From a virus, in the IMG/VR virus record IMGVR_UViG_3300023117_002343, positions 1-64,000 of that record: a stretch of DNA of 64,000 nucleotides; one strand, given 5' to 3'. Of this stretch, positions 1 through 64,000 are shown piece by piece; position 1 is the first letter of the stretch, and every line of letters begins with the position of its first letter. The position numbers were made by a program, and so were the translations under genes. The notes under the pieces were generated by a model. It was not told the origin of the DNA. It saw only the letters and a program-made list of their open reading frames with translations, and made no database searches.

Positions 1-228
1 GGCTGGTAACACACGCGATACATAGGGTAATTGCATCAGGATGCCTTTACGCGTGCCGTATGGTGCCATGGGCTTACCGCTAGTTCTCTGCTTGCCACAC
101 CAGTCGTCCGAATTAAGATAGACAAACACTTCACCCAGCTCTGCGGCAGACTTTAACAGAAATACTTGTTCGGTCGTCGGAGGATCGAATCCACCGCTGA
201 CTGCCACTACCGGTCTTTTTTCAGCCAA
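1..228 (-). CDS. Cytidylyltransferase-like (RfaE/TagD-type) protein, partial (runs off window), degenerate HxGH motif
   Basis: Translated by hand from TTG at 228 after AGGAG: MAEKRPVVAVSGGFDPPTTEQVFLLKSAAELGEVFVYLNSDDWCGKQ...R.GILMQLPYVSRV. The VSGGFDP and LNSD.W motifs fit the family. Confidence 0.7.
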   Translation of the reverse strand, partial: MAEKRPVVAVSGGFDPPTTEQVFLLKSAAELGEVFVYLNSDDWCGKQRTSGKPMAPYGTRKGILMQLPYVSRVLPA

Positions 229-433
229 CTTTTTTCTCCTCCTGCTCGATCAGGCGGTTGAGGTACCACCTGGCTTTTTGCAGGTCTTGCATTTTGCTGC
301 CCTTGTGCCCGGCTCGAGCCAAATATTTGATTACATTGCCGGCATGAAAGCCCAGTCGCCAGTCTTCGATGACATCGATCACTTCGATGGTTCCGTGATT
401 GTAGTGCCTTGGGTGATCGACAGTTGACATCAT
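221..433 (-). CDS. DUF3310 family phage protein
   Basis: VDHPRHYN, GFHAGNVIKYLARAGHKG and DLQKARWYL motifs. Start moved to ATG at 433, which forms an ATGA overlap with the upstream stop. Confidence 0.85.
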   Translation of the reverse strand: MMSTVDHPRHYNHGTIEVIDVIEDWRLGFHAGNVIKYLARAGHKGSKMQDLQKARWYLNRLIEQEEKKVG

Positions 434-774
434 ACCACCTCCAGGCTGCTGGTCACAATATGAGTCTCCACGTTGCCGGCTCGTGAGACTCGGGCTAGGG
501 CATGTTCCGGCTCCTTCTGGTTCGTTGCAAAAAAGTAAGCGCAGTCCCATTCTTCTTCTCGCAAGAGTTGCATCGCATTTTTCTTAAAATTTTCTTCTAG
601 GTCCACCACATCGACGTGAAAGGCCAGCTCTTCGCTGGCAATTCTTGCCACGGTAGTGTCGCCTCCAGTTCTCGAACTGACTACGATCGTGGAAGAAACA
701 GGAAGCATTGTCAGATTGTCTCTGATAGTATCGGCATCAAGCCAGTGAGGGCTGGCTGCCACAAAAACTTTCAT
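430..774 (-). CDS. SLOG/DUF2493-like protein (divergent)
   Basis: MKVFVAASPHW.D...I and TGGDTTVARIA resemble the YspA/DUF2493 pattern, with degenerate glycine motifs. Confidence 0.45.
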   Translation of the reverse strand: MKVFVAASPHWLDADTIRDNLTMLPVSSTIVVSSRTGGDTTVARIASEELAFHVDVVDLEENFKKNAMQLLREEEWDCAYFFATNQKEPEHALARVSRAGNVETHIVTSSLEVV

Positions 775-1509
775 TTAGCTATGCCCCTTTCTTTCCGAAT
801 AGGCCTTAACCGCCTCCGGATAAAGATCGTTGACCATTTCTAACATTCCTTTTGCGAGTTGTTGAATTTCCCACTGCGCGCCATCATGAGTACGCAGATC
901 AATAAATTTCAAGATGTTGTTGAGATTTGCACTAGCATAATATTCGGTCAAGAGGTTTTGCGGTAGAACACCTCTGGCCTGCTCGCGACACACGCCTGCA
1001 GCCAACATTGCATCAAATAGCTTAAGCGCGTCAGAGTGAAATCTCTTCATCATTTGGGCGGCACTTCCCTTATAATAGCCTTTAATCTCTCCAGTACCCA
1101 CTCGAATTTCAATTTCGGGATTGATTGAATCAACATTGGATGCCTGCCGATTGGACTTGTGCTGCGTTCGAAAATCTTCTGGCTCGTAAAATTCCAGATT
1201 GAAATCGGTGTAGCGACGACTGATTTCGTTGTAGCTCCACGTGCGATGCCTGTGGTGTTGCGATCTAACAAACAGAGGCACCTTACATCTGAAAGTTACG
1301 TGGCAGTGCTCGAGCGTCGACGTGTGTCTATGATCGATCAGATATTTGATGAGCTTCTTATCTTTCTTGTCCAGCTCTGTTTTGTGCTTTCCAAAGCTGA
1401 CTCGAGCAGCATTGACAATGGTGAGATCGTCTCCCATGTGCTGCACGTATTCGACAAAACACTTGCTGTGACCGTACAGATCGATCTTTTTCTGGTAATC
1501 ATTTTTCAC
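775..1509 (-). CDS. thyX: Flavin-dependent thymidylate synthase
   Basis: IVNAARVSF, HTSTLEH, the canonical RHRTWSYNEISRRY signature, EQARGVLP and AQWEI. Probable GTG start at 1509. Confidence 0.95.
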   Translation of the reverse strand: MKNDYQKKIDLYGHSKCFVEYVQHMGDDLTIVNAARVSFGKHKTELDKKDKKLIKYLIDHRHTSTLEHCHVTFRCKVPLFVRSQHHRHRTWSYNEISRRYTDFNLEFYEPEDFRTQHKSNRQASNVDSINPEIEIRVGTGEIKGYYKGSAAQMMKRFHSDALKLFDAMLAAGVCREQARGVLPQNLLTEYYASANLNNILKFIDLRTHDGAQWEIQQLAKGMLEMVNDLYPEAVKAYSERKGHS

Positions 1510-2536
1510 GATTGCAAACCTTGACAGCTTCAACGATTAAGTTGGCGACCTTATAAGGATCGCAGTTTGATGCTGGTCGACGATCTTCAAGATAACCTGT
1601 CCACTTTTTGGCAGTATCAGCCGGCACCCGAATTGATGCACCGCGATCGGCCACGCCCCAACTAAATCTCGAAATGTGCTGCGTTTCGTGCAGGCCTGTC
1701 AGCCGCTGATCATTATCTTCCCCATAAGCATCGACGTGTTCAAAATGCCGATTTTCTAGCGACTTGAGAACCTGCTTGAAGTGTTTTTCGTTGCCGGCTC
1801 GCATAATGCCGTTGGAAAAATTGGTGTGACAGCCAGAACCGTTCCAGTCGCCTTTGACCGGCTTGGGCCTGATATCGGCATCCAGTCCGTGTGACTCTGC
1901 AATACGATAAAGCAGATATCTGCTGATCCAAAGATCGTCACATGCTTTGAGTGTGTCATCTCCAAAACACTGAAACTCCCACTGGCCCACGGCAACCTCG
2001 GCATTGATGCCTGTCAGCTCTATACCCATCTCGAGACATTTGTGCAGATGTTCCTCTACAACCTTACGACCTTTGACCTGATTGCCACCAACACCGCAGT
2101 AATAGAGGCCTTGCGGACCTGGATAGCCTCCCTCAGGAAAACCAAGCGGCTTGCGATCTTTGGTCAGAAAATATTCCTGCTCAAATCCCCACCAAAATGC
2201 TTGACCATCGGCAAAATCCTGATTCTCACGCAGCTTAGCACGATAGTTGGATTCATGAGGAGTACCGTCCGGATTAAAGACTTCGCATAGCACAATCAAG
2301 TGTGTATTGGTCTTGTCGTAAGGGTAGTATCGAACCGGCTTTAGAATTCTTTCGGAATTATCTCCAGGAGCCTGACGCGTAGAGGAGCCATCAAAGTTCC
2401 AGTCAGGTGCGGTGCCATTCCATCCGCCCGTGGGCTTTCCACTGTCTTTGTGGGCATTTATTACTTTAATTTTGCTGCGCAAATTGGGCGTCTTGTACCC
2501 ATCTAACCAAACATATTCAAGCAGAACCTTGTTCAC
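1499..2536 (-). CDS. glnII: Glutamine synthetase type II
   Basis: WNFDGSST, GFEQEY, GINAEVAVGQWEFQ, GDWNGSGCHTNFS, RLTGLHET, RGASIRVP and GYLEDRRPASNCDPY; 345 aa fits GSII. Confidence 0.95.
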   Translation of the reverse strand: MNKVLLEYVWLDGYKTPNLRSKIKVINAHKDSGKPTGGWNGTAPDWNFDGSSTRQAPGDNSERILKPVRYYPYDKTNTHLIVLCEVFNPDGTPHESNYRAKLRENQDFADGQAFWWGFEQEYFLTKDRKPLGFPEGGYPGPQGLYYCGVGGNQVKGRKVVEEHLHKCLEMGIELTGINAEVAVGQWEFQCFGDDTLKACDDLWISRYLLYRIAESHGLDADIRPKPVKGDWNGSGCHTNFSNGIMRAGNEKHFKQVLKSLENRHFEHVDAYGEDNDQRLTGLHETQHISRFSWGVADRGASIRVPADTAKKWTGYLEDRRPASNCDPYKVANLIVEAVKVCNREK

Positions 2537-2544
2537 TTAATCTC

Positions 2545-2973
2545 CTAATCACTCTCGATCCAATCGTTAATGTACGCGACGACGGGCTGCAACCTAGCAG
2601 GCATCGTCTCAGATAAACGACTGACTGGAATCCATTCCCAAGCGTCATTCTCAGGATGGCCCAGTTCAGGACTTACAGGCAGAAACGGTTGCACATCAGA
2701 AGTTCGATCGGCCAAAAAGTATGTTGCCGTCTTTTTCTTTGAGCCTTTAGTTCGATAGGTGACCGGCGGGGCGTTGACGCCTACCAATGCAGCATCGCGT
2801 CCTACGTTGATGCCTGTCTCCTCTTCAAGTTCTCGACACGCTGCCTGAATGTGACTTTCACCGACATCTAATTTACCCTTAGGAAAGTCCCACTTGCCAT
2901 ATGAACGAACGCAAAGCACACAAGGTTCATCGCCTGCCCAATCAATAACCGCCACTCCAGCGCTGTGAATCAT
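2545..2973 (-). CDS. NUDIX hydrolase (Ap4A-hydrolase-like)
   Basis: WDFPKG followed by the Nudix box GESHIQAACRELEEETGI. Confidence 0.9.
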   Translation of the reverse strand: MIHSAGVAVIDWAGDEPCVLCVRSYGKWDFPKGKLDVGESHIQAACRELEEETGINVGRDAALVGVNAPPVTYRTKGSKKKTATYFLADRTSDVQPFLPVSPELGHPENDAWEWIPVSRLSETMPARLQPVVAYINDWIESD

Positions 2974-3018
2974 TTATCCTCCGTACAAGGGAGATTATAG
3001 TACGTAGTGACAATAAGT

Positions 3019-3216
3019 TTATTTTTTGAGCAGCTTTCCGGTCTTCCAGGCCGTGGCAATATCTGCAATGCCCTGAGAGCCAATATAGGCCAGAGCAATA
3101 GCCAGCCACTGTTCTCCGTCAATTTTGTCGACGGTCAAAAGCACCGTGGTCGTCACCCAGACCAGGAGTTTACGGCTCATGAATTTTTCGAGATTTCTGT
3201 CCAATATTGCTTTCAT
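3019..3216 (-). CDS. Small membrane protein, holin-like
   Basis: About 65 aa from ATG at 3216, with SRKLLVW, two hydrophobic segments and a basic C-terminus. Confidence 0.5.
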   Translation of the reverse strand: MKAILDRNLEKFMSRKLLVWVTTTVLLTVDKIDGEQWLAIALAYIGSQGIADIATAWKTGKLLKK

Positions 3217-3217
3217 A

Positions 3218-6200
3218 TTACAAATCCTCCACTGATTCGTCGATGTCCAGCTGTATGATCTCCTCAGACTGAATAGGCTGAACAAAGACGCTGGCTCTTA
3301 TTGTTTTAAGTTCTGTCTCTGCGTTTCTTTGCTGATTGAGAAGATCGCCGAGGGGTCGAAACTTACCAACGTTAACCTGCACGTTATTGCTAATTGGCTG
3401 CTGGCTGCCGACAAAAGACGTTTGGTCAATACTGACTCGATAATCTGATATTACATTAGCAGCTGTAAGTCCATTTAAAAAAGAATTTACAGCTGCTTCA
3501 AATTGTCGTGCGGTAGAAGCTTTTGCTACTTCAAAAAGAAATAATCGTGCAATATTTCTGACTGTTCTTCTAATTTCAATCATTAAACGCCGAATATTGA
3601 TTCGCGAAAATCCTGTTTTTTGTTGCAGAGTTGTTTTTTGAGATACTGCGCAAATTACACCGTCAACATTTACATCATCAACAATAGGATTAATTGCTGC
3701 TGCTATAAGCCTTTCTACATCTGTCTCTTCATCAAAAGCTATAGTTGATTGCATTGCGTTTCCTATCGCACCGCGAGTATATCCCATGGGAGCCGTATGC
3801 GGACCAGCAATATTATCATTGAGTGCAATTGTCCCAATTTGGCCAACTGATGGTGGAGTTTTTATTATTAGATTTTCTAAATTTTCAGTTTCCGGAAAAT
3901 TTATGAGTACATCTGGAAAATAAAAAGCACCAAACGAACTACCTAAAGCTCTTTCTTCAAATTTATTTATCGTATTCGTTAAATCAGGTTCTTGTTCAGA
4001 ACCGGTTACGTAATTCTCATCTGAATCGTACTGTTCAACATCACCAATAAATAAAACGTTAAATTTGTCTTGCGATAACTGTACAGCCTTATTAGTGATT
4101 ACACGGTGCCTTATGCCAGGTATTGATAAAAGTTGCATATCAGCTTCGGATTTTTCTGATAAAATATCTAAAGCTTTACTGTAAGCAGCCGTAGTTGACT
4201 GGGACGGTCCATTTAAATTAGGATCAAAACGATTTCTAAAAACAGCAACATCTGTCATGTTGTTAGACTGTTCATCAAATATATTCAATCCATTAAATCC
4301 ACCCTGCATGGGAACGGTAAATGACAAATTTTTTCTGCTGGCCGGATCTTTAAAATCCGTATTGGGATCGACAAAACGAATTTTATCACTGATACCTGTG
4401 GCATCTGATTTATTTAATGCCGATGGCAGTTTTCCATTTCTTACATAAATTGCGGCCGGCCATTCTGAAGGATCAGGTGCCAAAAGAGATTTGCCATTGC
4501 CAGAAGAACCGGTTATAACTGCAATGCGCTCTAGGGTAAAAAGGTTGTTGTTAAAACGATCAGCATCTAAAATACAGCCAGCCACATCGGCAACTCCGGC
4601 ATTGTCTCCAATCCATGGATTTCTGAAGTCAGTATTGAAATCTGGGAAATACAAAAACATGTTTTGCATTGAACCGATATCGTGTCTAATATTTGGATTA
4701 TCGATATCATCTTTCCTGGAGTACTGAATACCCCAAGTTAATCCAGGCATGACTTTAAGTTGATCAGTACCAGGAACTCCTTCAGAAAGTCTTTCTCTAA
4801 ATTCTATGGGGGGCTGCACAACGCGGCGCAGGGTATCTGTTGAAATGCCTGATATATCAGTAGCGTCGCTACTAAAAGTGCCTGTTAAAACGGGTTCCCC
4901 TGTACGTAAAGCTGTACCGGATGTCACGAGGTGGTAAGGGCCTCTAAAACCAATAGGAACTGCAAAATTAGGTATATTACCATCTAAAAGTTCTTGAGAA
5001 ACTTCGACACGAATGAATTGATTGGTAAGCGGCCGGCCGCCGACAATGACAGTCTTTTGTGCGTTTGAATCTGTATCAAAATCATAATAAGCATATCTAT
5101 CGCCAATCTTATTAACAATGAAATTTTCAGAAACTGGATCTAGCGTACAGTCTAAAAAAGAAATTAGTGGTAACGTAGGCTCGTGTTCGCTAGCCGAAGC
5201 TGCAAAAACATCTAGATTAAATTTAGCCCAACCAGCTGGAGTTGAATCCGGAACAATATTGCTTATTATAAACTTTAAATCTTCTTTTAGTTTACCGTCA
5301 GAAAATGCATGCAATTTAAATAAGTCAAATCGTTTTCCATTTATCTTTTGCGAAACAACAAACGGCGAAAATGCTTTAGCAAATCTGTTCTGATAGTTTT
5401 CAAAATTAGGTATGCCAACATATTCAACCGTTCCATCAACTGCAGTATTTCTTGCTGCTGAAGATGTTAACAGTAATACGACTGGCTCTCTTTCATTGAA
5501 ATTAACTGTGTTGTCTGTAAGCCCCGAACCTGTTACTACAGCAAGATCAGAATAAACATCATAATGTAAATGCAAATAATGCCCAGCTTCTTGAATTTTG
5601 GTAGGATCAGTATTAAACACATCAGCAAAATACAATGAATCTCCCAAGCTCTTGTTGACAGGCAAATCAAATTCAGTTATCAAGCTGCTTTCAATCAAAT
5701 CTTGATAAGTTGCAACTGGATTCATTGAACAATAAATGGAACTAGGATAAGCATCAGTTGATACATGGCCATTTAAAAGCATTTGAAATGTCGATGTTCC
5801 AAACGAAGATACCATACTACCAATATTGCATCCACCATCGCCTGAATTTCCAAAAGTATCATACGCAGCAATCGACGTTGGCGTGTTATTGGGCTCAAGA
5901 TTAGAACTCAGAGAGAGAACAACGCCAGACGGAGCAAATAGCATGCCGCGAATAATTGGCGCAGCGGTATTTTGCCCGACAGTTTGAATGCCGGCATCGG
6001 AAAGGTAGGTGGAGCCAGCCGATTCCGACATAAAGGCCACCAAAAAATAGGCGCGACCCAAAACTCCCGGATTTGTTGCAGTAGATCCTGCATACGTATT
6101 GGGGCCTACAAGATTGGTGCCGGTATTGATTATTTCCTGCCCGACCACAAAACCAGCGTTGTTGACGCTGCCTGGATTATTCCCTGTTGTCAATCTTGCT

Positions 6201-6505
6201 TTACAATCTCCAGCACCCAAAGTACGAAAATAAACTATCGATCCTCCGCCATTTATAAAATAACGATTTGCTGCCAACATGCCGTTTTTTTGCTGTTCAA
6301 CAGCTTCTTCTAAGGTGCCAAAAACAGATTCAAAATCAGAATCACTAGCAATATCAAATGGTACAAAAGCAGGGCCAGAAATTGATGTTCCTATAAACGC
6401 AGCTGGAGCGGGTACAGCAGAAGGAGTATCTAGCGTATTTAAAACTTGCGTCGATACGCTATTTCCGACGACACTTGGTTTACTTGGTGATTGAAACTTT
6501 GGCAT
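3218..6505 (-). CDS. Contractile tail sheath protein (large, 1095 aa)
   Basis: N-terminal FIGTSISGPAFVP...F...FG and C-terminal sheath motifs APMGYTRG, INPIV, SQKT and RINIRRLMIEIRR..FLFE. Confidence 0.88.
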   Translation of the reverse strand: MPKFQSPSKPSVVGNSVSTQVLNTLDTPSAVPAPAAFIGTSISGPAFVPFDIASDSDFESVFGTLEEAVEQQKNGMLAANRYFINGGGSIVYFRTLGAGDCKARLTTGNNPGSVNNAGFVVGQEIINTGTNLVGPNTYAGSTATNPGVLGRAYFLVAFMSESAGSTYLSDAGIQTVGQNTAAPIIRGMLFAPSGVVLSLSSNLEPNNTPTSIAAYDTFGNSGDGGCNIGSMVSSFGTSTFQMLLNGHVSTDAYPSSIYCSMNPVATYQDLIESSLITEFDLPVNKSLGDSLYFADVFNTDPTKIQEAGHYLHLHYDVYSDLAVVTGSGLTDNTVNFNEREPVVLLLTSSAARNTAVDGTVEYVGIPNFENYQNRFAKAFSPFVVSQKINGKRFDLFKLHAFSDGKLKEDLKFIISNIVPDSTPAGWAKFNLDVFAASASEHEPTLPLISFLDCTLDPVSENFIVNKIGDRYAYYDFDTDSNAQKTVIVGGRPLTNQFIRVEVSQELLDGNIPNFAVPIGFRGPYHLVTSGTALRTGEPVLTGTFSSDATDISGISTDTLRRVVQPPIEFRERLSEGVPGTDQLKVMPGLTWGIQYSRKDDIDNPNIRHDIGSMQNMFLYFPDFNTDFRNPWIGDNAGVADVAGCILDADRFNNNLFTLERIAVITGSSGNGKSLLAPDPSEWPAAIYVRNGKLPSALNKSDATGISDKIRFVDPNTDFKDPASRKNLSFTVPMQGGFNGLNIFDEQSNNMTDVAVFRNRFDPNLNGPSQSTTAAYSKALDILSEKSEADMQLLSIPGIRHRVITNKAVQLSQDKFNVLFIGDVEQYDSDENYVTGSEQEPDLTNTINKFEERALGSSFGAFYFPDVLINFPETENLENLIIKTPPSVGQIGTIALNDNIAGPHTAPMGYTRGAIGNAMQSTIAFDEETDVERLIAAAINPIVDDVNVDGVICAVSQKTTLQQKTGFSRINIRRLMIEIRRTVRNIARLFLFEVAKASTARQFEAAVNSFLNGLTAANVISDYRVSIDQTSFVGSQQPISNNVQVNVGKFRPLGDLLNQQRNAETELKTIRASVFVQPIQSEEIIQLDIDESVEDL

Positions 6506-6519
6506 GACTTACTCAGAAC

Positions 6520-6526
6520 TAAATAT
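6520..6526 (-). promoter_or_regulatory. ATATTTA putative late promoter upstream of tail sheath
   Basis: Intergenic ATATTTA on the coding strand; the same heptamer precedes at least 7 other genes. Confidence 0.6.
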
Positions 6527-6553
6527 CCCAGTAAGTAATTTTCCGAAGGGACA

Positions 6554-6841
6554 TTATGCCGGTTTCTTTATCACTTCAATTTCAATATCCGTTGCGCCTG
6601 AAGTTGCAATTAGACGGTGCCAAATAAATTGGGGAATATTGTAAGACTCTCCGCGCACTAATTTTATTGGCAGCTCATTATCCATCTGCAAAAGCCAACC
6701 GCTGCCGGCCAATAATTTTATCGTGCGATCTTCGGGATCCTGGTGCCACACCATTTTTTCTGCGGACGATGCCAAAAACTTGCGAACATAGTGGTTGGAT
6801 GCAATCTTTTTTTCGCTGAATGGCAGTGGGCCTAGCTCCAT
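6554..6841 (-). CDS. Small cupin-like phage protein
   Basis: WHQDPEDR, GWLLQMDNELP and IP..IWHRL patterns; TAATG coupling with the upstream gene. Confidence 0.6.
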   Translation of the reverse strand: MELGPLPFSEKKIASNHYVRKFLASSAEKMVWHQDPEDRTIKLLAGSGWLLQMDNELPIKLVRGESYNIPQFIWHRLIATSGATDIEIEVIKKPA

Positions 6842-7743
6842 TACCACCACTGCTTGCCGGTCTTTTTGAGACCCAGAGACTTCCAGTAGCGAGGCAAACG
6901 ACAGGACCAGTATCCAGCTTTGGTCTTGTCATTTTTCTTTTTACACTGATGCCGTGACACAAATGACTTCACGCGGTCTGGATCGTCAATGCCCACTGTC
7001 ATGCCTTTAATACCAAACTGTACTTTTTTCACGTTTTTGGTCTTGGGATCTCTCACATATACGTGAAATTTCGAATTTCCACTGCCACCTCTTTTGGGCT
7101 TGTTAAGCTCCACGTCTTTGCCCTGATAGTCAGCTTCTTCCAAACCTTCGGGAATAGGAATGTCCAGAGGCACCTTACGCCCTTCATATAACGCAAATTC
7201 TCCGATGTCCGTCCCCAGCATTTCCTGCTCAAACCAGTTCAGCTTTTCTCCGCTTTCATGCATGCGAGACTTGATCTGCCTGACCTGTTCATAAAACTTA
7301 AGCGACCAGGGCCGATATACGATATCGCTAATTCTTTTTGGATTCTGCCAGGATTCTTGCAGAACTTCCATTACCATGTCTTTGAGTGCTTCTTCGCTTT
7401 TGATTTTCATTACATCACCCTGAATAATGCCGCATTGCTGACATGTTCCAGCAGGCAGTTCTAATACGTATCTTACATCTTTGTTACACCGACTGTGACC
7501 GATATGAGGCGCCATAGAATCAATCTTGACTGCCCTGCCCTGCGCGTCAAAAAACAAAATATCAAGAGGAACGTGTGTGTTCTTCATGTGAAACGAGGCT
7601 GGTCCGCCATCCATTACAAAAAACATGCCACGACCAACCGGCAAATGTCGTCGATGCATCAAGCCCTGAGCTCGTTCCTTTTCAGTTTCGGCAACTTCAA
7701 CATCAAAAACATCGTCGTTAATCTGTATTTTTTCTCTGCGCAT
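6841..7743 (-). CDS. DUF192 domain fused to a conserved basic phage domain
   Basis: N-terminal VEVAET..ERAQGLM.R, FHMKNT.VPLDILF and YVLELPAG (DUF192). C-terminal EADYQGKDVELNKPKRG...KVQFG...SRHQC...AGYWSC. Confidence 0.75.
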   Translation of the reverse strand: MRREKIQINDDVFDVEVAETEKERAQGLMHRRHLPVGRGMFFVMDGGPASFHMKNTHVPLDILFFDAQGRAVKIDSMAPHIGHSRCNKDVRYVLELPAGTCQQCGIIQGDVMKIKSEEALKDMVMEVLQESWQNPKRISDIVYRPWSLKFYEQVRQIKSRMHESGEKLNWFEQEMLGTDIGEFALYEGRKVPLDIPIPEGLEEADYQGKDVELNKPKRGGSGNSKFHVYVRDPKTKNVKKVQFGIKGMTVGIDDPDRVKSFVSRHQCKKKNDKTKAGYWSCRLPRYWKSLGLKKTGKQWW

Positions 7744-7749
7744 CGATAC

Positions 7750-7756
7750 TAAATAT
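7750..7756 (-). promoter_or_regulatory. ATATTTA putative late promoter
   Basis: 6 nt upstream of the ATG at 7743, with no SD in between. Confidence 0.6.
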
Positions 7757-7768
7757 AGGCAAACGTCC

Positions 7769-8272
7769 TTAAAACTCCGGACTGGAATAACCCTTTTTAT
7801 TGAGCAATTTCATATTGGCTTCTCCAGGAGTTCGATTACCTTTTTTGTTATTGCATGTAGCACAGGACAATACTAAATTGGACCAAGTGTTTTTTCCGCC
7901 GCGGGATTTTGGCACCACGTGATCCATTGTGGCGCGAGAGAAAGAGATTCGGCTGGCACAGTATTGACAGGTGGCACTGTCTCGCTCGTATATGTTTCTG
8001 CGAGTGGGTCTGAGCTGCTTGGGCTTGAATTTTAGAGCGCCCAAAAAAACGCCGCGCGCAAAACGGACTACGGCAGGAAAAGGTTCTTGGCCAGAAGAAG
8101 TACCGATGCTGATGTCTGGATCATGCTCTACTACTTCAAAACGGCCAGAATAAAGATCTTTGATAGCATCCTGCCATCGAATTTTATAGAGAGGTTCAAA
8201 GCCTGTACTCAAAACTTTGACCAGAGGTTTTGCAGGGCGATCACTCACATAGATAAGTAATTCTGTGGGCAT
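7769..8272 (-). CDS. HNH endonuclease (McrA-like)
   Basis: RDSATCQYC, TMDHVVPKSRGG and NLVLSCATCNNKKG. Confidence 0.9.
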   Translation of the reverse strand: MPTELLIYVSDRPAKPLVKVLSTGFEPLYKIRWQDAIKDLYSGRFEVVEHDPDISIGTSSGQEPFPAVVRFARGVFLGALKFKPKQLRPTRRNIYERDSATCQYCASRISFSRATMDHVVPKSRGGKNTWSNLVLSCATCNNKKGNRTPGEANMKLLNKKGYSSPEF

Positions 8273-8287
8273 TGATTCAGCTCATTA

Positions 8288-8653
8288 TTGTGGACATCGG
8301 AAAATTACATGCAGATTCTTTTAATCATGGTCATCTTTGTGATCATGCACGTGACCATATGGTATGCATCGAATGCTCAGCTCATTATGCAAAACCAGCG
8401 CGCTGCTTTAATGATTGCTTTGGTTCTAAGCATACCCATATCGTTATTAACATTTTATGCAACAAAGGTCGGTTATTCATATTTTGACAACCTTTGGTCC
8501 GTACGGCTATTGGCTTTTGGCGCCTCATATTTAGTATTTCCAGCCATGACATATTTTTATCTGGACGAGTCGCCCTTTCGGACTAAAACTATGATCTGCA
8601 TTGCGTTGTCTATTGTCATCATGGCCATTCAAATTTTCTGGAGAGACCCGTGA
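8288..8653 (+). CDS. Small four-helix membrane protein (DMT/SMR-like)
   Basis: Four hydrophobic segments in 121 aa; GTGA coupling to the next + strand gene. Confidence 0.55.
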   Translation: MWTSENYMQILLIMVIFVIMHVTIWYASNAQLIMQNQRAALMIALVLSIPISLLTFYATKVGYSYFDNLWSVRLLAFGASYLVFPAMTYFYLDESPFRTKTMICIALSIVIMAIQIFWRDP

Positions 8654-8949
8654 CAAAAGACTTTTATTGGATACTCGCTATTATTTTTCTGGGTCTACTG
8701 AGTGTCATTGACGCAATGCTGACTTGGGAGGCTGTGACGTCTGGCGCCGCTGAAGAGCTCAATCCTCTCATGGACATGATGATAAAAATGGGGCCATGGC
8801 ACTTTTTTGTCTCTAAGCTGTCACTGACTTTTGCGGGTATGGTCCTGTTTTATTCCATGCGTAGACATATGTGGACCAAAGTTGCTATAGTGTTTTGCTG
8901 CTTAGTTTATACGATTGTCACTGGTATTCACTTGCAATTTGCCTTGTAA
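8650..8949 (+). CDS. DUF5658-like membrane protein
   Basis: LSVIDAMLT..AV..GA.EELNPLM motif, a conserved K in the second helix, and three TM segments. Confidence 0.7.
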   Translation: MTKDFYWILAIIFLGLLSVIDAMLTWEAVTSGAAEELNPLMDMMIKMGPWHFFVSKLSLTFAGMVLFYSMRRHMWTKVAIVFCCLVYTIVTGIHLQFAL

Positions 8950-9202
8950 AGACCTCAAGACCACTTGACAGCGTTTCTAGTTTCTTTTTGCGTCGCAGTT
9001 TTTTAAATCGGTATTCTGCGCGCAAAGCTGCGCCTTTATTCTCTGATACCTCTGCACACTGCAAAAGCCTGACAGGCCGGCGAGCCCGGGTATACTTGGC
9101 ACCTTTGCCTCTATTGTGAGTAACAACTCGATCTGTTACATCTTTTGTTATGCCACAGTAAAGAGAGCCATCACAGCATTCAACAACGTATAGGTACCAC
9201 AC
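8918..9202 (-). CDS. GIY-YIG nuclease (UPF0213/Slx1-like)
   Basis: WYLYVVECCDGSLYCGIT, HNRGKGAKYTRARRPV and ALRAEYRFKKL. Confidence 0.9.
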   Translation of the reverse strand: MWYLYVVECCDGSLYCGITKDVTDRVVTHNRGKGAKYTRARRPVRLLQCAEVSENKGAALRAEYRFKKLRRKKKLETLSSGLEVFTRQIASEYQ

Positions 9203-9411
9203 TATGGATTTTGAATGGACAGATCCGTGGTCTTGGCAACTCGAACCTGGCCATTGGGCAGTTGAACTTTGGCAAAGGCCTCAACGGGAGGCACGCCGCC
9301 TACCATCATGTATCCGCCTCCAACTTGCTTGTAAAATATCTCAACAACTTGTCCGTGCAGCGTCGGATCCAAAAAAGCCCGCACGGTGTCTCCAATTCGA
9401 ATTTGTCTCAT
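9202..9411 (-). CDS. Hypothetical protein (small beta-barrel-like)
   Basis: Coupled to both neighbours by overlapping start/stop codons; IRIGDTV start. Confidence 0.55.
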   Translation of the reverse strand: MRQIRIGDTVRAFLDPTLHGQVVEIFYKQVGGGYMMVGGVPPVEAFAKVQLPNGQVRVAKTTDLSIQNP

Positions 9412-9665
9412 GCTTTAGCAACCTTCGCCATCAAAAGAGACTGCGCCCTGCTGACAGCTTCGTCAATCGATTCTTTTTGGGCTGCGGCGTGATTTTTGAT
9501 ATCAGACGCTTTCATTTCGTCCAACAATTGCCACAGCGATTCTCTCTCTTCGTCCAGTTCGCAAAGCAGCTGAATAGCGTCCTCGAGGGCTTGTGCCATT
9601 CGATTGATATCTCCAGAAAGACTCTCTTTTTTCAGCTTTTCAATTTTATCTTTGCAGGACTGCAT
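9408..9665 (-). CDS. Hypothetical helical protein
   Basis: In-operon ORF with an ATGA overlap downstream. Confidence 0.55.
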   Translation of the reverse strand: MQSCKDKIEKLKKESLSGDINRMAQALEDAIQLLCELDEERESLWQLLDEMKASDIKNHAAAQKESIDEAVSRAQSLLMAKVAKA

Positions 9666-9699
9666 GTCAATATAGTAATCACAATGACCAGTGAGTAAA

Positions 9700-10308
9700 T
9701 TAGATCAGGTCGTAGCTCTCCAGTAGCTTGAGAAATTCTTCGTCTTTAAGCTTTTTGCTAGCGGCCTTTTTCTTGGGTCTGCGCTTTGCCGATTCGGTCT
9801 TGGTCTTGGTCGGCTTTTTGGCCGCAGCTTTCTTTTGGGGCTCAGGCTTTTCTTGCTTGGCCGGCTCTTGTTTGACCTCAATCGGCTCTTCCTTTTCCGT
9901 CGGAGTCGGTTCGGGCTCGACAGGCACTGCCGCAGTCTGTTCCACGATCTTGGGTCGATTGATGACCGCGGCTGTCACGATGGGTTGGGAGCGGTTGATT
10001 GTCTTGACCGCAGCTTCAACTGTCACTGTGCGTCTCAGTTCGGTCTGGAGCTCGAGCGGCACAAAAACTCGGTCGTCGATGATCACCTCGAGTCGCGTAT
10101 TGTATTTGCCCTCTGATATCATGTTTTTCAGGGTGGGTATCTCGACGTGGATCTCTTTGCCTTCGCTTCGCCCCTTGAAGCAAAAGTTGATGCCATTGGG
10201 TCCTTCCATGACGAACTGGCTACGAACAGATGATCCAGCAGCTCCAGCAATGTCCACCGAAAAGGCCAGGCTGTTGTCTGTGTCTAGATAAATGTCAAAA
10301 TCACTCAT
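9700..10308 (-). CDS. Hypothetical protein: beta-rich N-terminus, Lys/Glu/Pro-rich tail
   Basis: 202-aa ORF with an SD and an ATGA overlap. Confidence 0.7.
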   Translation of the reverse strand: MSDFDIYLDTDNSLAFSVDIAGAAGSSVRSQFVMEGPNGINFCFKGRSEGKEIHVEIPTLKNMISEGKYNTRLEVIIDDRVFVPLELQTELRRTVTVEAAVKTINRSQPIVTAAVINRPKIVEQTAAVPVEPEPTPTEKEEPIEVKQEPAKQEKPEPQKKAAAKKPTKTKTESAKRRPKKKAASKKLKDEEFLKLLESYDLI

Positions 10309-10697
10309 GCGGATTCTCCGTCGTCGCTATCCTCTTTGGGCCGCCTCAACAGCTTTGCTTTGATAAATATCCCGCTTCTACTCCTTGCGACCGAATTGTT
10401 TTTGAGACGGGCTCGGATCATTGGGTCTCGAGTCTTAGGCGGCACAGTGCGTTTTTTAATGCCGCAGATTTCTTGGTGCACCATTTTGTCATTGACTTCT
10501 ACCAGGCAGGCCTTGACGGTGTAAAGAACGCTCTGAGGTTGGCGACCGATCTTGGTTCCACCGCCGCCAATTTCAATGGGGGGCGCAGGAGGAGTTGGCG
10601 CAATTTCGCCGCCATATCCCTGCGTGACGATCTTTTTGGTGAGAGTGGATGTGGCCGGATTGTTGCCAAAGCCTCTCGTGACGATGGAAGCGACCAT
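10305..10697 (-). CDS. Hypothetical protein
   Basis: In-operon ORF with an IVTRGFG / IVTQGYG internal repeat. Confidence 0.6.
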   Translation of the reverse strand: MVASIVTRGFGNNPATSTLTKKIVTQGYGGEIAPTPPAPPIEIGGGGTKIGRQPQSVLYTVKACLVEVNDKMVHQEICGIKKRTVPPKTRDPMIRARLKNNSVARSRSGIFIKAKLLRRPKEDSDDGESA

Positions 10698-10700
10698 GCG

Positions 10701-11129
10701 CTAAGTCCTTGTGCGTGAGAAGACTTCGTTGACAGTTGGCGATCCAGCAGAATCTTTCATGTCGAAACGGGCAATTTCTGTGGTGTTATCTTCGGCAAAA
10801 AAGATCATCTGATTGAGGGTCGGATCCAGGATCCACTTGCCACCGGCAATGTCGTAATTGAACTTGAGTCGCTCGTCGGTCGGATTATATTCTTCTGAAG
10901 CGTATCTCGGATTGCCGCCTCCGGTGTCCCATAGGATCGAGCCGGAAAACTCTGTGGTAAAATTGATCTGCGATGCATAAATGCCTGTGTCAGTTCCAAC
11001 TTCGTGCACGCCTGTCGTCGATCTGGCTGCGGAGATATTTCCATCGCCGTCGATCAGAGTGAAGCCCACCGTGGCCAGTCCGCGCTGGGATCTGCCGAAA
11101 TTAACGCTCTTGACCAATTTAATTGTCAT
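10701..11129 (-). CDS. Hypothetical (putative structural) protein
   Basis: In-operon beta-rich ORF; C-terminal GKW.LD..NQMIFF..D.T.EIARF. Confidence 0.6.
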   Translation of the reverse strand: MTIKLVKSVNFGRSQRGLATVGFTLIDGDGNISAARSTTGVHEVGTDTGIYASQINFTTEFSGSILWDTGGGNPRYASEEYNPTDERLKFNYDIAGGKWILDPTLNQMIFFAEDNTTEIARFDMKDSAGSPTVNEVFSRTRT

Positions 11130-11749
11130 GAAAACTCCAGAAGTTTTTTGCGGTTAATCACGGCCAGAATCTTTCCGCGGCCGGATGTTTGCCCTATCAC
11201 ATTTTTGTTTTCGTCCAAAACTAAAAGCGTAGGAAATTGCTTGACATTATAATAATCAAAATCCATCGGATTGGAAATCAGATTGTAGCAGGGAATGCCG
11301 GCTTCGGAAAGCTGTTTAGCCATGTCGTCGGGAGAAAGACTGAAATAGGCGTAGCTTCTTTCGGGCTCCACGACTTCCACGTGATCGCGACCATTTTGCC
11401 AATATGGAGTGCCGCCGTAGTTTATCAACAGCTCTTCACCCGAGTGAATATCGCGTAGCGCATAATACTCAAAACCTCGAAATTCAGGATGGTTTCTCCA
11501 GCAGCAATTGGGCTCGGAACTGTGATTGTAGAGCGAGCCGTAGCCCCAAGCCAGCACCTGTTCTCGATAATTTAGAGACTTGGGATAGCAGAACTGATAG
11601 TCGCGGAGGGATTCGTCTTCTGAACTGAGAGAGTGAATAGGCGTGCACTCGATGACTTCTCCGGCCGAAATAGCTTCGGTGGCAAATACACCTAGGCCCT
11701 TTCCAGGAGATTGCGCCACTTTGATCTTGGTGGGAGGATAAAATTCCAA
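11126..11749 (-). CDS. SET-domain lysine methyltransferase with thioredoxin-like C-terminal fragment
   Basis: SPGKGLGVFATEAI..GEVIE, YNHSSEPNC and ALRDIHSGEELLINYG. Probable TTG start at 11749 after AAGGAAGG. Confidence 0.88.
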   Translation of the reverse strand: MEFYPPTKIKVAQSPGKGLGVFATEAISAGEVIECTPIHSLSSEDESLRDYQFCYPKSLNYREQVLAWGYGSLYNHSSEPNCCWRNHPEFRGFEYYALRDIHSGEELLINYGGTPYWQNGRDHVEVVEPERSYAYFSLSPDDMAKQLSEAGIPCYNLISNPMDFDYYNVKQFPTLLVLDENKNVIGQTSGRGKILAVINRKKLLEFS

Positions 11750-11750
11750 A

Positions 11751-12416
11751 TCAGCCTTCCTTGCGCTCAAAGCCGTAAGCAATTGCATCGAACTGAGCGC
11801 CGGCGCCAACAGTGCCTGCTGTGAGATCGTCATTGATTTCGACGACCAGGCGGTGATTGGTATTTTTGGCCAACTTCAAACCGTACTGAAAGCCAAATAC
11901 GCCTTTGAAATCCAAAACAGGCAAATAACCGTCAGAGACGTTCTTACCGCTACCTGAAATTGACGGAGCCAAAAAAGCATTAGCGGCATCGCCAAAGGCT
12001 GGATTACCCTGGCACAACCGAATAAAACTGAAGTTAACGATCAGATCCGTGGCAATATTTGTTTCGCCATTGTTGTCTTCGTAATATATTCGCACCCCGT
12101 TAGTCAATGCCGAGCCAATGCCCAAAAAATCATTGCCAAGTGACACGCCAGTTGCAGCTATCAAAAAAGATACGCTGGTAATATAAATGTCCAGATTTGG
12201 CACGGCTTGAATATAAAAAAGCTGCGAAGTTGTGGAGCCGTCAACAAGCATGCTTGATGTTGTGCCATCCCCATCCAGAGTCAAAAAATCACGGAAGACC
12301 TTCTGAATATCTCTTTCGTCATCTGGCGGAAATGGTGCAGGAGACACGCGCAGATATCCGCCGTCCTCAATCAGAGCTTGCTGGTTATCATCGATAATAG
12401 AAGTTCTGCGCGCCAT
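11751..12416 (-). CDS. Putative structural beta-sandwich protein
   Basis: 221 aa, G/S/T-rich; last gene after the DGTG paralogue array. Confidence 0.6.
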   Translation of the reverse strand: MARRTSIIDDNQQALIEDGGYLRVSPAPFPPDDERDIQKVFRDFLTLDGDGTTSSMLVDGSTTSQLFYIQAVPNLDIYITSVSFLIAATGVSLGNDFLGIGSALTNGVRIYYEDNNGETNIATDLIVNFSFIRLCQGNPAFGDAANAFLAPSISGSGKNVSDGYLPVLDFKGVFGFQYGLKLAKNTNHRLVVEINDDLTAGTVGAGAQFDAIAYGFERKEG

Positions 12417-12418
12417 TA

Positions 12419-13000
12419 TTACCTCTCAGTAAACAAAAAGGTTCTGGCGCCAAACTGAACGTCCATAGATGTATTGCCGGTCGGAGGAGTAACAGTAATG
12501 GCAAATGAATTGCCTTTTTTCAAAACCAATCTTGCAGGTTGCAAATTATTAAATTGGCCAATTGGAAAGCTAAGTAATGCCACATTAGTGCCTCCCGTGA
12601 CAGTCGAACCTTGAGCACCATATTGCAGTGTCACATCTAATTCTTTGGAGGAACCAAAATTTTGATTAAGAGATGTAGTTGCTGTTGGGGAAGAAATAGA
12701 AGTCGGATTTTTATACCAGTTCACTCTGAACATATCAGGCGAACCGCCAGTTGTGGCTTCAGCAACAAAAAAGAAGTTTTCAAAAATGAGATCTTTGTCT
12801 TCATTATTTTCACAGAAAAATATAGCGCTTTCTGCTGCATTCGTTAGATTAACTAGAGGAGTGCCTAGGAAAAACGCCTCTCCACTTGCAGCTGCCTCTG
12901 TAAATTCAGGCTCAATAACGCTTCTAACTTGAAGTTTATTAGATGAGTCGATTTTAGCTTTCTTTCCAGAACCTGTGCCGTCTAATAGTTGAAATCCCAT
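12419..13000 (-). CDS. DGTG-family paralogue 4 (putative virion structural protein)
   Basis: MGFQLLDGTG start; shares N.N.GS and KG.S....PP motifs with its neighbours. Confidence 0.7.
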   Translation of the reverse strand: MGFQLLDGTGSGKKAKIDSSNKLQVRSVIEPEFTEAAASGEAFFLGTPLVNLTNAAESAIFFCENNEDKDLIFENFFFVAEATTGGSPDMFRVNWYKNPTSISSPTATTSLNQNFGSSKELDVTLQYGAQGSTVTGGTNVALLSFPIGQFNNLQPARLVLKKGNSFAITVTPPTGNTSMDVQFGARTFLFTER

Positions 13001-13003
13001 TTC

Positions 13004-13597
13004 TTAAGCTCCATTATTGTTTGGTAGTCTATGCGCATTAATCCCCACGGAGACTTGCAGAGACGTATTGGATGGCGGAGGTATGATATTAACCCCAATG
13101 GAAGACCCTTTGGGCAAAATTGTCGCTGCAGTTTCCGTAGTTAGCGATTCGACCGGGGCAACCAAGGCTGCATATGTAGATCCGCCCGTCAATGAAGCGG
13201 CCTCAGCGCCTATTTCGCTGGTGAGCGTGAGTGTGTTAGAAGATCCAAAATTAATGTTGGGAGCCAAAAGAGCAGTGCTTGAACCGCCACTCATAGCCGT
13301 CGGATTTTTAATGATGATGCCTCTGACGTGGTTCTCTGTACCACCGGTACTGGCTCTGACCCCGACCAAAAATCTGGTGATAACCAGGTCAAAATCATTA
13401 TCATTTTGAAAATAAAGCACTGCACTTTGATTTGCCGATGTGAGAGTTACAAATCCAGATCCGATCAGGTAAGCATCGCCGGAAATTGCTGCCTCTTCCC
13501 GCTCAGTTCTCTGCACTGCATCTGTCTTAAGTCTGTTGACATCAGTGACTTGCGCAAGATAACCGTTGCCTGTTCCATCTTCAATATTAAATCCCAT
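13004..13597 (-). CDS. DGTG-family paralogue 3
   Basis: MGFNIEDGTG, LYFQNDNDFDLVI, NINFGS and LPKGSSIG...PP. Confidence 0.7.
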   Translation of the reverse strand: MGFNIEDGTGNGYLAQVTDVNRLKTDAVQRTEREEAAISGDAYLIGSGFVTLTSANQSAVLYFQNDNDFDLVITRFLVGVRASTGGTENHVRGIIIKNPTAMSGGSSTALLAPNINFGSSNTLTLTSEIGAEAASLTGGSTYAALVAPVESLTTETAATILPKGSSIGVNIIPPPSNTSLQVSVGINAHRLPNNNGA

Positions 13598-13605
13598 ATT
13601 TTTTC

Positions 13606-14202
13606 CTAGCTGTTATTTGCAAGCAAGAAACCTTGAAAGCCTGTATAGATGTTAATAGGCTGCTGACCATTGGGCTCGTAAGAGACGCCCAGTGATCCTC
13701 CCTTTGGTACTACCAAATAAACATTGCCAAAAACTCTAGAAGCAGCATTTTGAGTCTGATAAAGTACAGGAGTGTTTGATCCTGTTGGATTCATCCAAAA
13801 GCCGTCACCGCCTTTTTTGACATCAACTTCAAAAGTCACTGCACTGCTAATTTTTCTGTTGACGACTGTAATATCTGTACCAGCAGAAACAATAGAGCCC
13901 GTAGTAATATTTGGGTAGACTCTCATTAAAGCCTTTTCAGTTTCGGATCCGCCACTGAGTCCAGTGCCGATAAACCAAGCTGCAATCACGATATCTTTAT
14001 CTTCATTATTTTTAAAATAAAGTAGAGGAGTTTCAATCGATGCCGAAACTGCCAAAAATTCAGTATTAATATTGAATGCGTTGCCTCTTCCAACGGCATC
14101 TTCAAAAAAAGTTTCGCTTTTAACAGAGGCTAGAGCTCTGTTTTCACTATCAATTTTTAGCGAAAAACCTTGACCCGTTCCGTCTTCAATTGTTGTTGCC
14201 AT
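13606..14202 (-). CDS. DGTG-family paralogue 2
   Basis: MATTIEDGTG, LYFKNNEDKDIVI and VPKGGSLG. Confidence 0.7.
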   Translation of the reverse strand: MATTIEDGTGQGFSLKIDSENRALASVKSETFFEDAVGRGNAFNINTEFLAVSASIETPLLYFKNNEDKDIVIAAWFIGTGLSGGSETEKALMRVYPNITTGSIVSAGTDITVVNRKISSAVTFEVDVKKGGDGFWMNPTGSNTPVLYQTQNAASRVFGNVYLVVPKGGSLGVSYEPNGQQPINIYTGFQGFLLANNS

Positions 14203-14208
14203 TTTTAA

Positions 14209-14805
14209 TCACCCGAGTGTATCATTGTCGTACCACCAATGTGTGACGACAAGAGCTGTAGCTGTAACCGTCCCATTTGGAGGTGTAAGTTTAAAGCCAA
14301 TGCTAGTGCCCTTAGGAAGCCGCCGCCCAAGCGGCAAAATAATTCTGTCAATTGATTGCTTGATCTTCTGTGGAGCGCCGGTACCATCCACTAGTGTGTC
14401 ACCCTCTACTCCTTTAAAATTATCTCCGTTTGGAATATTCGCAGAGCCGTGATTGGAGTTTGAGATGCCGGCTGATACTGCATTATCGATAATGGTTCCC
14501 GACGTTGGATTTCGCAGAACTCTGAAGGTCCAGTCCTGATCGGAACTAGCACTGACAGCCGTGCCTAAAATCAAAACAGCCCGGTCCAGCACGAAGTCTC
14601 TATCGTCTGTATTTTTGGTATATAGCACTGCTGTCTCATTAGCGCCGGTAAAACTGACCGGAGTCGAAGCGATCTGATAACCGTCTCCCACTACAATAGC
14701 ATTATCTTCTTCAGTAATAATAACAGCCTGCGACAGTAATCGATTTTGACCGGTCACTCTCAGCCGGTTTCTGGTTCCTGTTCCATCTTGAATTGTTGTC
14801 GACAT
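14209..14805 (-). CDS. DGTG-family paralogue 1
   Basis: MSTTIQDGTG, LYTKNTDDRDFVL, NSNHGS and LPKGTSIG..LTPP. Confidence 0.7.
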   Translation of the reverse strand: MSTTIQDGTGTRNRLRVTGQNRLLSQAVIITEEDNAIVVGDGYQIASTPVSFTGANETAVLYTKNTDDRDFVLDRAVLILGTAVSASSDQDWTFRVLRNPTSGTIIDNAVSAGISNSNHGSANIPNGDNFKGVEGDTLVDGTGAPQKIKQSIDRIILPLGRRLPKGTSIGFKLTPPNGTVTATALVVTHWWYDNDTLG

Positions 14806-14806
14806 A

Positions 14807-15013
14807 TCAATCTAACTCGTCATTTTCGAAAATATTAGGATCAATGACAAAATCGTTTTCGTGCACTTTATACATGTTTGCAATTCGACTTTGATGCAAG
14901 TTCTTTTTAGTGATCAGATTCAAGTCATTGATCAGTATTATTTGCTGCGCTAATTTTGCGGTCAGCACCTGAATGTCGTCCTCGACAGAATCAATTGTAA
15001 TTACTTTGCCCAT
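14807..15013 (-). CDS. Hypothetical protein
   Basis: Fills the gap within a tightly packed operon. Confidence 0.55.
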   Translation of the reverse strand: MGKVITIDSVEDDIQVLTAKLAQQIILINDLNLITKKNLHQSRIANMYKVHENDFVIDPNIFENDELD

Positions 15014-15018
15014 TTCGT

Positions 15019-15360
15019 TTATCTCTTTGCAACTAAGTATATTGACAGCGTGCCTCGATCCGTAATGTCCAAGGAAACACGCAAAAATTTGCCTGTAAAG
15101 ACAGTGCGCTCCAAAGTGAAAGCGCTATTGGAAGGGGTGACAAGTATAGAACCATTTTCCATATCATCGTAGTTAGTTCCGTCGTTTGACTGTTGTAGCG
15201 TAACTTCGGTGTCGCCTTGAATACTTGAGCCGACAAATTGGACCGAAATCCTATTGTAATCGGAAATGTCAGAGGATGTAAAGGTGGTTGGACCGACGGT
15301 GAGATCATAGGACGTCGCCAGGGTTTCCTCAAATGCAAGAAGTTCGGGTATGTATGCCAT
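15019..15360 (-). CDS. Small beta-sandwich putative structural protein
   Basis: V.LQQSNDGTNYDD and GKFLRV patterns; directly downstream of the giant fibre gene. Confidence 0.6.
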   Translation of the reverse strand: MAYIPELLAFEETLATSYDLTVGPTTFTSSDISDYNRISVQFVGSSIQGDTEVTLQQSNDGTNYDDMENGSILVTPSNSAFTLERTVFTGKFLRVSLDITDRGTLSIYLVAKR

Positions 15361-15365
15361 AATGT

Positions 15366-18300
15366 CTACTCGATGAACCAGTTGGATGTGCCATCGTTAT
15401 AAAGACTGATGGCAATGTAATTTCTATTTAATATCGCGGTCGAATCGCCGTCGATCAGATCTGAGCCGGATGCCACGATCGTGATGTTGTTTTTCTTGGC
15501 ATTGCCGTCTTCGTCTTTGAATCTCAGATCTCTCTCGCCCACGTCTGAAATTTTAGGAAGCTGAATGGTCACTTCATCGGTCGCTGTGTATCTCACGCCG
15601 ATTCGATAGTCGTTGATTGTCGCTGTATAGACCGGTTGTGTGATGCGAGTTGTGGGTGTGGTGATGCTATTGTAATAGCGGACAGAACCAGAAACTGAAA
15701 CATCGCCGCCAAATACCGAAACGCCTTCAGAAGCTCCGCCCGCCGAATTTATGGCGCCAGAAACATAGAAGAAGACATCCGTTCCTTTATCGCTTGGTGC
15801 ATCTACGGTACCAGCTTCAGCTCCAGGAATTGCTACAGAGCCAGTTGTGAATATAGATCCGTTAGTCGTCGAATCCCAGTAGGTATCCGCTTGAACTGAA
15901 CTGACAGTGACTGAACCATTTGACTGTGAAGTAATGATGACATTATCGCCAGAAATCAAATAAGAGGTGCCGTCTGTTAATTGCGTGAGAGAGCCGGATA
16001 GACCAAGCAAACCATTGACAGAACCAGAAGCCGTAACATCGCCACCAAACAGAGCAGTCTGAGTCTTGTCTAGAGCGCCTGAGACGTAAAAGAAAACATC
16101 AGTGCCTTTATCCGTCGGATCATCTATTGTTCCAGAGTCACCTCCTGGAATTGCGACTGAACCCGTAGTGAATATAGCACCATTGGTTGTTGAATCCCAG
16201 TAGGTAGAAACAGATGCAGCTGTAGAAGATATCGTAACAGGGCCATTTGACGCAGACGTAATTGTTACGCCTGGACCAGCAATCAAATAAGAAGTACCAT
16301 CGGCCAGCTGTGTAAGAGAGCCGGATAAGCCCCCTAGGTGGACAGAAGTGCCGGTCACAAACAGATCGCTCTCAATAGAAGTATCGCCGGTGACGTTAAG
16401 AGTGCCTGATACGTCTGTGGATCCTGTGATGGTCAGTTGGTTGTTTGTTCCCCAATCGACGGCATCAACGCCATTAGGATATTCCAGAATACGATTACCC
16501 CAATCAAGGGAGATCACACCGGTGCCATCGTAAGCATATCGAGCAACTAGAGCTAGAGTTGCTGTATTAGTTGCATCAACAAGGTTATGAGTAAACTCAG
16601 AAATACCACTGCCGTTAACAGCAAGGACTTCGCCGACTGTGCCGCCTTCAATAACCGAAGAGGAAACGTAGGAGGCAGTCACGTTTGTTAGAGCGCTGCC
16701 GTCTCCTGTAAAAGATCCGCTAAAAGATCCGGAAAAGCCGGCCAAAGCCGTAATTGAGCCGGAAATAACAACATCGCCACCAAACAGTGAGACTCCTGGA
16801 AAAGCACCATTTGCTGACCCGATTGCCCCTGAAACGTAAAAGAAGACATCAGCGCCTTTATCATCTGGAGAATCAACTGACTCAGAGCCGGGAATGGCAA
16901 CCGAACCTGTTGTGAAAATAGATCCGTTAGTTGTTGAATCCCAGTAGGTATCAGCCTGCGTTGAACTGATGGTTACTGCGCCATTTGACTCCGAGGTGAT
17001 AGTAACATTGTCGCCGGCAATCAAATAAGATGTACCGTCTGCTAGCTGAGTCAACGAACCAGAGAGGCCAGCTTGGTGAATTGTTGCGCCGGTGAATGTT
17101 GTACCTGAGACGGTTGCAACAATAGAATCATCAATCTCAAGAGTAACATCGCCTGAAGTACCGCCACCCAATAGACCATTACCAGCATTGACCGATGTAA
17201 TATCGCCAACAGTTCCATCATTGGTAATGGTAACAGAACCATTTGAGCCGGTCGTAATTGCAATACCAGATCCAGCAACAAGATAAGAAGAGCCATCCAG
17301 GAGCTGGGTTAGGGATCCTGACAATCCTTGCTCAAAGTAACCCGTACCAGACACATAAATGTCACCACCGAACAAAGATCGATTGGTATTGTCTAAAGCG
17401 CCAGAAACGTAGAAAAAGACATCCGTTCCTTTGTCACTGGGAGAATCTACACTCTCAACTCCAGGTATTGCAACCGATCCAGTCGTGAATATAGATCCAT
17501 TTGTAGTAGATTCCCAGTAAGTATCAGCCTGAGTATCTATAGAGCTTATGGTTACTGCGCCATTGGACTCTGAGGTAATAGTAACATTGGTACCCGCAAT
17601 GAGATAAGAAGTGCCATCGGCCAACTGAGTTAATGATCCGGAAAGGCCGGCTTGGTGAATAGTGGCGCCAGTAAATGTGGTTCCGCTGACAGTCGCCACA
17701 ACTGAATCATCGATATTCAGAGTTACGTTGCTATTTGCCCCTCCGTCGACAATATCGATGCCTGTTCCACCGGTTAAAACTCTTTCATCAGTCAATTCAG
17801 CATTGAGTGCCAGGGTGACATATTGGGCATTTGCAGGAGTGTTGCTGGAGACTGTAACTTGACCATTTGATTCTGAAACGATTGTTACATTGGATCCAGC
17901 GACCAAATAAGATCGTCCGTCTGTTAATTGCGTGAGTGAGCCGCTAAGTCCTAACAGGCCATTTACTGATCCAGACGCTGTAATGTCACCGCCAAACAAA
18001 GCTGTCTGTGTTTTATCTAGCGCGCCAGATACATAAAAGAAAACGTCTGTGCCTTTATCGCTTGGCGCATCGACAGATTCAGCGCCAGGTATCGCAACTG
18101 AACCTGTTGTAAAGATAGATCCGTTGGTGGTGGAATCCCAATATGTGTCGGCTTGCGTGTCTATCGAAGAAATTGTGATGGCACCGTTGGATTCCGAAGT
18201 AATCGTAACATTTGTACCAGCAATCAGGTAAGAGGTGCCATCAGCCAGCTGAGTTAAAGAACCAGAAAGTCCGGCTTGGTGAACAGTAGCGCCTGTGAAT

Positions 18301-21300
18301 GTTGTGCCAGATACTGTTGCAACAATAGAATCGTCAATCTCAAGGGTGACATCACCTGAAGATCCTCCACCAAGAAGACCGTTTCCAGCCGTTACTGACG
18401 TGATGTCTCCCACTGTGCCGTCATTTGTGATTGTTACGGCGCCATTTGATCCTGTCGTAATTGCAATTCCATCGCCGGCAATTAGATAGGAAGTACCATC
18501 GAGAAGTTGAGTTAGCGATCCAGACAATCCCTGCTCAAAATAACCTGTTCCCGATACATAGACATCGCCACCAAAAAGAGAGCGGTTGGTATTATTTAAA
18601 GCTCCCGATACGTAAAAAAAGACGTCTGCGCCTTTATCACTTGGCGAGTCAACAGACTCAGAACCTGGAATTGCAACAGATCCAGTTGTAAAAATTGAAC
18701 CATTGGTCGTCGAGTCCCAGTAAGTATCAGCCTGAGTATCAACTGAAGAAATTGTTACAGCGCCATTTGACTCACTGGTGATTGTGACGTTGGTTCCAGC
18801 AATGAGATAAGAAGTGCCATCGGCCAGCTGTGTCAACGAACCAGAAAGACCAGCCTGATGGATTGTTGCTCCGGTAAAAGTTGTACCAGATACAGTGGCC
18901 ACAATTGAATCGTCAATGTTTAGAGTTACGTTGTTGTTTGCTCCTCCGTCGACAATATCAATGCCTGTTCCACCTGTCAGAACTCTTTCGTTAGATAGCT
19001 CTGCATTGAGGGCCAGAGTCACGTACTGAGCGTCAGCAGGAGTATCACTTGAAATTGTGATTTGACCATTAGACTCAGAGACGATAGTCGTGTTCGATCC
19101 GGCAACTAAATATGATCGACCATCGGTTAATTGAGTCAAAGAGCCACTAAGGCCCAACAAGCCGTTAACAGAACCGGAAGCTGTTATATCCCCACCAAAC
19201 AACGATGTCTGAGTTTTGTCTAGTGCACCAGAAACATAAAAGAAGACATCGGTTCCCTTGTCCAGCGGGGAATCTACAGACTCAGCACCCGGAATAGCGA
19301 CTGATCCCGTCGTAAAGATCGAACCGTTGGTTGTCGAGTCCCAGTAAGTATCAGCCTGAGTATCGACTGAAGAAATTGTTACGGCGCCGTTGGACTCACT
19401 AGCGATTGTGACGTTGGCTCCAGCAATCAGATAAGATGTTCCATCAGCTAGTTGAGTCAGCGATCCAGACAAACCGGCTTGGTGAATTGTAGCACCGGTA
19501 AATGTAGTGCCAGAAACGGTAGCAACAATTGAATCGTCAATCTCCAGCGTAACATCACCTGATGAACCACCCCCTAACAGTCCGTTTCCGGCAGTGACTG
19601 AGGTAATATCACCAACAGTGCCGTCATTGGTGATTGTAACTGATCCATTCGAACCGGTAGTAATTGCAATTCCATCGCCGGCAACAAGATAAGAGGTGCC
19701 ATCTAATAGCTGCGTAAGAGAGCCTGATAGGCCTTGTTCAAAATATCCCGTTCCGGATACATAAACATCACCGCCGAATAAAGAACGATTGGTATTGTCT
19801 AACGCACCTGAAACGTAGAAGAAAACATCAGTGCCTTTATCACTTGGCGAATCTACGCTTTCCTCGCCCGGGATCGCTACGGATCCAGTCGTGAATATGG
19901 ATCCATTGGTTGTTGATTCCCAGTAGGTATCGGCTTGTGTATCGACTGACGAAATTGTTACTGCACCATTAGACTCGGATGTTATAGTAACATTTGTGCC
20001 GGCAATCAAATAAGAAGTGCCATCAGCTAGTTGAGTTAGCGAACCTGACAAACCAGCCTGATGAATCGTAGCGCCTGTAAACGTAGTGCCAGAAACTGTA
20101 GCAACAACTGAATCGTCAATATTGAGAGTTACATTGCTGTTGGCGCCTCCGTCGACAATATCGATGCCTGTTCCGCCAGTCAGTACTCTTTCGTCGGTCA
20201 GGGTTGCATTTAACGCTAGTGTTACGTACTGCGCATTTGTTGGAGCTCCGCCGCCAGCAGTCGGCGCTGATATCGTAACAGCTCCATTCGATGCTGATGT
20301 AATTTCAACATTGCTGCCGGCAATGAGATAAGAGGTACCGTCTGTTAGTTGTGTAAGAGAGCCACTCAGTCCTAACAGGCCTGAAACAGAACCCGAGGTA
20401 ATGACATCTCCACCAAACAACGATACATCAGAAGAATTCAAAGAGCCCGACACGTAGAAGAAGACGTCAGTGCCCTTATCGCTTGGAGAATCTACAGATT
20501 CAGAGCCTGGAATTGCAACCGATCCAGTCGTAAAGATTGAGCCGTTCGTTGTTGAGTCCCAGTAGGTATCGGCCTGAGTGTCAACTGAGCTGATTGTTAT
20601 CGAGCCGTTAGACTGTGACGTAATGGTTACATTGTCGCCTGCTACCAAATAAGACGTACCATCGGATAACTGTGTCAGGGAACCTGAAAGGCCGGCTTGA
20701 TGAATAGTAGCACCGGTGAATGTCGTGCCCGAGACAGTTGCAACGATCGAATCATTGATTTCTAGCGTGACATCGCCCGAGGTGCCACCACCCAACAAGC
20801 CGTTCCCAGCTATGACTGCAGTAATATCGCCAACAGTTCCGTCGTTGGTAATCGTAACTGCTCCATTCGAACCGGTGGTAATTGCAATGCCAGATCCAGC
20901 AATTAGATAGGACGTTCCGTCTACTAGCTGTGTGAGAGAACCTGATAGTCCCTGTTCGAAGTATCCAGTGCCAGAAACATATGTATCACCGCCAAACAGC
21001 GACCGGTTTGTATTGTCTAGAGCACCAGAAACGTAAAAGAAGACGTCAGTGCCTTTATCGGATGGAGAATCTACACTTTCAGATCCAGGTATTGCAACTG
21101 ATCCCGTCGTAAAGATCGAGCCGTTGGTCGTTGAATCCCAGTAGGTATCGGCCTGGGTGTCAATCGATGAAATAGTAATAGCACCATTGGACTGCGAAAC
21201 AATTGTTATATTGTCTCCCGCAATCAAATAGGAGGTACCATCGGACAATTGAGTCAAAGAACCTGACAGACCGGCCTGATGAATTGTTGCACCGGTAAAA

Positions 21301-23234
21301 GTTGTGCCTGAGACGGTCGCAACAACGGAGTCGTCGATGCTTAAGGTGACCGTGCTATTGGCACCTCCGTCAGTAATATCAATGCCGGTACCAGCGGTTA
21401 AGACTCTTTCGTCGGTGAGATTTGGATCGCTAGCCAGTGTTACATACTGCGCATTGGTCGGAGTGGTACCGGCAATCGTCACTTGCCCGTTAGAGGACGA
21501 TGCAATAGTCACATTATCGCCGGCAACCAAATAGCTAGACCCGTCAGTCAAACGCGTCAGAGAGCCGCTTAAACCCAGCTGAGCGGTGACAGCACCGGAA
21601 GCCAAAAGATCGCCGCCAAAAAGCGAAACAGAGTCTCCACTTAGACTCCCTGAGACATAAAAGAAGACGTCGGTGCCTTTATCACTTGGAGCATCGATGT
21701 TTTCTGCGCCCGGAATTGCAACTGATCCAGTCGTGAATATGGATCCATTGGTGGTCGAGTCCCAATAGGTATCGGCCTGTGTGTCTACGGAAGATATCGT
21801 TACGGAGCCATTTGATTCCGACGTGATGGTCACGTTGGTGCCGGCAACGAGATACGATGTGCCGTCTGTCAATTGAGTCAGAGATCCGCTTAAGCCCTCG
21901 GTGGCAAAAAATGATCCCGTGAAAGCATTCGTAAAAGAGACTATTTCTGTAGTATCATCGTAACACAGATAAGATTTGCCGCCAGCAATGACTCCGGATC
22001 CCGTAATCTGGGCTATGTCAGTTATGAACGTGGGCTCTTGGGGCCTTACCAGTACAACGCCTTCAGTGGCATTAGAAACCTGAACAACTCCCACTCTGGC
22101 CGCAAAATTTGGCGCAGCCGGCCTAGAATTTGTGTACGTTCCGGAAGTAACTGACGACAGATACAGAATGTCGCCGGCTGCAAAAGTCGAAGTATTTAGA
22201 TCCCGTACGGCACCGAATGTAGTAATGTATCCCGACTGATTGAGGCCGATTTGCTCCGTTGCCACGCCCAGAATTTGATCTTGCTCGATTTCTTTCTTGA
22301 AAGACTTGACGGAAGCAATTGCCTTTTCGACGGTGACATTGCCGCCATTTGCGCCAGATATTCTAACTGCATCGCCATTATTAATAACGACGCCTGAATC
22401 GTTGAAGGCATAGACATGTTCTTCTTGGCCCAGCTGCAATCTGACATCAGAACCTTGCATATCGAGAGAGACAGTCTTATTGCCGTCGTCCCAAAACATT
22501 CGGCCGGTAGAATGACCAGTTACAGTTGCCTCAGTGTCAAACTGAAGCTCAGGAACATAGTGAACACCAGAAACCAAAACGTCGCCGGCAAAAACCGAAA
22601 CGCCTCTGGCGTTATCTTCCTTAGCTCCAATGATGCCGGTGACAAAAAGAAAAGTATCGGTAGGAGAATAGTTTTGAGTGCCGCTGGTGATCTGTATGGA
22701 ATTGTCGCCAGAGCTTGGCACAACTATCGAAGCGGAAAGCGAAAGGTTGGCGTCTATGTGGGTTGCTGCAACCCTCTGATTCGCGTCATCGTAGGTAAAT
22801 CCAGCATTGCCACCAAACAGGCCGCCATCGTTGTACTGAACATTTGTATCAGCGCCGCCCGGTGAAGTACCGCCTCCCGTCGAACTAATCGTGATTGATC
22901 CATTAGACTGCGAGGAGATTGCGATATTGCTGCCGGCAATAAGATAAGAGGTGCCGTCCGTTAATTGAGTGAGCGAACCGGACAAGCCCTGAAAAGCAGA
23001 AACTGGATTAGCAAATTCAGCAGAACCCGTAATCTGATGCAGGTCCGTGAGCTGACCGCCGATAATGGTGCTGCCCGACACGTGAAGCTTGGCAAGAGGG
23101 TCAGATACCCCAATGCCCATTCTTTCAGAGCCAGTTGTAAAAACAAAATTCGGACTCGAATCAAAATCACCGTCAGTGCTAAACTGTATGACTCCGTTCG
23201 AACCCGAAGCTTCTATAACCCTAAATGCTGTCAC
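15366..23234 (-). CDS. Giant repetitive tail-fibre/virion filament-like protein (2622 aa)
   Basis: G/S/T-rich, with 11 YW(D/E)STTNG(S/A)IFTTGSVAIPG modules and many GLSGSLTQL.DGTSYL.AG units. N-terminal PGGADTNVQYNDGG and a fibre-type C-terminal cap (KDEDGNA..NNITI...IDG...W). Confidence 0.8.
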   Translation of the reverse strand: MTAFRVIEASGSNGVIQFSTDGDFDSSPNFVFTTGSERMGIGVSDPLAKLHVSGSTIIGGQLTDLHQITGSAEFANPVSAFQGLSGSLTQLTDGTSYLIAGSNIAISSQSNGSITISSTGGGTSPGGADTNVQYNDGGLFGGNAGFTYDDANQRVAATHIDANLSLSASIVVPSSGDNSIQITSGTQNYSPTDTFLFVTGIIGAKEDNARGVSVFAGDVLVSGVHYVPELQFDTEATVTGHSTGRMFWDDGNKTVSLDMQGSDVRLQLGQEEHVYAFNDSGVVINNGDAVRISGANGGNVTVEKAIASVKSFKKEIEQDQILGVATEQIGLNQSGYITTFGAVRDLNTSTFAAGDILYLSSVTSGTYTNSRPAAPNFAARVGVVQVSNATEGVVLVRPQEPTFITDIAQITGSGVIAGGKSYLCYDDTTEIVSFTNAFTGSFFATEGLSGSLTQLTDGTSYLVAGTNVTITSESNGSVTISSVDTQADTYWDSTTNGSIFTTGSVAIPGAENIDAPSDKGTDVFFYVSGSLSGDSVSLFGGDLLASGAVTAQLGLSGSLTRLTDGSSYLVAGDNVTIASSSNGQVTIAGTTPTNAQYVTLASDPNLTDERVLTAGTGIDITDGGANSTVTLSIDDSVVATVSGTTFTGATIHQAGLSGSLTQLSDGTSYLIAGDNITIVSQSNGAITISSIDTQADTYWDSTTNGSIFTTGSVAIPGSESVDSPSDKGTDVFFYVSGALDNTNRSLFGGDTYVSGTGYFEQGLSGSLTQLVDGTSYLIAGSGIAITTGSNGAVTITNDGTVGDITAVIAGNGLLGGGTSGDVTLEINDSIVATVSGTTFTGATIHQAGLSGSLTQLSDGTSYLVAGDNVTITSQSNGSITISSVDTQADTYWDSTTNGSIFTTGSVAIPGSESVDSPSDKGTDVFFYVSGSLNSSDVSLFGGDVITSGSVSGLLGLSGSLTQLTDGTSYLIAGSNVEITSASNGAVTISAPTAGGGAPTNAQYVTLALNATLTDERVLTGGTGIDIVDGGANSNVTLNIDDSVVATVSGTTFTGATIHQAGLSGSLTQLADGTSYLIAGTNVTITSESNGAVTISSVDTQADTYWESTTNGSIFTTGSVAIPGEESVDSPSDKGTDVFFYVSGALDNTNRSLFGGDVYVSGTGYFEQGLSGSLTQLLDGTSYLVAGDGIAITTGSNGSVTITNDGTVGDITSVTAGNGLLGGGSSGDVTLEIDDSIVATVSGTTFTGATIHQAGLSGSLTQLADGTSYLIAGANVTIASESNGAVTISSVDTQADTYWDSTTNGSIFTTGSVAIPGAESVDSPLDKGTDVFFYVSGALDKTQTSLFGGDITASGSVNGLLGLSGSLTQLTDGRSYLVAGSNTTIVSESNGQITISSDTPADAQYVTLALNAELSNERVLTGGTGIDIVDGGANNNVTLNIDDSIVATVSGTTFTGATIHQAGLSGSLTQLADGTSYLIAGTNVTITSESNGAVTISSVDTQADTYWDSTTNGSIFTTGSVAIPGSESVDSPSDKGADVFFYVSGALNNTNRSLFGGDVYVSGTGYFEQGLSGSLTQLLDGTSYLIAGDGIAITTGSNGAVTITNDGTVGDITSVTAGNGLLGGGSSGDVTLEIDDSIVATVSGTTFTGATVHQAGLSGSLTQLADGTSYLIAGTNVTITSESNGAITISSIDTQADTYWDSTTNGSIFTTGSVAIPGAESVDAPSDKGTDVFFYVSGALDKTQTALFGGDITASGSVNGLLGLSGSLTQLTDGRSYLVAGSNVTIVSESNGQVTVSSNTPANAQYVTLALNAELTDERVLTGGTGIDIVDGGANSNVTLNIDDSVVATVSGTTFTGATIHQAGLSGSLTQLADGTSYLIAGTNVTITSESNGAVTISSIDTQADTYWESTTNGSIFTTGSVAIPGVESVDSPSDKGTDVFFYVSGALDNTNRSLFGGDIYVSGTGYFEQGLSGSLTQLLDGSSYLVAGSGIAITTGSNGSVTITNDGTVGDITSVNAGNGLLGGGTSGDVTLEIDDSIVATVSGTTFTGATIHQAGLSGSLTQLADGTSYLIAGDNVTITSESNGAVTISSTQADTYWDSTTNGSIFTTGSVAIPGSESVDSPDDKGADVFFYVSGAIGSANGAFPGVSLFGGDVVISGSITALAGFSGSFSGSFTGDGSALTNVTASYVSSSVIEGGTVGEVLAVNGSGISEFTHNLVDATNTATLALVARYAYDGTGVISLDWGNRILEYPNGVDAVDWGTNNQLTITGSTDVSGTLNVTGDTSIESDLFVTGTSVHLGGLSGSLTQLADGTSYLIAGPGVTITSASNGPVTISSTAASVSTYWDSTTNGAIFTTGSVAIPGGDSGTIDDPTDKGTDVFFYVSGALDKTQTALFGGDVTASGSVNGLLGLSGSLTQLTDGTSYLISGDNVIITSQSNGSVTVSSVQADTYWDSTTNGSIFTTGSVAIPGAEAGTVDAPSDKGTDVFFYVSGAINSAGGASEGVSVFGGDVSVSGSVRYYNSITTPTTRITQPVYTATINDYRIGVRYTATDEVTIQLPKISDVGERDLRFKDEDGNAKKNNITIVASGSDLIDGDSTAILNRNYIAISLYNDGTSNWFIE
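16900..21800 (-). repeat. Four ~1.2-kb (~400 aa) super-repeats inside the giant fibre gene
   Basis: Module order Y-A-Y-B occurs four times; equivalent positions at ~17092, 18295, 19500 and 20716. Boundaries are approximate. Confidence 0.85.
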
Positions 23235-23310
23235 GTTTTGCCTTCAGAACTATCTCATGTTTCATTACCTTATAGCAATTTTTGAGACGTTGTAAATGTT
23301 TGCTTGGCGA

Positions 23311-24177
23311 TTAGCGCCCTGATCTAATGATCTCTCTAATGATTTTTTTCAGCTGCCTTTTGGCGCTTTTTATCTCTGCGCGTCGCGCATTCTCATATAT
23401 GCCCTGCTCGCCAAAACGACGCAGGTATTTTTTGATCTTCTTGCGAAGACGCTCGGTGAACTCTGAGTCTGGATGGTCTCTGAAATACTGCGGAAAGTTG
23501 TAGCCTAGATCAATTTCATCGGCCAGCCTTGCCAGCTCAGAGACGTCTCCCTTTCTCGCCACCATTTGCTGCGCGGCAGACAGGCCAAATTCCTGCGCCA
23601 ATCGCTCGGCAAACTCGTGGCCGAAAGCGTCGATTTCAATGCGAGACTTGAGATAATCAGTGACCGGAGCAGTTTCCTCTGGAATATCGTTCCACTTTTC
23701 ATACTGCTTTTTGGCTTGGTATTTGGTGATACCCTTATCTCTTGCCAAAGAATCATACTGCCGCAGATGAATCAGTTCGTGACGTACCTTGATGGCCACG
23801 TCTTCCACCACTTTTTTGGCGTTGATCAGCTCCGGATCAAAACCTTCTTCAGCCATCACGATCTTGAGATAGATCTGGCCCTTACTGCGAGTCGACATGC
23901 GCGCTTCGGCGCCGATCAGATATCGATTGGGTTTTTCATCCGACTGCATCTCGACACCGTGATCTTCCTCGCTCAAGCTTTCGGCCACCACTTTGATGTT
24001 TAGACCGTGCTTTTTAAAAAATTTCTGCAGTGTCTTTTTAAGAAGATCAGCTGATTCTGTCAGAGCCTCTCGCCCAAATCGATCCTCATTGTCGTGCAGC
24101 CAAAAGCCCGAAGAGTAAAGAGTCGAGGTCAGGTCCTTGTACAAAAAAGAATCAAGGGGTGCTTCAAAAAGTTTCAT
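23311..24177 (-). CDS. HExxH zincin-like protein, putative head-associated
   Basis: VRHELIHLRQY and downstream Y..S.IEIDAF; MKLFEA start and a C-terminal LKKIIREII motif. Confidence 0.6.
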   Translation of the reverse strand: MKLFEAPLDSFLYKDLTSTLYSSGFWLHDNEDRFGREALTESADLLKKTLQKFFKKHGLNIKVVAESLSEEDHGVEMQSDEKPNRYLIGAEARMSTRSKGQIYLKIVMAEEGFDPELINAKKVVEDVAIKVRHELIHLRQYDSLARDKGITKYQAKKQYEKWNDIPEETAPVTDYLKSRIEIDAFGHEFAERLAQEFGLSAAQQMVARKGDVSELARLADEIDLGYNFPQYFRDHPDSEFTERLRKKIKKYLRRFGEQGIYENARRAEIKSAKRQLKKIIREIIRSGR

Positions 24178-24824
24178 TCTATCACACCTCCTAGCATTCG
24201 AGATTTGCCGCCACCCATCGGATCTGGCTTGTAAGAATAGTTATCGCCGCCAGAGTGCACAATAATGGACCTGCCTCTTACGTCTTCTAGAGTTAGCCTA
24301 GGCGCCAAAAGAATGGCGTCGATTGTGCCATCTTCGAGTGCATAAGCTCGAGGCAGATCGCCCAAGTGTCCATCGCCATAAGGTCCCAGATGCTTGCCTG
24401 TTCCCATTGGATCATAGTGTCCTCCGGCAGCCATTCCAGGCTGGATCTTGCCGTCTTTTTTTCCCGGGCCCACATCTGGATTTTCATGGATGTGAATGCC
24501 ATGTTCGCCCGGTGGTACTCCTTCAGCCTTCAGTTTCACTATGAGACCTAGGTCGGTCTGTTCAAACTGAGCCGAGCCGACAGCTTCTCCCACTCCATCT
24601 TTTGTCAGTCGTCGCAAAATTGCCATGGCATCCACAAAATCGCCCTCTTCAGACTGCTCAAAGAGATGACCGTAGGACTCCCGAATCAATCCCATTTTTT
24701 TGTAGTAGTCACTGATCTTCTGAAGATATTCGGGCTCCCACTCGTTTTCGTTGCCGATTCGATCTAGAAAGAGACTGCTGGACGTGGCATCGTCGTAAGT
24801 CTGACCCGACTTTCTTTTTTTCAT
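24174..24824 (-). CDS. sodC: Cu/Zn superoxide dismutase with non-signal N-terminal leader
   Basis: HGIHIHE, AGGHYDP, HLGP...HLGDLP, IVHSGGDNY and GGGKSR; all metal ligands are present. Confidence 0.92.
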   Translation of the reverse strand: MKKRKSGQTYDDATSSSLFLDRIGNENEWEPEYLQKISDYYKKMGLIRESYGHLFEQSEEGDFVDAMAILRRLTKDGVGEAVGSAQFEQTDLGLIVKLKAEGVPPGEHGIHIHENPDVGPGKKDGKIQPGMAAGGHYDPMGTGKHLGPYGDGHLGDLPRAYALEDGTIDAILLAPRLTLEDVRGRSIIVHSGGDNYSYKPDPMGGGKSRMLGGVIE

Positions 24825-25135
24825 TATGCTTCCGTTTCTTCGTCTGGAGCTGCAGCCAAAGCTTGTTTGAGCTTTGTCAAATCAACATTTTGACCTTTGT
24901 CCATCAGTTTAATAAAAAAATCAGCAACCAACTCATTCTGTGCTGTATTGCGTCGATCTTTTTTAAGAGCAGCAATCAATTTTTGAGGCTCGTCAGCACC
25001 GATCTGATTTGCTAACTGCTTTAACTTTTGAAGCTGTTGACCTTCAATTGAAGCATCATCTTGTTCTTGAAGCAAACGTTTTTTAAGCTCGGTGCGAATC
25101 ATCGCTCTCAGTTTGGATTCTTTGATAGGGGGCAT
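24824..25135 (-). CDS. Hypothetical protein with (I/L)xE leader
   Basis: IKESKLRAMIRTELKKRLLQEQ; AGGAG SD; TAATG coupling to sodC. Confidence 0.7.
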   Translation of the reverse strand: MPPIKESKLRAMIRTELKKRLLQEQDDASIEGQQLQKLKQLANQIGADEPQKLIAALKKDRRNTAQNELVADFFIKLMDKGQNVDLTKLKQALAAAPDEETEA

Positions 25136-25162
25136 GGTTTTCTCCTAACAGGTTACTGCAGG

Positions 25163-25169
25163 TAAATAT
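25163..25169 (-). promoter_or_regulatory. ATATTTA putative late promoter
   Basis: Intergenic, upstream of the 25135-sodC-zincin gene run. Confidence 0.6.
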
Positions 25170-25183
25170 CCCCCGCCAGATCT

Positions 25184-26122
25184 TTATGCAACCAAACGTT
25201 CCGGTCCGCCCTCAAATTTTTGGAGGTAATCAAAGACGGCCAGCTCCTTGGCCTTGGCTTCCATGGCAACATCGACCGATTTGCCACACGAATCGAAAGG
25301 CTCGTAGTAGTAGTCTGAGTGTGCTGCCAAGGATCTACAGGATGAATCCTCGTACTTTTTGCGGCTGTTGGAGTGGTGGCAGACAGGCCGAATGCCTTTG
25401 GGCCATGTCTCGTAAGCCATCAGAAACGCTTCCTCGTAGGTCGAATCCTGAGGTCCGCACGCAGCGTGGTGAGAATCAAAAACGATGGGAATTCCCAGGC
25501 GCTTGTAGACCGATTCGTAAAGCATCTTGGTGGAGTAGAGATTGGCCCTGTCGTCGTTTTCTACCGTCAGCCGACAGCGCACATTTTCGGGCAGCCTCTC
25601 GAAATTGCGGCACCAGGTGTCCAGGGCCTTTTCTCGATCGCCGTAAGCTGCGCCGATGTGGATGTTGATCTTGGCTTCATGTGTTCGTGGCATGCCGAGC
25701 ATGTCCATCTGATCGCCATGAATCGAAAGATCCTTCACACAGTTGAGAACGACGTCTTCTTTGGGAGATGCCAAGCAATTGAAAGGCCCCGGGTGAAACG
25801 AGAGCCGCTGTCCTGTGTCTCGTGCCAATTGGCCGGCATGTCGCAAGTTCTCTCGGATGGCATCAATATCCGGCAGGTCGCTCCAGTCGTATTCGCTGGC
25901 CCAGGGAAACATGGTGGAAGTGATGCGAAACACTTCGAAACCGTTCTCAGAATTCCACTGAATAATCTCTTTTAAGTCCGTGGTGTTCTTTAGGGACAGC
26001 TCTGATACATAACCCAGGCCCTTAGCGTCAAATGTCTTACGACGCATCGTGCGATTGGTCATGATGCCGCGGGATTTTTGCAGCGTAAGATTGATGCAGC
26101 AGTAACCGTATCGGTTTGTCAT
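25184..26122 (-). CDS. uvsE: UV damage endonuclease
   Basis: GYCCIN, FRITS..FPW, RLSFHPG.F, INIHIG, RLTVENDD, VFDSHH, AHSDY and MEAKAKE. Start set to ATG at 26122. Confidence 0.93.
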   Translation of the reverse strand: MTNRYGYCCINLTLQKSRGIMTNRTMRRKTFDAKGLGYVSELSLKNTTDLKEIIQWNSENGFEVFRITSTMFPWASEYDWSDLPDIDAIRENLRHAGQLARDTGQRLSFHPGPFNCLASPKEDVVLNCVKDLSIHGDQMDMLGMPRTHEAKINIHIGAAYGDREKALDTWCRNFERLPENVRCRLTVENDDRANLYSTKMLYESVYKRLGIPIVFDSHHAACGPQDSTYEEAFLMAYETWPKGIRPVCHHSNSRKKYEDSSCRSLAAHSDYYYEPFDSCGKSVDVAMEAKAKELAVFDYLQKFEGGPERLVA

Positions 26123-26148
26123 TGCTTTCTCCATGGGCAGTTTATTAG

Positions 26149-26178
26149 ATTTTATCACACTTTGGACCATAATTACAC
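26149..26178 (-). promoter_or_regulatory. GTGTAA-N18-TAAAAT putative early/middle promoter
   Basis: Bipartite motif upstream of uvsE, matching three other sites. Confidence 0.6.
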
Positions 26179-26198
26179 GTAACATCGGAGATTTATAA

Positions 26199-26897
26199 AT
26201 GAAGCTAGAAGACGTTCTCAATGAATCGCTTGACGACCTGCTGCGCGAGGCTCTGCAGGAAGACAAAGACCAAAACAAAGACGGCAAAAATGATTTTGAT
26301 GACGTTAAAATTGCCAGAATGAAAGCTTCTGGAATGTCTGATAAAGAAATTCGCAAGAAGCACCCTGATCTATTTGCTGAGTCTGATGAGCTGCCGGCAA
26401 GTTACAAAGCTAAGAAGGGCACCAAAAGAGGCGACAAGCTTCGAAAACTTACCGATCGATACAAAAATGCCAAGACAGAAAAAGAAAAAGAAGCTGCTCG
26501 CAAGGCTCGAGACAAGTATGAAGAAGAAATCGCTAAAAAGAACACTTACGGTAAACCAAAAAAGAGTAAGTACTCAGAATCTGTTTTAGATGATTTGTTA
26601 GATGACTTGTTGACAGAAATCGCCGTGGAAGAGGCTAAGAAAAAGAAGCCAAAAAAGATCAGTAAGAAAGTTGATGCAGCTCTGAAGAAAAAAGCAAAGA
26701 AGCACAATGCGCCTTTGGGGGCACTTAAAGCAGTCTATAGAAAAGGTATGGGCGCATTTTACACCTCCGGAGCACGGCCGGGGCAGAGCGCCCACTCTTG
26801 GGCCATGGGAAGAGTCAACTCCTTCCTCAAAGGCGGTAAGGCAAGAAAGGTCGATTCTGCGCAGTGGAACCAAGTCAAGAAGCATAGGAAAAAATAG
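26199..26897 (+). CDS. Basic protein with DUF5824-like C-terminal domain and EF-hand-like loop
   Basis: LKAVYRKGMGAFYTSGARPGQSAHSWAMGRVNSF; DQNKDGKNDFDD loop; LNE/LRE/LQE leader. Confidence 0.7.
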   Translation: MKLEDVLNESLDDLLREALQEDKDQNKDGKNDFDDVKIARMKASGMSDKEIRKKHPDLFAESDELPASYKAKKGTKRGDKLRKLTDRYKNAKTEKEKEAARKARDKYEEEIAKKNTYGKPKKSKYSESVLDDLLDDLLTEIAVEEAKKKKPKKISKKVDAALKKKAKKHNAPLGALKAVYRKGMGAFYTSGARPGQSAHSWAMGRVNSFLKGGKARKVDSAQWNQVKKHRKK

Positions 26898-27157
26898 TGA
26901 TTAATAAGACAAAGTTGGCTGCGCTGTCTACTGTGATTTTTTTCTTGACGGGATTTTCAGGTGTTTCCAGTGGCAAACTACCTGCTCGATCAAAGTTCTA
27001 CGACTTCTCTGACACTCTGATAGACGGCGAGATCAAGAAGCCGACCGCACTGTACACGGATGTTCGGCAGCAGGTCAAGTTCGAAAGGCTTCTCAAGATT
27101 CGGAAGTCCTTTCTGCGCAATCTCTTTGACACGGCAAAAGAGAGAGTCTTTAAGTAA
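26897..27157 (+). CDS. CglF/GltF-like gliding motility protein homologue
   Basis: Signal peptide followed by YDFSDTLIDGEIKKP.ALY......FERLLKIRKSF, matching the myxobacterial CglF pattern DF.D..I/VEGEL.KP...Y...F..LI..R..F (recalled consensus). Confidence 0.7.
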   Translation: MINKTKLAALSTVIFFLTGFSGVSSGKLPARSKFYDFSDTLIDGEIKKPTALYTDVRQQVKFERLLKIRKSFLRNLFDTAKERVFK

Positions 27158-27365
27158 GGCTTGATCCCTTGATAAATTCTTCAACGAATAGCCGAAGTTG
27201 TTTTTCAGCACTTTCCTGCATGCTGGTCGTGTCTGTCAGTTTTTGCCAGTGTTTTTGAGAAATGCCCATAGGCACTCCGCCGCGGCGTCTTGCAAGGTCT
27301 TCAGGCGTGAGATACATGGCCTGCTCACGAATAAGATTTCGAATTTGCCTTAGGCTAACTTTCAC
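27150..27365 (-). CDS. Small protein with (I/L)xE leader
   Basis: MKVSLRQIRNLIREQ. Confidence 0.6.
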   Translation of the reverse strand: MKVSLRQIRNLIREQAMYLTPEDLARRRGGVPMGISQKHWQKLTDTTSMQESAEKQLRLFVEEFIKGSSLT

Positions 27366-27751
27366 TTATTGCCCTCGGCAACCTCGTTCATCGTCTCTAG
27401 CGTCTTCTGAATCACTAGCTGCTCGATGCGCTTAGGATCCACCAACTCGGTCAGTTTTCTGAAGGTATCAACGAAGGAGGCCATCTCTTCCAGTTGCTCA
27501 CTCAGCTTTTGAATGGTATCATCGACAGCAAACTCGCCGGAAACTGCGGACGTCTTCAGTTCCAAAAAGCCCTGCGTGCTAATGTTTCTCAGGCCATCGA
27601 GCTGAGTTGGTTGATTTGCTGCAGGCTCTTCTTTCTGCGCGACCTGATTTGATTGAACCGGTTGATTCTGAGATTCTTCGATGCGCTGTGTCGACCCTGA
27701 AGGTTGGGCCGACAGCCGATAAGGCATGTTAAGCGGCGCATCGATTCTCAT
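27362..27751 (-). CDS. Hypothetical protein
   Basis: In-operon 129-aa ORF. Confidence 0.6.
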   Translation of the reverse strand: MRIDAPLNMPYRLSAQPSGSTQRIEESQNQPVQSNQVAQKEEPAANQPTQLDGLRNISTQGFLELKTSAVSGEFAVDDTIQKLSEQLEEMASFVDTFRKLTELVDPKRIEQLVIQKTLETMNEVAEGNK

Positions 27752-27754
27752 CTA

Positions 27755-28042
27755 TCAATAACCAGAAGCATCTTCTAATGCTTGTAAAGCCGCCTCAAAC
27801 TGATCAAGTGCTGCCATAGCGTCGTTCATAAGCTCATGAGCACCAGACATTTTATTCCAAAGCTGACCTTCAGCAGGAAGCGCCATACCACGACTTAAAA
27901 TTCTATCCGCGCGATCACGAAGAGACTGTTCTCTGTCGCGGATATGACTCCGAAGTTGAAACCTTGTCATGGGTTGTTCCGATAAGATTCGGGCTTTTTC
28001 TTCTTGAATAATTCTTCTTAGTTGTTGTTTTGTGATCTTCAT
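27755..28042 (-). CDS. Small protein with (I/L)xE leader
   Basis: MKITKQQLRRIIQEEKARILSEQ; GGAG SD. Confidence 0.7.
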   Translation of the reverse strand: MKITKQQLRRIIQEEKARILSEQPMTRFQLRSHIRDREQSLRDRADRILSRGMALPAEGQLWNKMSGAHELMNDAMAALDQFEAALQALEDASGY

Positions 28043-28151
28043 TGCTCCACCTCTAGCTTTTTGTCGAAAAGGATGAGGAGTACTACCTCCATTCCCCTGC
28101 TTGGTTACCCTGCGGCGTGATTCGTTCTATATCCAACCCTCAGACATTTCT

Positions 28152-31100
28152 TCAGCTGCATTCACGAATTATTTTTGCAAAAAATTTGGGATTTACATCA
28201 ACTATTGCAATTTTATTTTTTTGATATGCAAAAGCCTCGGCTAAACTAGCCGACTTTAAAGCTTTTTCAATATTTTCGTCGTCAATGTTCAGGTCAGCTA
28301 TTTTGGGTCGATTACCACTTTTAGCCCAGCGAAAAATAATATTTTTCACTAAAGATTTTGCTTTGTCGTCCTTCAGTCCAGCCGCCTTTAAGGCAGCAAT
28401 AGTATTGGAACCAACCAGGTAAATAACGGTCATTTTTGATTGATTTTTTGGCCGTTTAGCCCCCGGGGCACCTTTGATATTTTTACGAATATCGGAAATG
28501 TCTTTAACTGGGCCGGCATTAGTAAATCCTCCAGTGGAGGATTTTCTTTTTTTATCGCCTCTTGTTCGCGTATAAGAAATTCGATATTGATCGCCATCAA
28601 CACCGCTGGAAATTTTTGCCAGCTCAGACTCTAAGCCATCAGAATTAACAAATACACCGTCAGCTTTTAATTTGGCCAATATTGAATCGTATCTAGCATG
28701 ACGGTCAGCAAATTCCGGCGCGTCTTTATCGCCCGATCGTCGGGCATCGGAAGCGTATTTTTGAAACGTTTTCTTTTTTAAAATTCGAAATACCTTGGCG
28801 CCTTCAGGGTCAAAAACAACCACCGCATTATCGCCTTTGGCAATCTGGGCCGGCTCAACTGCAACCGGTGGAATTTCTGATCGCTGCGGCGCAGTTGGAA
28901 TTTTTACCTTCTTTCTTTTGTCGACAATCATTACATTGACATTTGGCGCCGTTAAATCAAAATCAGGAAGTTTTTCTTTGATTGCCTGAATAACATATGG
29001 AATTTGACTGGCTTTTGTAATTTTGGGTGGTACGTCTGAAGAAACTGAATTAACTGTAAATTTAGCAACTCCACCCGTTTTTTCCAATTCTTCCGTGCCG
29101 CTGAGTCCGGTGATTTCGATTTCAGTTCGTTCAAAAAGATGATTATACAAACGTTTTAAATTTTCATTGACACCTTCTTCATCATAAAGCGTAATTGTTA
29201 CATTTGATTCAGATTCGGGTTCTGGAGCGACATTTTCTGCCGGCGGAGTGTCAATTAAATTTAATTGTTGCAACAGCGTATTTAAAGTCCCCATTCGAGA
29301 TGCCGACTTTGCGCGCTTTCTAATCAATGCTAAAGTACCGCCGGCGGCAACTGTTGAAATTCCAATGCCGGCAAGTACTGGCGCAGCGCCTGTCATTAAT
29401 GCAACAGTTGATGCAGCTTTTGCAGATCCAACTTTTTTTAAAGTTTTAACGGTTATTTTTTTAGGTACCGATTTTGTGATAGTTTTTAACGCTGCATTCA
29501 TCACAAATTGATTTAATTTATTTCCGACGCCAACGCTAAAAACATCTTTTCCGGGAAATTTAAGTCTTGCTGCAACATCGCCGCCCCTTGCTGTGCCGCC
29601 AGAAAAAAGATTCCAAAGGGAACCGTCCTGCCCTATATTTTTGACTCCAATATCCTCGGGGTTATTAATCGCTGTCTTCATCCACTCAAAAGCTTTTCCA
29701 GGATTGCCGCGGCCTTGCGTGAGAGAGGCAATATTTTTCAACCCGGTGTCTAAATCACCACCACCAACTTTAAGAGCTGCATTTTTTAAATCTTCTATAG
29801 AGGCATCAGCTCCAAGTAAATTTTCACCAGAGTCTAGCCCCATAATCCTAGAAACTTGCTGGGTTAAACCTCCGCCACCAGCTTTAACACTTCCCAAATT
29901 TTTCATTTCCGGATTTGCTTCGAAGTAAGAAGTTTTCATTTTTTCCATAACTTCTTTTGTTGAAGTATCCGTTATATCAGTTGTTTTGGGTATATCTAAA
30001 GTGTCCAAAACAAAATCGTGAAACCATGGTTGATTAGCAATCCAACCTAAAGCGCCCAAAGCCGCGCCAGTACCGGCAATAACCACCGGTGCCTTAAGAC
30101 TGGTCATTCTTTGAAAAACAGGCGAAGATTTACCACGCATAATTTTTTCATATTCAGCGTCCGGATCAATTTCTTCGCCAGAATTCCGTTGTTTTTCGGC
30201 CTCTTCTTCAGCGTTTATTTTTTCTACTTCGGCTGCCCAATCTTTTTCCAAAAGAAGATTTAAATTTAAATTTTTACTTTCAACCATTTCGGATGACATG
30301 CCGTGAGCATCCGGATCTATATCGCCTTCTATGCGATCTCCGCCTCCAAATGAAGCGTACATGCCTCCCTTTTCACGTTCAGTGTCAGCCATATATTTTT
30401 GCACGACAATACGAAGTTGCTCGATAATGTCATTGGCAACTTCGGGAGGCAAGTAGCCGTCTTGACCTGACTTCTTTTGTGTAGCAGCCACAATTGAATC
30501 GTAAGTCGATGCGATGGTATTGACGCCTGAAAAGAAAACATTAGCATGTTTATTGACCGGAAATTTTCGATCTTTTTCTTTAGAACCCAATCCTGTTTCT
30601 AATTCTTGAGTTTCTTGCTCTATGGCCTTAACCAGATCTTTTACCGTGTCGTGCCCTTCTTTTTCTGAAATTTTTGCAAATATTCGTTGCGCTTCTTCCC
30701 ATCCTTTGGGTTCTTTTTTAAGCTTAATTTTTTTGAGAATATTGTCAATTCCGCCGGCAAAAGAACCAATGCCGGCTTGAACAGAATCCCAAAAACCCTC
30801 TGTTAGCAGAGGCGATTCTGATTCTATCAGACCGCTTTCTTTAAGTTCTGCTATAGTCTTTTTAACAATTCTGGAATAGAGATCGTTTTTTGTGGAGCGA
30901 TAAGCCAAGTAAAACGGATGCAAAACTTCGTTTAATTGAATTAATTCAATTTTTTCTTCTAAGATTAATCTTTTTTGAGACGATTCAAAAAGCAAAGATA
31001 GCGATTTTCTATTTTTAGCATGCTTTTGTATTAAAGCTTTTCTTTCAAAAAAAAGTTCTTGAGTTAAAAAAGCTCCACATTGATAATTGGATTTTACTTT

Positions 31101-31388
31101 ATTTTCGCTTAACCACCCTTTTAAAGGCATACCAGGCATGCCGCGGTGGTCACCTATGCCATAAGATGGAGAAAAATATCCCTTTTGGCCCGTGGCAACA
31201 TCTTCAAAAACTGGCTCATCAGGACCCCAATCTCCCGGCTTTATTCCGACAAAGCGCAACTCTGTTCCAACTGGCAAATCGCGCTTGCCTTCCCAACCGC
31301 CTACTGATAATGCACCGTCACCCCAAAGCCTAGCTGAACGTTTACCTGAATGAATAACGCGATATACTTTACCAGTTTTTAATTCCAC
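28152..31388 (-). CDS. Large AT-rich putative internal virion/ejection protein (1078 aa)
   Basis: Multiple LxE clusters and two Gly/Ala-rich hydrophobic segments. Confidence 0.65.
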   Translation of the reverse strand: MELKTGKVYRVIHSGKRSARLWGDGALSVGGWEGKRDLPVGTELRFVGIKPGDWGPDEPVFEDVATGQKGYFSPSYGIGDHRGMPGMPLKGWLSENKVKSNYQCGAFLTQELFFERKALIQKHAKNRKSLSLLFESSQKRLILEEKIELIQLNEVLHPFYLAYRSTKNDLYSRIVKKTIAELKESGLIESESPLLTEGFWDSVQAGIGSFAGGIDNILKKIKLKKEPKGWEEAQRIFAKISEKEGHDTVKDLVKAIEQETQELETGLGSKEKDRKFPVNKHANVFFSGVNTIASTYDSIVAATQKKSGQDGYLPPEVANDIIEQLRIVVQKYMADTEREKGGMYASFGGGDRIEGDIDPDAHGMSSEMVESKNLNLNLLLEKDWAAEVEKINAEEEAEKQRNSGEEIDPDAEYEKIMRGKSSPVFQRMTSLKAPVVIAGTGAALGALGWIANQPWFHDFVLDTLDIPKTTDITDTSTKEVMEKMKTSYFEANPEMKNLGSVKAGGGGLTQQVSRIMGLDSGENLLGADASIEDLKNAALKVGGGDLDTGLKNIASLTQGRGNPGKAFEWMKTAINNPEDIGVKNIGQDGSLWNLFSGGTARGGDVAARLKFPGKDVFSVGVGNKLNQFVMNAALKTITKSVPKKITVKTLKKVGSAKAASTVALMTGAAPVLAGIGISTVAAGGTLALIRKRAKSASRMGTLNTLLQQLNLIDTPPAENVAPEPESESNVTITLYDEEGVNENLKRLYNHLFERTEIEITGLSGTEELEKTGGVAKFTVNSVSSDVPPKITKASQIPYVIQAIKEKLPDFDLTAPNVNVMIVDKRKKVKIPTAPQRSEIPPVAVEPAQIAKGDNAVVVFDPEGAKVFRILKKKTFQKYASDARRSGDKDAPEFADRHARYDSILAKLKADGVFVNSDGLESELAKISSGVDGDQYRISYTRTRGDKKRKSSTGGFTNAGPVKDISDIRKNIKGAPGAKRPKNQSKMTVIYLVGSNTIAALKAAGLKDDKAKSLVKNIIFRWAKSGNRPKIADLNIDDENIEKALKSASLAEAFAYQKNKIAIVDVNPKFFAKIIRECS

Positions 31389-31389
31389 T

Positions 31390-31956
31390 TTAGTTCTCCA
31401 GTTCTGTCTTCACGCGTTGTTGAAGCAAATAGCTGTGTCCCTCGTGCACATTGGCCGAGGCAGCCAGCATATCATTGAGCCCAAGGGAGAGCATGTCTGC
31501 CTCTTCCAGTTCCGCAAACATCTGCTCGACGAGCTCCACATAGTTGCGTTCGATCTCCAGGCCGACTGCTGCCATGGCCAGCGAGGAAATGGCCGGGGGC
31601 GATGGATAGCTCTGTAGAACCTGCAGCGCCATCTTGGTGATGTGCATCGGACATGCAATGCCTTCATCGCCGGTGACCCCAACAGCTTTCTCCACAGCAC
31701 CGTCAATTTCGTCCTGTATGGCCACGTAAATTCTGCCAAAGATATCTACATGGTCTCCAGCGAAAGAAGCGCCACGTGTGACGTGGTGCGCACCGTGAAA
31801 CCACAGCTGCATGCCGCGAAGCATGCCGAGCCACTGGCTGAGCCTCCTGGAGAGCAGTGTATTGTCGACGGGCTGTTTAACCGACCCTATCGCTTTGGCA
31901 ACCAGCTGTGCTTCAACAGCATCGTCTGCTGGACATTCGCGAATCAGATCACTCAT
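31390..31956 (-). CDS. dps: Dps/ferritin-like protein
   Basis: HGAHHVTRGASFAGDH..IFGRIY....DEIDGAVE matches the Dps H..V.G..F..H..F...Y.......D..AE pattern. Start at ATG 31956 (MSDLIRE). Confidence 0.8.
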   Translation of the reverse strand: MSDLIRECPADDAVEAQLVAKAIGSVKQPVDNTLLSRRLSQWLGMLRGMQLWFHGAHHVTRGASFAGDHVDIFGRIYVAIQDEIDGAVEKAVGVTGDEGIACPMHITKMALQVLQSYPSPPAISSLAMAAVGLEIERNYVELVEQMFAELEEADMLSLGLNDMLAASANVHEGHSYLLQQRVKTELEN

Positions 31957-32524
31957 GAAAGTCACCTCCAACAAAAACTTCAAGCTCGCCAGGCATGTCC
32001 TCGCCTTTGGACTCCAACTTGTACTCCAGGTATTCACGCACCGAGTTCATCATCAGTTGCGCCTGAGCAATCTTATACTCGCACCACTGCGGCAGGTCGT
32101 CTTCATCGTTGAGCAGCTGATAGAGCCTGTAAGCATCGACCGCAATATTTCTCAGAGCGCCACGAGCCATTCTGCCCTCTCTCGAATCGGAAGCCGTGTG
32201 ACCGTAGTCCAGCATTCTGCCTTCGTGCGATTCGTTGATGGGCGAAGTTCTTGTGTAGGGCTTTTCAGGATAAAGATCGCTTGTGTCTTCTGTCCTCGTA
32301 AAGTGGTTCTGAGCTCTCATTCGGTACTGCTCTCTCTTGGCATGCTGCTTGACCTGCTCAGCCATGTAGAGATCGCAGCCGTGATCTCGCATCAGATCCG
32401 CTTCGCTAACGGCCAAAAGCTCAGTAAGCTCCACCGGGCGGAGGGGAGCGTGAGACAAACATTTGACAATGGCCAGTTCCAAGTCTCGTTTGGCCTCAGA
32501 AAGAATTCTTTTATTGGTGTGCAT
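31949..32524 (-). CDS. Conserved phage helical-domain protein, putative head-associated
   Basis: EGRMARGAL...A..L...L.DEDDLPQW...KI..A...V..YLEY; RILSEA leader. Start at ATG 32524. Confidence 0.65.
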   Translation of the reverse strand: MHTNKRILSEAKRDLELAIVKCLSHAPLRPVELTELLAVSEADLMRDHGCDLYMAEQVKQHAKREQYRMRAQNHFTRTEDTSDLYPEKPYTRTSPINESHEGRMLDYGHTASDSREGRMARGALRNIAVDAYRLYQLLNDEDDLPQWCEYKIAQAQLMMNSVREYLEYKLESKGEDMPGELEVFVGGDFHE

Positions 32525-32544
32525 GTGACTACCTCGCTTGGTTG

Positions 32545-32551
32545 TAAATAT
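32545..32551 (-). promoter_or_regulatory. ATATTTA putative late promoter
   Basis: Upstream of the 32524-dps-31388 gene run. Confidence 0.6.
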
Positions 32552-33180
32552 CACCGACGCGAGTAGTTTGCACTCCTGTATCCCAAAGATCGCAAAGTTT
32601 GAGCGTCGAGCCTGCACAACTCTCTGGTCGCCGCAACTTTGCGTTTGGGAATGTAAAAGCCCTGGTCGTCTCGCCAGACTTCTACCGGTCCTTTTGTCGA
32701 AGCCGCCACAGCAAGCCTTGAACAGCCCTGAAGCACTGCTGCTTTTTCTGCAGACATCTTTTTGGGCGGCGCTTCGCCTCGCCTTGCTGACGAGATTGCC
32801 GCAGGAGAGAAAGCAGTGTAAGTCCGACCGGATCCATTTCTCACCTCCACAGTTATTGCAGCTTCGTTGTCTCGGCCAAGATTAAATAAGCCTCGACGAA
32901 AGGGAACGCCTGAAGATTTTGCATCGCCGTCTCCCTCTCGGCGCCTGGAACGCTCCTTGACCTCTTTGATGAGTTTGAGGCCTCGATTGTAGCGGCCATC
33001 TTTTAGTGTTTCCAGCGATTTTTTACTGGCGTGGATCTCCATTACCGGAGCGGTCTTGTGGTCCCATATCATGTGGCCCACATATTTTTCGACGTCTTTT
33101 GCACACAGGCGGCACTCGTCGATGGCGCCGATTTCTCGGTCCGCCGCGGTAATTTTTGCTTCACAGTGTTTGCATTGCAT
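32551..33180 (-). CDS. Hypothetical protein with N-terminal Zn ribbon
   Basis: CKHC...CRLC; ATG at 33180 after AGGAGG. Confidence 0.65.
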   Translation of the reverse strand: MQCKHCEAKITAADREIGAIDECRLCAKDVEKYVGHMIWDHKTAPVMEIHASKKSLETLKDGRYNRGLKLIKEVKERSRRREGDGDAKSSGVPFRRGLFNLGRDNEAAITVEVRNGSGRTYTAFSPAAISSARRGEAPPKKMSAEKAAVLQGCSRLAVAASTKGPVEVWRDDQGFYIPKRKVAATRELCRLDAQTLRSLGYRSANYSRR

Positions 33181-33199
33181 GTTGCTTCCTCCTGACGAC

Positions 33200-33229
33200 A
33201 TTATACCACAGCAGACCGAGAGATTACAC
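33200..33229 (-). promoter_or_regulatory. GTGTAA-N18-TATAAT putative early/middle promoter
   Basis: Perfect TATAAT with a conserved upstream GTGTAA. Confidence 0.65.
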
Positions 33230-33230
33230 T

Positions 33231-33476
33231 TTAATCAAGATGATCGATGCAGAGTTCAGACTCGAGCACATGAACCACCTGATCGTATTCAGTTGCTTCG
33301 TGCGATTTGAGCTTGGCTTTCTTTTTGGCGGCAGAAAGAGCAGCTTTGAAAACCTTGGGATCAACGCGATCTTTAAATTCGGCCAACACCTGTTTTTTAT
33401 CCTCTTGCAGAAGTTTGATTTCATTTTCAAGGTTCATGTAGCGCTCAAAAAGTTCTTTTACGTCTTTGTTAGTCAT
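33231..33476 (-). CDS. GapR/T4 DsbA-like dsDNA-binding protein
   Basis: ER..NLENEIKLLQEDKKQV.AE.K....DPK.....L...K pattern; 81 aa. Confidence 0.65.
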   Translation of the reverse strand: MTNKDVKELFERYMNLENEIKLLQEDKKQVLAEFKDRVDPKVFKAALSAAKKKAKLKSHEATEYDQVVHVLESELCIDHLD

Positions 33477-33684
33477 TTTTTTTATCTTCCTGTTTTTCTA
33501 ATATAGCAGTGAGAATAAATGCACTGACCACATTGATCAGTGCAAATCCGTAATTTTCGATGATGAGATTATTAAGCAGCATCACCAGGTTGAGAGAGAT
33601 GCCGGCAGGCAGTACCAGGTGCCAGATCGTTTCAGATCTTTTCACAGTACTTTTTGTGTGCCATGATAATCGTTCCGTTATCAA
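33469..33684 (-). CDS. Small membrane protein
   Basis: Two hydrophobic segments; start codon uncertain. Confidence 0.4.
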   Translation of the reverse strand: MITERLSWHTKSTVKRSETIWHLVLPAGISLNLVMLLNNLIIENYGFALINVVSAFILTAILEKQEDKKND

Positions 33685-33847
33685 GGCTCACCCAGTAATG
33701 ACTGCCGATACCTCCAATGATTATGCCCAGATCGTTTTTTGCCACGCGCACTCGATTTCCGTTGACAGCCATATTAATATATACGCCTTCAGTCATAGAA
33801 ACCAGAGGACCCGCTTCGACGGGCAAATCGTAAGTTTCAGCCTTCAT
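33632..33847 (-). CDS. Hypothetical protein
   Basis: In-operon ORF. Confidence 0.5.
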   Translation of the reverse strand: MKAETYDLPVEAGPLVSMTEGVYINMAVNGNRVRVAKNDLGIIIGGIGSHYWVSLDNGTIIMAHKKYCEKI

Positions 33848-34187
33848 CGCTCGCTTTTGTCGACTTTTTCTTGGTAGCTTTCTTCTTGCGAGTCGTCTTC
33901 TTGGCCGGCTTAGCTTCTTCTACTACAGCTGCCTTAGTAACAACTACCGGCTCTTTGACTTCGACTTGCATGCCGCCCGTATAACTAACGTTGTTTTCTG
34001 CTTTCGGTTTTTCAGCCTTTTTGACTGGTACTGGTTTGGCAAAAAGTTTTTCCAGCGAGCCGTCGACGGGCAGATCAACTTTTTTGCGCTCAAAGACAGC
34101 CTTGGCCTCTTCCAGAGTTTTTGCACCCTTGACGAAATCTTCGAGCTTCATCCTTCTTCTCTTCGATAAAAATTCCCATGTTGCCAT
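33837..34187 (-). CDS. Hypothetical protein with Lys-rich tail
   Basis: GGAGG SD; MATWEFLSKRRR start and basic C-terminus. Confidence 0.65.
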   Translation of the reverse strand: MATWEFLSKRRRMKLEDFVKGAKTLEEAKAVFERKKVDLPVDGSLEKLFAKPVPVKKAEKPKAENNVSYTGGMQVEVKEPVVVTKAAVVEEAKPAKKTTRKKKATKKKSTKASDEG

Positions 34188-34188
34188 T

Positions 34189-34470
34189 TTATTCGACCTC
34201 CGTAATCAGAGCTGCTACGCTCATCTGAAATGTGGGATTCTTGGCAATTTTCATGATGTTGTCTTCGTTGGTCTCAATGCCGCGCTCTTCGCAGATGGGC
34301 TTGGCAATCTTGCACATTGCTGACAGCAACACGTTGCGAACATTGGAGGGACCGATCTTGATCCCATTTTTCTTGCACTCCACCGAAATTTGCCTGTAAT
34401 TTTTGGCACCGGGCATTTTTGAAACTGAACAGTACCCGTTGTCAAACGTTTTGCCTTTTGGCATTGCCAT
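34189..34470 (-). CDS. Small HTH protein resembling sigma region 4.2
   Basis: NYRQISVECKKNGIKIGPSNVRNVLLSAMCKI; TAATG overlap with the sigma gene and a GGAG SD. Confidence 0.55.
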   Translation of the reverse strand: MAMPKGKTFDNGYCSVSKMPGAKNYRQISVECKKNGIKIGPSNVRNVLLSAMCKIAKPICEERGIETNEDNIMKIAKNPTFQMSVAALITEVE

Positions 34471-35183
34471 TAAATATCTCCTTGCTCTTCTTCGAGGCCA
34501 AATCGCATTTTGATGATAATTTTTTCGCGCTCCGTCAGAGTCTGCAGCGCCTCTTGAATCTTGGCCTGCAGTCGATCACCGTCGATTTTTTCCTCTGCCG
34601 AAATATCTTCTGATGGGATCATTTCAGACAAGGGTGCCAGACCAGCATCATCTGAATTAGTATAGCGCGGCTGATCAAGCGAAACGGAAGAGGCAGCAGA
34701 CTGTCGCAGCGATGCCAGCGTCTTCGTCGTCGTATTGAACATGTTAGCCACTTCTTTGTCTGTCGGACGCCGACCGAACTGCTTCTGATAGTCTTTTTCG
34801 AACTGTGAAATTTTATACAGCTTGAAAAAAGTGTTAGAAGGCAGATCGATCGGGCCGCAGTTAGCAGCCAGATACTGACGCACTGACTGCTGAATCCACC
34901 AGTAAGCATAGGTGGAAAACTTGAATCCCTTGGTCCAGTCAAAGCGATCAACTGCATGCGTCAGACCAATGATAGACTCTTGGAAAAGGTCTTCTAGGTC
35001 AACGCCTTTGTTGATGTACTTTTTGGCCACACTCATTGCCAGGCGCAGATTGGCTTTGATCATCTTGTCTCGCGCCCGTTTGTCTCCTTTTTCAATTCGC
35101 TTTGAAAGCTCTTGTTCTTCTTCTTTCGTAAGCAGCTTTGTTTTGCCAATAGAATCAATCAACGAAAATGAAGTTGATTTCAT
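34470..35183 (-). CDS. Sigma70-family RNA polymerase sigma factor lacking region 4.2
   Basis: LLTKEEEQEL, ANLRL..SVAKKY, DLFQE..IGL..AVDRFD..KGFKFSTYA.WWI and VSLDQP; ends at LTERE..II.MRFGL-EEEQGDI-stop. Confidence 0.93.
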   Translation of the reverse strand: MKSTSFSLIDSIGKTKLLTKEEEQELSKRIEKGDKRARDKMIKANLRLAMSVAKKYINKGVDLEDLFQESIIGLTHAVDRFDWTKGFKFSTYAYWWIQQSVRQYLAANCGPIDLPSNTFFKLYKISQFEKDYQKQFGRRPTDKEVANMFNTTTKTLASLRQSAASSVSLDQPRYTNSDDAGLAPLSEMIPSEDISAEEKIDGDRLQAKIQEALQTLTEREKIIIKMRFGLEEEQGDI

Positions 35184-35209
35184 ATTTTTGATCTCCTCGA
35201 GATCTTAAG

Positions 35210-35401
35210 TTAAACCTTATGTCCGCGATTTTGTGCTTCGGCCTGCAGGTAACACACCTCGACTTCAGCTTCCTGCGTAGACTCGCCAGCTTTGCGCTTC
35301 TTGGAAATAATGCGCTTGAGCCTTTTGATAGAGCCAAAGAGCTCGTCATCTGACATGGACAAGACGTCCTCATATTGGAATTTGGGAACTGTGTATGCCA
35401 T
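35210..35401 (-). CDS. Hypothetical protein
   Basis: AAGGAG SD; in-operon. Confidence 0.6.
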   Translation of the reverse strand: MAYTVPKFQYEDVLSMSDDELFGSIKRLKRIISKKRKAGESTQEAEVEVCYLQAEAQNRGHKV

Positions 35402-35412
35402 CTTAAATCTCC

Positions 35413-37023
35413 TTAAATACTGTTAAAGTAGGCAATTTCGTTGTTCTCACTCGAGAATTCCTCTGTTATTATACACCCAATTGACAATAAATTACACGCA
35501 ACTGACAAACTATGTTCCACTGCAGACACAACGACTGCATGTGGATCAAGTATGCCAAGTTCAAACATGTTTCCATATCTATTATTTTTACCGTCATAGC
35601 CGAAATTTACAGCCACACGATTAATTTTTTGTACTACCAAATCGGCAGAGACTCCGCAGTTTTCAGCAATCTGCCTCAGAGGCGACTCCAAAGCGTCTAG
35701 AAATGCAAGAGCCCCAATACCGTAAGAGTTTTTAGGCTTGAACTGTTTTGCTGCGCGCTTTTTGGCTCGAGCCAGAGCTACACCGCCGCCCGGCTGTACC
35801 CCTTCTCTCAGAGCTGCTCGGGCCGCATGCAAAGCATCGTCGACTCGATCGCGCCTCTCAAACATTTCTGCCTCGGTTGCCCCACCGACTTGAATGACAG
35901 CAATGCCGTCACTGAGCCTCTTGAGTCGCCTCTCTGCGATCTTTTTATCGTCTGAGCCTATTGCAGGATCGTCCAGAACTTCTCGCGCGGATTTTGCGCG
36001 GCTCTGCACGTCGTCATTTTGCTGCGTGCCAAAAAGTAGCGTGGTGCGATTGGTGACAGTCGCTTTTTTGACGCTGCCTAGTATTTCATCTAGCTCTTCA
36101 GCTTTCAGTGCCTGTTTTGCGTCGGTGACCACTGTGGCACCAACCAAAGCCGCCAGGTCTTGCAGAGCTGTGACTCGAGCTCCAGCAAATTCCGGCGACT
36201 TGATGACGCAGACTTTTAAGCCGGCTTTTACGCGATTCAGAACCAGTGCCTGAAGCGCTTCTCCACTCACACCGTTGCAAACTATCAGCAGACTGCCGCC
36301 CGATGCCGCAATGCGCTCCAGGGCAGGCACCAGAGGCGCCAGAACAGTCAGCTCATCGTTTACCACTAGCACATCAGGAGAATCGAGCTCAGCGACCTGT
36401 TTTGCGGTATCTGTTACAAAATAAGGCGACTCATATCCTCTGTCGATATAAGTGCCGTCAACAATGGTTAATGTGGTATCATAACCTTTTGCATCCTGTA
36501 CTGAAACAGCACCATCAACACCGACTCGATTAATTGCTCTGCTGATAATCTCACCTAGGTCGCGATCTCCGTTGGCTGAAATGGTTGCAACATTGATAAG
36601 CTCGTCCTCGCCAATTGTGACGCGCGTTGACTCAAGTTCTTTAGTCACTTCTTCCGCCGCGGCTCTCATGCCGTCCAGCACGTCGACAACGCTGTGTCCA
36701 GCCGCTAACAATTTATCGCCGTTATGAATGATTTCGCTGGCCAGCACAGTCGACGTGGTTGTGCCATCTCCTGCCACAGCAGCGCTGCGTTGCGCTGCCT
36801 CACGTACCAGGCTGGCACCAACATTTTCGTAAGCATCTTCTAGAAAAACAGAACTGGCTACAGTCACGCCGTCTTTGGTCAAGTGCGGTACTTCTCCGTT
36901 GCGACAGATTGCCACGGTTTTGCCCATAGGACCCAGAGTGACTTTGACAGCCGCAGCCAGCTTTTCAACACCGGTAATCAGCTTGGCTCGAGCTTCTTCG
37001 TCAAATAACAGAGAAGAGCTCAT
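35413..37023 (-). CDS. groEL: Group I chaperonin (GroEL-like, phage-type)
   Basis: AVKVTLGP.G, TKDGVTVA, AGDGTTTSTVL, ATISANGD, DRGYESPYF, RVDDALHAARAA and GGGVAL. Confidence 0.95.
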   Translation of the reverse strand: MSSSLLFDEEARAKLITGVEKLAAAVKVTLGPMGKTVAICRNGEVPHLTKDGVTVASSVFLEDAYENVGASLVREAAQRSAAVAGDGTTTSTVLASEIIHNGDKLLAAGHSVVDVLDGMRAAAEEVTKELESTRVTIGEDELINVATISANGDRDLGEIISRAINRVGVDGAVSVQDAKGYDTTLTIVDGTYIDRGYESPYFVTDTAKQVAELDSPDVLVVNDELTVLAPLVPALERIAASGGSLLIVCNGVSGEALQALVLNRVKAGLKVCVIKSPEFAGARVTALQDLAALVGATVVTDAKQALKAEELDEILGSVKKATVTNRTTLLFGTQQNDDVQSRAKSAREVLDDPAIGSDDKKIAERRLKRLSDGIAVIQVGGATEAEMFERRDRVDDALHAARAALREGVQPGGGVALARAKKRAAKQFKPKNSYGIGALAFLDALESPLRQIAENCGVSADLVVQKINRVAVNFGYDGKNNRYGNMFELGILDPHAVVVSAVEHSLSVACNLLSIGCIITEEFSSENNEIAYFNSI

Positions 37024-37220
37024 CCCTTGAGGACTCGCTTATTTCCCTCTGCCAAAACGGTAGCCTTGTATCCCAAGACTCTTTTTTCTCCTGACTTCAC
37101 ATTTTCTGCTACTACCAAATCGCCAGCAACATAAGCATATTCTTCGCTGGTGATCGTCTGTGCATTGCGCAGCGATTGAAGCTGCTGGGCGCTTAAAAGC
37201 ACTTTTGTGTCAAACTGCAT
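37020..37220 (-). CDS. Hypothetical protein (upstream of groEL)
   Basis: ATG at 37220 after AGGAGG; ATGA overlap with groEL. Confidence 0.6.
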   Translation of the reverse strand: MQFDTKVLLSAQQLQSLRNAQTITSEEYAYVAGDLVVAENVKSGEKRVLGYKATVLAEGNKRVLKG

Positions 37221-38019
37221 ATTTTCCTCCTGCGGCCGTAAATTGATCAATCCATTTTGGCCACGCTTTTCCAATAATAGACTTACAGTTGCGTTTTGTG
37301 AATTCTTCTTTTAAAGAATCTGCCGCAAAATCGCTCTGTATACAAATTAGGTCTGATTCTTCCACGTCTTTCAGCGTAATAACCTGTCTGGCCACTTCAA
37401 ACTGCTGCCTTCGTTCGGGCTTGGCATCTAAAAATTCGTTGAGTGCTTCAGGTGATGCCGAAAGAACGTCGGCGCGCTTGGCTCCCACACCTGCTACCCC
37501 TGGCACATTATCAGCAGAGTCCCCTTTGAGAGACTTCCATGTGATATAGTCTGTGTGCCATGGTTCCAAGAATTTTTTCTTTTTTGGATGCCAGAGCCCA
37601 ACTCTGTCAGAAATAAGCTGAATAAAGTCGCTGTCGGTAGAAACAATAACGACTTGATCCTCTGCATGCACTTTTGTCGCCAGATAACCAATGACATCAT
37701 CACACTCGTATCTGGGATGTTTAATATAGACGAAACCGCTCAATTGCTTGATCGTCTCGAATATCTCGTCTTTTTCCCGATAAAAGTCTTCAGGCGGCTT
37801 ATTGGTGCGATTGGCCTTGTAGGAATCAAGCAATACAATGGATTGCACCGGTTTGCCTTCATCGACAATATAAACTAGGCCTGACTGGTGATTCTTGAGC
37901 TCTCCCATTAACATGCGAAAGAAATTGAAATAAATCTTGTGAGGCCCAGATCCAAAGCCGAACCTGGCTCGATGCATAAGATTATGAGAATCAATTAGCA
38001 GGACTTTTTTGCTTGTCAT
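37210..38019 (-). CDS. 5'-3' exonuclease / flap endonuclease (PolI N-terminal, T4 RNase H-like)
   Basis: LIDSHNL..R, YKANR, YECDDVIG, STDSDFIQL and LKGDSADNVPGVAGVGAK. Confidence 0.92.
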   Translation of the reverse strand: MTSKKVLLIDSHNLMHRARFGFGSGPHKIYFNFFRMLMGELKNHQSGLVYIVDEGKPVQSIVLLDSYKANRTNKPPEDFYREKDEIFETIKQLSGFVYIKHPRYECDDVIGYLATKVHAEDQVVIVSTDSDFIQLISDRVGLWHPKKKKFLEPWHTDYITWKSLKGDSADNVPGVAGVGAKRADVLSASPEALNEFLDAKPERRQQFEVARQVITLKDVEESDLICIQSDFAADSLKEEFTKRNCKSIIGKAWPKWIDQFTAAGGKYAV

Positions 38020-38438
38020 GATTGCAACTCGGGCGGCAAGTGTACGCGGGCTCTGGTACCATCATCCAAAATTATGGTGTCAGTTGTTGATGAAAAAGAA
38101 CCCGACAATATAGAATTTGTCGGCTGCGGAAATTCCTGAACATCAAATCGCTCTTGAGCTTTTGCTGCAGCTTTTTCCACCAGGCGATCTACCATTTCAG
38201 TGGCCAGTTGCAACAAGTGACTTCGGGCATCATCGATCCTTTCAAAGACGCCAGCCAGCATATTTTTTTGCTGCCATGACTCCAAAGAAAAAGTCTCGCC
38301 TTCAGCATTTTCACAAACGTGTTGGATTGTCACGCCGTCGATGGTCTCGTCGGTCTGCTTTCGTACCACCTTGCAGGGCTCGACCGTCTTCGACTTGCCC
38401 ACAATAACATAAAGCACCTGTCCAATTCTATACATCAA
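38016..38438 (-). CDS. Hypothetical protein
   Basis: YRIGQVLYV start; in-operon. Confidence 0.65.
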   Translation of the reverse strand: MMYRIGQVLYVIVGKSKTVEPCKVVRKQTDETIDGVTIQHVCENAEGETFSLESWQQKNMLAGVFERIDDARSHLLQLATEMVDRLVEKAAAKAQERFDVQEFPQPTNSILSGSFSSTTDTIILDDGTRARVHLPPELQS

Positions 38439-39094
38439 TTCACCGCTCCATATTCAAAGGTGTATTTGGTTGGAGTTGTTTGCCAGTATTTGATTGATTT
38501 TTCAATCTTAGCTTTTTTCTTCTGAGCATTTGACGAACATGCTGCGAGTCTTTTGTGCAGCTTGTCGAGTTCCATTTCGTTCTTGCTCAGCATTTTACCC
38601 CAGAGCACATTGCATTTTGCCGCGGCTTTATGTTTGATCATACGTGACTTGCCACGAGAACCTGATGCCGGTGGGGCAAAATCTTCCTTTGTAAGATCAG
38701 TATAGTGCAACACCACAAATTTTTCAAATTGTTCATCGGCTACAATATACAGATAATCTAAGCTGCCTTTATTGCAAAGGGTAGCCCAGTCAGTCTGAAA
38801 GGAAATTGCGCCAGACTGATGTGGACTGGTGATCTTGCATTCTAGCTCTTTTTGTAGCTGTTTAATTACAATGTCTGGCTCGCCTGTTTTGCCTGAATTA
38901 TCAACACCTTTAAAGTCTTGACTTAGCGCTCGAGCAAAAAATTCTTCTTGAGCAGAAGACATCAAGATGTTGCGTCGCCCCCTGTTCTCTTCCAGCTGTA
39001 AGCCAAAATTTTCGTGAAGATCACGCAGCTGATCGTAAAACTGCAGCATGCCCTTAAGAGCTTTTGACACGTGATCTTTTGTAATATAACTCAT
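38435..39094 (-). CDS. PD-(D/E)xK restriction-endonuclease-like protein
   Basis: Upstream helix Glu (AQEEFF), then GEPDIVI.....LECKIT and a later YLYIV strand. Confidence 0.7.
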   Translation of the reverse strand: MSYITKDHVSKALKGMLQFYDQLRDLHENFGLQLEENRGRRNILMSSAQEEFFARALSQDFKGVDNSGKTGEPDIVIKQLQKELECKITSPHQSGAISFQTDWATLCNKGSLDYLYIVADEQFEKFVVLHYTDLTKEDFAPPASGSRGKSRMIKHKAAAKCNVLWGKMLSKNEMELDKLHKRLAACSSNAQKKKAKIEKSIKYWQTTPTKYTFEYGAVN

Positions 39095-39125
39095 AATAAC
39101 CTCTTAATAAAGGTAGTACAAATGA

Positions 39126-39154
39126 ATTATAACAACGAATTGGGAGCTTTACAC
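39126..39154 (-). promoter_or_regulatory. GTGTAA-N17-TATAAT putative early/middle promoter
   Basis: Upstream of the PD-(D/E)xK nuclease - exonuclease - groEL - sigma gene run. Confidence 0.65.
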
Positions 39155-39499
39155 TTTTGTGACTGAATCTCTCACTCTTTGAGTGATTTTTTTGCCGGCT
39201 TCAACAGCTTTTGCCATTGGCTCGAGGCCCAATGCAGCACGGACTTGATCGTAGACAGGTCCGTCCAGTTTTTCTTTAAGGACTGCCATGTCGGCATACT
39301 GATGCAGATTCATTTCTATCACTGGCAGCTCTTCACCGTCTTGTCCCGGTTCAAATTCGCCCGTTTCACGCGACTCAAAAATGAATAGCATGCGTGGCAT
39401 CTCTTCATCTTCCGGAACTGTAATAAACGGAATATGACTTGACAGACCGTCGCCGTCAGCATCTTCATAAAAAATTTCAGGAACCCAACGTTGCTTCAT
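39149..39499 (-). CDS. Hypothetical acidic protein
   Basis: 116-aa ORF with an AAGGA SD. Confidence 0.65.
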   Translation of the reverse strand: MKQRWVPEIFYEDADGDGLSSHIPFITVPEDEEMPRMLFIFESRETGEFEPGQDGEELPVIEMNLHQYADMAVLKEKLDGPVYDQVRAALGLEPMAKAVEAGKKITQRVRDSVTKV

Positions 39500-39514
39500 G
39501 ATTTTCCTTTGCTA

Positions 39515-40837
39515 TCATTGCTTGCGAAGTTTCTTGAAATCATCATAAACGCCTGCATACTCTTCGTAAACTTCAATAAATTCGTCTGCTAATTCCCCAA
39601 GTCTTTGCTTGCCAGTAGGGCTTATAATATCTTGAACAACTGGATCGTTTTTAGATTTGGGTAAAGCTTTAACTGCATCTTGAACTATGGGATTAGCCTT
39701 TTCTAGACTTTCATTAAATTTTTCTTTGATTTGTTTTGTTGCCATTTCAAAAGCACTTTTAGCTGCCATAAAAGCTAATTCTTTGTCACTTATTGCATTT
39801 TGTTTATTGTTTTGGCGCGCTTTTTTGAATTCAGGGTCGTTTATAAGATCTTTGACTTTTTGTTCAGCTTGGTCTAAAAGATCGGTCATTTCTTTAATTT
39901 TTTCTGGCGGTATTTCTTTCTGTTGCGCCATTTTTTTAATGGCCGCTTGAAATTCACTAAAGCTTTTTGCATCGACTATTTGCTTAGTTGCAATACTTAA
40001 TTTCATAGGTTCTATAGTGTTTTTCATTAAATTTATGTCAGCGCTGATCAATTCTTTCGCCGCTGGAATCAATTGATCTTGCATAATGCCATAATATTCT
40101 AAAACTTCTTCGATCCATTTTTCAGCACTCATATTTGAAAATTTTGCTTGTTCAAGCAAAGCAACTTTACGTTGTTTATTTTCATTTTTTTCGTTGTCTT
40201 TTGAACCTAAAAATAATTTTGCTAATTTAGCATTGATTGTATTAAGTTGGGATAACTGATCATTAAGAGAACCTAGGCCCAAATTTTGCGCGTCGCGAAA
40301 CCTTCTTTCATCTTCTTCTTTATCACCAGTTCCCATAAAGCCACCAAAATCAGATGATTTACGCATAATTGATGCCCAGGGCTCGCCAAAAATAATTTCT
40401 GCTGCATTTTTGCCGGCTCTCAATGAAGCTTCAATTCCCTTAGTTGCCAAATAATTGCCGGGTGCTATAGCCAAACCAATCAGAGGGTCAAAAGAGCTTA
40501 TGGCATCAAGATTTTTTTGCACTAAAGGACGCCATTCGTTGTAAATGACATCATGTTTTTTCTTATAAGAATCATAAGCCTTTTGCATTTTCTCAATGCT
40601 TTTAGCATCAGATTTTCCAGAATACAAAAATTTTGCCACATTAAATTGTAGCTGATTCGACATGTCCATGAATGCTAGTTTAAAATTTTTTAATATGTCT
40701 TTAAAAGCATCTCCAACACTGGCAAAAAAATCTTCTCCGTCATATTCATTAAGCGCTTTGTTTTCTCTCAGGATTCTTTCGTATCTGGTCTTTGCCTCTA
40801 AATAACGAATTTTTTCTGCGACTTTTTTGGATACCAT
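39515..40837 (-). CDS. AT-rich helical protein, putative internal virion protein
   Basis: YERILRENKALNE leader; GAGG SD. Confidence 0.65.
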   Translation of the reverse strand: MVSKKVAEKIRYLEAKTRYERILRENKALNEYDGEDFFASVGDAFKDILKNFKLAFMDMSNQLQFNVAKFLYSGKSDAKSIEKMQKAYDSYKKKHDVIYNEWRPLVQKNLDAISSFDPLIGLAIAPGNYLATKGIEASLRAGKNAAEIIFGEPWASIMRKSSDFGGFMGTGDKEEDERRFRDAQNLGLGSLNDQLSQLNTINAKLAKLFLGSKDNEKNENKQRKVALLEQAKFSNMSAEKWIEEVLEYYGIMQDQLIPAAKELISADINLMKNTIEPMKLSIATKQIVDAKSFSEFQAAIKKMAQQKEIPPEKIKEMTDLLDQAEQKVKDLINDPEFKKARQNNKQNAISDKELAFMAAKSAFEMATKQIKEKFNESLEKANPIVQDAVKALPKSKNDPVVQDIISPTGKQRLGELADEFIEVYEEYAGVYDDFKKLRKQ

Positions 40838-40844
40838 GTCAACC

Positions 40845-41183
40845 TCACAAGATGCCGGACATCTGCATAGCTCTTATGGAAGACCGACCGGTTCTGCGCG
40901 TGATTCTCTGTCGCGTTTCGGTCAGTGCTTCCTTCTTTCTCAGTTCTTTTTCTACAGCGCGAATTTTGCGGCGCAGGACTCTCAGAACGCCGTTATAATA
41001 TATTCTCTCGTCTGATCTCGTACTGGATAGGTCTCGAGTACGCTTGGCGTCTTCCATTCTCGCATGTAAGTCGTCCAGACATGCCTGGCTGTGACAGTCC
41101 ACCAATCGGCCTCGCATGGTCAAGTGCTTGCCGTCGTTTTTGGCCTCTGACAGCAAAATGTCTAGGTGATGCACATCTTGCAT
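40845..41183 (-). CDS. Hypothetical protein
   Basis: ILLSEA leader; TAATG coupling. Confidence 0.6.
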   Translation of the reverse strand: MQDVHHLDILLSEAKNDGKHLTMRGRLVDCHSQACLDDLHARMEDAKRTRDLSSTRSDERIYYNGVLRVLRRKIRAVEKELRKKEALTETRQRITRRTGRSSIRAMQMSGIL

Positions 41184-41794
41184 TATGCACCTACGACAAT
41201 AACACCAGACGGCTTGGAGCTGTTGATTTTTGGCTCTTTTTTCTTTTTTGCGGCCGGCTTAGCTTCTTTTTCGGCCTGAGCTGGATCTAGAGCTGCAGAA
41301 CCGGACTTGACTCCGGCCATCACTTGAGCCAGACTGTTAAGATAGACCAGCACCTGTTGCCGTTCTTCTCTGCCAAGCTTATCGAGATAATCCTTGAGGT
41401 TCTTTCTGACTTCCGGATCCTTGACTGACTTTCCGCCGCGCAAAAGATTGATGTTGTTGGCTATGGCTTTAAAGTCAGGATTCTTGAGTTGCTTGGCCGT
41501 CGGATCCTTCATTTTTTTCGAAGTGGGAGTACCTGGCATCTCTTTGCTTTCTTCTTCGCCTGACTCTTTAGATGTCGTCTTTTTGGGTTTGGGAGCATCG
41601 CCTTTAAGTTTGGCTTCCTCTTCCTGATCCTCTTCGTCAGCTTCTTCAACTTCATCGGTTGACTTATTGTCTCCTGCGCGCAAATCGAGCTTGTCGACCA
41701 CGGCTGCCTGCTTTTTCTGCCTGGCTCTCTCGTCGCCCATTGTCTCATTGATTGCTGCTTCAATGATGCTGTCTAGCTGATCAAAAAGGTTCAT
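41183..41794 (-). CDS. Hypothetical acidic/basic protein, putative head assembly protein
   Basis: Start at ATG 41794 (MNLFDQLDSIIEAAINE); INLLRGGKSVKD motif. Confidence 0.65.
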   Translation of the reverse strand: MNLFDQLDSIIEAAINETMGDERARQKKQAAVVDKLDLRAGDNKSTDEVEEADEEDQEEEAKLKGDAPKPKKTTSKESGEEESKEMPGTPTSKKMKDPTAKQLKNPDFKAIANNINLLRGGKSVKDPEVRKNLKDYLDKLGREERQQVLVYLNSLAQVMAGVKSGSAALDPAQAEKEAKPAAKKKKEPKINSSKPSGVIVVGA

Positions 41795-41967
41795 TTTCCG
41801 TACCTGACCCTCTGCCTGGCATGTTCGCGATATTTTCGGTCCAGCTCCTGACGCTTTTGCCACATCTCATTGGCTTGATGTAGTTTCTGTAGCTGTTCTA
41901 GACGCAATCGGTCGCGATCTGCCAGATCGTCCATGAATTTATCAAAGTAGTTTTTTTGCTCTTCCAT
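41791..41967 (-). CDS. Hypothetical protein
   Basis: ATG at 41967, 5 nt after ATATTTA (41973-41979). Confidence 0.55.
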   Translation of the reverse strand: MEEQKNYFDKFMDDLADRDRLRLEQLQKLHQANEMWQKRQELDRKYREHARQRVRYGK

Positions 41968-41971
41968 GCAA

Positions 41972-42328
41972 CTAAATATCTCGAAAAACAACAGTTACCT
42001 GCCAGGCTCCGTCTTTTTTAATTGCACTGGTGCTTTTGCAGTTTTTTGCTGCGCCAAAAAGGGTCAGATAGGCGTCGGGAGGCAAAGGATTGGCAAAGTG
42101 ATGGAGATGCAACACAGGAACTTCTAAAGTGGCTGAGTAGTCGCTCCAGGCTGTTATGTCGTAGGCATATGTCGAATCGCCTAAGGAAAACTGAGCTTCG
42201 TCATTGGCGGTTAGGTCGACTTTGCGGGGCTTTTTTTCAGCGCAAGACTCGTCGAATCTCTCTTTTAATTGATCGCTGACAAAAAAGCTCTCGGCGTTGA
42301 GATCACTGTTGGGAGGTGACGTCGGCAT
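41972..42328 (-). CDS. Hypothetical protein
   Basis: In-operon ORF. Confidence 0.55.
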   Translation of the reverse strand: MPTSPPNSDLNAESFFVSDQLKERFDESCAEKKPRKVDLTANDEAQFSLGDSTYAYDITAWSDYSATLEVPVLHLHHFANPLPPDAYLTLFGAAKNCKSTSAIKKDGAWQVTVVFRDI

Positions 42329-42665
42329 AAATCTCGTCCACCTTTTGAGCCCATTCGACGTCCAAGTCCGTCACGCGCTCCATCACTTTGGTATTGATTC
42401 GAATGAGCACCTTTGAGCCGTCAACTAACAGTTTTCCGTGATGCTTCATTGCCTCTTGTAGTTGAATGACGTCTTCCAGAAAGTAAATGAGCTGCTGAGA
42501 GTTTTTGAAAGTGAAGAGCTTCTGCAGTTCCTCTTCCGGATCTTTAATGTGCTCCCAGGTCTGTTCGCTGGGGGTAATCGGCACTTGTCGACCCGGCGCC
42601 TCTCTCAGAATTCTTCGAGGGCGCTCAGAAAAATAGTCGCTCATGAGTTCTTTCAAAATGGTCAC
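42303..42665 (-). CDS. Pterin-4-alpha-carbinolamine dehydratase (PCD/PhhB)-like protein
   Basis: W.......LQK.FTF.......F...V....E...HH.......V.I...T.....VT.LD...A...D pattern; probable GTG start at 42665. Confidence 0.75.
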   Translation of the reverse strand: MTILKELMSDYFSERPRRILREAPGRQVPITPSEQTWEHIKDPEEELQKLFTFKNSQQLIYFLEDVIQLQEAMKHHGKLLVDGSKVLIRINTKVMERVTDLDVEWAQKVDEIYADVTSQQ

Positions 42666-42666
42666 T

Positions 42667-43827
42667 TCACACCTTTTCGGCCACGTAAGGATCCCCTGCA
42701 GCCTTTTTAACAATGCCTGCCAGTTTAGACTTTGACATCTTAGAATATCTTTGCAGCGCCGTCTCGATAAAGTCGTCTCCTGAAGTCGCCAGGTCTTTCA
42801 TGGCTTCAAAAGAAGAAGCAATTTTTCTCTTAGCCCTCTCGCCTTCTTCTGCCGTCATTTTGCCGCTAGCCACATCTGCATTAATTCTCCTATCAACCAG
42901 GCTTAATTTGCGAGGCATTTGGCCCATGAGCTGATTGGTGAGAGTAACTTTGGTTTCATCTGAGACGCCCAGATCGTTCATGAAAGCATCCAGCTCTTTA
43001 CGGCCACCTCTCTCCAATTCTTTGACTGCCGGCAAAACGATGGCATTGCCTAAAAAATATTTGAAAGAGGGCAGATTCATCACGTGATTTTTGTTAGCAC
43101 GTAGCATTGCCAGCTCGTCTTCTTCCAGAACATTGGCCTGATCCAGCACGTCGACGTATTCTCCCGCGGCAAATTCGATCAAAGCGTCTAGGTCACTTCG
43201 GCGCACGTCGCTCAGTCTCGCAATTCTGGCCAACATGCGATACAGGAAATTTTTAACGCCGGATGGCCCTGAAAAGCCGGTCTCTTTTGCGATATCTCCC
43301 AGGGTCATTTCGTCGGGAGTACTCGTCGGCATGGCTTTAAAATCGCTCGGCCCAAATTCTTCTTCGAAGTCTTTTTGCATTCTGGCGATTTCTTCGGGCG
43401 GCAACTGTTCTTCGTCCTCCATTGCCTCAACGATCATCTTTTTAATCTTTGCTCTCAGCTTGGATTCCATCACTTCTTCTCCTGCTCCAATACCTGCATC
43501 TTTCAGTAGTCCCTGATCAACCATCTTTTCAATCTTGTTTCTAACCAGTACGTAAAACTTATCGATTTCTTCGTCTGGTACATATGAGGCCAGAGTGGCC
43601 ATGGCTAACTCTAAAGCCTTTTTGCTATTAGGCCTGAAATCTGGATCGTCGACCGGGGGTCGATCCGCTGTCAACTGAGTCGCAACTTGCTCTCTGGGCA
43701 CAATAGGCTCAAAGTCAGGCAGTGGTTCATTGGTAATATCTGGGCCTGGTCGATCATAGATGCCGTATGCAACATCGATGTGGCCCCCAGCAGATGACTC
43801 TACGATTTTTTTCCGGGAGTTTGCCAT
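42667..43827 (-). CDS. Hypothetical protein, putative head-associated
   Basis: MESKLRAKIKKMIVEAME internal motif; possible HTH (TLGDIAKETGFSGPSGV). Confidence 0.65.
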   Translation of the reverse strand: MANSRKKIVESSAGGHIDVAYGIYDRPGPDITNEPLPDFEPIVPREQVATQLTADRPPVDDPDFRPNSKKALELAMATLASYVPDEEIDKFYVLVRNKIEKMVDQGLLKDAGIGAGEEVMESKLRAKIKKMIVEAMEDEEQLPPEEIARMQKDFEEEFGPSDFKAMPTSTPDEMTLGDIAKETGFSGPSGVKNFLYRMLARIARLSDVRRSDLDALIEFAAGEYVDVLDQANVLEEDELAMLRANKNHVMNLPSFKYFLGNAIVLPAVKELERGGRKELDAFMNDLGVSDETKVTLTNQLMGQMPRKLSLVDRRINADVASGKMTAEEGERAKRKIASSFEAMKDLATSGDDFIETALQRYSKMSKSKLAGIVKKAAGDPYVAEKV

Positions 43828-43832
43828 GCCTC

Positions 43833-43839
43833 TAAATAT
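43833..43839 (-). promoter_or_regulatory. ATATTTA putative late promoter
   Basis: 5 nt upstream of the ATG at 43827. Confidence 0.6.
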
Positions 43840-43842
43840 TGT

Positions 43843-44322
43843 TCAGTCGACAGTTTTGACAATGTGAGCTGCGCCAATTGCCAGGCCGATTCCCAATGCG
43901 ATTCCAAGCGGCACCAGAAAGCCGGCTTCTTCGTACCAGGGTTTTGGCATGTAGTTTTCTCTTAGAAAATCAATCTGTTCCCGATTGATGTCTGAAATCT
44001 TTTTATGCTTTTCTTCTAAGGCCTGCAGTTTGCCATTTGCGATGTCTAACTTTAGCTGCACTTTGCTGACAGCAATTTTAATTTCCGCCGCGGCTCGAGC
44101 TTCTGCTAGCTTCAGGGAGATCATGGTCTTTCGCTCGGCCTCGATTCGTGCTGCCAAGTCTTTACTAAACAAGATGCCTTCGAACGGAGCCCTGTCGCCT
44201 TTGGACAAGGGTGAGACAGCCTCAAAAACGGATCTGGACTTTTCAGGCTCAGCTGCCAGAGCTGCTTGATGCCATGTGGAAAACGTCAAGCAAAAAATGC
44301 ACAGCAGAGAAAACTTAGTCAT
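43843..44322 (-). CDS. Secreted coiled-coil protein with C-terminal membrane anchor (spanin-like)
   Basis: Signal peptide MTKFSLLCIFCLTF...AALA, then LSKGDRAPFEGILF, a coiled coil and a C-terminal TM segment. Confidence 0.55.
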   Translation of the reverse strand: MTKFSLLCIFCLTFSTWHQAALAAEPEKSRSVFEAVSPLSKGDRAPFEGILFSKDLAARIEAERKTMISLKLAEARAAAEIKIAVSKVQLKLDIANGKLQALEEKHKKISDINREQIDFLRENYMPKPWYEEAGFLVPLGIALGIGLAIGAAHIVKTVD

Positions 44323-44713
44323 TCTCGCTGTCCTGCTCAGGTAAGACAACGTTGACTCCCAGGGTACTACCGATTTTTTCGGCCAGGTCCTCATTGCTAG
44401 CATTTCGATTGTCTTCAGTTCGGTCCTGCACATCTTTCTTTGCCGCGGCAATCTCTTCGTCTTGTACTTTTTTGGCGTCATCGACTCGATCCTCGTGCTG
44501 CTGGTTTGCATTGGTTATAGCGTTAGAAACTTGGGTGTTGAAATCCTGCTCTGCCTGTTGCGTCTTGTCGGCGGCCTGCACTGTATTTTGCAATACAGCA
44601 TTTCTTTTTCGACGATCCAGTATACTCCAAACGAAGACACCGGCTGCAACTAAAAATCCGATTAGAAGCTGCCAGTATTTTTTGACGAATGCAGTAAATT
44701 TGACCCAAGCCAT
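44315..44713 (-). CDS. Membrane-anchored coiled-coil protein (i-spanin-like)
   Basis: N-terminal TM segment followed by a long polar helix; overlaps the next gene. Confidence 0.55.
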   Translation of the reverse strand: MAWVKFTAFVKKYWQLLIGFLVAAGVFVWSILDRRKRNAVLQNTVQAADKTQQAEQDFNTQVSNAITNANQQHEDRVDDAKKVQDEEIAAAKKDVQDRTEDNRNASNEDLAEKIGSTLGVNVVLPEQDSEND

Positions 44714-44715
44714 TA

Positions 44716-45081
44716 TCAGTCTCCAAATGGGTTGTCATGCCCAATAGCCTCGTAGAGATTTTCAGTGTATTTTTCTTCTAGCTGACTTATGAGCTTTTCT
44801 TTCTTTGCTTCGCAATAATCATCGATAATTTTTACCAGTGCTGGATGGCCTTCTGCATACAGACCGGCTAAATGCTCGAATATTTCCTGCATAGACAAAT
44901 CTTTGGACACAGCAGCTTTTTTAAAATCAATATGTGTCTTGGCAAATAGAGCTACGTGAACAGATTTTTTACGCTTAGCATTAAGCAGAGCCTTGACTCT
45001 AGCCTCCGCCTTCACCTCTTGCTCCGACCGCGATCGGCGCCGGGGGGAGCTCTTCTTCTTTGCCTTGTTTTGCGATGTCAT
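44716..45081 (-). CDS. Ribbon-helix-helix-like DNA-binding protein
   Basis: KSVHVALFAKTHIDFKKAA...DLSMQE pattern; start codon uncertain. Confidence 0.55.
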   Translation of the reverse strand: MTSQNKAKKKSSPRRRSRSEQEVKAEARVKALLNAKRKKSVHVALFAKTHIDFKKAAVSKDLSMQEIFEHLAGLYAEGHPALVKIIDDYCEAKKEKLISQLEEKYTENLYEAIGHDNPFGD

Positions 45082-45598
45082 AATCGTCTTCCAGGATGTC
45101 CAGTAAAACGCGCGCAGTGTCCTCACCATAATGATTATTGATAAAAGACTCAGCTTTGTTCAAAATTACTGACTCCCAATCGATTAAATTCTGATAGTTT
45201 TTGACCAGACGCGCAACGTTGCCGGCAAAAGAATTGAGATCGATGTCTTCAGCCGCGGCTTCAAAGAGCCTTCTGTACACCGTCTCTTCTAGTTCCTCAG
45301 GCCGATTAACGACTGCAGACTTTCTAGCTTCCTCTTCAAAGTCAACTAATAGAGCATTGAGTTCTTGATCAATAGAATCGCTAAGAGCGTACTCTTCTTC
45401 AGGAGTTACATCGACTTCTTCCTCTTCCTGCTCCTCTTCAGCTTCATCTTCGGCTTCGCCGGCTCCTTCAGCTTCTTCCTCTTCGCCCTCTTCTTCTCCA
45501 CCGGGTGCATCTTCTTCTGTTTCTTCTGCTTCTTCGTCCTGCTCAAAAAGCATTCGATAAGCCGTCTCTCTAAGAGTGAATCTTCTATTCTTTCTCAT
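44999..45598 (-). CDS. Highly acidic protein, putative scaffold/internal head protein
   Basis: LRETAYRMLFEQ leader followed by a poly-Glu tract. Confidence 0.65.
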   Translation of the reverse strand: MRKNRRFTLRETAYRMLFEQDEEAEETEEDAPGGEEEGEEEEAEGAGEAEDEAEEEQEEEEVDVTPEEEYALSDSIDQELNALLVDFEEEARKSAVVNRPEELEETVYRRLFEAAAEDIDLNSFAGNVARLVKNYQNLIDWESVILNKAESFINNHYGEDTARVLLDILEDDYDIAKQGKEEELPPAPIAVGARGEGGG

Positions 45599-46284
45599 TT
45601 CATCACCCGAGCAATTTTTTCGCACTTTTTAAATCTGTTTTCGATGACGTCCCAATTAAGTTCTCTCATCATGTTTTTGACGTAGCCTTCGAGGTTGGCA
45701 ACGTAATCTCGATAGTAACAACCTTCACTGACGTCTATCACAATAACGGGGATGGCCGAAAAGGGCACACCAGCATCAGCAGTATCAACCACTAGATTAA
45801 TGTAGCGCTGCAAGTAAATGCTGTAAGCCGTCACTGCATATCCATCCCGCGAGCTTTTGGCGCAGCCAATAAAGTCCTTTTGCCAATCGTCAAAGGTACC
45901 AAAGTCCCGTGCCAATCTCATATAACACAGCATGTCCATTGTAATAGAGCTGTTGAGATCGCTAATATTGTCCAGAAATTGACCCTGCAGAAAAGCGTCG
46001 TTGATTGCAAAGGACTCAGCAGTTTTGAGATTTCGAAACTTGCTGCTGACCTTATTGGCATTTTCGGGATCTGCACCTTCCAGTTCGGCGCTGATCTTGT
46101 TGAGTTGTTCGACTGTGTTCTCAAAGTGCTTGATTCTGGCCGACTTGACTTTAGGAGACAGCTTTTCAGTGCTGAGCGAAAACTTTTTAGGCTCGACCAC
46201 GTAAGCTTCATTGAGAGCTTGTCTCTTCGGAAGTACGTCGTCAATCGCCTTCAGTACATCATTTTTCAGGTTGGGTTTGCTCAT
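45595..46284 (-). CDS. Fe/Mn superoxide dismutase-fold protein with degenerate metal site
   Basis: RDFGTFDDWQKDF, PVIVIDVSEGCYYRDY (canonical DVWEHAYY) and YV......LNWDVIENRF. Confidence 0.8.
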   Translation of the reverse strand: MSKPNLKNDVLKAIDDVLPKRQALNEAYVVEPKKFSLSTEKLSPKVKSARIKHFENTVEQLNKISAELEGADPENANKVSSKFRNLKTAESFAINDAFLQGQFLDNISDLNSSITMDMLCYMRLARDFGTFDDWQKDFIGCAKSSRDGYAVTAYSIYLQRYINLVVDTADAGVPFSAIPVIVIDVSEGCYYRDYVANLEGYVKNMMRELNWDVIENRFKKCEKIARVMK

Positions 46285-46652
46285 TTGACTTCGTACTCCT
46301 TTTCAAATTCTTTGGCCGACACTGCCATCAGGTCTTCTTCGCTTTCCTCTTCTTCCGGCGCCGGAAAATAATAGAGTGACTCCAGGGAAGAAACAGGATC
46401 GACCTCATAAAGCACTTTAGACTTTCTCTTGTCGGCCAAGACTGCTTCCTCGCCGGCCGGCTCAAATCTGGGCTTTTCTGGCGCTGCTAACATGACCGTG
46501 ATTTCTCCATCGGGTTCCTGTAGCACTTGATCGACTGTATATTCAAACTGCGAACCTTTGTGGCGGACTTTGAGACCCGGAGAAATAATGATATTGCCGC
46601 GTTTGTCCTTAATGTCTGTTTCGTTCATTTTAAACCTGCGAGTAATTGCCAA
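46281..46652 (-). CDS. Hypothetical protein
   Basis: ISPGLKVRHK..FEYTVD and EFEKEYEV; likely start ATG at ~46627. Confidence 0.6.
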   Translation of the reverse strand: MAITRRFKMNETDIKDKRGNIIISPGLKVRHKGSQFEYTVDQVLQEPDGEITVMLAAPEKPRFEPAGEEAVLADKRKSKVLYEVDPVSSLESLYYFPAPEEEESEEDLMAVSAKEFEKEYEVK

Positions 46653-48169
46653 CGTTGCAATCGTTTAGATTCAGAAATTATGCGTCCGTATTTTCTGTTC
46701 AAATATGAATGCACAATTTTTTCAATAGAAGCATAGGAATAATTTATTTTTCCTTCTTGTTTTTTCTTGGCAATATGATCAACTAGCTTCGGAATAATCT
46801 TAATAAGATCATTTTGTAATTCTAGTGTGATTCCCATATTGGAACCCTTTCTTGATAGCATTTCTTTATGCGTTTTAAACCAGCTTACAATGGCTGCCTT
46901 AACTTTTTGTTCAATATTGTCTCGGTCCGAATCTTTTACAACTTTTTTCAAGCCATCTTCCAGATCGCTTACTATTTCGTCCGTCAAAGCATATTGTCTA
47001 GTAAGAGGATCAGCACTATTTTTCCAACGAGTCAACATGTCTGATATGACGTCACCAATGGGTTCATCGAGTTTTGATGCTTCAACTGCTGAATCTTTTA
47101 GTGCTTCTCTCGCTTTACTCTCAAGCTCTTGAGATTCTTGCTCAGATACTTCAGGTGTTTTGTCTGCATCTTCAGCTTTATCTTTTAATTCTTTTGCGGC
47201 TTCTTCGGCATCTTTAACTGCTTCTACAGATTCTTGAGCATCTTGTTTTTCAAGCTTAGGATTAAAAAACTTAGGATCCATTAAATTTTCAATCTTAACT
47301 TTCATTAAAGCAGCGGCCATTTCTTCTGGCATTTTATCTATCTGTCTAGACTGCGCTTGAACTGGTGCCATTAATTGCTTTTGAAGCCCCGGTAATATTT
47401 TAATGTTCTTGAAAAAATTGAACATATTTTTAATTTTAGTGCCATCTATTTCTCTTCGAATATCAGCTGCTGCCTTTTTTTGTTCTTCTTCTGTATTTTT
47501 TCCAGCAAGATTAAAAATTTGTTCGATTGTTGAATCTTTACCAGTTTTTAAAGCTTTTAACGCTTCTTCAGATTGAGCATTTATGTTTCCCTGTTTGGCA
47601 GCATCTTCTGCTTTTTTTATTATCGGATTTAAAGATCGACCAACACGCTGCTGGAATGTTTTCATCCCATTGACAATGCCACCGGCGAATGTTTGAGATT
47701 TCAAAGCTAATTCGCTGGCTGCATTCACCAAAGGAATATAATCCCTAAATTTTTCGAAAGTTTTGCCAATTTGCGGCAATTTAACCCACTTGTTAAAACC
47801 ATCAGAACTTGTATCTAATTTTTCTAACTTGGCCAATGTTGCATCGGTCTGTTGTTGCAATACTTCAAGATATTTTTGAACTTCCGGAACAGCATCAAGA
47901 AACTCTTCAGGCGAAGATAATCCTTTATCAGCCTCAAAGTCATAAACTTTAAATTGTTTTAAATATTTTTCAACTGTTTCTAAATTTTTTGCTGCAGCAT
48001 TTAAATTATCATTAACATTTTTAAAATCAGCTGCATCTAATTTTTCCACAAGCAAATATCGTATGGACATTTCGTGCAAGGATCGATCTGCATATTGCGG
48101 CAAAGATTGAATTTTGCGCAGCATGTCTAAGCTTTCTGCAATAATTTTATCATGATTCTTTAGTTGCAT
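46625..48169 (-). CDS. AT-rich helical protein, putative internal virion protein
   Basis: IIAES leader and C-terminal ISESKRLQRWQLLAGLK. Confidence 0.65.
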   Translation of the reverse strand: MQLKNHDKIIAESLDMLRKIQSLPQYADRSLHEMSIRYLLVEKLDAADFKNVNDNLNAAAKNLETVEKYLKQFKVYDFEADKGLSSPEEFLDAVPEVQKYLEVLQQQTDATLAKLEKLDTSSDGFNKWVKLPQIGKTFEKFRDYIPLVNAASELALKSQTFAGGIVNGMKTFQQRVGRSLNPIIKKAEDAAKQGNINAQSEEALKALKTGKDSTIEQIFNLAGKNTEEEQKKAAADIRREIDGTKIKNMFNFFKNIKILPGLQKQLMAPVQAQSRQIDKMPEEMAAALMKVKIENLMDPKFFNPKLEKQDAQESVEAVKDAEEAAKELKDKAEDADKTPEVSEQESQELESKAREALKDSAVEASKLDEPIGDVISDMLTRWKNSADPLTRQYALTDEIVSDLEDGLKKVVKDSDRDNIEQKVKAAIVSWFKTHKEMLSRKGSNMGITLELQNDLIKIIPKLVDHIAKKKQEGKINYSYASIEKIVHSYLNRKYGRIISESKRLQRWQLLAGLK

Positions 48170-48196
48170 AGATTATAAGCCAGGTAAAGCTTTTAC

Positions 48197-48203
48197 TAAA
48201 TAT
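48197..48203 (-). promoter_or_regulatory. ATATTTA putative late promoter
   Basis: Intergenic, at the boundary between the nucleotide-metabolism genes and the (I/L)xE gene block. Confidence 0.6.
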
Positions 48204-48214
48204 GGCCTACTGAT

Positions 48215-48646
48215 TCAGTCTGAAGAATCTAATGACACTTTTCGAACCTGTCGTTTGGCTCTTGCAAGCATGTCCAAACCCGAAGTATCTCGATAGGTCT
48301 CACAGTAGACGAGCTCGTCTATGCCGGCATTGATAATGGCCTTAGCACACATTTTGCACGGAGACAAGGTGACATACATTCGCTTTCTTTGCGGATTGTT
48401 ATAGTCCATCTTGATCAGGGCATTGACCTCTGCGTGAATGCATCCACTCTGGCCGGGCTCTGCAGACTCAACTTCATTGGGTCCGCCGGCTTGATCACCA
48501 TTGTATCCCATAGCCAAGACCTGAGTGTTATCATTGGAAACCACCACAGCTCCAACTTTGTGTCTCTGGTCAATGCTTCTCTCGGCAATAGACTGGGCAA
48601 AGCGCATCCAGATAGTGTCCCAATCGGGTCTTTTATTTATTCCCAT
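48215..48646 (-). CDS. dCMP deaminase
   Basis: KVGAVVV, GYNG, HAEVNA and SPCKMCAKAIINAGI. Confidence 0.92.
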   Translation of the reverse strand: MGINKRPDWDTIWMRFAQSIAERSIDQRHKVGAVVVSNDNTQVLAMGYNGDQAGGPNEVESAEPGQSGCIHAEVNALIKMDYNNPQRKRMYVTLSPCKMCAKAIINAGIDELVYCETYRDTSGLDMLARAKRQVRKVSLDSSD

Positions 48647-49482
48647 GGCCAAAACAACTTTTCTACGCTTTCTGATGGTCCCAAAGTAAACCCAGCAGCT
48701 TTTTTATGTCCACCGCCGCCAAAGCGCGCAGCAATTTTTGATACATCGACTTCGTTCTTTTGGGTTCTTAGGCTGACTTTATGCTTCATATTTTTGTGAT
48801 CGTAGTACCAAATAACAACGAAATCACAAGTAGGAGCCAATTGAGATCCAATTTCGCTTTGTAAGATTGAGCTATTTACCACGCAAACTTCATAGCTTCT
48901 CCATAAATTTTTTCGAGCACTTTGGCATATTTTCTTCATAACAATATTATTATAATGAAGAATAGTATAACCATCGCTCACAAGCTCCTCGAACTGCGAG
49001 AGATTATTCATGGCATCAAACGACTCAAAAGTAAAGTCGATCAATGAGGTTAGCGCGGCAGACACAGCTTTACTGTCTTCCAGCTCAAAACGCCATAGGT
49101 CTCTGTCCTCAATATAACGCAAAAAAATCGGAGGATCTTCAGAGCCATGAAAGAATTGCCAGGACAATATTGCGCCACTTCTACTCATGTCTAATTGAGC
49201 TTCAGGGATGCCGGCTAAATTTTCTTGGGCAGTTTTATGATGATCTAACACAATCAAAGAATTAGCTTTTTCTATCATTTTCTTAATATCATAACGCGAA
49301 TAAGAAAAATCCAGAATGGCTACATTTTTACCTGTAACATTTGGTATCGGATCGCCATAGGATGCCGGCAAATACTGAGCTCGATCGCCCAGAAGCTTCC
49401 AAGCGGCCCAAGCTGCACCGAATCCATCAGGACAATTTGCGTGATAAATAACTAGGTCGACGTCTTGCGGATTGGGTCTCAT
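48637..49482 (-). CDS. DHH/DHHA1 phosphoesterase
   Basis: YHANCPDG, LDFS, LDHHKT, EDRDLW and GGGGHKKAAGF. Confidence 0.9.
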   Translation of the reverse strand: MRPNPQDVDLVIYHANCPDGFGAAWAAWKLLGDRAQYLPASYGDPIPNVTGKNVAILDFSYSRYDIKKMIEKANSLIVLDHHKTAQENLAGIPEAQLDMSRSGAILSWQFFHGSEDPPIFLRYIEDRDLWRFELEDSKAVSAALTSLIDFTFESFDAMNNLSQFEELVSDGYTILHYNNIVMKKICQSARKNLWRSYEVCVVNSSILQSEIGSQLAPTCDFVVIWYYDHKNMKHKVSLRTQKNEVDVSKIAARFGGGGHKKAAGFTLGPSESVEKLFWPWE

Positions 49483-49483
49483 G

Positions 49484-50029
49484 CTACCTCAAAAATGTTG
49501 TGTGCTGGTGGCATCTGGGCTCATATTTTTCTGAGCCTCCTACGTCAATGTAATTCAGACCTTCAACGCGAGCCACAGTGTAATAAGCATCATGATAACA
49601 CATGGTGCAAACTGCCGGACACACTTTGATCTCGGTGGCCCATGGCAGCATGGCTTGCACTTCCGGAAATACTTCGCCGCGAGCGGAAAGTTGAATGGTG
49701 GAGACGTATATGGACTTGCCCATCTTAAAAAGCGAAATGAGGGCCTCAGCCGAATCATCGATCATAAATGCTTCGTCGACTGCCACTACATCGCATTCCT
49801 GTGCTGCCTCAAAAATCTCGCGACCATTGGAAACCCCGATGGCCTCTGTAGCGTCTCCAGAATGGGTCACGATTGATTCGTCTGCATATCTATGGTCTAA
49901 CTTAGGTTTGAATGTCAGAACGTTTCTGGACTGGTATCCGGATCGATCTATAACGTTCAGCAGCTGACGAGACTTTCCTCCAAACATTGGTCCCGTGTAA
50001 ATTACGAATTCTGGATTACTTTTCATCAC
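49484..50029 (-). CDS. tdk: Thymidine kinase
   Basis: GPMFGGKS, FKPKLDHRY, VDEAF and VGGSEKYEPRC. Confidence 0.92.
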   Translation of the reverse strand: MMKSNPEFVIYTGPMFGGKSRQLLNVIDRSGYQSRNVLTFKPKLDHRYADESIVTHSGDATEAIGVSNGREIFEAAQECDVVAVDEAFMIDDSAEALISLFKMGKSIYVSTIQLSARGEVFPEVQAMLPWATEIKVCPAVCTMCYHDAYYTVARVEGLNYIDVGGSEKYEPRCHQHTTFLR

Positions 50030-51056
50030 TTTCCTTTTGTGATTTTTTAGGCGTCAGTTCCCACCAGGCCAAAGTGGATTCCAGGCCAGTTTCAAAATCA
50101 GTCTGTGGCTTCCAGCTGGTCTCTTCTGTGATGGCCTCAATACTTGCCTTGGTGTGCTTGACATCGCCAGGTCTTTCAGGCGCATGTGTAATTTCAATGT
50201 CACCAAATCGATCTTTGAGCATTTGAAGGATCTGATTGTTAGACAGACTCTTGCCGTAGCCCACATTGTAGGCCGCAAAGTCGCCTGTGTCTTCTGATGC
50301 CACTGTCACCAGAGCGTTAACCACATCGCCTACGTAAACCATGTCTCTTGTCTGCTCACCGTCGCCATCAGAGCGCAGAGGTTGATTCTGTTTGAGCTTA
50401 TCGCACCAGGCTGCTACGGCTGTAGCGTAGGGATTATTGCCATAACAGCCCGGACCGTACACGTTAAAAAATCTCAGTGCTGCACTTTTGAGTCCGTAGA
50501 GATCAGCAAACTGTTTTAAAAACATTTCAGAGCACAGTTTTTGTAGGCCATATGGGCTTCTGGGCTCTTTGTGAAAACTTTCTTCTGTGGCTATTTCGTC
50601 TGGATGTGACGTAAAAGAGCCGTAAATTGCAGAAGAAGAAGCAAAGACGAACTTTTCAACTCCACTTTTTACAGCCATCTCTGCTAGGGCCACCGTCTTA
50701 AAGAGGTTGGTGTCGGTGGAGACAGTGGGATTTTCGACTGAGTACTCAACGCGTGGATTGGCTGCAAGATGAAAGACGTGTGTATATCCTCCCTGCATGA
50801 TGTGCTTAATAACGTCGGGATCTGACATGTCAGCTGTGATGACCAGAGTCTGATCGCTGCCCAGATTTTCGCGCGCAAAAAGTATGTCGACCAATCCTGG
50901 TAAGACCGTTCGAGGCACCACGTCTTTTTCTATCAGGTTCTGAAGATAGCCTGAGCTCAAGTCATCAATAACTGTAACCTTCCAGCCTTCTTCCAATAGT
51001 TTTTTCACTAGGTGTGATCCAATAAAACCGCAACCCCCTGTCACTAGTGCTTTCAT
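50016..51056 (-). CDS. NAD-dependent nucleotide-sugar epimerase/dehydratase
   Basis: TGGCGFIG, FHLAA, SPYGLQK, RFFNVYGP and GDGEQTRD. Confidence 0.92.
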   Translation of the reverse strand: MKALVTGGCGFIGSHLVKKLLEEGWKVTVIDDLSSGYLQNLIEKDVVPRTVLPGLVDILFARENLGSDQTLVITADMSDPDVIKHIMQGGYTHVFHLAANPRVEYSVENPTVSTDTNLFKTVALAEMAVKSGVEKFVFASSSAIYGSFTSHPDEIATEESFHKEPRSPYGLQKLCSEMFLKQFADLYGLKSAALRFFNVYGPGCYGNNPYATAVAAWCDKLKQNQPLRSDGDGEQTRDMVYVGDVVNALVTVASEDTGDFAAYNVGYGKSLSNNQILQMLKDRFGDIEITHAPERPGDVKHTKASIEAITEETSWKPQTDFETGLESTLAWWELTPKKSQKESDEK

Positions 51057-54000
51057 TAAGCAATTCTCCTTAGTTTTGTCACTGAGGTAGAGAAACCCCA
51101 GTTTGAATCATTTGATGCATGTGCCATCCAAAGTGAAAATCTTTCAGGCGGAACATTGTTTTCAAACTTACCCCATACACGTAACCAAGTCGCATTATGT
51201 TCATTGTCAATTGCCCGAATCCGATAAAACGTTTTTCCATTTTTCGTTTTCTTTTGGATTACATCTTGCACACAAAACCAACCAATACCTGCGGTTCCTG
51301 ATTGTATTTTATGCAAGGAACTCACATTTTTCTCACCAAGTCTGTTCATTAGCTTGCTTGAGAAAAGTAGTTCCGGATCAACTGATGACGTTAGATCAAA
51401 TTGTAAATTTATTTTTTGAGTTCGAGTCCAATCTTCCAAATTGGCATATTTTTGTAATAACACATCTACAATTGGTTCAGGTTCTATTTCTTCTTTTGCC
51501 AATTTCTTAAGCTGTGTAGTGGTCTTTCCATATCGACCTTTTTTCAAAAGAACATAGTTGTTTTCATCAGTAAATGTATACAACAGCTGATTATAGTTGA
51601 TGTCACTTTGTTCAAAATCTTTAAGTGATGAAAGGGCTTCAATTTTGCACAGGGCTGATAGACATGTCTTGTTAATTTTAGACAATCTCCACTTGCCGTC
51701 TTCATTATAAAGAAAATCATCAATGCTGGCAAATGGGCGTAAATTCAAGATTTCATCTACGGCAGTCGCACCAATGCCTTTGACAGATGCAAGTGAAGGC
51801 ACAAAAGCATCAATATCATCTGAAAATGCCCACTCTTTTTCGGAGTAATTAACATCAATTTGAGCAAATTCATAGCCCATTTTACGAATTTCGTTAATGA
51901 CTTTTGTGAGTTTTTCCTGACTTCCACTCTCAGCCTGCAACACAGTGGACAACCAGTGTTTAGGATAATACGTTGACAACCAGGCACCGTAATAAGATAC
52001 GATTGCATAAGAAACAGCATGGCTCAAGTTAAAACCGTAAAGCGAGAAAAAAGCAATCTTGTCAAAAAGCTCTTGCGCTTTTCTTCTTTCCAGCCCGCTA
52101 ACACTGACACAGCCCTCAACGAACTTCTTTTCCAGCTCTTCCTTTTCTTTAGCTTTCTTTCCTAGTGATGTCAGGTCTTTCTTCACAAGAGTTTTTCGCA
52201 TCTTGTCCGAATCACCAGGTGAAAATCCTGCCAATTGCTGAGCCAAAAGCATGAATTGTTCCTGGAATGCGATAAAGCCGTATGTGGATCCCAGTACATT
52301 CTTGATTGCAGGATGATCGTATTTAATATTTTCTGCATCACGCTTAGCTTTTACGTACAACTTGTGAACGTTAGCCTTGAGTGGCCCGGGCCGATAGATG
52401 GCTGTAATTGCCGCGAGGTCAGTAATGTTATCAGGTTGTGCCTCCAAGCAGAACTTTCGAGCACCAGGTGATGTAAACTGAAAAATGCCAGGCCAGTTAC
52501 CGCCTTTGAAAACGTGATCAAAAACTTTTGAATCGCTTGGCTCAACATAACGACAATTTAGTTTTTCATCATAGAACTTTTTGATTTCTTCAAACTGCGG
52601 TTCTTTGGAATTTTGACTCTTAAGAATGCGACGAATACAATCTTCGACCATCTTCATTTGAGACAGTCCTAAAAAGTCAAACTTTAGAAAACCATTCTCT
52701 TCAAGGTTTCGGATGTTGACGCCCTCGGTCCAAGGTGTCTGTAGTTCACCACGAACCTTAATGAGCGGCATATGCTTTTCAAGCTCAGGACAGATAAGCA
52801 CACCACCCGCATGTCGACCAATCGATCGATTCATCATGAAAAGCTTTTTAACCTTATCCTCAACCTGAGGATATTTTTCCATGAAGTTTTGATAGCGTTC
52901 TGAATACTTCATGCAATCTTCATGCTTCAGGACAAACATTGATTTTTCCATGTTTGGATCCTGTGCCCGGATTGAAACCTCGGCCTCCAGCGGACCCGTC
53001 ACCGCATTTACCTCACTAAAGGGAATTTGATATAACTTGCTAATGTCCTTTACCAGGGATTTGAGCTTTAAGGTGTTGAAGTTGGAAACCGGAACCACAG
53101 CATCCTCACCAAAAATTTCCCTAGCGGCATTGATTAGCTCATCACGATCACCAACATCAGTATCGATGTCGGGCCACGATGCCTTTTGCTTATTGAGAAA
53201 TCTCTCAAACAGAAGGCCGTACTTAACGGGATCAACGTGTGTAATGCCTAGCAGATAGTTGACAAGGCTACCGGCGCCGGAACCTCGACCGGCACCTGGA
53301 AGAGTTCGATTTTCGGCAAGCTTAAAAACCTTCTGAAGGGTCAAGAAGTAATCCGAAAAATTCAAGTACTTAATATCGCCAAGCTCCATCTTGGCTCGTT
53401 CAACATACTCAGGTTTTTCATGCAGTCCTTCGGCAACCAAACCGTCCTTGACCAATTGCGACAACTGTTGAAACGCGGTTTTCTTTTCATTGGTAAATCT
53501 TGGAAGTTTTGCAGTCGTATCAAACCAAACTTCATTACAAAGCTGCCAAGCAATATCATGACCGGTTTCGATTGACCGCCTGACAAGGTCTTCGGTTCCT
53601 TCGTACCAAGAAAATTCCTGCCGACGAAGAAGATACTCATCCCACATTTGTACTGCATTTTTTGGATACAGCTTTGCCTTTAGTTCATGTTCTAGCGGAA
53701 CTTTTGGACCAGTGCCATCATCCTTAATGCGACCAGGCATTAATAGACGATAAACCTCACGTGCCTCCCATAGATCTGGCCCTGGAAAGTGTGAATCTGC
53801 TGTGGCCACCATTGGAATGCCTGTTTTCTTTGAGGTCTCAATGATGACTCGGTTAGTAAGATCCTGCGCGTTCATTGCATGAAACTGTGTTTCTAAAAAA
53901 AAGTTCTCACGTCCCACAGCATCAATAAACATGTCACAGGCGTTTTCAATCTTACCAACGCACTTTGACATGATTGCAGGATCATCAACCAACGATGGGT

Positions 54001-54616
54001 GTAGTTGGTCAAATTTGAGACCAACAAATTCATCGTAAATGAGACCTGATGGGTATCCCCCCACGCATGCCGTTGATACAGCTAAGCCTTCGCCGTGTTG
54101 CTTAAGCATCTCAAAATCAATACGAGGAAAACGGAAAAAACCCTCAGCAAAGGAGCGTTTTACCAATGTAAAAAGATTTGCTAGGCCTACTTCATTTTTT
54201 GCAATAACGACAAGGTGATACCTTCTATTGACATTGCTAACGGCAGCCTTGGTTCGTGTTTCATCTGCGTCTTCCAAAACCAACCCAGCGTCTTTATCAC
54301 TTACACCTTTTTTGCTTTTGGCATCTTTTGACTCGGTGTATGCTATGCGCCAGTCCTTTAGTGAAGGCACAAAGTAAAATTCAACGCCATAAATCTGTCG
54401 AAACTTTCTACCCTTTCCGGATAGCTTTTTCATGTGTGCATGAGCATGTGCCAAACCGTTACCGTTACCATGATCAGTCAGAGTCCAGCCATCCAGCTGA
54501 TTCTTCAAGCAAAATTCAATATGCTCATGTGGTTGACCTAGGCCATCATAAGGAGAAAAAGTTGAATGACCATGAATAGAAACGAAACGATCAGGTGGAC
54601 GTAAAATATGACTCAT
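51056..54616 (-). CDS. dnaE: DNA polymerase III alpha subunit (family C)
   Basis: PHP domain (HGHS, TDHG, GVE, DSH), GRGSGAGSL, PDIDTD, HAGGV, KFDFLGL and YGFNLSHA. Start set to ATG at 54616. Confidence 0.96.
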   Translation of the reverse strand: MSHILRPPDRFVSIHGHSTFSPYDGLGQPHEHIEFCLKNQLDGWTLTDHGNGNGLAHAHAHMKKLSGKGRKFRQIYGVEFYFVPSLKDWRIAYTESKDAKSKKGVSDKDAGLVLEDADETRTKAAVSNVNRRYHLVVIAKNEVGLANLFTLVKRSFAEGFFRFPRIDFEMLKQHGEGLAVSTACVGGYPSGLIYDEFVGLKFDQLHPSLVDDPAIMSKCVGKIENACDMFIDAVGRENFFLETQFHAMNAQDLTNRVIIETSKKTGIPMVATADSHFPGPDLWEAREVYRLLMPGRIKDDGTGPKVPLEHELKAKLYPKNAVQMWDEYLLRRQEFSWYEGTEDLVRRSIETGHDIAWQLCNEVWFDTTAKLPRFTNEKKTAFQQLSQLVKDGLVAEGLHEKPEYVERAKMELGDIKYLNFSDYFLTLQKVFKLAENRTLPGAGRGSGAGSLVNYLLGITHVDPVKYGLLFERFLNKQKASWPDIDTDVGDRDELINAAREIFGEDAVVPVSNFNTLKLKSLVKDISKLYQIPFSEVNAVTGPLEAEVSIRAQDPNMEKSMFVLKHEDCMKYSERYQNFMEKYPQVEDKVKKLFMMNRSIGRHAGGVLICPELEKHMPLIKVRGELQTPWTEGVNIRNLEENGFLKFDFLGLSQMKMVEDCIRRILKSQNSKEPQFEEIKKFYDEKLNCRYVEPSDSKVFDHVFKGGNWPGIFQFTSPGARKFCLEAQPDNITDLAAITAIYRPGPLKANVHKLYVKAKRDAENIKYDHPAIKNVLGSTYGFIAFQEQFMLLAQQLAGFSPGDSDKMRKTLVKKDLTSLGKKAKEKEELEKKFVEGCVSVSGLERRKAQELFDKIAFFSLYGFNLSHAVSYAIVSYYGAWLSTYYPKHWLSTVLQAESGSQEKLTKVINEIRKMGYEFAQIDVNYSEKEWAFSDDIDAFVPSLASVKGIGATAVDEILNLRPFASIDDFLYNEDGKWRLSKINKTCLSALCKIEALSSLKDFEQSDINYNQLLYTFTDENNYVLLKKGRYGKTTTQLKKLAKEEIEPEPIVDVLLQKYANLEDWTRTQKINLQFDLTSSVDPELLFSSKLMNRLGEKNVSSLHKIQSGTAGIGWFCVQDVIQKKTKNGKTFYRIRAIDNEHNATWLRVWGKFENNVPPERFSLWMAHASNDSNWGFSTSVTKLRRIA

Positions 54617-54635
54617 GATATAATCCTTAAAAAAG

Positions 54636-54698
54636 TGTGCCTCCACAATTATATCATCATGGAGGCACATTTACACGTTTTTAATGGATGAAAACGTG
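54636..54698 (-). promoter_or_regulatory. GTGTAA-N17-TATAAT promoter embedded in two inverted repeats upstream of dnaE
   Basis: Arms TGTGCCTCCA (54636-45) and TGGAGGCACA (54660-69) enclose the -10 box. Arms CACGTTTT (54674-81) and AAAACGTG (54691-98) overlap the -35 box. Confidence 0.65.
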
Positions 54699-54706
54699 AT
54701 GATTTT

Positions 54707-55165
54707 TTACTCGATGCTGTCAGAGTAAGGCTCTAGGAGCATCTCACCGGCTTCATGACAACGATCCAAGTAATCTTCCAACTGCTCAAAAGTCGTGCAA
54801 ACCTTGACACCGCTTCTTGCCAGCATCAAATTGAATGGTGCTCCCTTTGGGAGACCCGCGCAAAAGTAAATAATGGCCTTATCAAATGCCGTGGCATAAC
54901 CGCATTCCATGATAGTGCCAAGATCTTTATCACGGGTATTGACAACCAAAAAGTCAGCTTCTCGAATGTGCTTTAGGTTTCCTTGGTAGGTCGCATCCTG
55001 CACATCTTTTGGCGCATTTGGTGGACATACAAAAATTCTACGTGGGGAAGCCAGCTCAACCCAAGAATCACGCTCATCCAAGATCTGCTCAAGGCGATCA
55101 AGTTCGGCGGCCTGCGTGGGGTTAAACCAGCCGGCTGCCAAATAACACTTCTTTCTATCACTCAT
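54707..55165 (-). CDS. Nucleoside 2-deoxyribosyltransferase / MilB-Rcl family N-glycosidase
   Basis: YLAAGWFNP.Q, I.EADF.V, DLGTIMECGYA and FNLML. Start at ATG 55165. Confidence 0.88.
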   Translation of the reverse strand: MSDRKKCYLAAGWFNPTQAAELDRLEQILDERDSWVELASPRRIFVCPPNAPKDVQDATYQGNLKHIREADFLVVNTRDKDLGTIMECGYATAFDKAIIYFCAGLPKGAPFNLMLARSGVKVCTTFEQLEDYLDRCHEAGEMLLEPYSDSIE

Positions 55166-55166
55166 A

Positions 55167-55688
55167 TTATTTCTCCAAAAATTGCTTAATATCGGAAAGC
55201 TCTCTTTCCAGATTTTCGTCATCAACATTCATAACCAAAACATCACACTTTGACCACTCGGCAAACTCGAGATAGCGTTCATGAATTTTTTCAATATTAT
55301 CATTAATCGCCTCATATTCATCACTCGAGTTTTCGTAATTTGATCGTACCGGTATTATTATTTTTGTCCCTAATCGTGCATGGCGTGAATCCAGTTCTCG
55401 TAAAACTTCAAAATCCACTTTTCGACCAAGCACAGAACCGTAAATCCACTCGGACGGCCATGCACGATCTAGAATAACTGAGGCACCTGATTGCTCTAAA
55501 AATGAAGTAAAATAGGTGTCGACATATCTGACAGCATGCAAAAAATAAGAAGGATCCTGTAAAAAGTATCGATGCTCATCACAATTTTTGAAATACGGAA
55601 TTTCAAGCTCATTTGCAAGTGCCTGAGACATTTGTGTTTTTCCACAACCATCAGGTCCATCAAAAATAATCACATGCTGTTTTGTCAT
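55167..55688 (-). CDS. Deoxynucleoside monophosphate kinase (thymidylate-kinase-like)
   Basis: IIFDGPDGCGKT P-loop and ILDRAWPSEWIYG. Confidence 0.85.
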   Translation of the reverse strand: MTKQHVIIFDGPDGCGKTQMSQALANELEIPYFKNCDEHRYFLQDPSYFLHAVRYVDTYFTSFLEQSGASVILDRAWPSEWIYGSVLGRKVDFEVLRELDSRHARLGTKIIIPVRSNYENSSDEYEAINDNIEKIHERYLEFAEWSKCDVLVMNVDDENLERELSDIKQFLEK

Positions 55689-56612
55689 TTACTTGAAGCC
55701 AACTTTTCGGAGTCGACCCTCATATCCAATAGTACGCCAATCCTTAATCATTTCCTTTTCACCTGAAAACAAAAGATTTTCAGGAAGTTCTTGTAACTCC
55801 AGATACCATGCCGACTTATCAAACTTCCAATCAGCAGGATTCTCATCATTAACCGATGACGGAATATGAGCACCAGCACTAGGAGCACGACCTGTATTAC
55901 CGAACACCTTGTCAACGTTCAGGCATACATTGTCATTTCCCATAGCGTCCAACTTCGTCATCAGGTGTGACCATCCGGACCCCTTAATCTTGTCGGTACC
56001 ATCCTCATTGAGATGAGCTCGACGAAGCTCACGATGAATCAGGCGACCAATATAGTTCAGCTCATCAGTCAGGCCATTCTCACAACGACGAGCAAAATAT
56101 CCTCGCAAGGCCATGAAATTTACAACACAAACCAAGTTTGTGTGCTGGCCATGTAGTGTCAGATAACGACAGTCTTGGGGAGGAACACCAGCATCGACCA
56201 TATCATCATACAATGACTGGGACATTTCCGCCAATTGATTAGCGCGGTCACCAAACTCAGATTGATAAATGTTCTTAGGAACTGTTACAGCATGCTCAAT
56301 TCTTTCAGGCATTTGTGAAGTTACCACATAAGCCCAACCAACACGACCTCGAGTAAACTGCGCCAAACCGACACGACTAATTCCCTCAATTCTAACTTGA
56401 AACTGAAGTGCTTCCTGCGGAATTGGAAGAGCACGCGCGGCAATTACATCCATTGCCGCCTGAATATGCTCAGGATTATCAGGATCATACTCGTCATTGC
56501 GAAGAGAATACCATGTCTCACGAAACCATTCCCAAAACATTTTGAATGGCATGGGGTTGCCCTGCTCAAGCAGAGTTACATTAATGTGTTGAAAACCGTT
56601 AAAAGTGCTCAT
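55689..56612 (-). CDS. ThyX-fold flavoprotein with non-canonical active-site motif
   Basis: E...F...IEGISR...AQFTRGRVGWAYVVTSQ, Y.DMVDAGVPPQDCRYL and N...L..Y..RR. Confidence 0.8.
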   Translation of the reverse strand: MSTFNGFQHINVTLLEQGNPMPFKMFWEWFRETWYSLRNDEYDPDNPEHIQAAMDVIAARALPIPQEALQFQVRIEGISRVGLAQFTRGRVGWAYVVTSQMPERIEHAVTVPKNIYQSEFGDRANQLAEMSQSLYDDMVDAGVPPQDCRYLTLHGQHTNLVCVVNFMALRGYFARRCENGLTDELNYIGRLIHRELRRAHLNEDGTDKIKGSGWSHLMTKLDAMGNDNVCLNVDKVFGNTGRAPSAGAHIPSSVNDENPADWKFDKSAWYLELQELPENLLFSGEKEMIKDWRTIGYEGRLRKVGFK

Positions 56613-56654
56613 TTCTACTCCTTTGTGTGAGCCTCAGAATACCCTTGAATAATA

Positions 56655-56810
56655 TTACTGGGTGCGAAGATGTTCAATAAGTTTATCTGTCGCATTACGC
56701 AATCCACTACGATTAAATTCTGTGTCACCGATTTGCAACCAGATATCCTCAAGAAATGAATCCATTTCAACTCGATACTGTTGCATGTCTTCGTAGGAAA
56801 TTTTTGTCAA
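56655..56810 (-). CDS. Small hypothetical protein
   Basis: Non-overlapping part of ORF 56655..56951; possible TTG start at ~56810. Confidence 0.35.
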   Translation of the reverse strand: MTKISYEDMQQYRVEMDSFLEDIWLQIGDTEFNRSGLRNATDKLIEHLRTQ

Positions 56811-56826
56811 TTCTGCGGTTGGATTA

Positions 56827-57774
56827 TCAAGCAGTCTTAGTACTTGTCTCGATATTTTTGACGAGTGTTGTAATGTTGCCTGTCTCCCAGTCAAACATTT
56901 GAATACCTTCATAGCCCTTGACTCCTTGATTATATGAACGTGAGGGAACAAGACATGTTACACCATGCATCGCGTATTCTGCTGCATGTTTAGGTGAATC
57001 ATCAATAGCACAAACAACTTTACCTTGTTTGTATGCATCGAGTGAGGCCACGGCAATATACTTTTCTGAGCTCAGTTGAACCGAATCAAACTCACCCACA
57101 TAGGTTTCGAGCCATTCATAGGTTTCATTCATACACTTGAGCTCAGACGCAGGACGTGCCGTTAAAATGTGAATCCAGTAACCTTCATCTCGAAGGCGAC
57201 CTAGATTACTAACAACGTTTTGACATGTGTCAAGTTTTCTAACTTCTCCCGAATCGATAAACTCCTGCAATAGTTCATCGCCGGCTTTACCAGCAATCGG
57301 TTTGCTCAGAAAATACTCGGAAGAAGTATGATCGACATTTTCATCATAAGTTCGATTGACCCATTCATAAAAATTTTGCCTGAATCTCGCTAGAACATCA
57401 TCGACATCAACTACCACTACGGGTTGCCCTTGCCATTTTGACCAATTCTTCTTAGACCGAACATTTAGATGAGAGTCTCTAGACGCAAACGCCTGCAAGG
57501 CATCGTTCTCATCGTAACCCCATAGATTAAGAATCGCTAGACAATATCGATAAACGTCCATTGTTTCAAACAGAATATTCTGCCTGTGTGTAGGGGTAAA
57601 AGTCTGGCGATGACCCCTGTAGTCAACAGCATCAGCTAGTTTCGCCACTTCTCCATGCATTGCCAAACACAGTGTCTTGTGCTTTTCTATTTTTTCCAAC
57701 TCTGACATCTCAGCCGCATCATAGAAAATTCTGGCAAACTGTGCCTGTTTTTCCAAAAGTTCTTTCAATGTCAT
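56827..57774 (-). CDS. All-alpha NTP-pyrophosphatase-like domain fused to HAD 5'(3')-deoxyribonucleotidase (NT5C-like)
   Basis: N-terminal GEVAKL...ETMDVYRY; C-terminal VDVDDVL, ILTARP, T..WL and IDDSP. Confidence 0.82.
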   Translation of the reverse strand: MTLKELLEKQAQFARIFYDAAEMSELEKIEKHKTLCLAMHGEVAKLADAVDYRGHRQTFTPTHRQNILFETMDVYRYCLAILNLWGYDENDALQAFASRDSHLNVRSKKNWSKWQGQPVVVVDVDDVLARFRQNFYEWVNRTYDENVDHTSSEYFLSKPIAGKAGDELLQEFIDSGEVRKLDTCQNVVSNLGRLRDEGYWIHILTARPASELKCMNETYEWLETYVGEFDSVQLSSEKYIAVASLDAYKQGKVVCAIDDSPKHAAEYAMHGVTCLVPSRSYNQGVKGYEGIQMFDWETGNITTLVKNIETSTKTA

Positions 57775-57779
57775 ATCTT

Positions 57780-58004
57780 TTACTTTGGGTTGTTTACAAG
57801 ATAGCTGATGTGATCGAGAATTTCCTCGACCTGATCATCGCCACATTCCTTGTAGGATTGCCCCATTTTCTCCTTGACACTACGCCAAATATGCGCATAG
57901 GGATTTCTTGAGGAATGTTCTGGGTGAGGAGGTAAATTTCCATCCAGGGCTTTACCCCCTAGGGCAACGGCTTCACGAATTTTCTGCATATTTTCAGGCG
58001 ACAC
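57780..58004 (-). CDS. Hypothetical protein
   Basis: LPPHP.H..RNPYAHIW..VK.KMG.SYK; in-operon. Confidence 0.6.
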   Translation of the reverse strand: MSPENMQKIREAVALGGKALDGNLPPHPEHSSRNPYAHIWRSVKEKMGQSYKECGDDQVEEILDHISYLVNNPK

Positions 58005-58369
58005 TAATAGCCTCCATTGATCCTGCCTAAGTTGACTTGACCCTTTTTCATGTAGGCTTCAAATATTTCTTCGACAGAAATACCTGAATAGATCAAAATC
58101 CCTACAAGGTAATGAAGTACATCGCTCAATTCTTCCATATAAGAATCACGATCAAAGTCTTTAAACTCTGTGGTTCGATGCTTTTTGGAATTCTTAAGCA
58201 GCATATTTGACTCAAAAAGCTCATGCATACATTCATGAGAAAGGTGCTTTAAAAACTGTTGGTTTTCCTTCTCAGCAAGATCTAAGGGGAAATCTGGATG
58301 ATCCCTTTTATCTCGTAAGAGCTCCAAGAAATCTTGTTGCTGTTTATACATTTGCTCAAATTTGTCCAC
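58004..58369 (-). CDS. Dimeric dUTPase/dCTPase-like all-alpha NTP pyrophosphatase
   Basis: HELFE, KNSKKHR, EELSDVLHY and Y..K...N..R...GY. Confidence 0.82.
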   Translation of the reverse strand: MDKFEQMYKQQQDFLELLRDKRDHPDFPLDLAEKENQQFLKHLSHECMHELFESNMLLKNSKKHRTTEFKDFDRDSYMEELSDVLHYLVGILIYSGISVEEIFEAYMKKGQVNLGRINGGY

Positions 58370-58371
58370 AA

Positions 58372-58572
58372 CTACTCTCCTGGTGCTACTTCATCTTGCA
58401 TTTTTACAAGGTTTTTTTCAAAGTTCTCGACGTAATCCGGATCCAAATCAAGAACGCCATCGTTCTCAACAAATTGAACCATGCGAATATTATCAGAAAT
58501 ATCGGTACCCGTCAAAATCGCAAGTTGCAAAAGCTTTACCAGTTGTGCAATACTATTATCAGAAAGTCTCAT
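58372..58572 (-). CDS. Hypothetical protein
   Basis: GGAGG SD; LLQLAILTGTDISD. Confidence 0.65.
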   Translation of the reverse strand: MRLSDNSIAQLVKLLQLAILTGTDISDNIRMVQFVENDGVLDLDPDYVENFEKNLVKMQDEVAPGE

Positions 58573-58619
58573 ATTTTCCTCCAGGTTTGATTCAATTTTA
58601 TTAGTTTTATTGATTTTGT

Positions 58620-59417
58620 TCAGCGCTGAATTTGTGGAACCCAGTGCGTGGAACGGCCGTCTCCAGCATCCTCTTTAACCACTTCGTGGCCGTGAGGATC
58701 TGTCTTTCTTCCGTAAACCTGGAAGAAGTCTACCGCTTTGGCGTCTCCCTCAGGTGCACGATAATTCCTAATTGAAGCGCCTTGTCTTTCGTAACTTTCT
58801 TTAAGAACATTTTCTATGGCCTCCTTGAGGTTTTTCATGTCTTCTGTCGACAGAGATCCGACCAATCGGTACGGCGACAGTCGAGCTCGATATAGAGCTT
58901 CAGCTTTCACATAATTGCCAACACCGCATATAACACTCTGATCCATGATCGCTTTGGTCACGGTCCAGTGTTGCTTGACATCGAGTGCAGCATTAAACCT
59001 TTCACTCGACACATCTTCGCTCAGCATGTCTGGACCCAAACTGTTGAGCTTATCAAAAAATGCTTTTTTGGTCCGAATAACTTTCAGCGTGCCAAAATTT
59101 CTGATGTCAGAGAAGAATACTGGCGGGCCTGAGTCAAAATTAAACTTGACGCGATTGTGCTTGTTGCTCGAGTCAAGAGTCCAATGTCCAGTCATTCCCA
59201 GGGTATTCAACAGAAACTGGTCATTTTCCAGGATCCAAAATATGAGCTTGCCCTTGACGCCCACTCCAACAACTTTGGTCGGCTCAAACATTTCTATGCC
59301 TGTAATAGGCTTTTTGCAATATCTGCCAGAAATGGGCTGAATAGACAGGCATCTTCTAATACCAACCATTTGAGCCAATGACTCCCCAATCAGTTTTACT
59401 TCTGCTCCCTCTGGCAA
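58620..59417 (-). CDS. Fpg/Nei DNA glycosylase, zincless-finger type
   Basis: N-terminal PEG.EV, KGKL, LGMTG, D.RNFG, LGPD, GVGNYVKAEALY and VYG...R.THW.P; no Cys zinc finger. Confidence 0.92.
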   Translation of the reverse strand: MPEGAEVKLIGESLAQMVGIRRCLSIQPISGRYCKKPITGIEMFEPTKVVGVGVKGKLIFWILENDQFLLNTLGMTGHWTLDSSNKHNRVKFNFDSGPPVFFSDIRNFGTLKVIRTKKAFFDKLNSLGPDMLSEDVSSERFNAALDVKQHWTVTKAIMDQSVICGVGNYVKAEALYRARLSPYRLVGSLSTEDMKNLKEAIENVLKESYERQGASIRNYRAPEGDAKAVDFFQVYGRKTDPHGHEVVKEDAGDGRSTHWVPQIQR

Positions 59418-59419
59418 TT

Positions 59420-60007
59420 TTATTCCTCCCTGTTTACGCTTTTTTCAGTTTCAAATCCATTGGGGTATCTCTTGCGTAATTTTTCTACATTTACATGCAT
59501 TGCAATGGCCATTCCGCCTTCACGCCCAGACTGAATAGGACCGTGAATCTTTTTCAGAATATGCACGATATCTTTGATGACATTAGAAATACCATGACAA
59601 ATTAGAGCTGGATTAAGTTTATGTCCGTGACCTACAACTTTTTTGACATGCTCGGTTACTTCCTTGGCATTTCGGATGATCCTGAATTTTTTTCTGAAGG
59701 ATGCTGCGCAAGAATTGTTGTAATTGTCAATGTTGCCATAACTTTGCCACATGTGAAAAGGCACATCAAGCACATCCATGATTCGCGCAGCATACCATAG
59801 AACGTCACCAGCCTCTTTTGTCACTAAATCTATAGTATCAGCCAGGCTAATTTCGTTACGAGGATCGTAAATCTGGTCTACACAATCAATAAATTCCGCA
59901 CACTCGCCTATGAGGCCCAGAGCCAAAATGGCTAGATCGTCAGTAGCCGATGTTTCTCGGGTGATTTTTTGATATTCGTCGTAGGTGTATCTTTTAATGC
60001 CTGACAT
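59420..60007 (-). CDS. MazG-like nucleotide pyrophosphohydrolase (tandem domain)
   Basis: LGLIGECAE, KEAGDVLWY, KKVVGHGH and NVEKLRKRYPNGF. Confidence 0.85.
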   Translation of the reverse strand: MSGIKRYTYDEYQKITRETSATDDLAILALGLIGECAEFIDCVDQIYDPRNEISLADTIDLVTKEAGDVLWYAARIMDVLDVPFHMWQSYGNIDNYNNSCAASFRKKFRIIRNAKEVTEHVKKVVGHGHKLNPALICHGISNVIKDIVHILKKIHGPIQSGREGGMAIAMHVNVEKLRKRYPNGFETEKSVNREE

Positions 60008-61357
60008 CTAAGCAACCTCCTTTTTGAGTAGTGTTTTAAGATCAGTTTCGTACATTTTTTCAGGTGTGGTCTTTTTTGTAGCTTCGAGCTCTGCCACTTT
60101 CGCTTTTTTGATCTTTCTGAGTTCTTCAGCTTTTTCTTTGGTGAGAGAGTGAATGGCCATATTGAGCAAATAGTTGTAACTGCCAGATTCTCGATCGAAG
60201 TTCATCGCCTTGAGATCCCCTTCGATGGCTTTTTTGGGTCGATTGTTGATGACCAACCGGCCGGCAAGAATCTCTTCAATGAATTGGGCTTTATTGTCTG
60301 CAACTCTTAGCTCCTTTTCCAGTCTTTTGATGTTGTTCTTTTTACGTAGATTATAGTATTTCAGCCTGAAATTAACAAAATATTCTACGATTTCTTCTGG
60401 CTTCTCAAATATCTTAAGCTTGCCGTGCTCGTCAAGCGTTGTGTAGTTCTCTCCGATTCGCTCTTTGATCTTAAGCAGCGCCGGAAGGCGGTTTCTCTTG
60501 ACCATCTTGGCCAGATCTGCACGCTTAAATTTCAGAATGTAGTGTGGTGTCTCAGACGAGTGATCGTCGTAAGAGACTAAATCGCCCTTTTCAATTAGTT
60601 TTTCCAGGAGCGCTTCGTATTTTTCGTAGGTGAATCCCGGCGGAATTTCGGTGACTTCAACTGTCGAAGTATTTTTGACGCGAAAATTGCCGCTCATGAT
60701 CCAGGATTTTGGATTATCGGTAGCTCTCTCAAACTGGCCTGTGAAGCCATTGATCCAAGGCTTGATTTCCGGGCACTCTTTTCCTTTAAGAACCGATAGA
60801 CACGCCTTGATGAGATCGACAGGGTGACGATTGAGAATATTGGTGGCAAAGCCCACTGCGATACCGCTTCCACCGTTTAACAAGACTGTCGGAATAATAG
60901 GCAGAAAAAACCTAGGCTCGATCTTTTCGCCTTCTTCTTCCTGAGACTCACACAAGTCAAAGTCTTGATAGAGCTGTCGAAAGTTTTCGTTAAATTTGAC
61001 GCCAACATAGCGAGGAGCTCCAGCTTCCGGAGATCGCAGCGAGCCAAACTGGCCAATGCCTTGAAATATAGGCATGGAGTTTTTGAAATTCTGAGTCATG
61101 CCGATGATAGTGGCATCCAGAGAGCCATGATGAAACATGGTCATGCTGGCAGCCAGGCCGCCAAGCTGAAAGACCTTCATAGGCTTTTCTTTGCCAGTCT
61201 TCCAAACTTGATTGGCCGTGTGAGCAATTTTTCGCTGTGAAGGCTTAAAGCCGTCGATCAAGCTCGGTATGGCTCGGTTTTCCACTGTGTACAGCGCATA
61301 GTCTCTTAGCTCCCTATCAAAAAAGTCTGAGACTGTTCTTTCGGCAACTTTATCCAT
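60008..61357 (-). CDS. Type IIA topoisomerase subunit A (T4 gp52/GyrA-like)
   Basis: RAIPSLIDGFKPSQRK, G.FGS, APRY catalytic Tyr, GIAVGFATNI and TEIP; no GyrA CTD. Confidence 0.94.
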   Translation of the reverse strand: MDKVAERTVSDFFDRELRDYALYTVENRAIPSLIDGFKPSQRKIAHTANQVWKTGKEKPMKVFQLGGLAASMTMFHHGSLDATIIGMTQNFKNSMPIFQGIGQFGSLRSPEAGAPRYVGVKFNENFRQLYQDFDLCESQEEEGEKIEPRFFLPIIPTVLLNGGSGIAVGFATNILNRHPVDLIKACLSVLKGKECPEIKPWINGFTGQFERATDNPKSWIMSGNFRVKNTSTVEVTEIPPGFTYEKYEALLEKLIEKGDLVSYDDHSSETPHYILKFKRADLAKMVKRNRLPALLKIKERIGENYTTLDEHGKLKIFEKPEEIVEYFVNFRLKYYNLRKKNNIKRLEKELRVADNKAQFIEEILAGRLVINNRPKKAIEGDLKAMNFDRESGSYNYLLNMAIHSLTKEKAEELRKIKKAKVAELEATKKTTPEKMYETDLKTLLKKEVA

Positions 61358-63206
61358 TGGAAACTCCGTCTAGCATCTTCTTCTTTCTTACGTCCGAATC
61401 ACTTCCAAACCAGTCTTCAAGCGACTGATTCAGATCTTGTCCTGGCACCAATGCAAACATCTTCGGGCTCTTAATAATATCTTTATACTCCGGATCTTCC
61501 AGAGCAGCCAGCCCCTTTTTGTAGGAGACGTTCCAGCCGGAAGACTTGTTGTTTTTGGCCCAGGCCTCAAATTCCTCATTGGTATAAAACATCAGCTTCT
61601 GATCTTTCTTGTCGGCGACAACAAGCGGCGTCATGACCCTCAGCAACTTCTTTTGCTCGAGCAGTTCCGGCCAATAACGACCAAAGAAATTGACAAGCAG
61701 TCCCGCAATGTTGTCTCCGTCCGGATCGGCATCGGAATATATCAATATCTTGCCATAACGCAAATTTTTAGGCTCCTCGCCCAAACGCAATCCAATGGCA
61801 TTCAACAGAGCCTGGACCTCTTTGTTCTGAATGACTTTGGAGGCAGGCAGTCCCGCCACGTTCAGAAACTTGCCGCGAAGCGGAAAGGCACCTTGTGTCA
61901 TTGGATCGCGATACTTTCTAAAGGCACTAGAGGCTGAGTCTCCCTCGAAAAGAGACAGAGTGCACTTTTCTCTCTTGCGCCCCTTAGCATCGATGAGCTT
62001 CAGGACCTTTTGCTTTGACAGTTTCTTGTTAAGCTGGCGAAGGGCCTTTCTCTCGTCGGCCTTCTTTTTCTGCTGCGCCCAGTCCAATATGCGCTGAATA
62101 ACCTCAGAGGCACACACGGCTTTCAGAAACTTGTCAGACAGTTCGTGCTTGGAACCAAAATCTCGAGGGTCTGTAATGAGTTTCTCTTTGGTCTGCGAAG
62201 AAAAACTGGAATTGATGATGTCGGCAGAGACAAACACAAACAGGTGATTTTTAATCTCTGATGGCCTCAGATCGACCTTGTGCTTCTTTTTTAGCCGCGC
62301 GCGAATGGCATTGACAATCTGTGTTGCGATAAAATCGACGTGAGTGCCTCCGTCCGACGTAAAAACGCCATTGACAAAAGAGACGTGCTGCAGACCTCCG
62401 TCTGATGCTCCCACAGCAATTTTCCAGCGCTCCGAGGCCTCAAACTGAATATCGTCGACGTACATGCGACAATAGGAGGCGAATGAGGGATAGCTGTAAC
62501 GCTTGCCATTGAAGTAAACTTTGAGAGTGGGATTGCAGGCTGCCACGTCAATACAGCGCTTTTTCATCAGAGTGACGTGATGATCATCCAGTCCCGACAT
62601 GCCAAACTGTTTAAAGTCGGGCAGATATGTTATCTGTGTGAAGCCGGCACCCCTCTTCTTTGAGACTTTGGGCTCTTCGCGCTCTCTCATGTTGCTGCGA
62701 AATTTTTGCGAGAAGAACTTTTTTCCGTCGCAGGTCTCAATGTGAAACTCTGAGGAAAATATATTGGTCAGGGTGGCACCGACGCCATTGGTTCCCGCTA
62801 GCAATCGATCTTCTGTGTCATCAAAATTTGATCCGGCTTTGAGATTGGAGAAGATCATCTCCGGTATCCACTCTTGATGTTCTGAGTGCTTTGCAACTGG
62901 AATGCCACCATTGTCTTTCACAGCAATCTTGCCCGTCTTTTGATCGACTGCCACATCGATTCGATTAAGCTTGGGATTGCGGCGATGCTCATCAGCGGCA
63001 TTAGAAACAATCTCGTCAAAAATCTTGAGAAAGCCCGGATTTTGCTGAACCGACTGCATCTCGAAACGGCCTTCTTCATTGAGCGCATAGCACTGATCGA
63101 CTCGAGTTTTAGTGGAGCCAATGTACATTCCGGGCCTGGCGATACAGTGACTTATATCATCTAGCTTTTTATACTGTTCTTCAATGGTTTTCTTAGTTTT
63201 TGCCAT
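61350..63206 (-). CDS. Type IIA topoisomerase subunit B (T4 gp39+60/GyrB-like)
   Basis: RPGMYIGS, FDEIVSNA.D, DNGGIP, GTNGVG, EGDSA, PLRGK, DADPDG and YKKGL. Confidence 0.95.
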   Translation of the reverse strand: MAKTKKTIEEQYKKLDDISHCIARPGMYIGSTKTRVDQCYALNEEGRFEMQSVQQNPGFLKIFDEIVSNAADEHRRNPKLNRIDVAVDQKTGKIAVKDNGGIPVAKHSEHQEWIPEMIFSNLKAGSNFDDTEDRLLAGTNGVGATLTNIFSSEFHIETCDGKKFFSQKFRSNMREREEPKVSKKRGAGFTQITYLPDFKQFGMSGLDDHHVTLMKKRCIDVAACNPTLKVYFNGKRYSYPSFASYCRMYVDDIQFEASERWKIAVGASDGGLQHVSFVNGVFTSDGGTHVDFIATQIVNAIRARLKKKHKVDLRPSEIKNHLFVFVSADIINSSFSSQTKEKLITDPRDFGSKHELSDKFLKAVCASEVIQRILDWAQQKKKADERKALRQLNKKLSKQKVLKLIDAKGRKREKCTLSLFEGDSASSAFRKYRDPMTQGAFPLRGKFLNVAGLPASKVIQNKEVQALLNAIGLRLGEEPKNLRYGKILIYSDADPDGDNIAGLLVNFFGRYWPELLEQKKLLRVMTPLVVADKKDQKLMFYTNEEFEAWAKNNKSSGWNVSYKKGLAALEDPEYKDIIKSPKMFALVPGQDLNQSLEDWFGSDSDVRKKKMLDGVSNG

Positions 63207-63248
63207 TATTTTTTCGCCAACTAGACCATGCATGTATATCGGTTATAT

Positions 63249-63812
63249 TTATGCTGCTTCTTTTTTCACATCTAACTGATCTACCCAATCATAAAAATTG
63301 GGATCAGTGGCCAGCCAAGACAGTTGGGATTGATCTACTCGCGCATAGGCCATATATTTTGAATTCAAGATAGAATCGGTCAGATTCGCTCTGTGCAGAT
63401 TCGCTCTGTACAGATTCGCATCGGTCAGATCCGCATTGGTCAGATTCGCATTGGTCAGATACGCAGCGGTCAGATTCGCACCGGACAGATTCGCATCGGT
63501 CAGATTCGCTTCGGTCAGATCCGCACCCCACAGATCCGCATTGGTCAGATTCGCTTCGGCCAGTTTCGCTTCTGTCAGATTCGCATCGGTCAGTTTCGCT
63601 TCGGTCAGATTCGCACCGGACAGATTCGCATCGGTCAGATTCGCAGCGGTCAGATTCGCACCGGACAGATTCGCATCGGTCAGATTCGCTTCGGTCAGAT
63701 CCGCACCCCACAGATCCGCATTGGTCAGATCTGCCTTTTTTCCTTTGTTGCCATTAGACTCTAGCCACAATTTGTGCTGCTTCAGAATGTGATTGAGTTC
63801 AGACTGTTTCAT
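63249..63812 (-). CDS. Pentapeptide repeat protein
   Basis: IL..HKLWL N-cap followed by >20 A(N/D/K)Lxx repeats. Confidence 0.93.
   Translation of the reverse strand: MKQSELNHILKQHKLWLESNGNKGKKADLTNADLWGADLTEANLTDANLSGANLTAANLTDANLSGANLTEAKLTDANLTEAKLAEANLTNADLWGADLTEANLTDANLSGANLTAAYLTNANLTNADLTDANLYRANLHRANLTDSILNSKYMAYARVDQSQLSWLATDPNFYDWVDQLDVKKEAA
63462..63730. repeat. Perfect 89-bp direct repeat (63462-63550 = 63642-63730) within a 15-bp-period array
   Basis: Direct comparison of the sequence. Confidence 0.85.
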
Positions 63813-64000
63813 GCTGCTTCTTTTTTCACATCTAATTTATCTACCCAATCACAAAAATTGGGATCAGTGGCCAGCCAAGACAGTTGGAACTGACTCACTT
63901 TTGCATTGGACATCCATTTTGAATTCAAGATAGAATCGGACAGATTCGCATTAGTCAGATTCGCTTCGGTCAGATTCGCTTCGGTCAGATTCGTACCGGA
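63809..64000 (-). CDS. Second pentapeptide repeat protein, 3' end (partial), paralogue of 63249..63812
   Basis: Its C-terminus closely matches that of the downstream gene (..SWLATDPNF.DWVD.LDVKKEAA); its TGA overlaps the next ATG. Confidence 0.85.
   Translation of the reverse strand, partial: SGTNLTEANLTEANLTNANLSDSILNSKWMSNAKVSQFQLSWLATDPNFCDWVDKLDVKKEAA

Follow-up and report, generated by a model that had tools for sequence, protein, structure and literature searches.

A conserved gene module with a rewired ThyX paralogue upstream of dnaE in a salt-marsh giant phage: candidate source of a non-standard DNA pyrimidine

The window analysed here is a stretch of 64,000 nucleotides from a salt-marsh giant phage (IMG/VR record IMGVR_UViG_3300023117_002343), and its relevant features are collected in Table 1. 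An earlier note on this DNA had described a tightly coupled run of five genes 5' of dnaE (a pyrophosphatase, a pyrophosphatase-nucleotidase fusion, a ThyX-fold protein, a kinase and an NDT-family gene), and all five lie on the minus strand where it had placed them. The coupling is tight except between the HAD fusion and the ThyX paralogue, where a gap of 214 nt holds a weak promoter-like site. The kinase start abuts the ThyXp stop, and the NDT gene begins at ATG 55165, not 55228, with a GGAG ribosome-binding site one base past the kinase stop. Pyrimidine-supply genes (TK, DHH phosphoesterase and dCMP deaminase) extend the cluster 3' of dnaE (48215..50029) and are also kept in two related loci; RNR is present in the extended cluster as well. 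The cluster showed neither a glycosyltransferase nor any further gene for post-replicative hypermodification, which counts against a modified base.

Table 1. Genes of the ThyXp module, its surroundings and the comparison copy of ThyX
Feature	Position	Strand	Evidence
ThyX paralogue (ThyXp, 307 aa), module core	55689..56612	-	ThyX fold, rewired motif, conserved insertion
Small TMK-like P-loop kinase	55167..55688	-	phrog_761 (thymidylate kinase) E 1.7e-12; TIGR00041 E 7e-7, under cut-off
Nucleoside 2-deoxyribosyltransferase-family enzyme (NDT), 152 aa	54707..55165	-	PF05014 E 1.5e-13
NTP-pyrophosphatase-like domain + HAD 5'(3')-deoxyribonucleotidase fusion	56827..57774	-	NT5C, dUTPase_2
All-alpha NTP pyrophosphatase, 121 aa, dimeric-dUTPase / dCTPase-like superfamily	58004..58369	-	Pfam dUTPase_2 (PF08761) E 2.5e-5; phrog_12184 E 1e-14
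74-aa ORF, function unassigned	57780..58004	-	No match to Pfam or PHROG families; kept in some relatives
Fpg/Nei-family DNA glycosylase, accessory	58620..59417	-	H2TH, Fapy_DNA_glyco; TIGR00577 141 bits, under cut-off
MazG-like pyrophosphatase, accessory	59420..60007	-	PF03819 E 1.4e-4; phrog_229 E 1.8e-21
DnaE-type replicative polymerase, directly downstream of module	51056..54670	-	DNA_pol3_alpha, finger, PHP, HHH_6 domains
Thymidine kinase (TK)	49484-50029	-	Pfam TK E 1.7e-32
DHH/DHHA1 phosphoesterase	48637-49482	-	DHHA1 E 3.4e-8
dCMP deaminase	48215-48652	-	dCMP_cyt_deam_1 E 1.4e-23
Canonical ThyX, comparison copy	775..1533	-	Pfam Thy1 E 3.4e-48, full profile
GlnII-type glutamine-synthetase-like ligase	1499..2536	-	NF041605 397 bits, cut-off 500 not reached

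Residues 88-101 of ThyXp read RGRVGWAYVVTSQM, whereas the canonical ThyX of the same window carries HRHRTWSYNEISRRY, with an intact RHRx7SxR(Y) motif. Both this replacement of the canonical motif and a separate canonical thyX had been claimed, and both hold, the latter gene extending over 775-1533 with a TTG start rather than over 775-1509. The canonical copy matches T. thermophilus ThyX (6j61) with an E-value of 2.4e-44; ThyXp matches Pfam Thy1 partially (E 1e-16, 61.8 bits, profile positions 35-188) and reaches 35 bits against NCBIfam thyX (TIGR02170), under the cut-off of 87.9. Modelling and comparison with ThyX structures, much as the note had proposed, gave a confident ThyX fold (AF2 pLDDT 92.4), with a Z of 14.6 and an rmsd of 2.7 to T. 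maritima ThyX over 202 of 220 residues aligned (VIA); PolB, a ThyX-fold UMP/dUMP methylase, was also among the matches (Z 13.8).

ThyXp thus shares the core fold of canonical ThyX, or FDTS (PF02511, TIGR02170; T. maritima 1O26, M. tuberculosis 3GWC), in which dUMP is hydrogen-bonded by R78, R80, S88 and R90 (PMC3498832), S88 and Y91 are critical for activity, Y91 and R90 assist methylene transfer (PMC11940539), and the Y91 equivalents of Mycobacterium tuberculosis and Helicobacter pylori form a lid over C5 and N5 (PMC6514825). However, RHRx7SxRY has become RGRx8SQMP in ThyXp. Equivalents of Q75, R78, R80, S88, R147, N163 and R174 are kept, whereas H53 (Leu), H79 (Gly), E86 (Val), R90 (Met) and Y91 (Pro) are lost, and several FAD-contacting positions (H79, R165, N169 and H178) are altered; part of the dUMP site is retained and another part gone. 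ThyXp has an extra conserved insertion of 60-100 aa (about residues 200-265), with W214, DxVFGNTGR, FxKSAW and LLFxxExxM, and about 60 positions are invariant in an alignment of 33 sequences of 45-79% identity. The homodimer model scored 0.77 (best control, 0.50). Of proteins whose structures are pairs, 20 of 30 attained this mark, and of those that are single chains, one of 23; partner pLDDT was at least 83, agreement between runs was 0% and one run stood at 0.05. As in canonical ThyX, conserved residues lie at the predicted interface, which holds the conserved motifs and insertion residues 235-237 and 261-268, but because ThyX tetramers have already been solved, this pass may only reflect likeness. 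These data support ThyXp being a real, strongly conserved enzyme-like paralogue that, on family criteria, does not count as a second thymidylate synthase.

The kinase is presumed to be a dNMP kinase acting on the ThyXp product. In the NDT, the equivalents of Tyr7, Asp92, Glu98 and Asn123 of the L. leichmannii enzyme are retained and Asp72 is replaced by Asn, and these residues are conserved among ThyXp-linked NDTs. It had been placed in an NDT/MilB family; the NDT part of that assignment stands, but since the 5'-OH-binding Asp is kept, the protein resembles true nucleoside deoxyribosyltransferases and not the MilB/DNPH1 nucleotide-hydrolase type. The fusion protein was modelled with a pLDDT of 88 as a four-helix bundle plus HAD domain. 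Its N-terminal bundle (residues 1-110) weakly matches dUTPase_2 (E 0.0067) and the 121-aa pyrophosphatase (pairwise E 0.004), and its C-terminal domain belongs to the NT5C-type HADs (E 3.8e-8); the DxD, T, K and DD motifs of this domain are all invariant, and the best Foldseek matches are the cytosolic and mitochondrial 5'(3')-deoxyribonucleotidases (cdN/mdN; TMt 0.7-0.8). The fusion presumably runs from dNTP through dNMP to deoxynucleoside. In distant lineages, the nucleotidase is instead an HD YfbR-like protein, a non-orthologous displacement which suggests that the activity itself is selected.

The ThyXp family, comprising at least 142 clusters, is purely metagenomic and virus-only, and a pattern scan of 185,579 species genomes gave no relative. 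The order dUT2, MazG-HAD, ThyXp, kinase, NDT, dnaE is maintained across the jumbo clade, with module followed by dnaE in 11 loci, and the 121-aa pyrophosphatase is kept in 11 related loci. Homologues of the 74-aa ORF (32-49% identity, tblastn) occur in five of the relatives, and the Fpg/Nei glycosylase is kept in eight, all of the jumbo clade. In two loci, a 50%-identical homologue of the GlnII-type ligase lies between NDT and ThyXp, so this ligase is possibly linked to the module. NDT, HD protein, ThyXp and kinase occur together in all of 10 loci of 29-42% identity, among them one complete genome of 332 kb and complete genomes of 58 kb. Jumbo relatives retain both ThyX copies, which coexist in G000, G001 and G002, whereas in the complete 58-kb phages, which also have a dCMP deaminase, ThyXp is the sole TS-like gene.

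The co-occurrence proposed as a check was counted in one scan of 26 IMG/VR ThyXp loci and 46 canonical-thyX control loci. NDT lay near ThyXp in 23 of the 26 (Fisher 7e-16, the loci being related and not phylogenetically independent), and among the same related loci a kinase of either the TMK-like or the 'DGIDKxGKD' type was found in 25 and a deoxynucleotidase in 20; each of the three was near canonical thyX in 0 of 46 controls. The claimed clustering of a ThyX-fold gene with a dedicated kinase, nucleotidase and NDT, here joined by NTP pyrophosphatases, is therefore a conserved module, and since it recurs among phages of deeply separated lineages but in none of the control loci, the arrangement is far beyond chance.

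Base replacement at the level of the nucleotide pool is known from T4, with its gp42 dCMP hydroxymethylase, gp1 dNMP kinase and gp56 dCTPase, and from SPO1, with its dUMP hydroxymethylase, hmdUMP kinase and dTTPase. The parallel to these phages drawn in the earlier note was recovered. The shared scheme joins a paralogue from the TS family, which accompanies or replaces TS, to a dedicated kinase, to an all-alpha NTP pyrophosphatase for removal of the canonical dNTP and to a polymerase encoded by the phage; Td, Tk and dCMP deaminase are retained in T4 as well. This module differs in that the modifier has the ThyX (flavin-type) fold and not the ThyA fold, and in that it includes a nucleotidase and NDT, which would form a branch for disposal or recycling. 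The same logic is found in Z-genome phages, which dispose of dATP with DatZ and NDT-family enzymes (PMC12884076, 10.1101/2025.10.22.683976). Their accessory enzymes (DatZ HD dATPase, MazZ, DmtZ / NDT-M2) resemble the present set in that a YfbR-like HD or MazG-type enzyme and an NDT-family enzyme deplete a canonical deoxynucleotide, non-homologous enzymes being functionally convergent among different phages. However, PurZ is absent from the module, whose NDT, in contrast to the DNPH1 type that acts on nucleotides, has the 5'-OH-binding Asp, and because the synthetic enzyme here has a ThyX fold, a pyrimidine is the likely target.

Two cultured phages offer parallels. The DNA of Bacillus phage SP-15 contains 5-(4',5'-dihydroxypentyl)uracil, and a hydroxymethyl-dUMP synthase role has been hypothesised for its divergent second ThyX, gp130 (PMC5977210), so the idea of such a role for a divergent ThyX is already in the literature. 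SP-15 has a canonical ThyX (gp9) besides gp130, which lies two genes away from the NDT-family gene gp127, and its genome holds an HD YfbR-like 5'-nucleotidase and a NUDIX hydrolase. However, hhalign gave no significant relation (probability 1%) between gp130 (413 aa) and the ThyXp family, and in gp127 (316 aa) two stretches of weak similarity match the catalytic segment of the NDT. Geobacillus phage GR1 (OK896991), for whose DNA no publication was found, has a cluster with an NDT 41% identical to that of the window, a YfbR-like HD protein, a small TMK-like kinase of the shared 'DG(I/V)D(K/R)xGKD' type, and a ThyX-like protein of 322 aa that matches the ThyXp family in its N-terminal region (profile columns 11-186; hhalign 99%). 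This protein still has RHR, and the cluster adds a nitroreductase and an annotated glycosyltransferase, the latter with no Pfam match.

What has been observed are folds, altered motifs, gene order, co-occurrence and the exchange of one nucleotidase for an analogous one. In the reading that we favour, at about even odds, the module would make a C5-modified dUMP, phosphorylate the product and dispose of the competing canonical nucleotide. The inferred pathway has five steps. First, dUMP would be supplied by dCMP deaminase and the pyrophosphatases. Second, ThyXp would bind dUMP in a ThyX-like composite site at the subunit interface and place a one-carbon unit on C5. With the Arg90-Tyr91 'lid' dyad and His53 missing and the new insertion presumably closing the site, the exocyclic-methylene intermediate would be captured by water or another nucleophile and not reduced, giving 5-hydroxymethyl-dUMP or a related C5-substituted dUMP and not dTMP. 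Third, the adjacent TMK-like kinase would phosphorylate this product, which host thymidylate kinase may refuse, and host NDP kinase and phage DnaE would then put it into DNA. Fourth, the all-alpha pyrophosphatases and the nucleotidase (MazG-like/HAD fusion here, HD YfbR/DatZ-like enzyme in other lineages) would reduce the competing canonical pyrimidine dNTP to the deoxynucleoside, and fifth, the nucleoside-type NDT would split this nucleoside or recycle its deoxyribose. The Fpg/Nei glycosylase would have an accessory role, and in the jumbo clade, since canonical ThyX is retained, T replacement would be partial, as in SP-15.

The main rival, doubtful on balance, is that the genes supply dTMP and salvage deoxyribose with no modified base, as pool rebalancing: dNMPs from broken-down host DNA would be dephosphorylated, NDT would shift deoxyribose to uracil or thymine, re-phosphorylation would fall to TK and the TMK-like kinase, and ThyXp would be a divergent genuine dTMP synthase alongside or replacing canonical ThyX. 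Canonical ThyX, TK and dCMP deaminase in the same phage do resemble a plain dTTP-supply system, to which the DHH phosphoesterase and RNR also belong, and the extension of the cluster 3' of dnaE by TK, phosphoesterase and dCMP deaminase strengthens this rival, as do the intact catalytic residues of a nucleoside-transferase NDT and the three of four dUMP-bonding residues kept in ThyXp along with R147 and R174. The altered FAD-contacting positions of ThyXp count against the modified-base reading, as does the prospect that a nucleotidase beside TK could run a futile cycle if thymidine were its target, and ThyXp, as the sole TS-like gene of the 58-kb phages, could simply be their thymidylate synthase. 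However, invariant residues of a different kind occupy the positions of Y91 (critical in T. maritima ThyX), R90 and H53, the score lies far under the thyX equivalog cut-off, and a second dTMP synthase would be redundant beside the intact canonical ThyX of jumbo genomes. Moreover, salvage predicts that NDT, nucleotidase and kinase pair equally with canonical thyX, near which they were not seen in the control loci, and no TK that could complete the route was seen in the 58-kb phages.

It is rather improbable that the product is a modified pyrimidine in free form (base or nucleoside), or that the module acts on a non-DNA substrate (e.g. a ribonucleotide), serving host takeover or toxicity after the models of MilA/MilB, the bacimethrin pathway and PolB. 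ThyXp would then modify a nucleotide, nucleotidase and NDT would release the nucleoside or base, and the kinase would act on another intermediate. The pairing of a TS-family enzyme with an NDT-family glycosidase is known from nucleoside-antibiotic pathways (MilA/MilB), PolB is among the fold matches, and nucleotidase followed by NDT would free a base from the ThyXp product; against this, the module sits within a replication operon immediately 5' of dnaE, nearly always includes a TMK-like kinase, which points to triphosphate formation, and has a ThyXp met in viral contigs only. Very unlikely is purine replacement (2-aminoadenine, Z-genome) served by the pyrophosphatases, nucleotidase and NDT with ThyXp unrelated, for although aquatic contigs enriched in dZ carry NDT together with YfbR-like HD domains (10.1101/2025.10.22.683976) and the 318-kb relative G002 has a 338-aa PurA-like gene, its product is far nearer to bacterial PurA (E 5e-54) than to PurZ (E 4e-16), it adjoins NUDIX, NAMPT and lysozyme genes and not MazZ or DatZ, PurA/PurZ matches are absent in G000, G001, G004 and the complete G003, and the HAD domain is like the pyrimidine-preferring cdN/mdN enzymes.

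For a modified pyrimidine, the proposed change of outcome is chemically small, since 5-hmdUMP is already an acid-trapped intermediate of canonical ThyX (PMC3498832). That these genes edit the nucleotide pool, with a neofunctionalised ThyX-fold protein as the synthetic enzyme, is, in our view, a balanced call; going by the sequences, the most likely role of the gene set is to provide a non-standard pyrimidine for the building of phage DNA.

The window makes up the first 64 kb of a viral contig of 75.7 kb, which by the CheckV estimate covers only about 20% of a genome and is therefore assigned to a jumbo phage. The contig was found in salt-marsh metagenomes, and matches of 95–99% identity occur in seawater and marine sediment. 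A replication and nucleotide block, in which all genes are co-directional, lies on the minus strand of the window; the remaining contig encodes a second pentapeptide-repeat protein and ClpP, and then RNR, DnaB, FEN, RecA, a gp32-like protein and a PolA fragment. The gene run and the altered ThyX motif are as described in the earlier note, with a canonical thyX also present, and the start of the nucleoside 2-deoxyribosyltransferase (NDT) gene has been corrected.

Features of the window and of the adjoining contig (L080, an IMG/VR locus)
Feature	Position	Strand
Second pentapeptide-repeat protein	contig 63809-64408 (L080 810-1409)	
Family A DNA polymerase (PolA)	contig 74641-75693 (L080 11642-12694)	
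First pentapeptide-repeat protein	63249-63812	-
Topoisomerase II, B and A subunits	60008-63233	-
MazG-like pyrophosphatase	59420-60007	-
Fpg/Nei glycosylase	58620-59417	-
66-aa ORF	58372-58572	-
121-aa all-alpha NTP pyrophosphatase	58004-58369	-
74-aa ORF	57780-58004	-
MazG-like/HAD fusion	56827-57774	-
214-nt gap between MazG-like/HAD fusion and ThyXp	56613-56826	
43-aa ORF within the gap	56655-56786	
ThyX paralogue (ThyXp)	55689-56612	-
TMK-like kinase	55167-55688	-
NDT	54707-55165	-
dnaE (DnaE-type polymerase)	51056-54670	-
Sugar-nucleotide epimerase/dehydratase	50016-51056	-
Thymidine kinase	49484-50029	-
DHH phosphoesterase	48637-49482	-
dCMP deaminase	48215-48652	-
Fe/Mn superoxide-dismutase C-terminal domain protein	45595-46284	-
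GlnII-type ligase	1499-2536	-
Canonical ThyX, motif HRHRTWSYNEISRRY	775-1533	-

Several other features of the contig were recorded. The genes for the two tandem pentapeptide-repeat proteins (Qnr/MfpA-like) lie immediately upstream of those for the phage topoisomerase II, which the proteins may protect or regulate. Two polymerases, DnaE-type and family A, are present, the gene of the latter being incomplete because it is cut by the contig end. The NAD-dependent epimerase/dehydratase gene, found between the dnaE and thymidine kinase genes here and in four related loci (L003, L004, L009 and L015), may be unconnected with DNA. The superoxide-dismutase domain was recognized at E 3e-12, and the 43-aa ORF in the gap showed no conservation in relatives. 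Within window positions 54000-60100, the NDT, kinase, ThyXp, HAD fusion and Fpg genes have matches of 99% identity or more among contigs of two salt-marsh metatranscriptomes; these are not counted as proof of expression because DNA carry-over into RNA libraries is possible. A seawater run contains a 90–99% variant at high depth across the Fpg and MazG genes.

The AF2 model of ThyXp (307 aa), built from the family alignment, is confident (pLDDT 92.4) and superposes on Thermotoga maritima ThyX (1O26/4KAT) with Z 14.6 and an rmsd of 2.7 Å over 202 of 220 residues (VIA), a confident ThyX fold. PolB and the ThyX proteins of M. tuberculosis, H. pylori and PBCV-1 score just behind, and every one of the top matches in Foldseek is to ThyX or PolB. 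At the sequence level, ThyXp passes the Pfam Thy1 cut-off (61.8 vs 24.8), with only profile positions 35-188 aligned, and its TIGR02170 equivalog score (NCBIfam) of 35 bits is below the cut-off of 87.9. A single-sequence phmmer search of PDB sequences gave no ThyX match, the family profile matches ThyX at E 0.004, and a search of the ESM Atlas returned generic Thy1 clusters only. Because ThyX tetramers have already been solved, the score of the ThyXp homodimer modelled with FAD (0.77 vs 0.50 for the best control, one of three runs giving 0.05) shows likeness and not proof; of proteins solved as pairs, 20 of 30 attained the score mark, as did one of 23 solved as single chains. The predicted interface would be formed by residues 79-91, 101-102, 141-156, 235-237 and 261-268, that is, by conserved motifs and residues of an insertion.

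In T. maritima ThyX, dUMP is hydrogen-bonded by R78, R80, S88 and R90 (PMC3498832), activity depends critically on Y91 and S88, and a role in assisting methylene transfer has been proposed for Y91, polarized by R90 (PMC11940539); the Y91 equivalents of the M. tuberculosis and H. pylori enzymes lid the reacting C5 and N5 atoms (PMC6514825). The corresponding motif, RHRx7SxR plus Tyr (R78 H79 R80 S88 R90 Y91), is absent from ThyXp, where it reads RGRVGWAYVVTSQMP (residues 88-101, RGRVGWAYVVTSQM). When the family profile was aligned by HMM to T. maritima ThyX (1KQ4), P56, E58, Q75, R78, R80, S88, R147, N163 and R174 were kept, and H53 (Leu), H79 (Gly), E86 (Val), R90 (Met), Y91 (Pro), R165, N169 and H178 were replaced. 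Thus five of the six residues of the dUMP-contact set (R78, R80, S88, R90, R147 and R174) are kept, as R88, R90, S99, R149 and R176 of ThyXp, and T. maritima R90 is lost. Within the close family the residues at the replaced positions do not vary, and neither do the new motifs (W214, DxVFGNTGR, FxKSAW and LLFxxExxM) of a 60-100 residue insertion. More distant members, down to 25% identity, retain SR(V/I)xLAQxTR, the Ser, R149, R176 and the C-terminal motifs; the R80 equivalent is variable in them, and RHR occurs in none.

The ThyXp family consists of at least 142 clusters at 90% identity, all metagenomic, and of 14 clusters at 50% identity with E <1e-30, on contigs of up to 241 kb. Among cultured phages, a megablast search with the region gave no match and tblastn with ThyXp found only canonical ThyX (24–36% identity over part of the length); hence the family has no known cultured member. 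A pattern scan of 185,579 bacterial and archaeal species genomes, which detects close relatives only, found no relative of ThyXp. Full-length members are present in 26 IMG/VR loci, from which the gene neighborhoods were taken. An ortholog of ThyXp from a 58-kb phage lies at L020 9983-10876. In the jumbo clade (57–76% identity), the order pyrophosphatase, MazG-HAD, ThyXp, kinase, NDT and dnaE is kept with occasional insertions, and at 29–42% identity a quartet of NDT, HD YfbR-like enzyme, ThyXp and small kinase is found in all ten loci, which belong to 55-125 kb phages and a complete 332-kb genome. NDT genes accompany ThyXp in 23 of the 26 loci (Fisher 7e-16) and a nucleotidase, HAD or HD, in 20 of them, and neither occurs in any of the 46 canonical-thyX loci that were retrieved as a control by the same scan, although these counts are inflated by relatedness of the loci. 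Despite this relatedness, the association spans at least three deeply diverged lineages.

Some neighborhoods carry additional genes. In one sub-clade, NDT is missing near ThyXp and the kinase and lies 60 kb away on the same contig (L013); here, a SpeD-like S-adenosylmethionine decarboxylase (E 6e-26; L013 5119-5496) is encoded two genes downstream of the kinase. In five phages, which are most of those of 55-59 kb, genes for a choline/ethanolamine-kinase-like protein and an NTP-transferase come after the quartet (L020 11279-14347; L017, L018, L019 and L023), and in all of these except L017 a BCCT transporter does so too, making up a LicA/LicC/transporter-like set; since it is absent from two other loci (L021 and L022), the set is not core. 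The GlnII-type glutamine-synthetase-like ligase of the window, which scores 397 bits (under the equivalog cut-off of 500 bits), adjoins canonical thyX and a NUDIX gene, and 50%-identical homologs lie directly between NDT and ThyXp in two loci (L010 8920-9936 and L012 8931-9920). This ligase could add an amine or amino acid in the ThyXp pathway, or could be an unrelated metabolic gene.

The dedicated kinase postulated in the earlier note appears to be present: a predicted TMK-like kinase adjoins ThyXp in 25 of the 26 loci and in none of the 46 controls. Two TMK-like groups can be told apart among these small kinases by their P-loops, FDGPDGCGKT and DGIDKxGKD. Three all-alpha NTP-pyrophosphatase-type domains and a predicted deoxynucleotidase are found at the window locus, the HAD domain of the fusion being closest to cdN/mdN deoxyribonucleotidases. 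In other lineages, an HD YfbR-like enzyme of unrelated fold stands in place of the HAD nucleotidase, and this exchange is the strongest sign that nucleotidase activity belongs to the pathway. Both the MazG-like/HAD fusion (dNTP to dNMP to deoxynucleoside) and a DatZ-like HD enzyme (dNTP to deoxynucleoside) would end at a deoxynucleoside, on which a nucleoside-type NDT acts. Aligned with the Lactobacillus leichmannii NDT (1F8X), the window NDT keeps the Tyr, the Asp that contacts the 5'-OH, the catalytic Glu and the Asn, which are conserved across ThyXp-linked NDTs, and has Asn for Asp72. Enzymes of the DNPH1/MilB type have a phosphate-binding Ser where NDT has Asp92, as known from the Rcl/DNPH1 literature. 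The assignment of the window NDT to that type, suggested earlier, does not hold, because the Asp is retained and the closest PDB relatives are true NDTs (L. leichmannii and Bacillus enzymes, E 3e-4, vs E 0.1-0.6 for DNPH1). In two loci (L005 and L009) the frame of the NDT gene (97745-98062 of the viral contig G009; open frame of 403 aa) is open upstream through GIY-YIG/NUMOD-type homing-endonuclease-like sequence, and either an in-frame fusion or an endonuclease that inserted recently could account for this.

The most economical reading, to which we give an even chance, is that ThyXp, the kinase and the disposal branch together form a module for pyrimidine replacement at the nucleotide-pool level. 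ThyXp would make a C5-substituted dUMP, the kinase would move it towards the triphosphate, and the pyrophosphatases, nucleotidase and NDT would strip and recycle the competing canonical nucleotide. A dCMP deaminase is also encoded by the complete 58-kb phage G003, which suggests that the substrate of ThyXp is dUMP. In this phage and in the 124-kb G004, ThyXp is the only ThyX, whereas three jumbo genomes (G000, G001 and G002) have both canonical ThyX and ThyXp, and ThyA is found in none of the five. A putative thymidylate-synthase-family modifier distinct from the thymidylate synthase itself, as had been proposed, is thus seen in the jumbo genomes, with a ThyX and not a ThyA fold. The main rival, which we consider less likely, is thymidylate supply combined with deoxyribose salvage: thymidine kinase, dCMP deaminase, DHH phosphoesterase and canonical ThyX do share the block, but the catalytic dyad is gone from ThyXp, the jumbo genomes would have two redundant synthases, and the partner set is never seen in canonical-thyX phages (0 of 46 loci). 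A free-base or non-DNA product is improbable, less likely than either pyrimidine replacement or salvage.

Parallels exist in known phages. The DNA of Bacillus phage SP-15 carries 5-(4',5'-dihydroxypentyl)uracil, and its divergent Thy1, gp130, was hypothesized to be a hydroxymethyl-dUMP synthase (PMC5977210). SP-15 has a canonical Thy1 (gp9) besides gp130, as in the ThyXp jumbo genomes, and gp130 and an NDT (gp127) are two genes apart in a genome that also encodes an HD nucleotidase and a NUDIX hydrolase. The SP-15 and window NDTs gave no significant pairwise match, and gp130 does not belong to the ThyXp family by sequence; SP-15 is therefore a parallel and not a carrier of the family. The cultured Geobacillus phage GR1, on whose DNA nothing has been published, has an NDT (41% identical), an HD enzyme, a TMK-like kinase, a nitroreductase, an annotated glycosyltransferase (no Pfam match) and a 322-aa ThyX-like protein, whose N-terminal region (profile columns 11-186) matches the ThyXp family (hhalign 99%) but which, unlike ThyXp, keeps RHR. 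Z-genome phages dispose of dATP by DatZ and NDT-family enzymes, with the same logic as the ThyXp module (PMC12884076, 10.1101/2025.10.22.683976). A purine or Z role is very improbable, less likely than either replacement or salvage, and Z-genome identity was rejected, because no PurZ gene was found (no PF00709 match in G000, G001, G003 or G004) and the 338-aa adenylosuccinate synthetase of the 318-kb relative G002 (301571-302587; L079 7572-8588), encoded near NUDIX, NAMPT and lysozyme genes, is PurA-like, resembling cellular PurA far more than PurZ.

If pyrimidine replacement is correct, the switch from reduction to hydration would be chemically small, because ThyX already gives 5-hmdUMP as an acid-trapped intermediate (PMC3498832). 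The lost Tyr91/Arg90 lid would be exactly where solvent needs to enter. Somewhat short of an even chance, in our estimate, is the fuller proposal that ThyXp is the first flavin-type (ThyX-fold) nucleotide C5-hydroxymethylase or alkyl-transferase, that its product (5-hmdU or a uracil with further substitution) takes the place of some or all of the thymine in the DNA of widespread uncultured marine and salt-marsh jumbo phages and 55-125 kb phages, and that the nucleotidase and NDT form a new disposal route for the canonical pyrimidine nucleotide. The general scheme of replacement at the pool level is already known from T4, SPO1, SP-15 and Z phages; what would be new here, as judged from sequence, is the modifier fold and the disposal branch. 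To our knowledge, a ThyA-fold enzyme acts in every characterized phage pathway of pool-level pyrimidine replacement, and a ThyX-fold counterpart has been guessed only for SP-15 gp130. Our literature search found no paper on the ThyXp family or on a module of ThyX-like protein, NDT, nucleotidase and kinase.

In short, a large, virus-only ThyXp family with a fixed set of partners has been defined. ThyXp offers a concrete and clonable case in which flavin-mediated methylene transfer may have a new enzymatic outcome, and its module is a candidate for a possibly new DNA base and for a new route of canonical-nucleotide disposal. Base-replacement systems affect how well phages resist restriction and CRISPR, can skew metagenomic sequencing and provide tools with which modified DNA is made. 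If ThyXp instead turns out to be a thymidylate synthase that can dispense with the Tyr91/Arg90 dyad, the current mechanism of ThyX would need revision.
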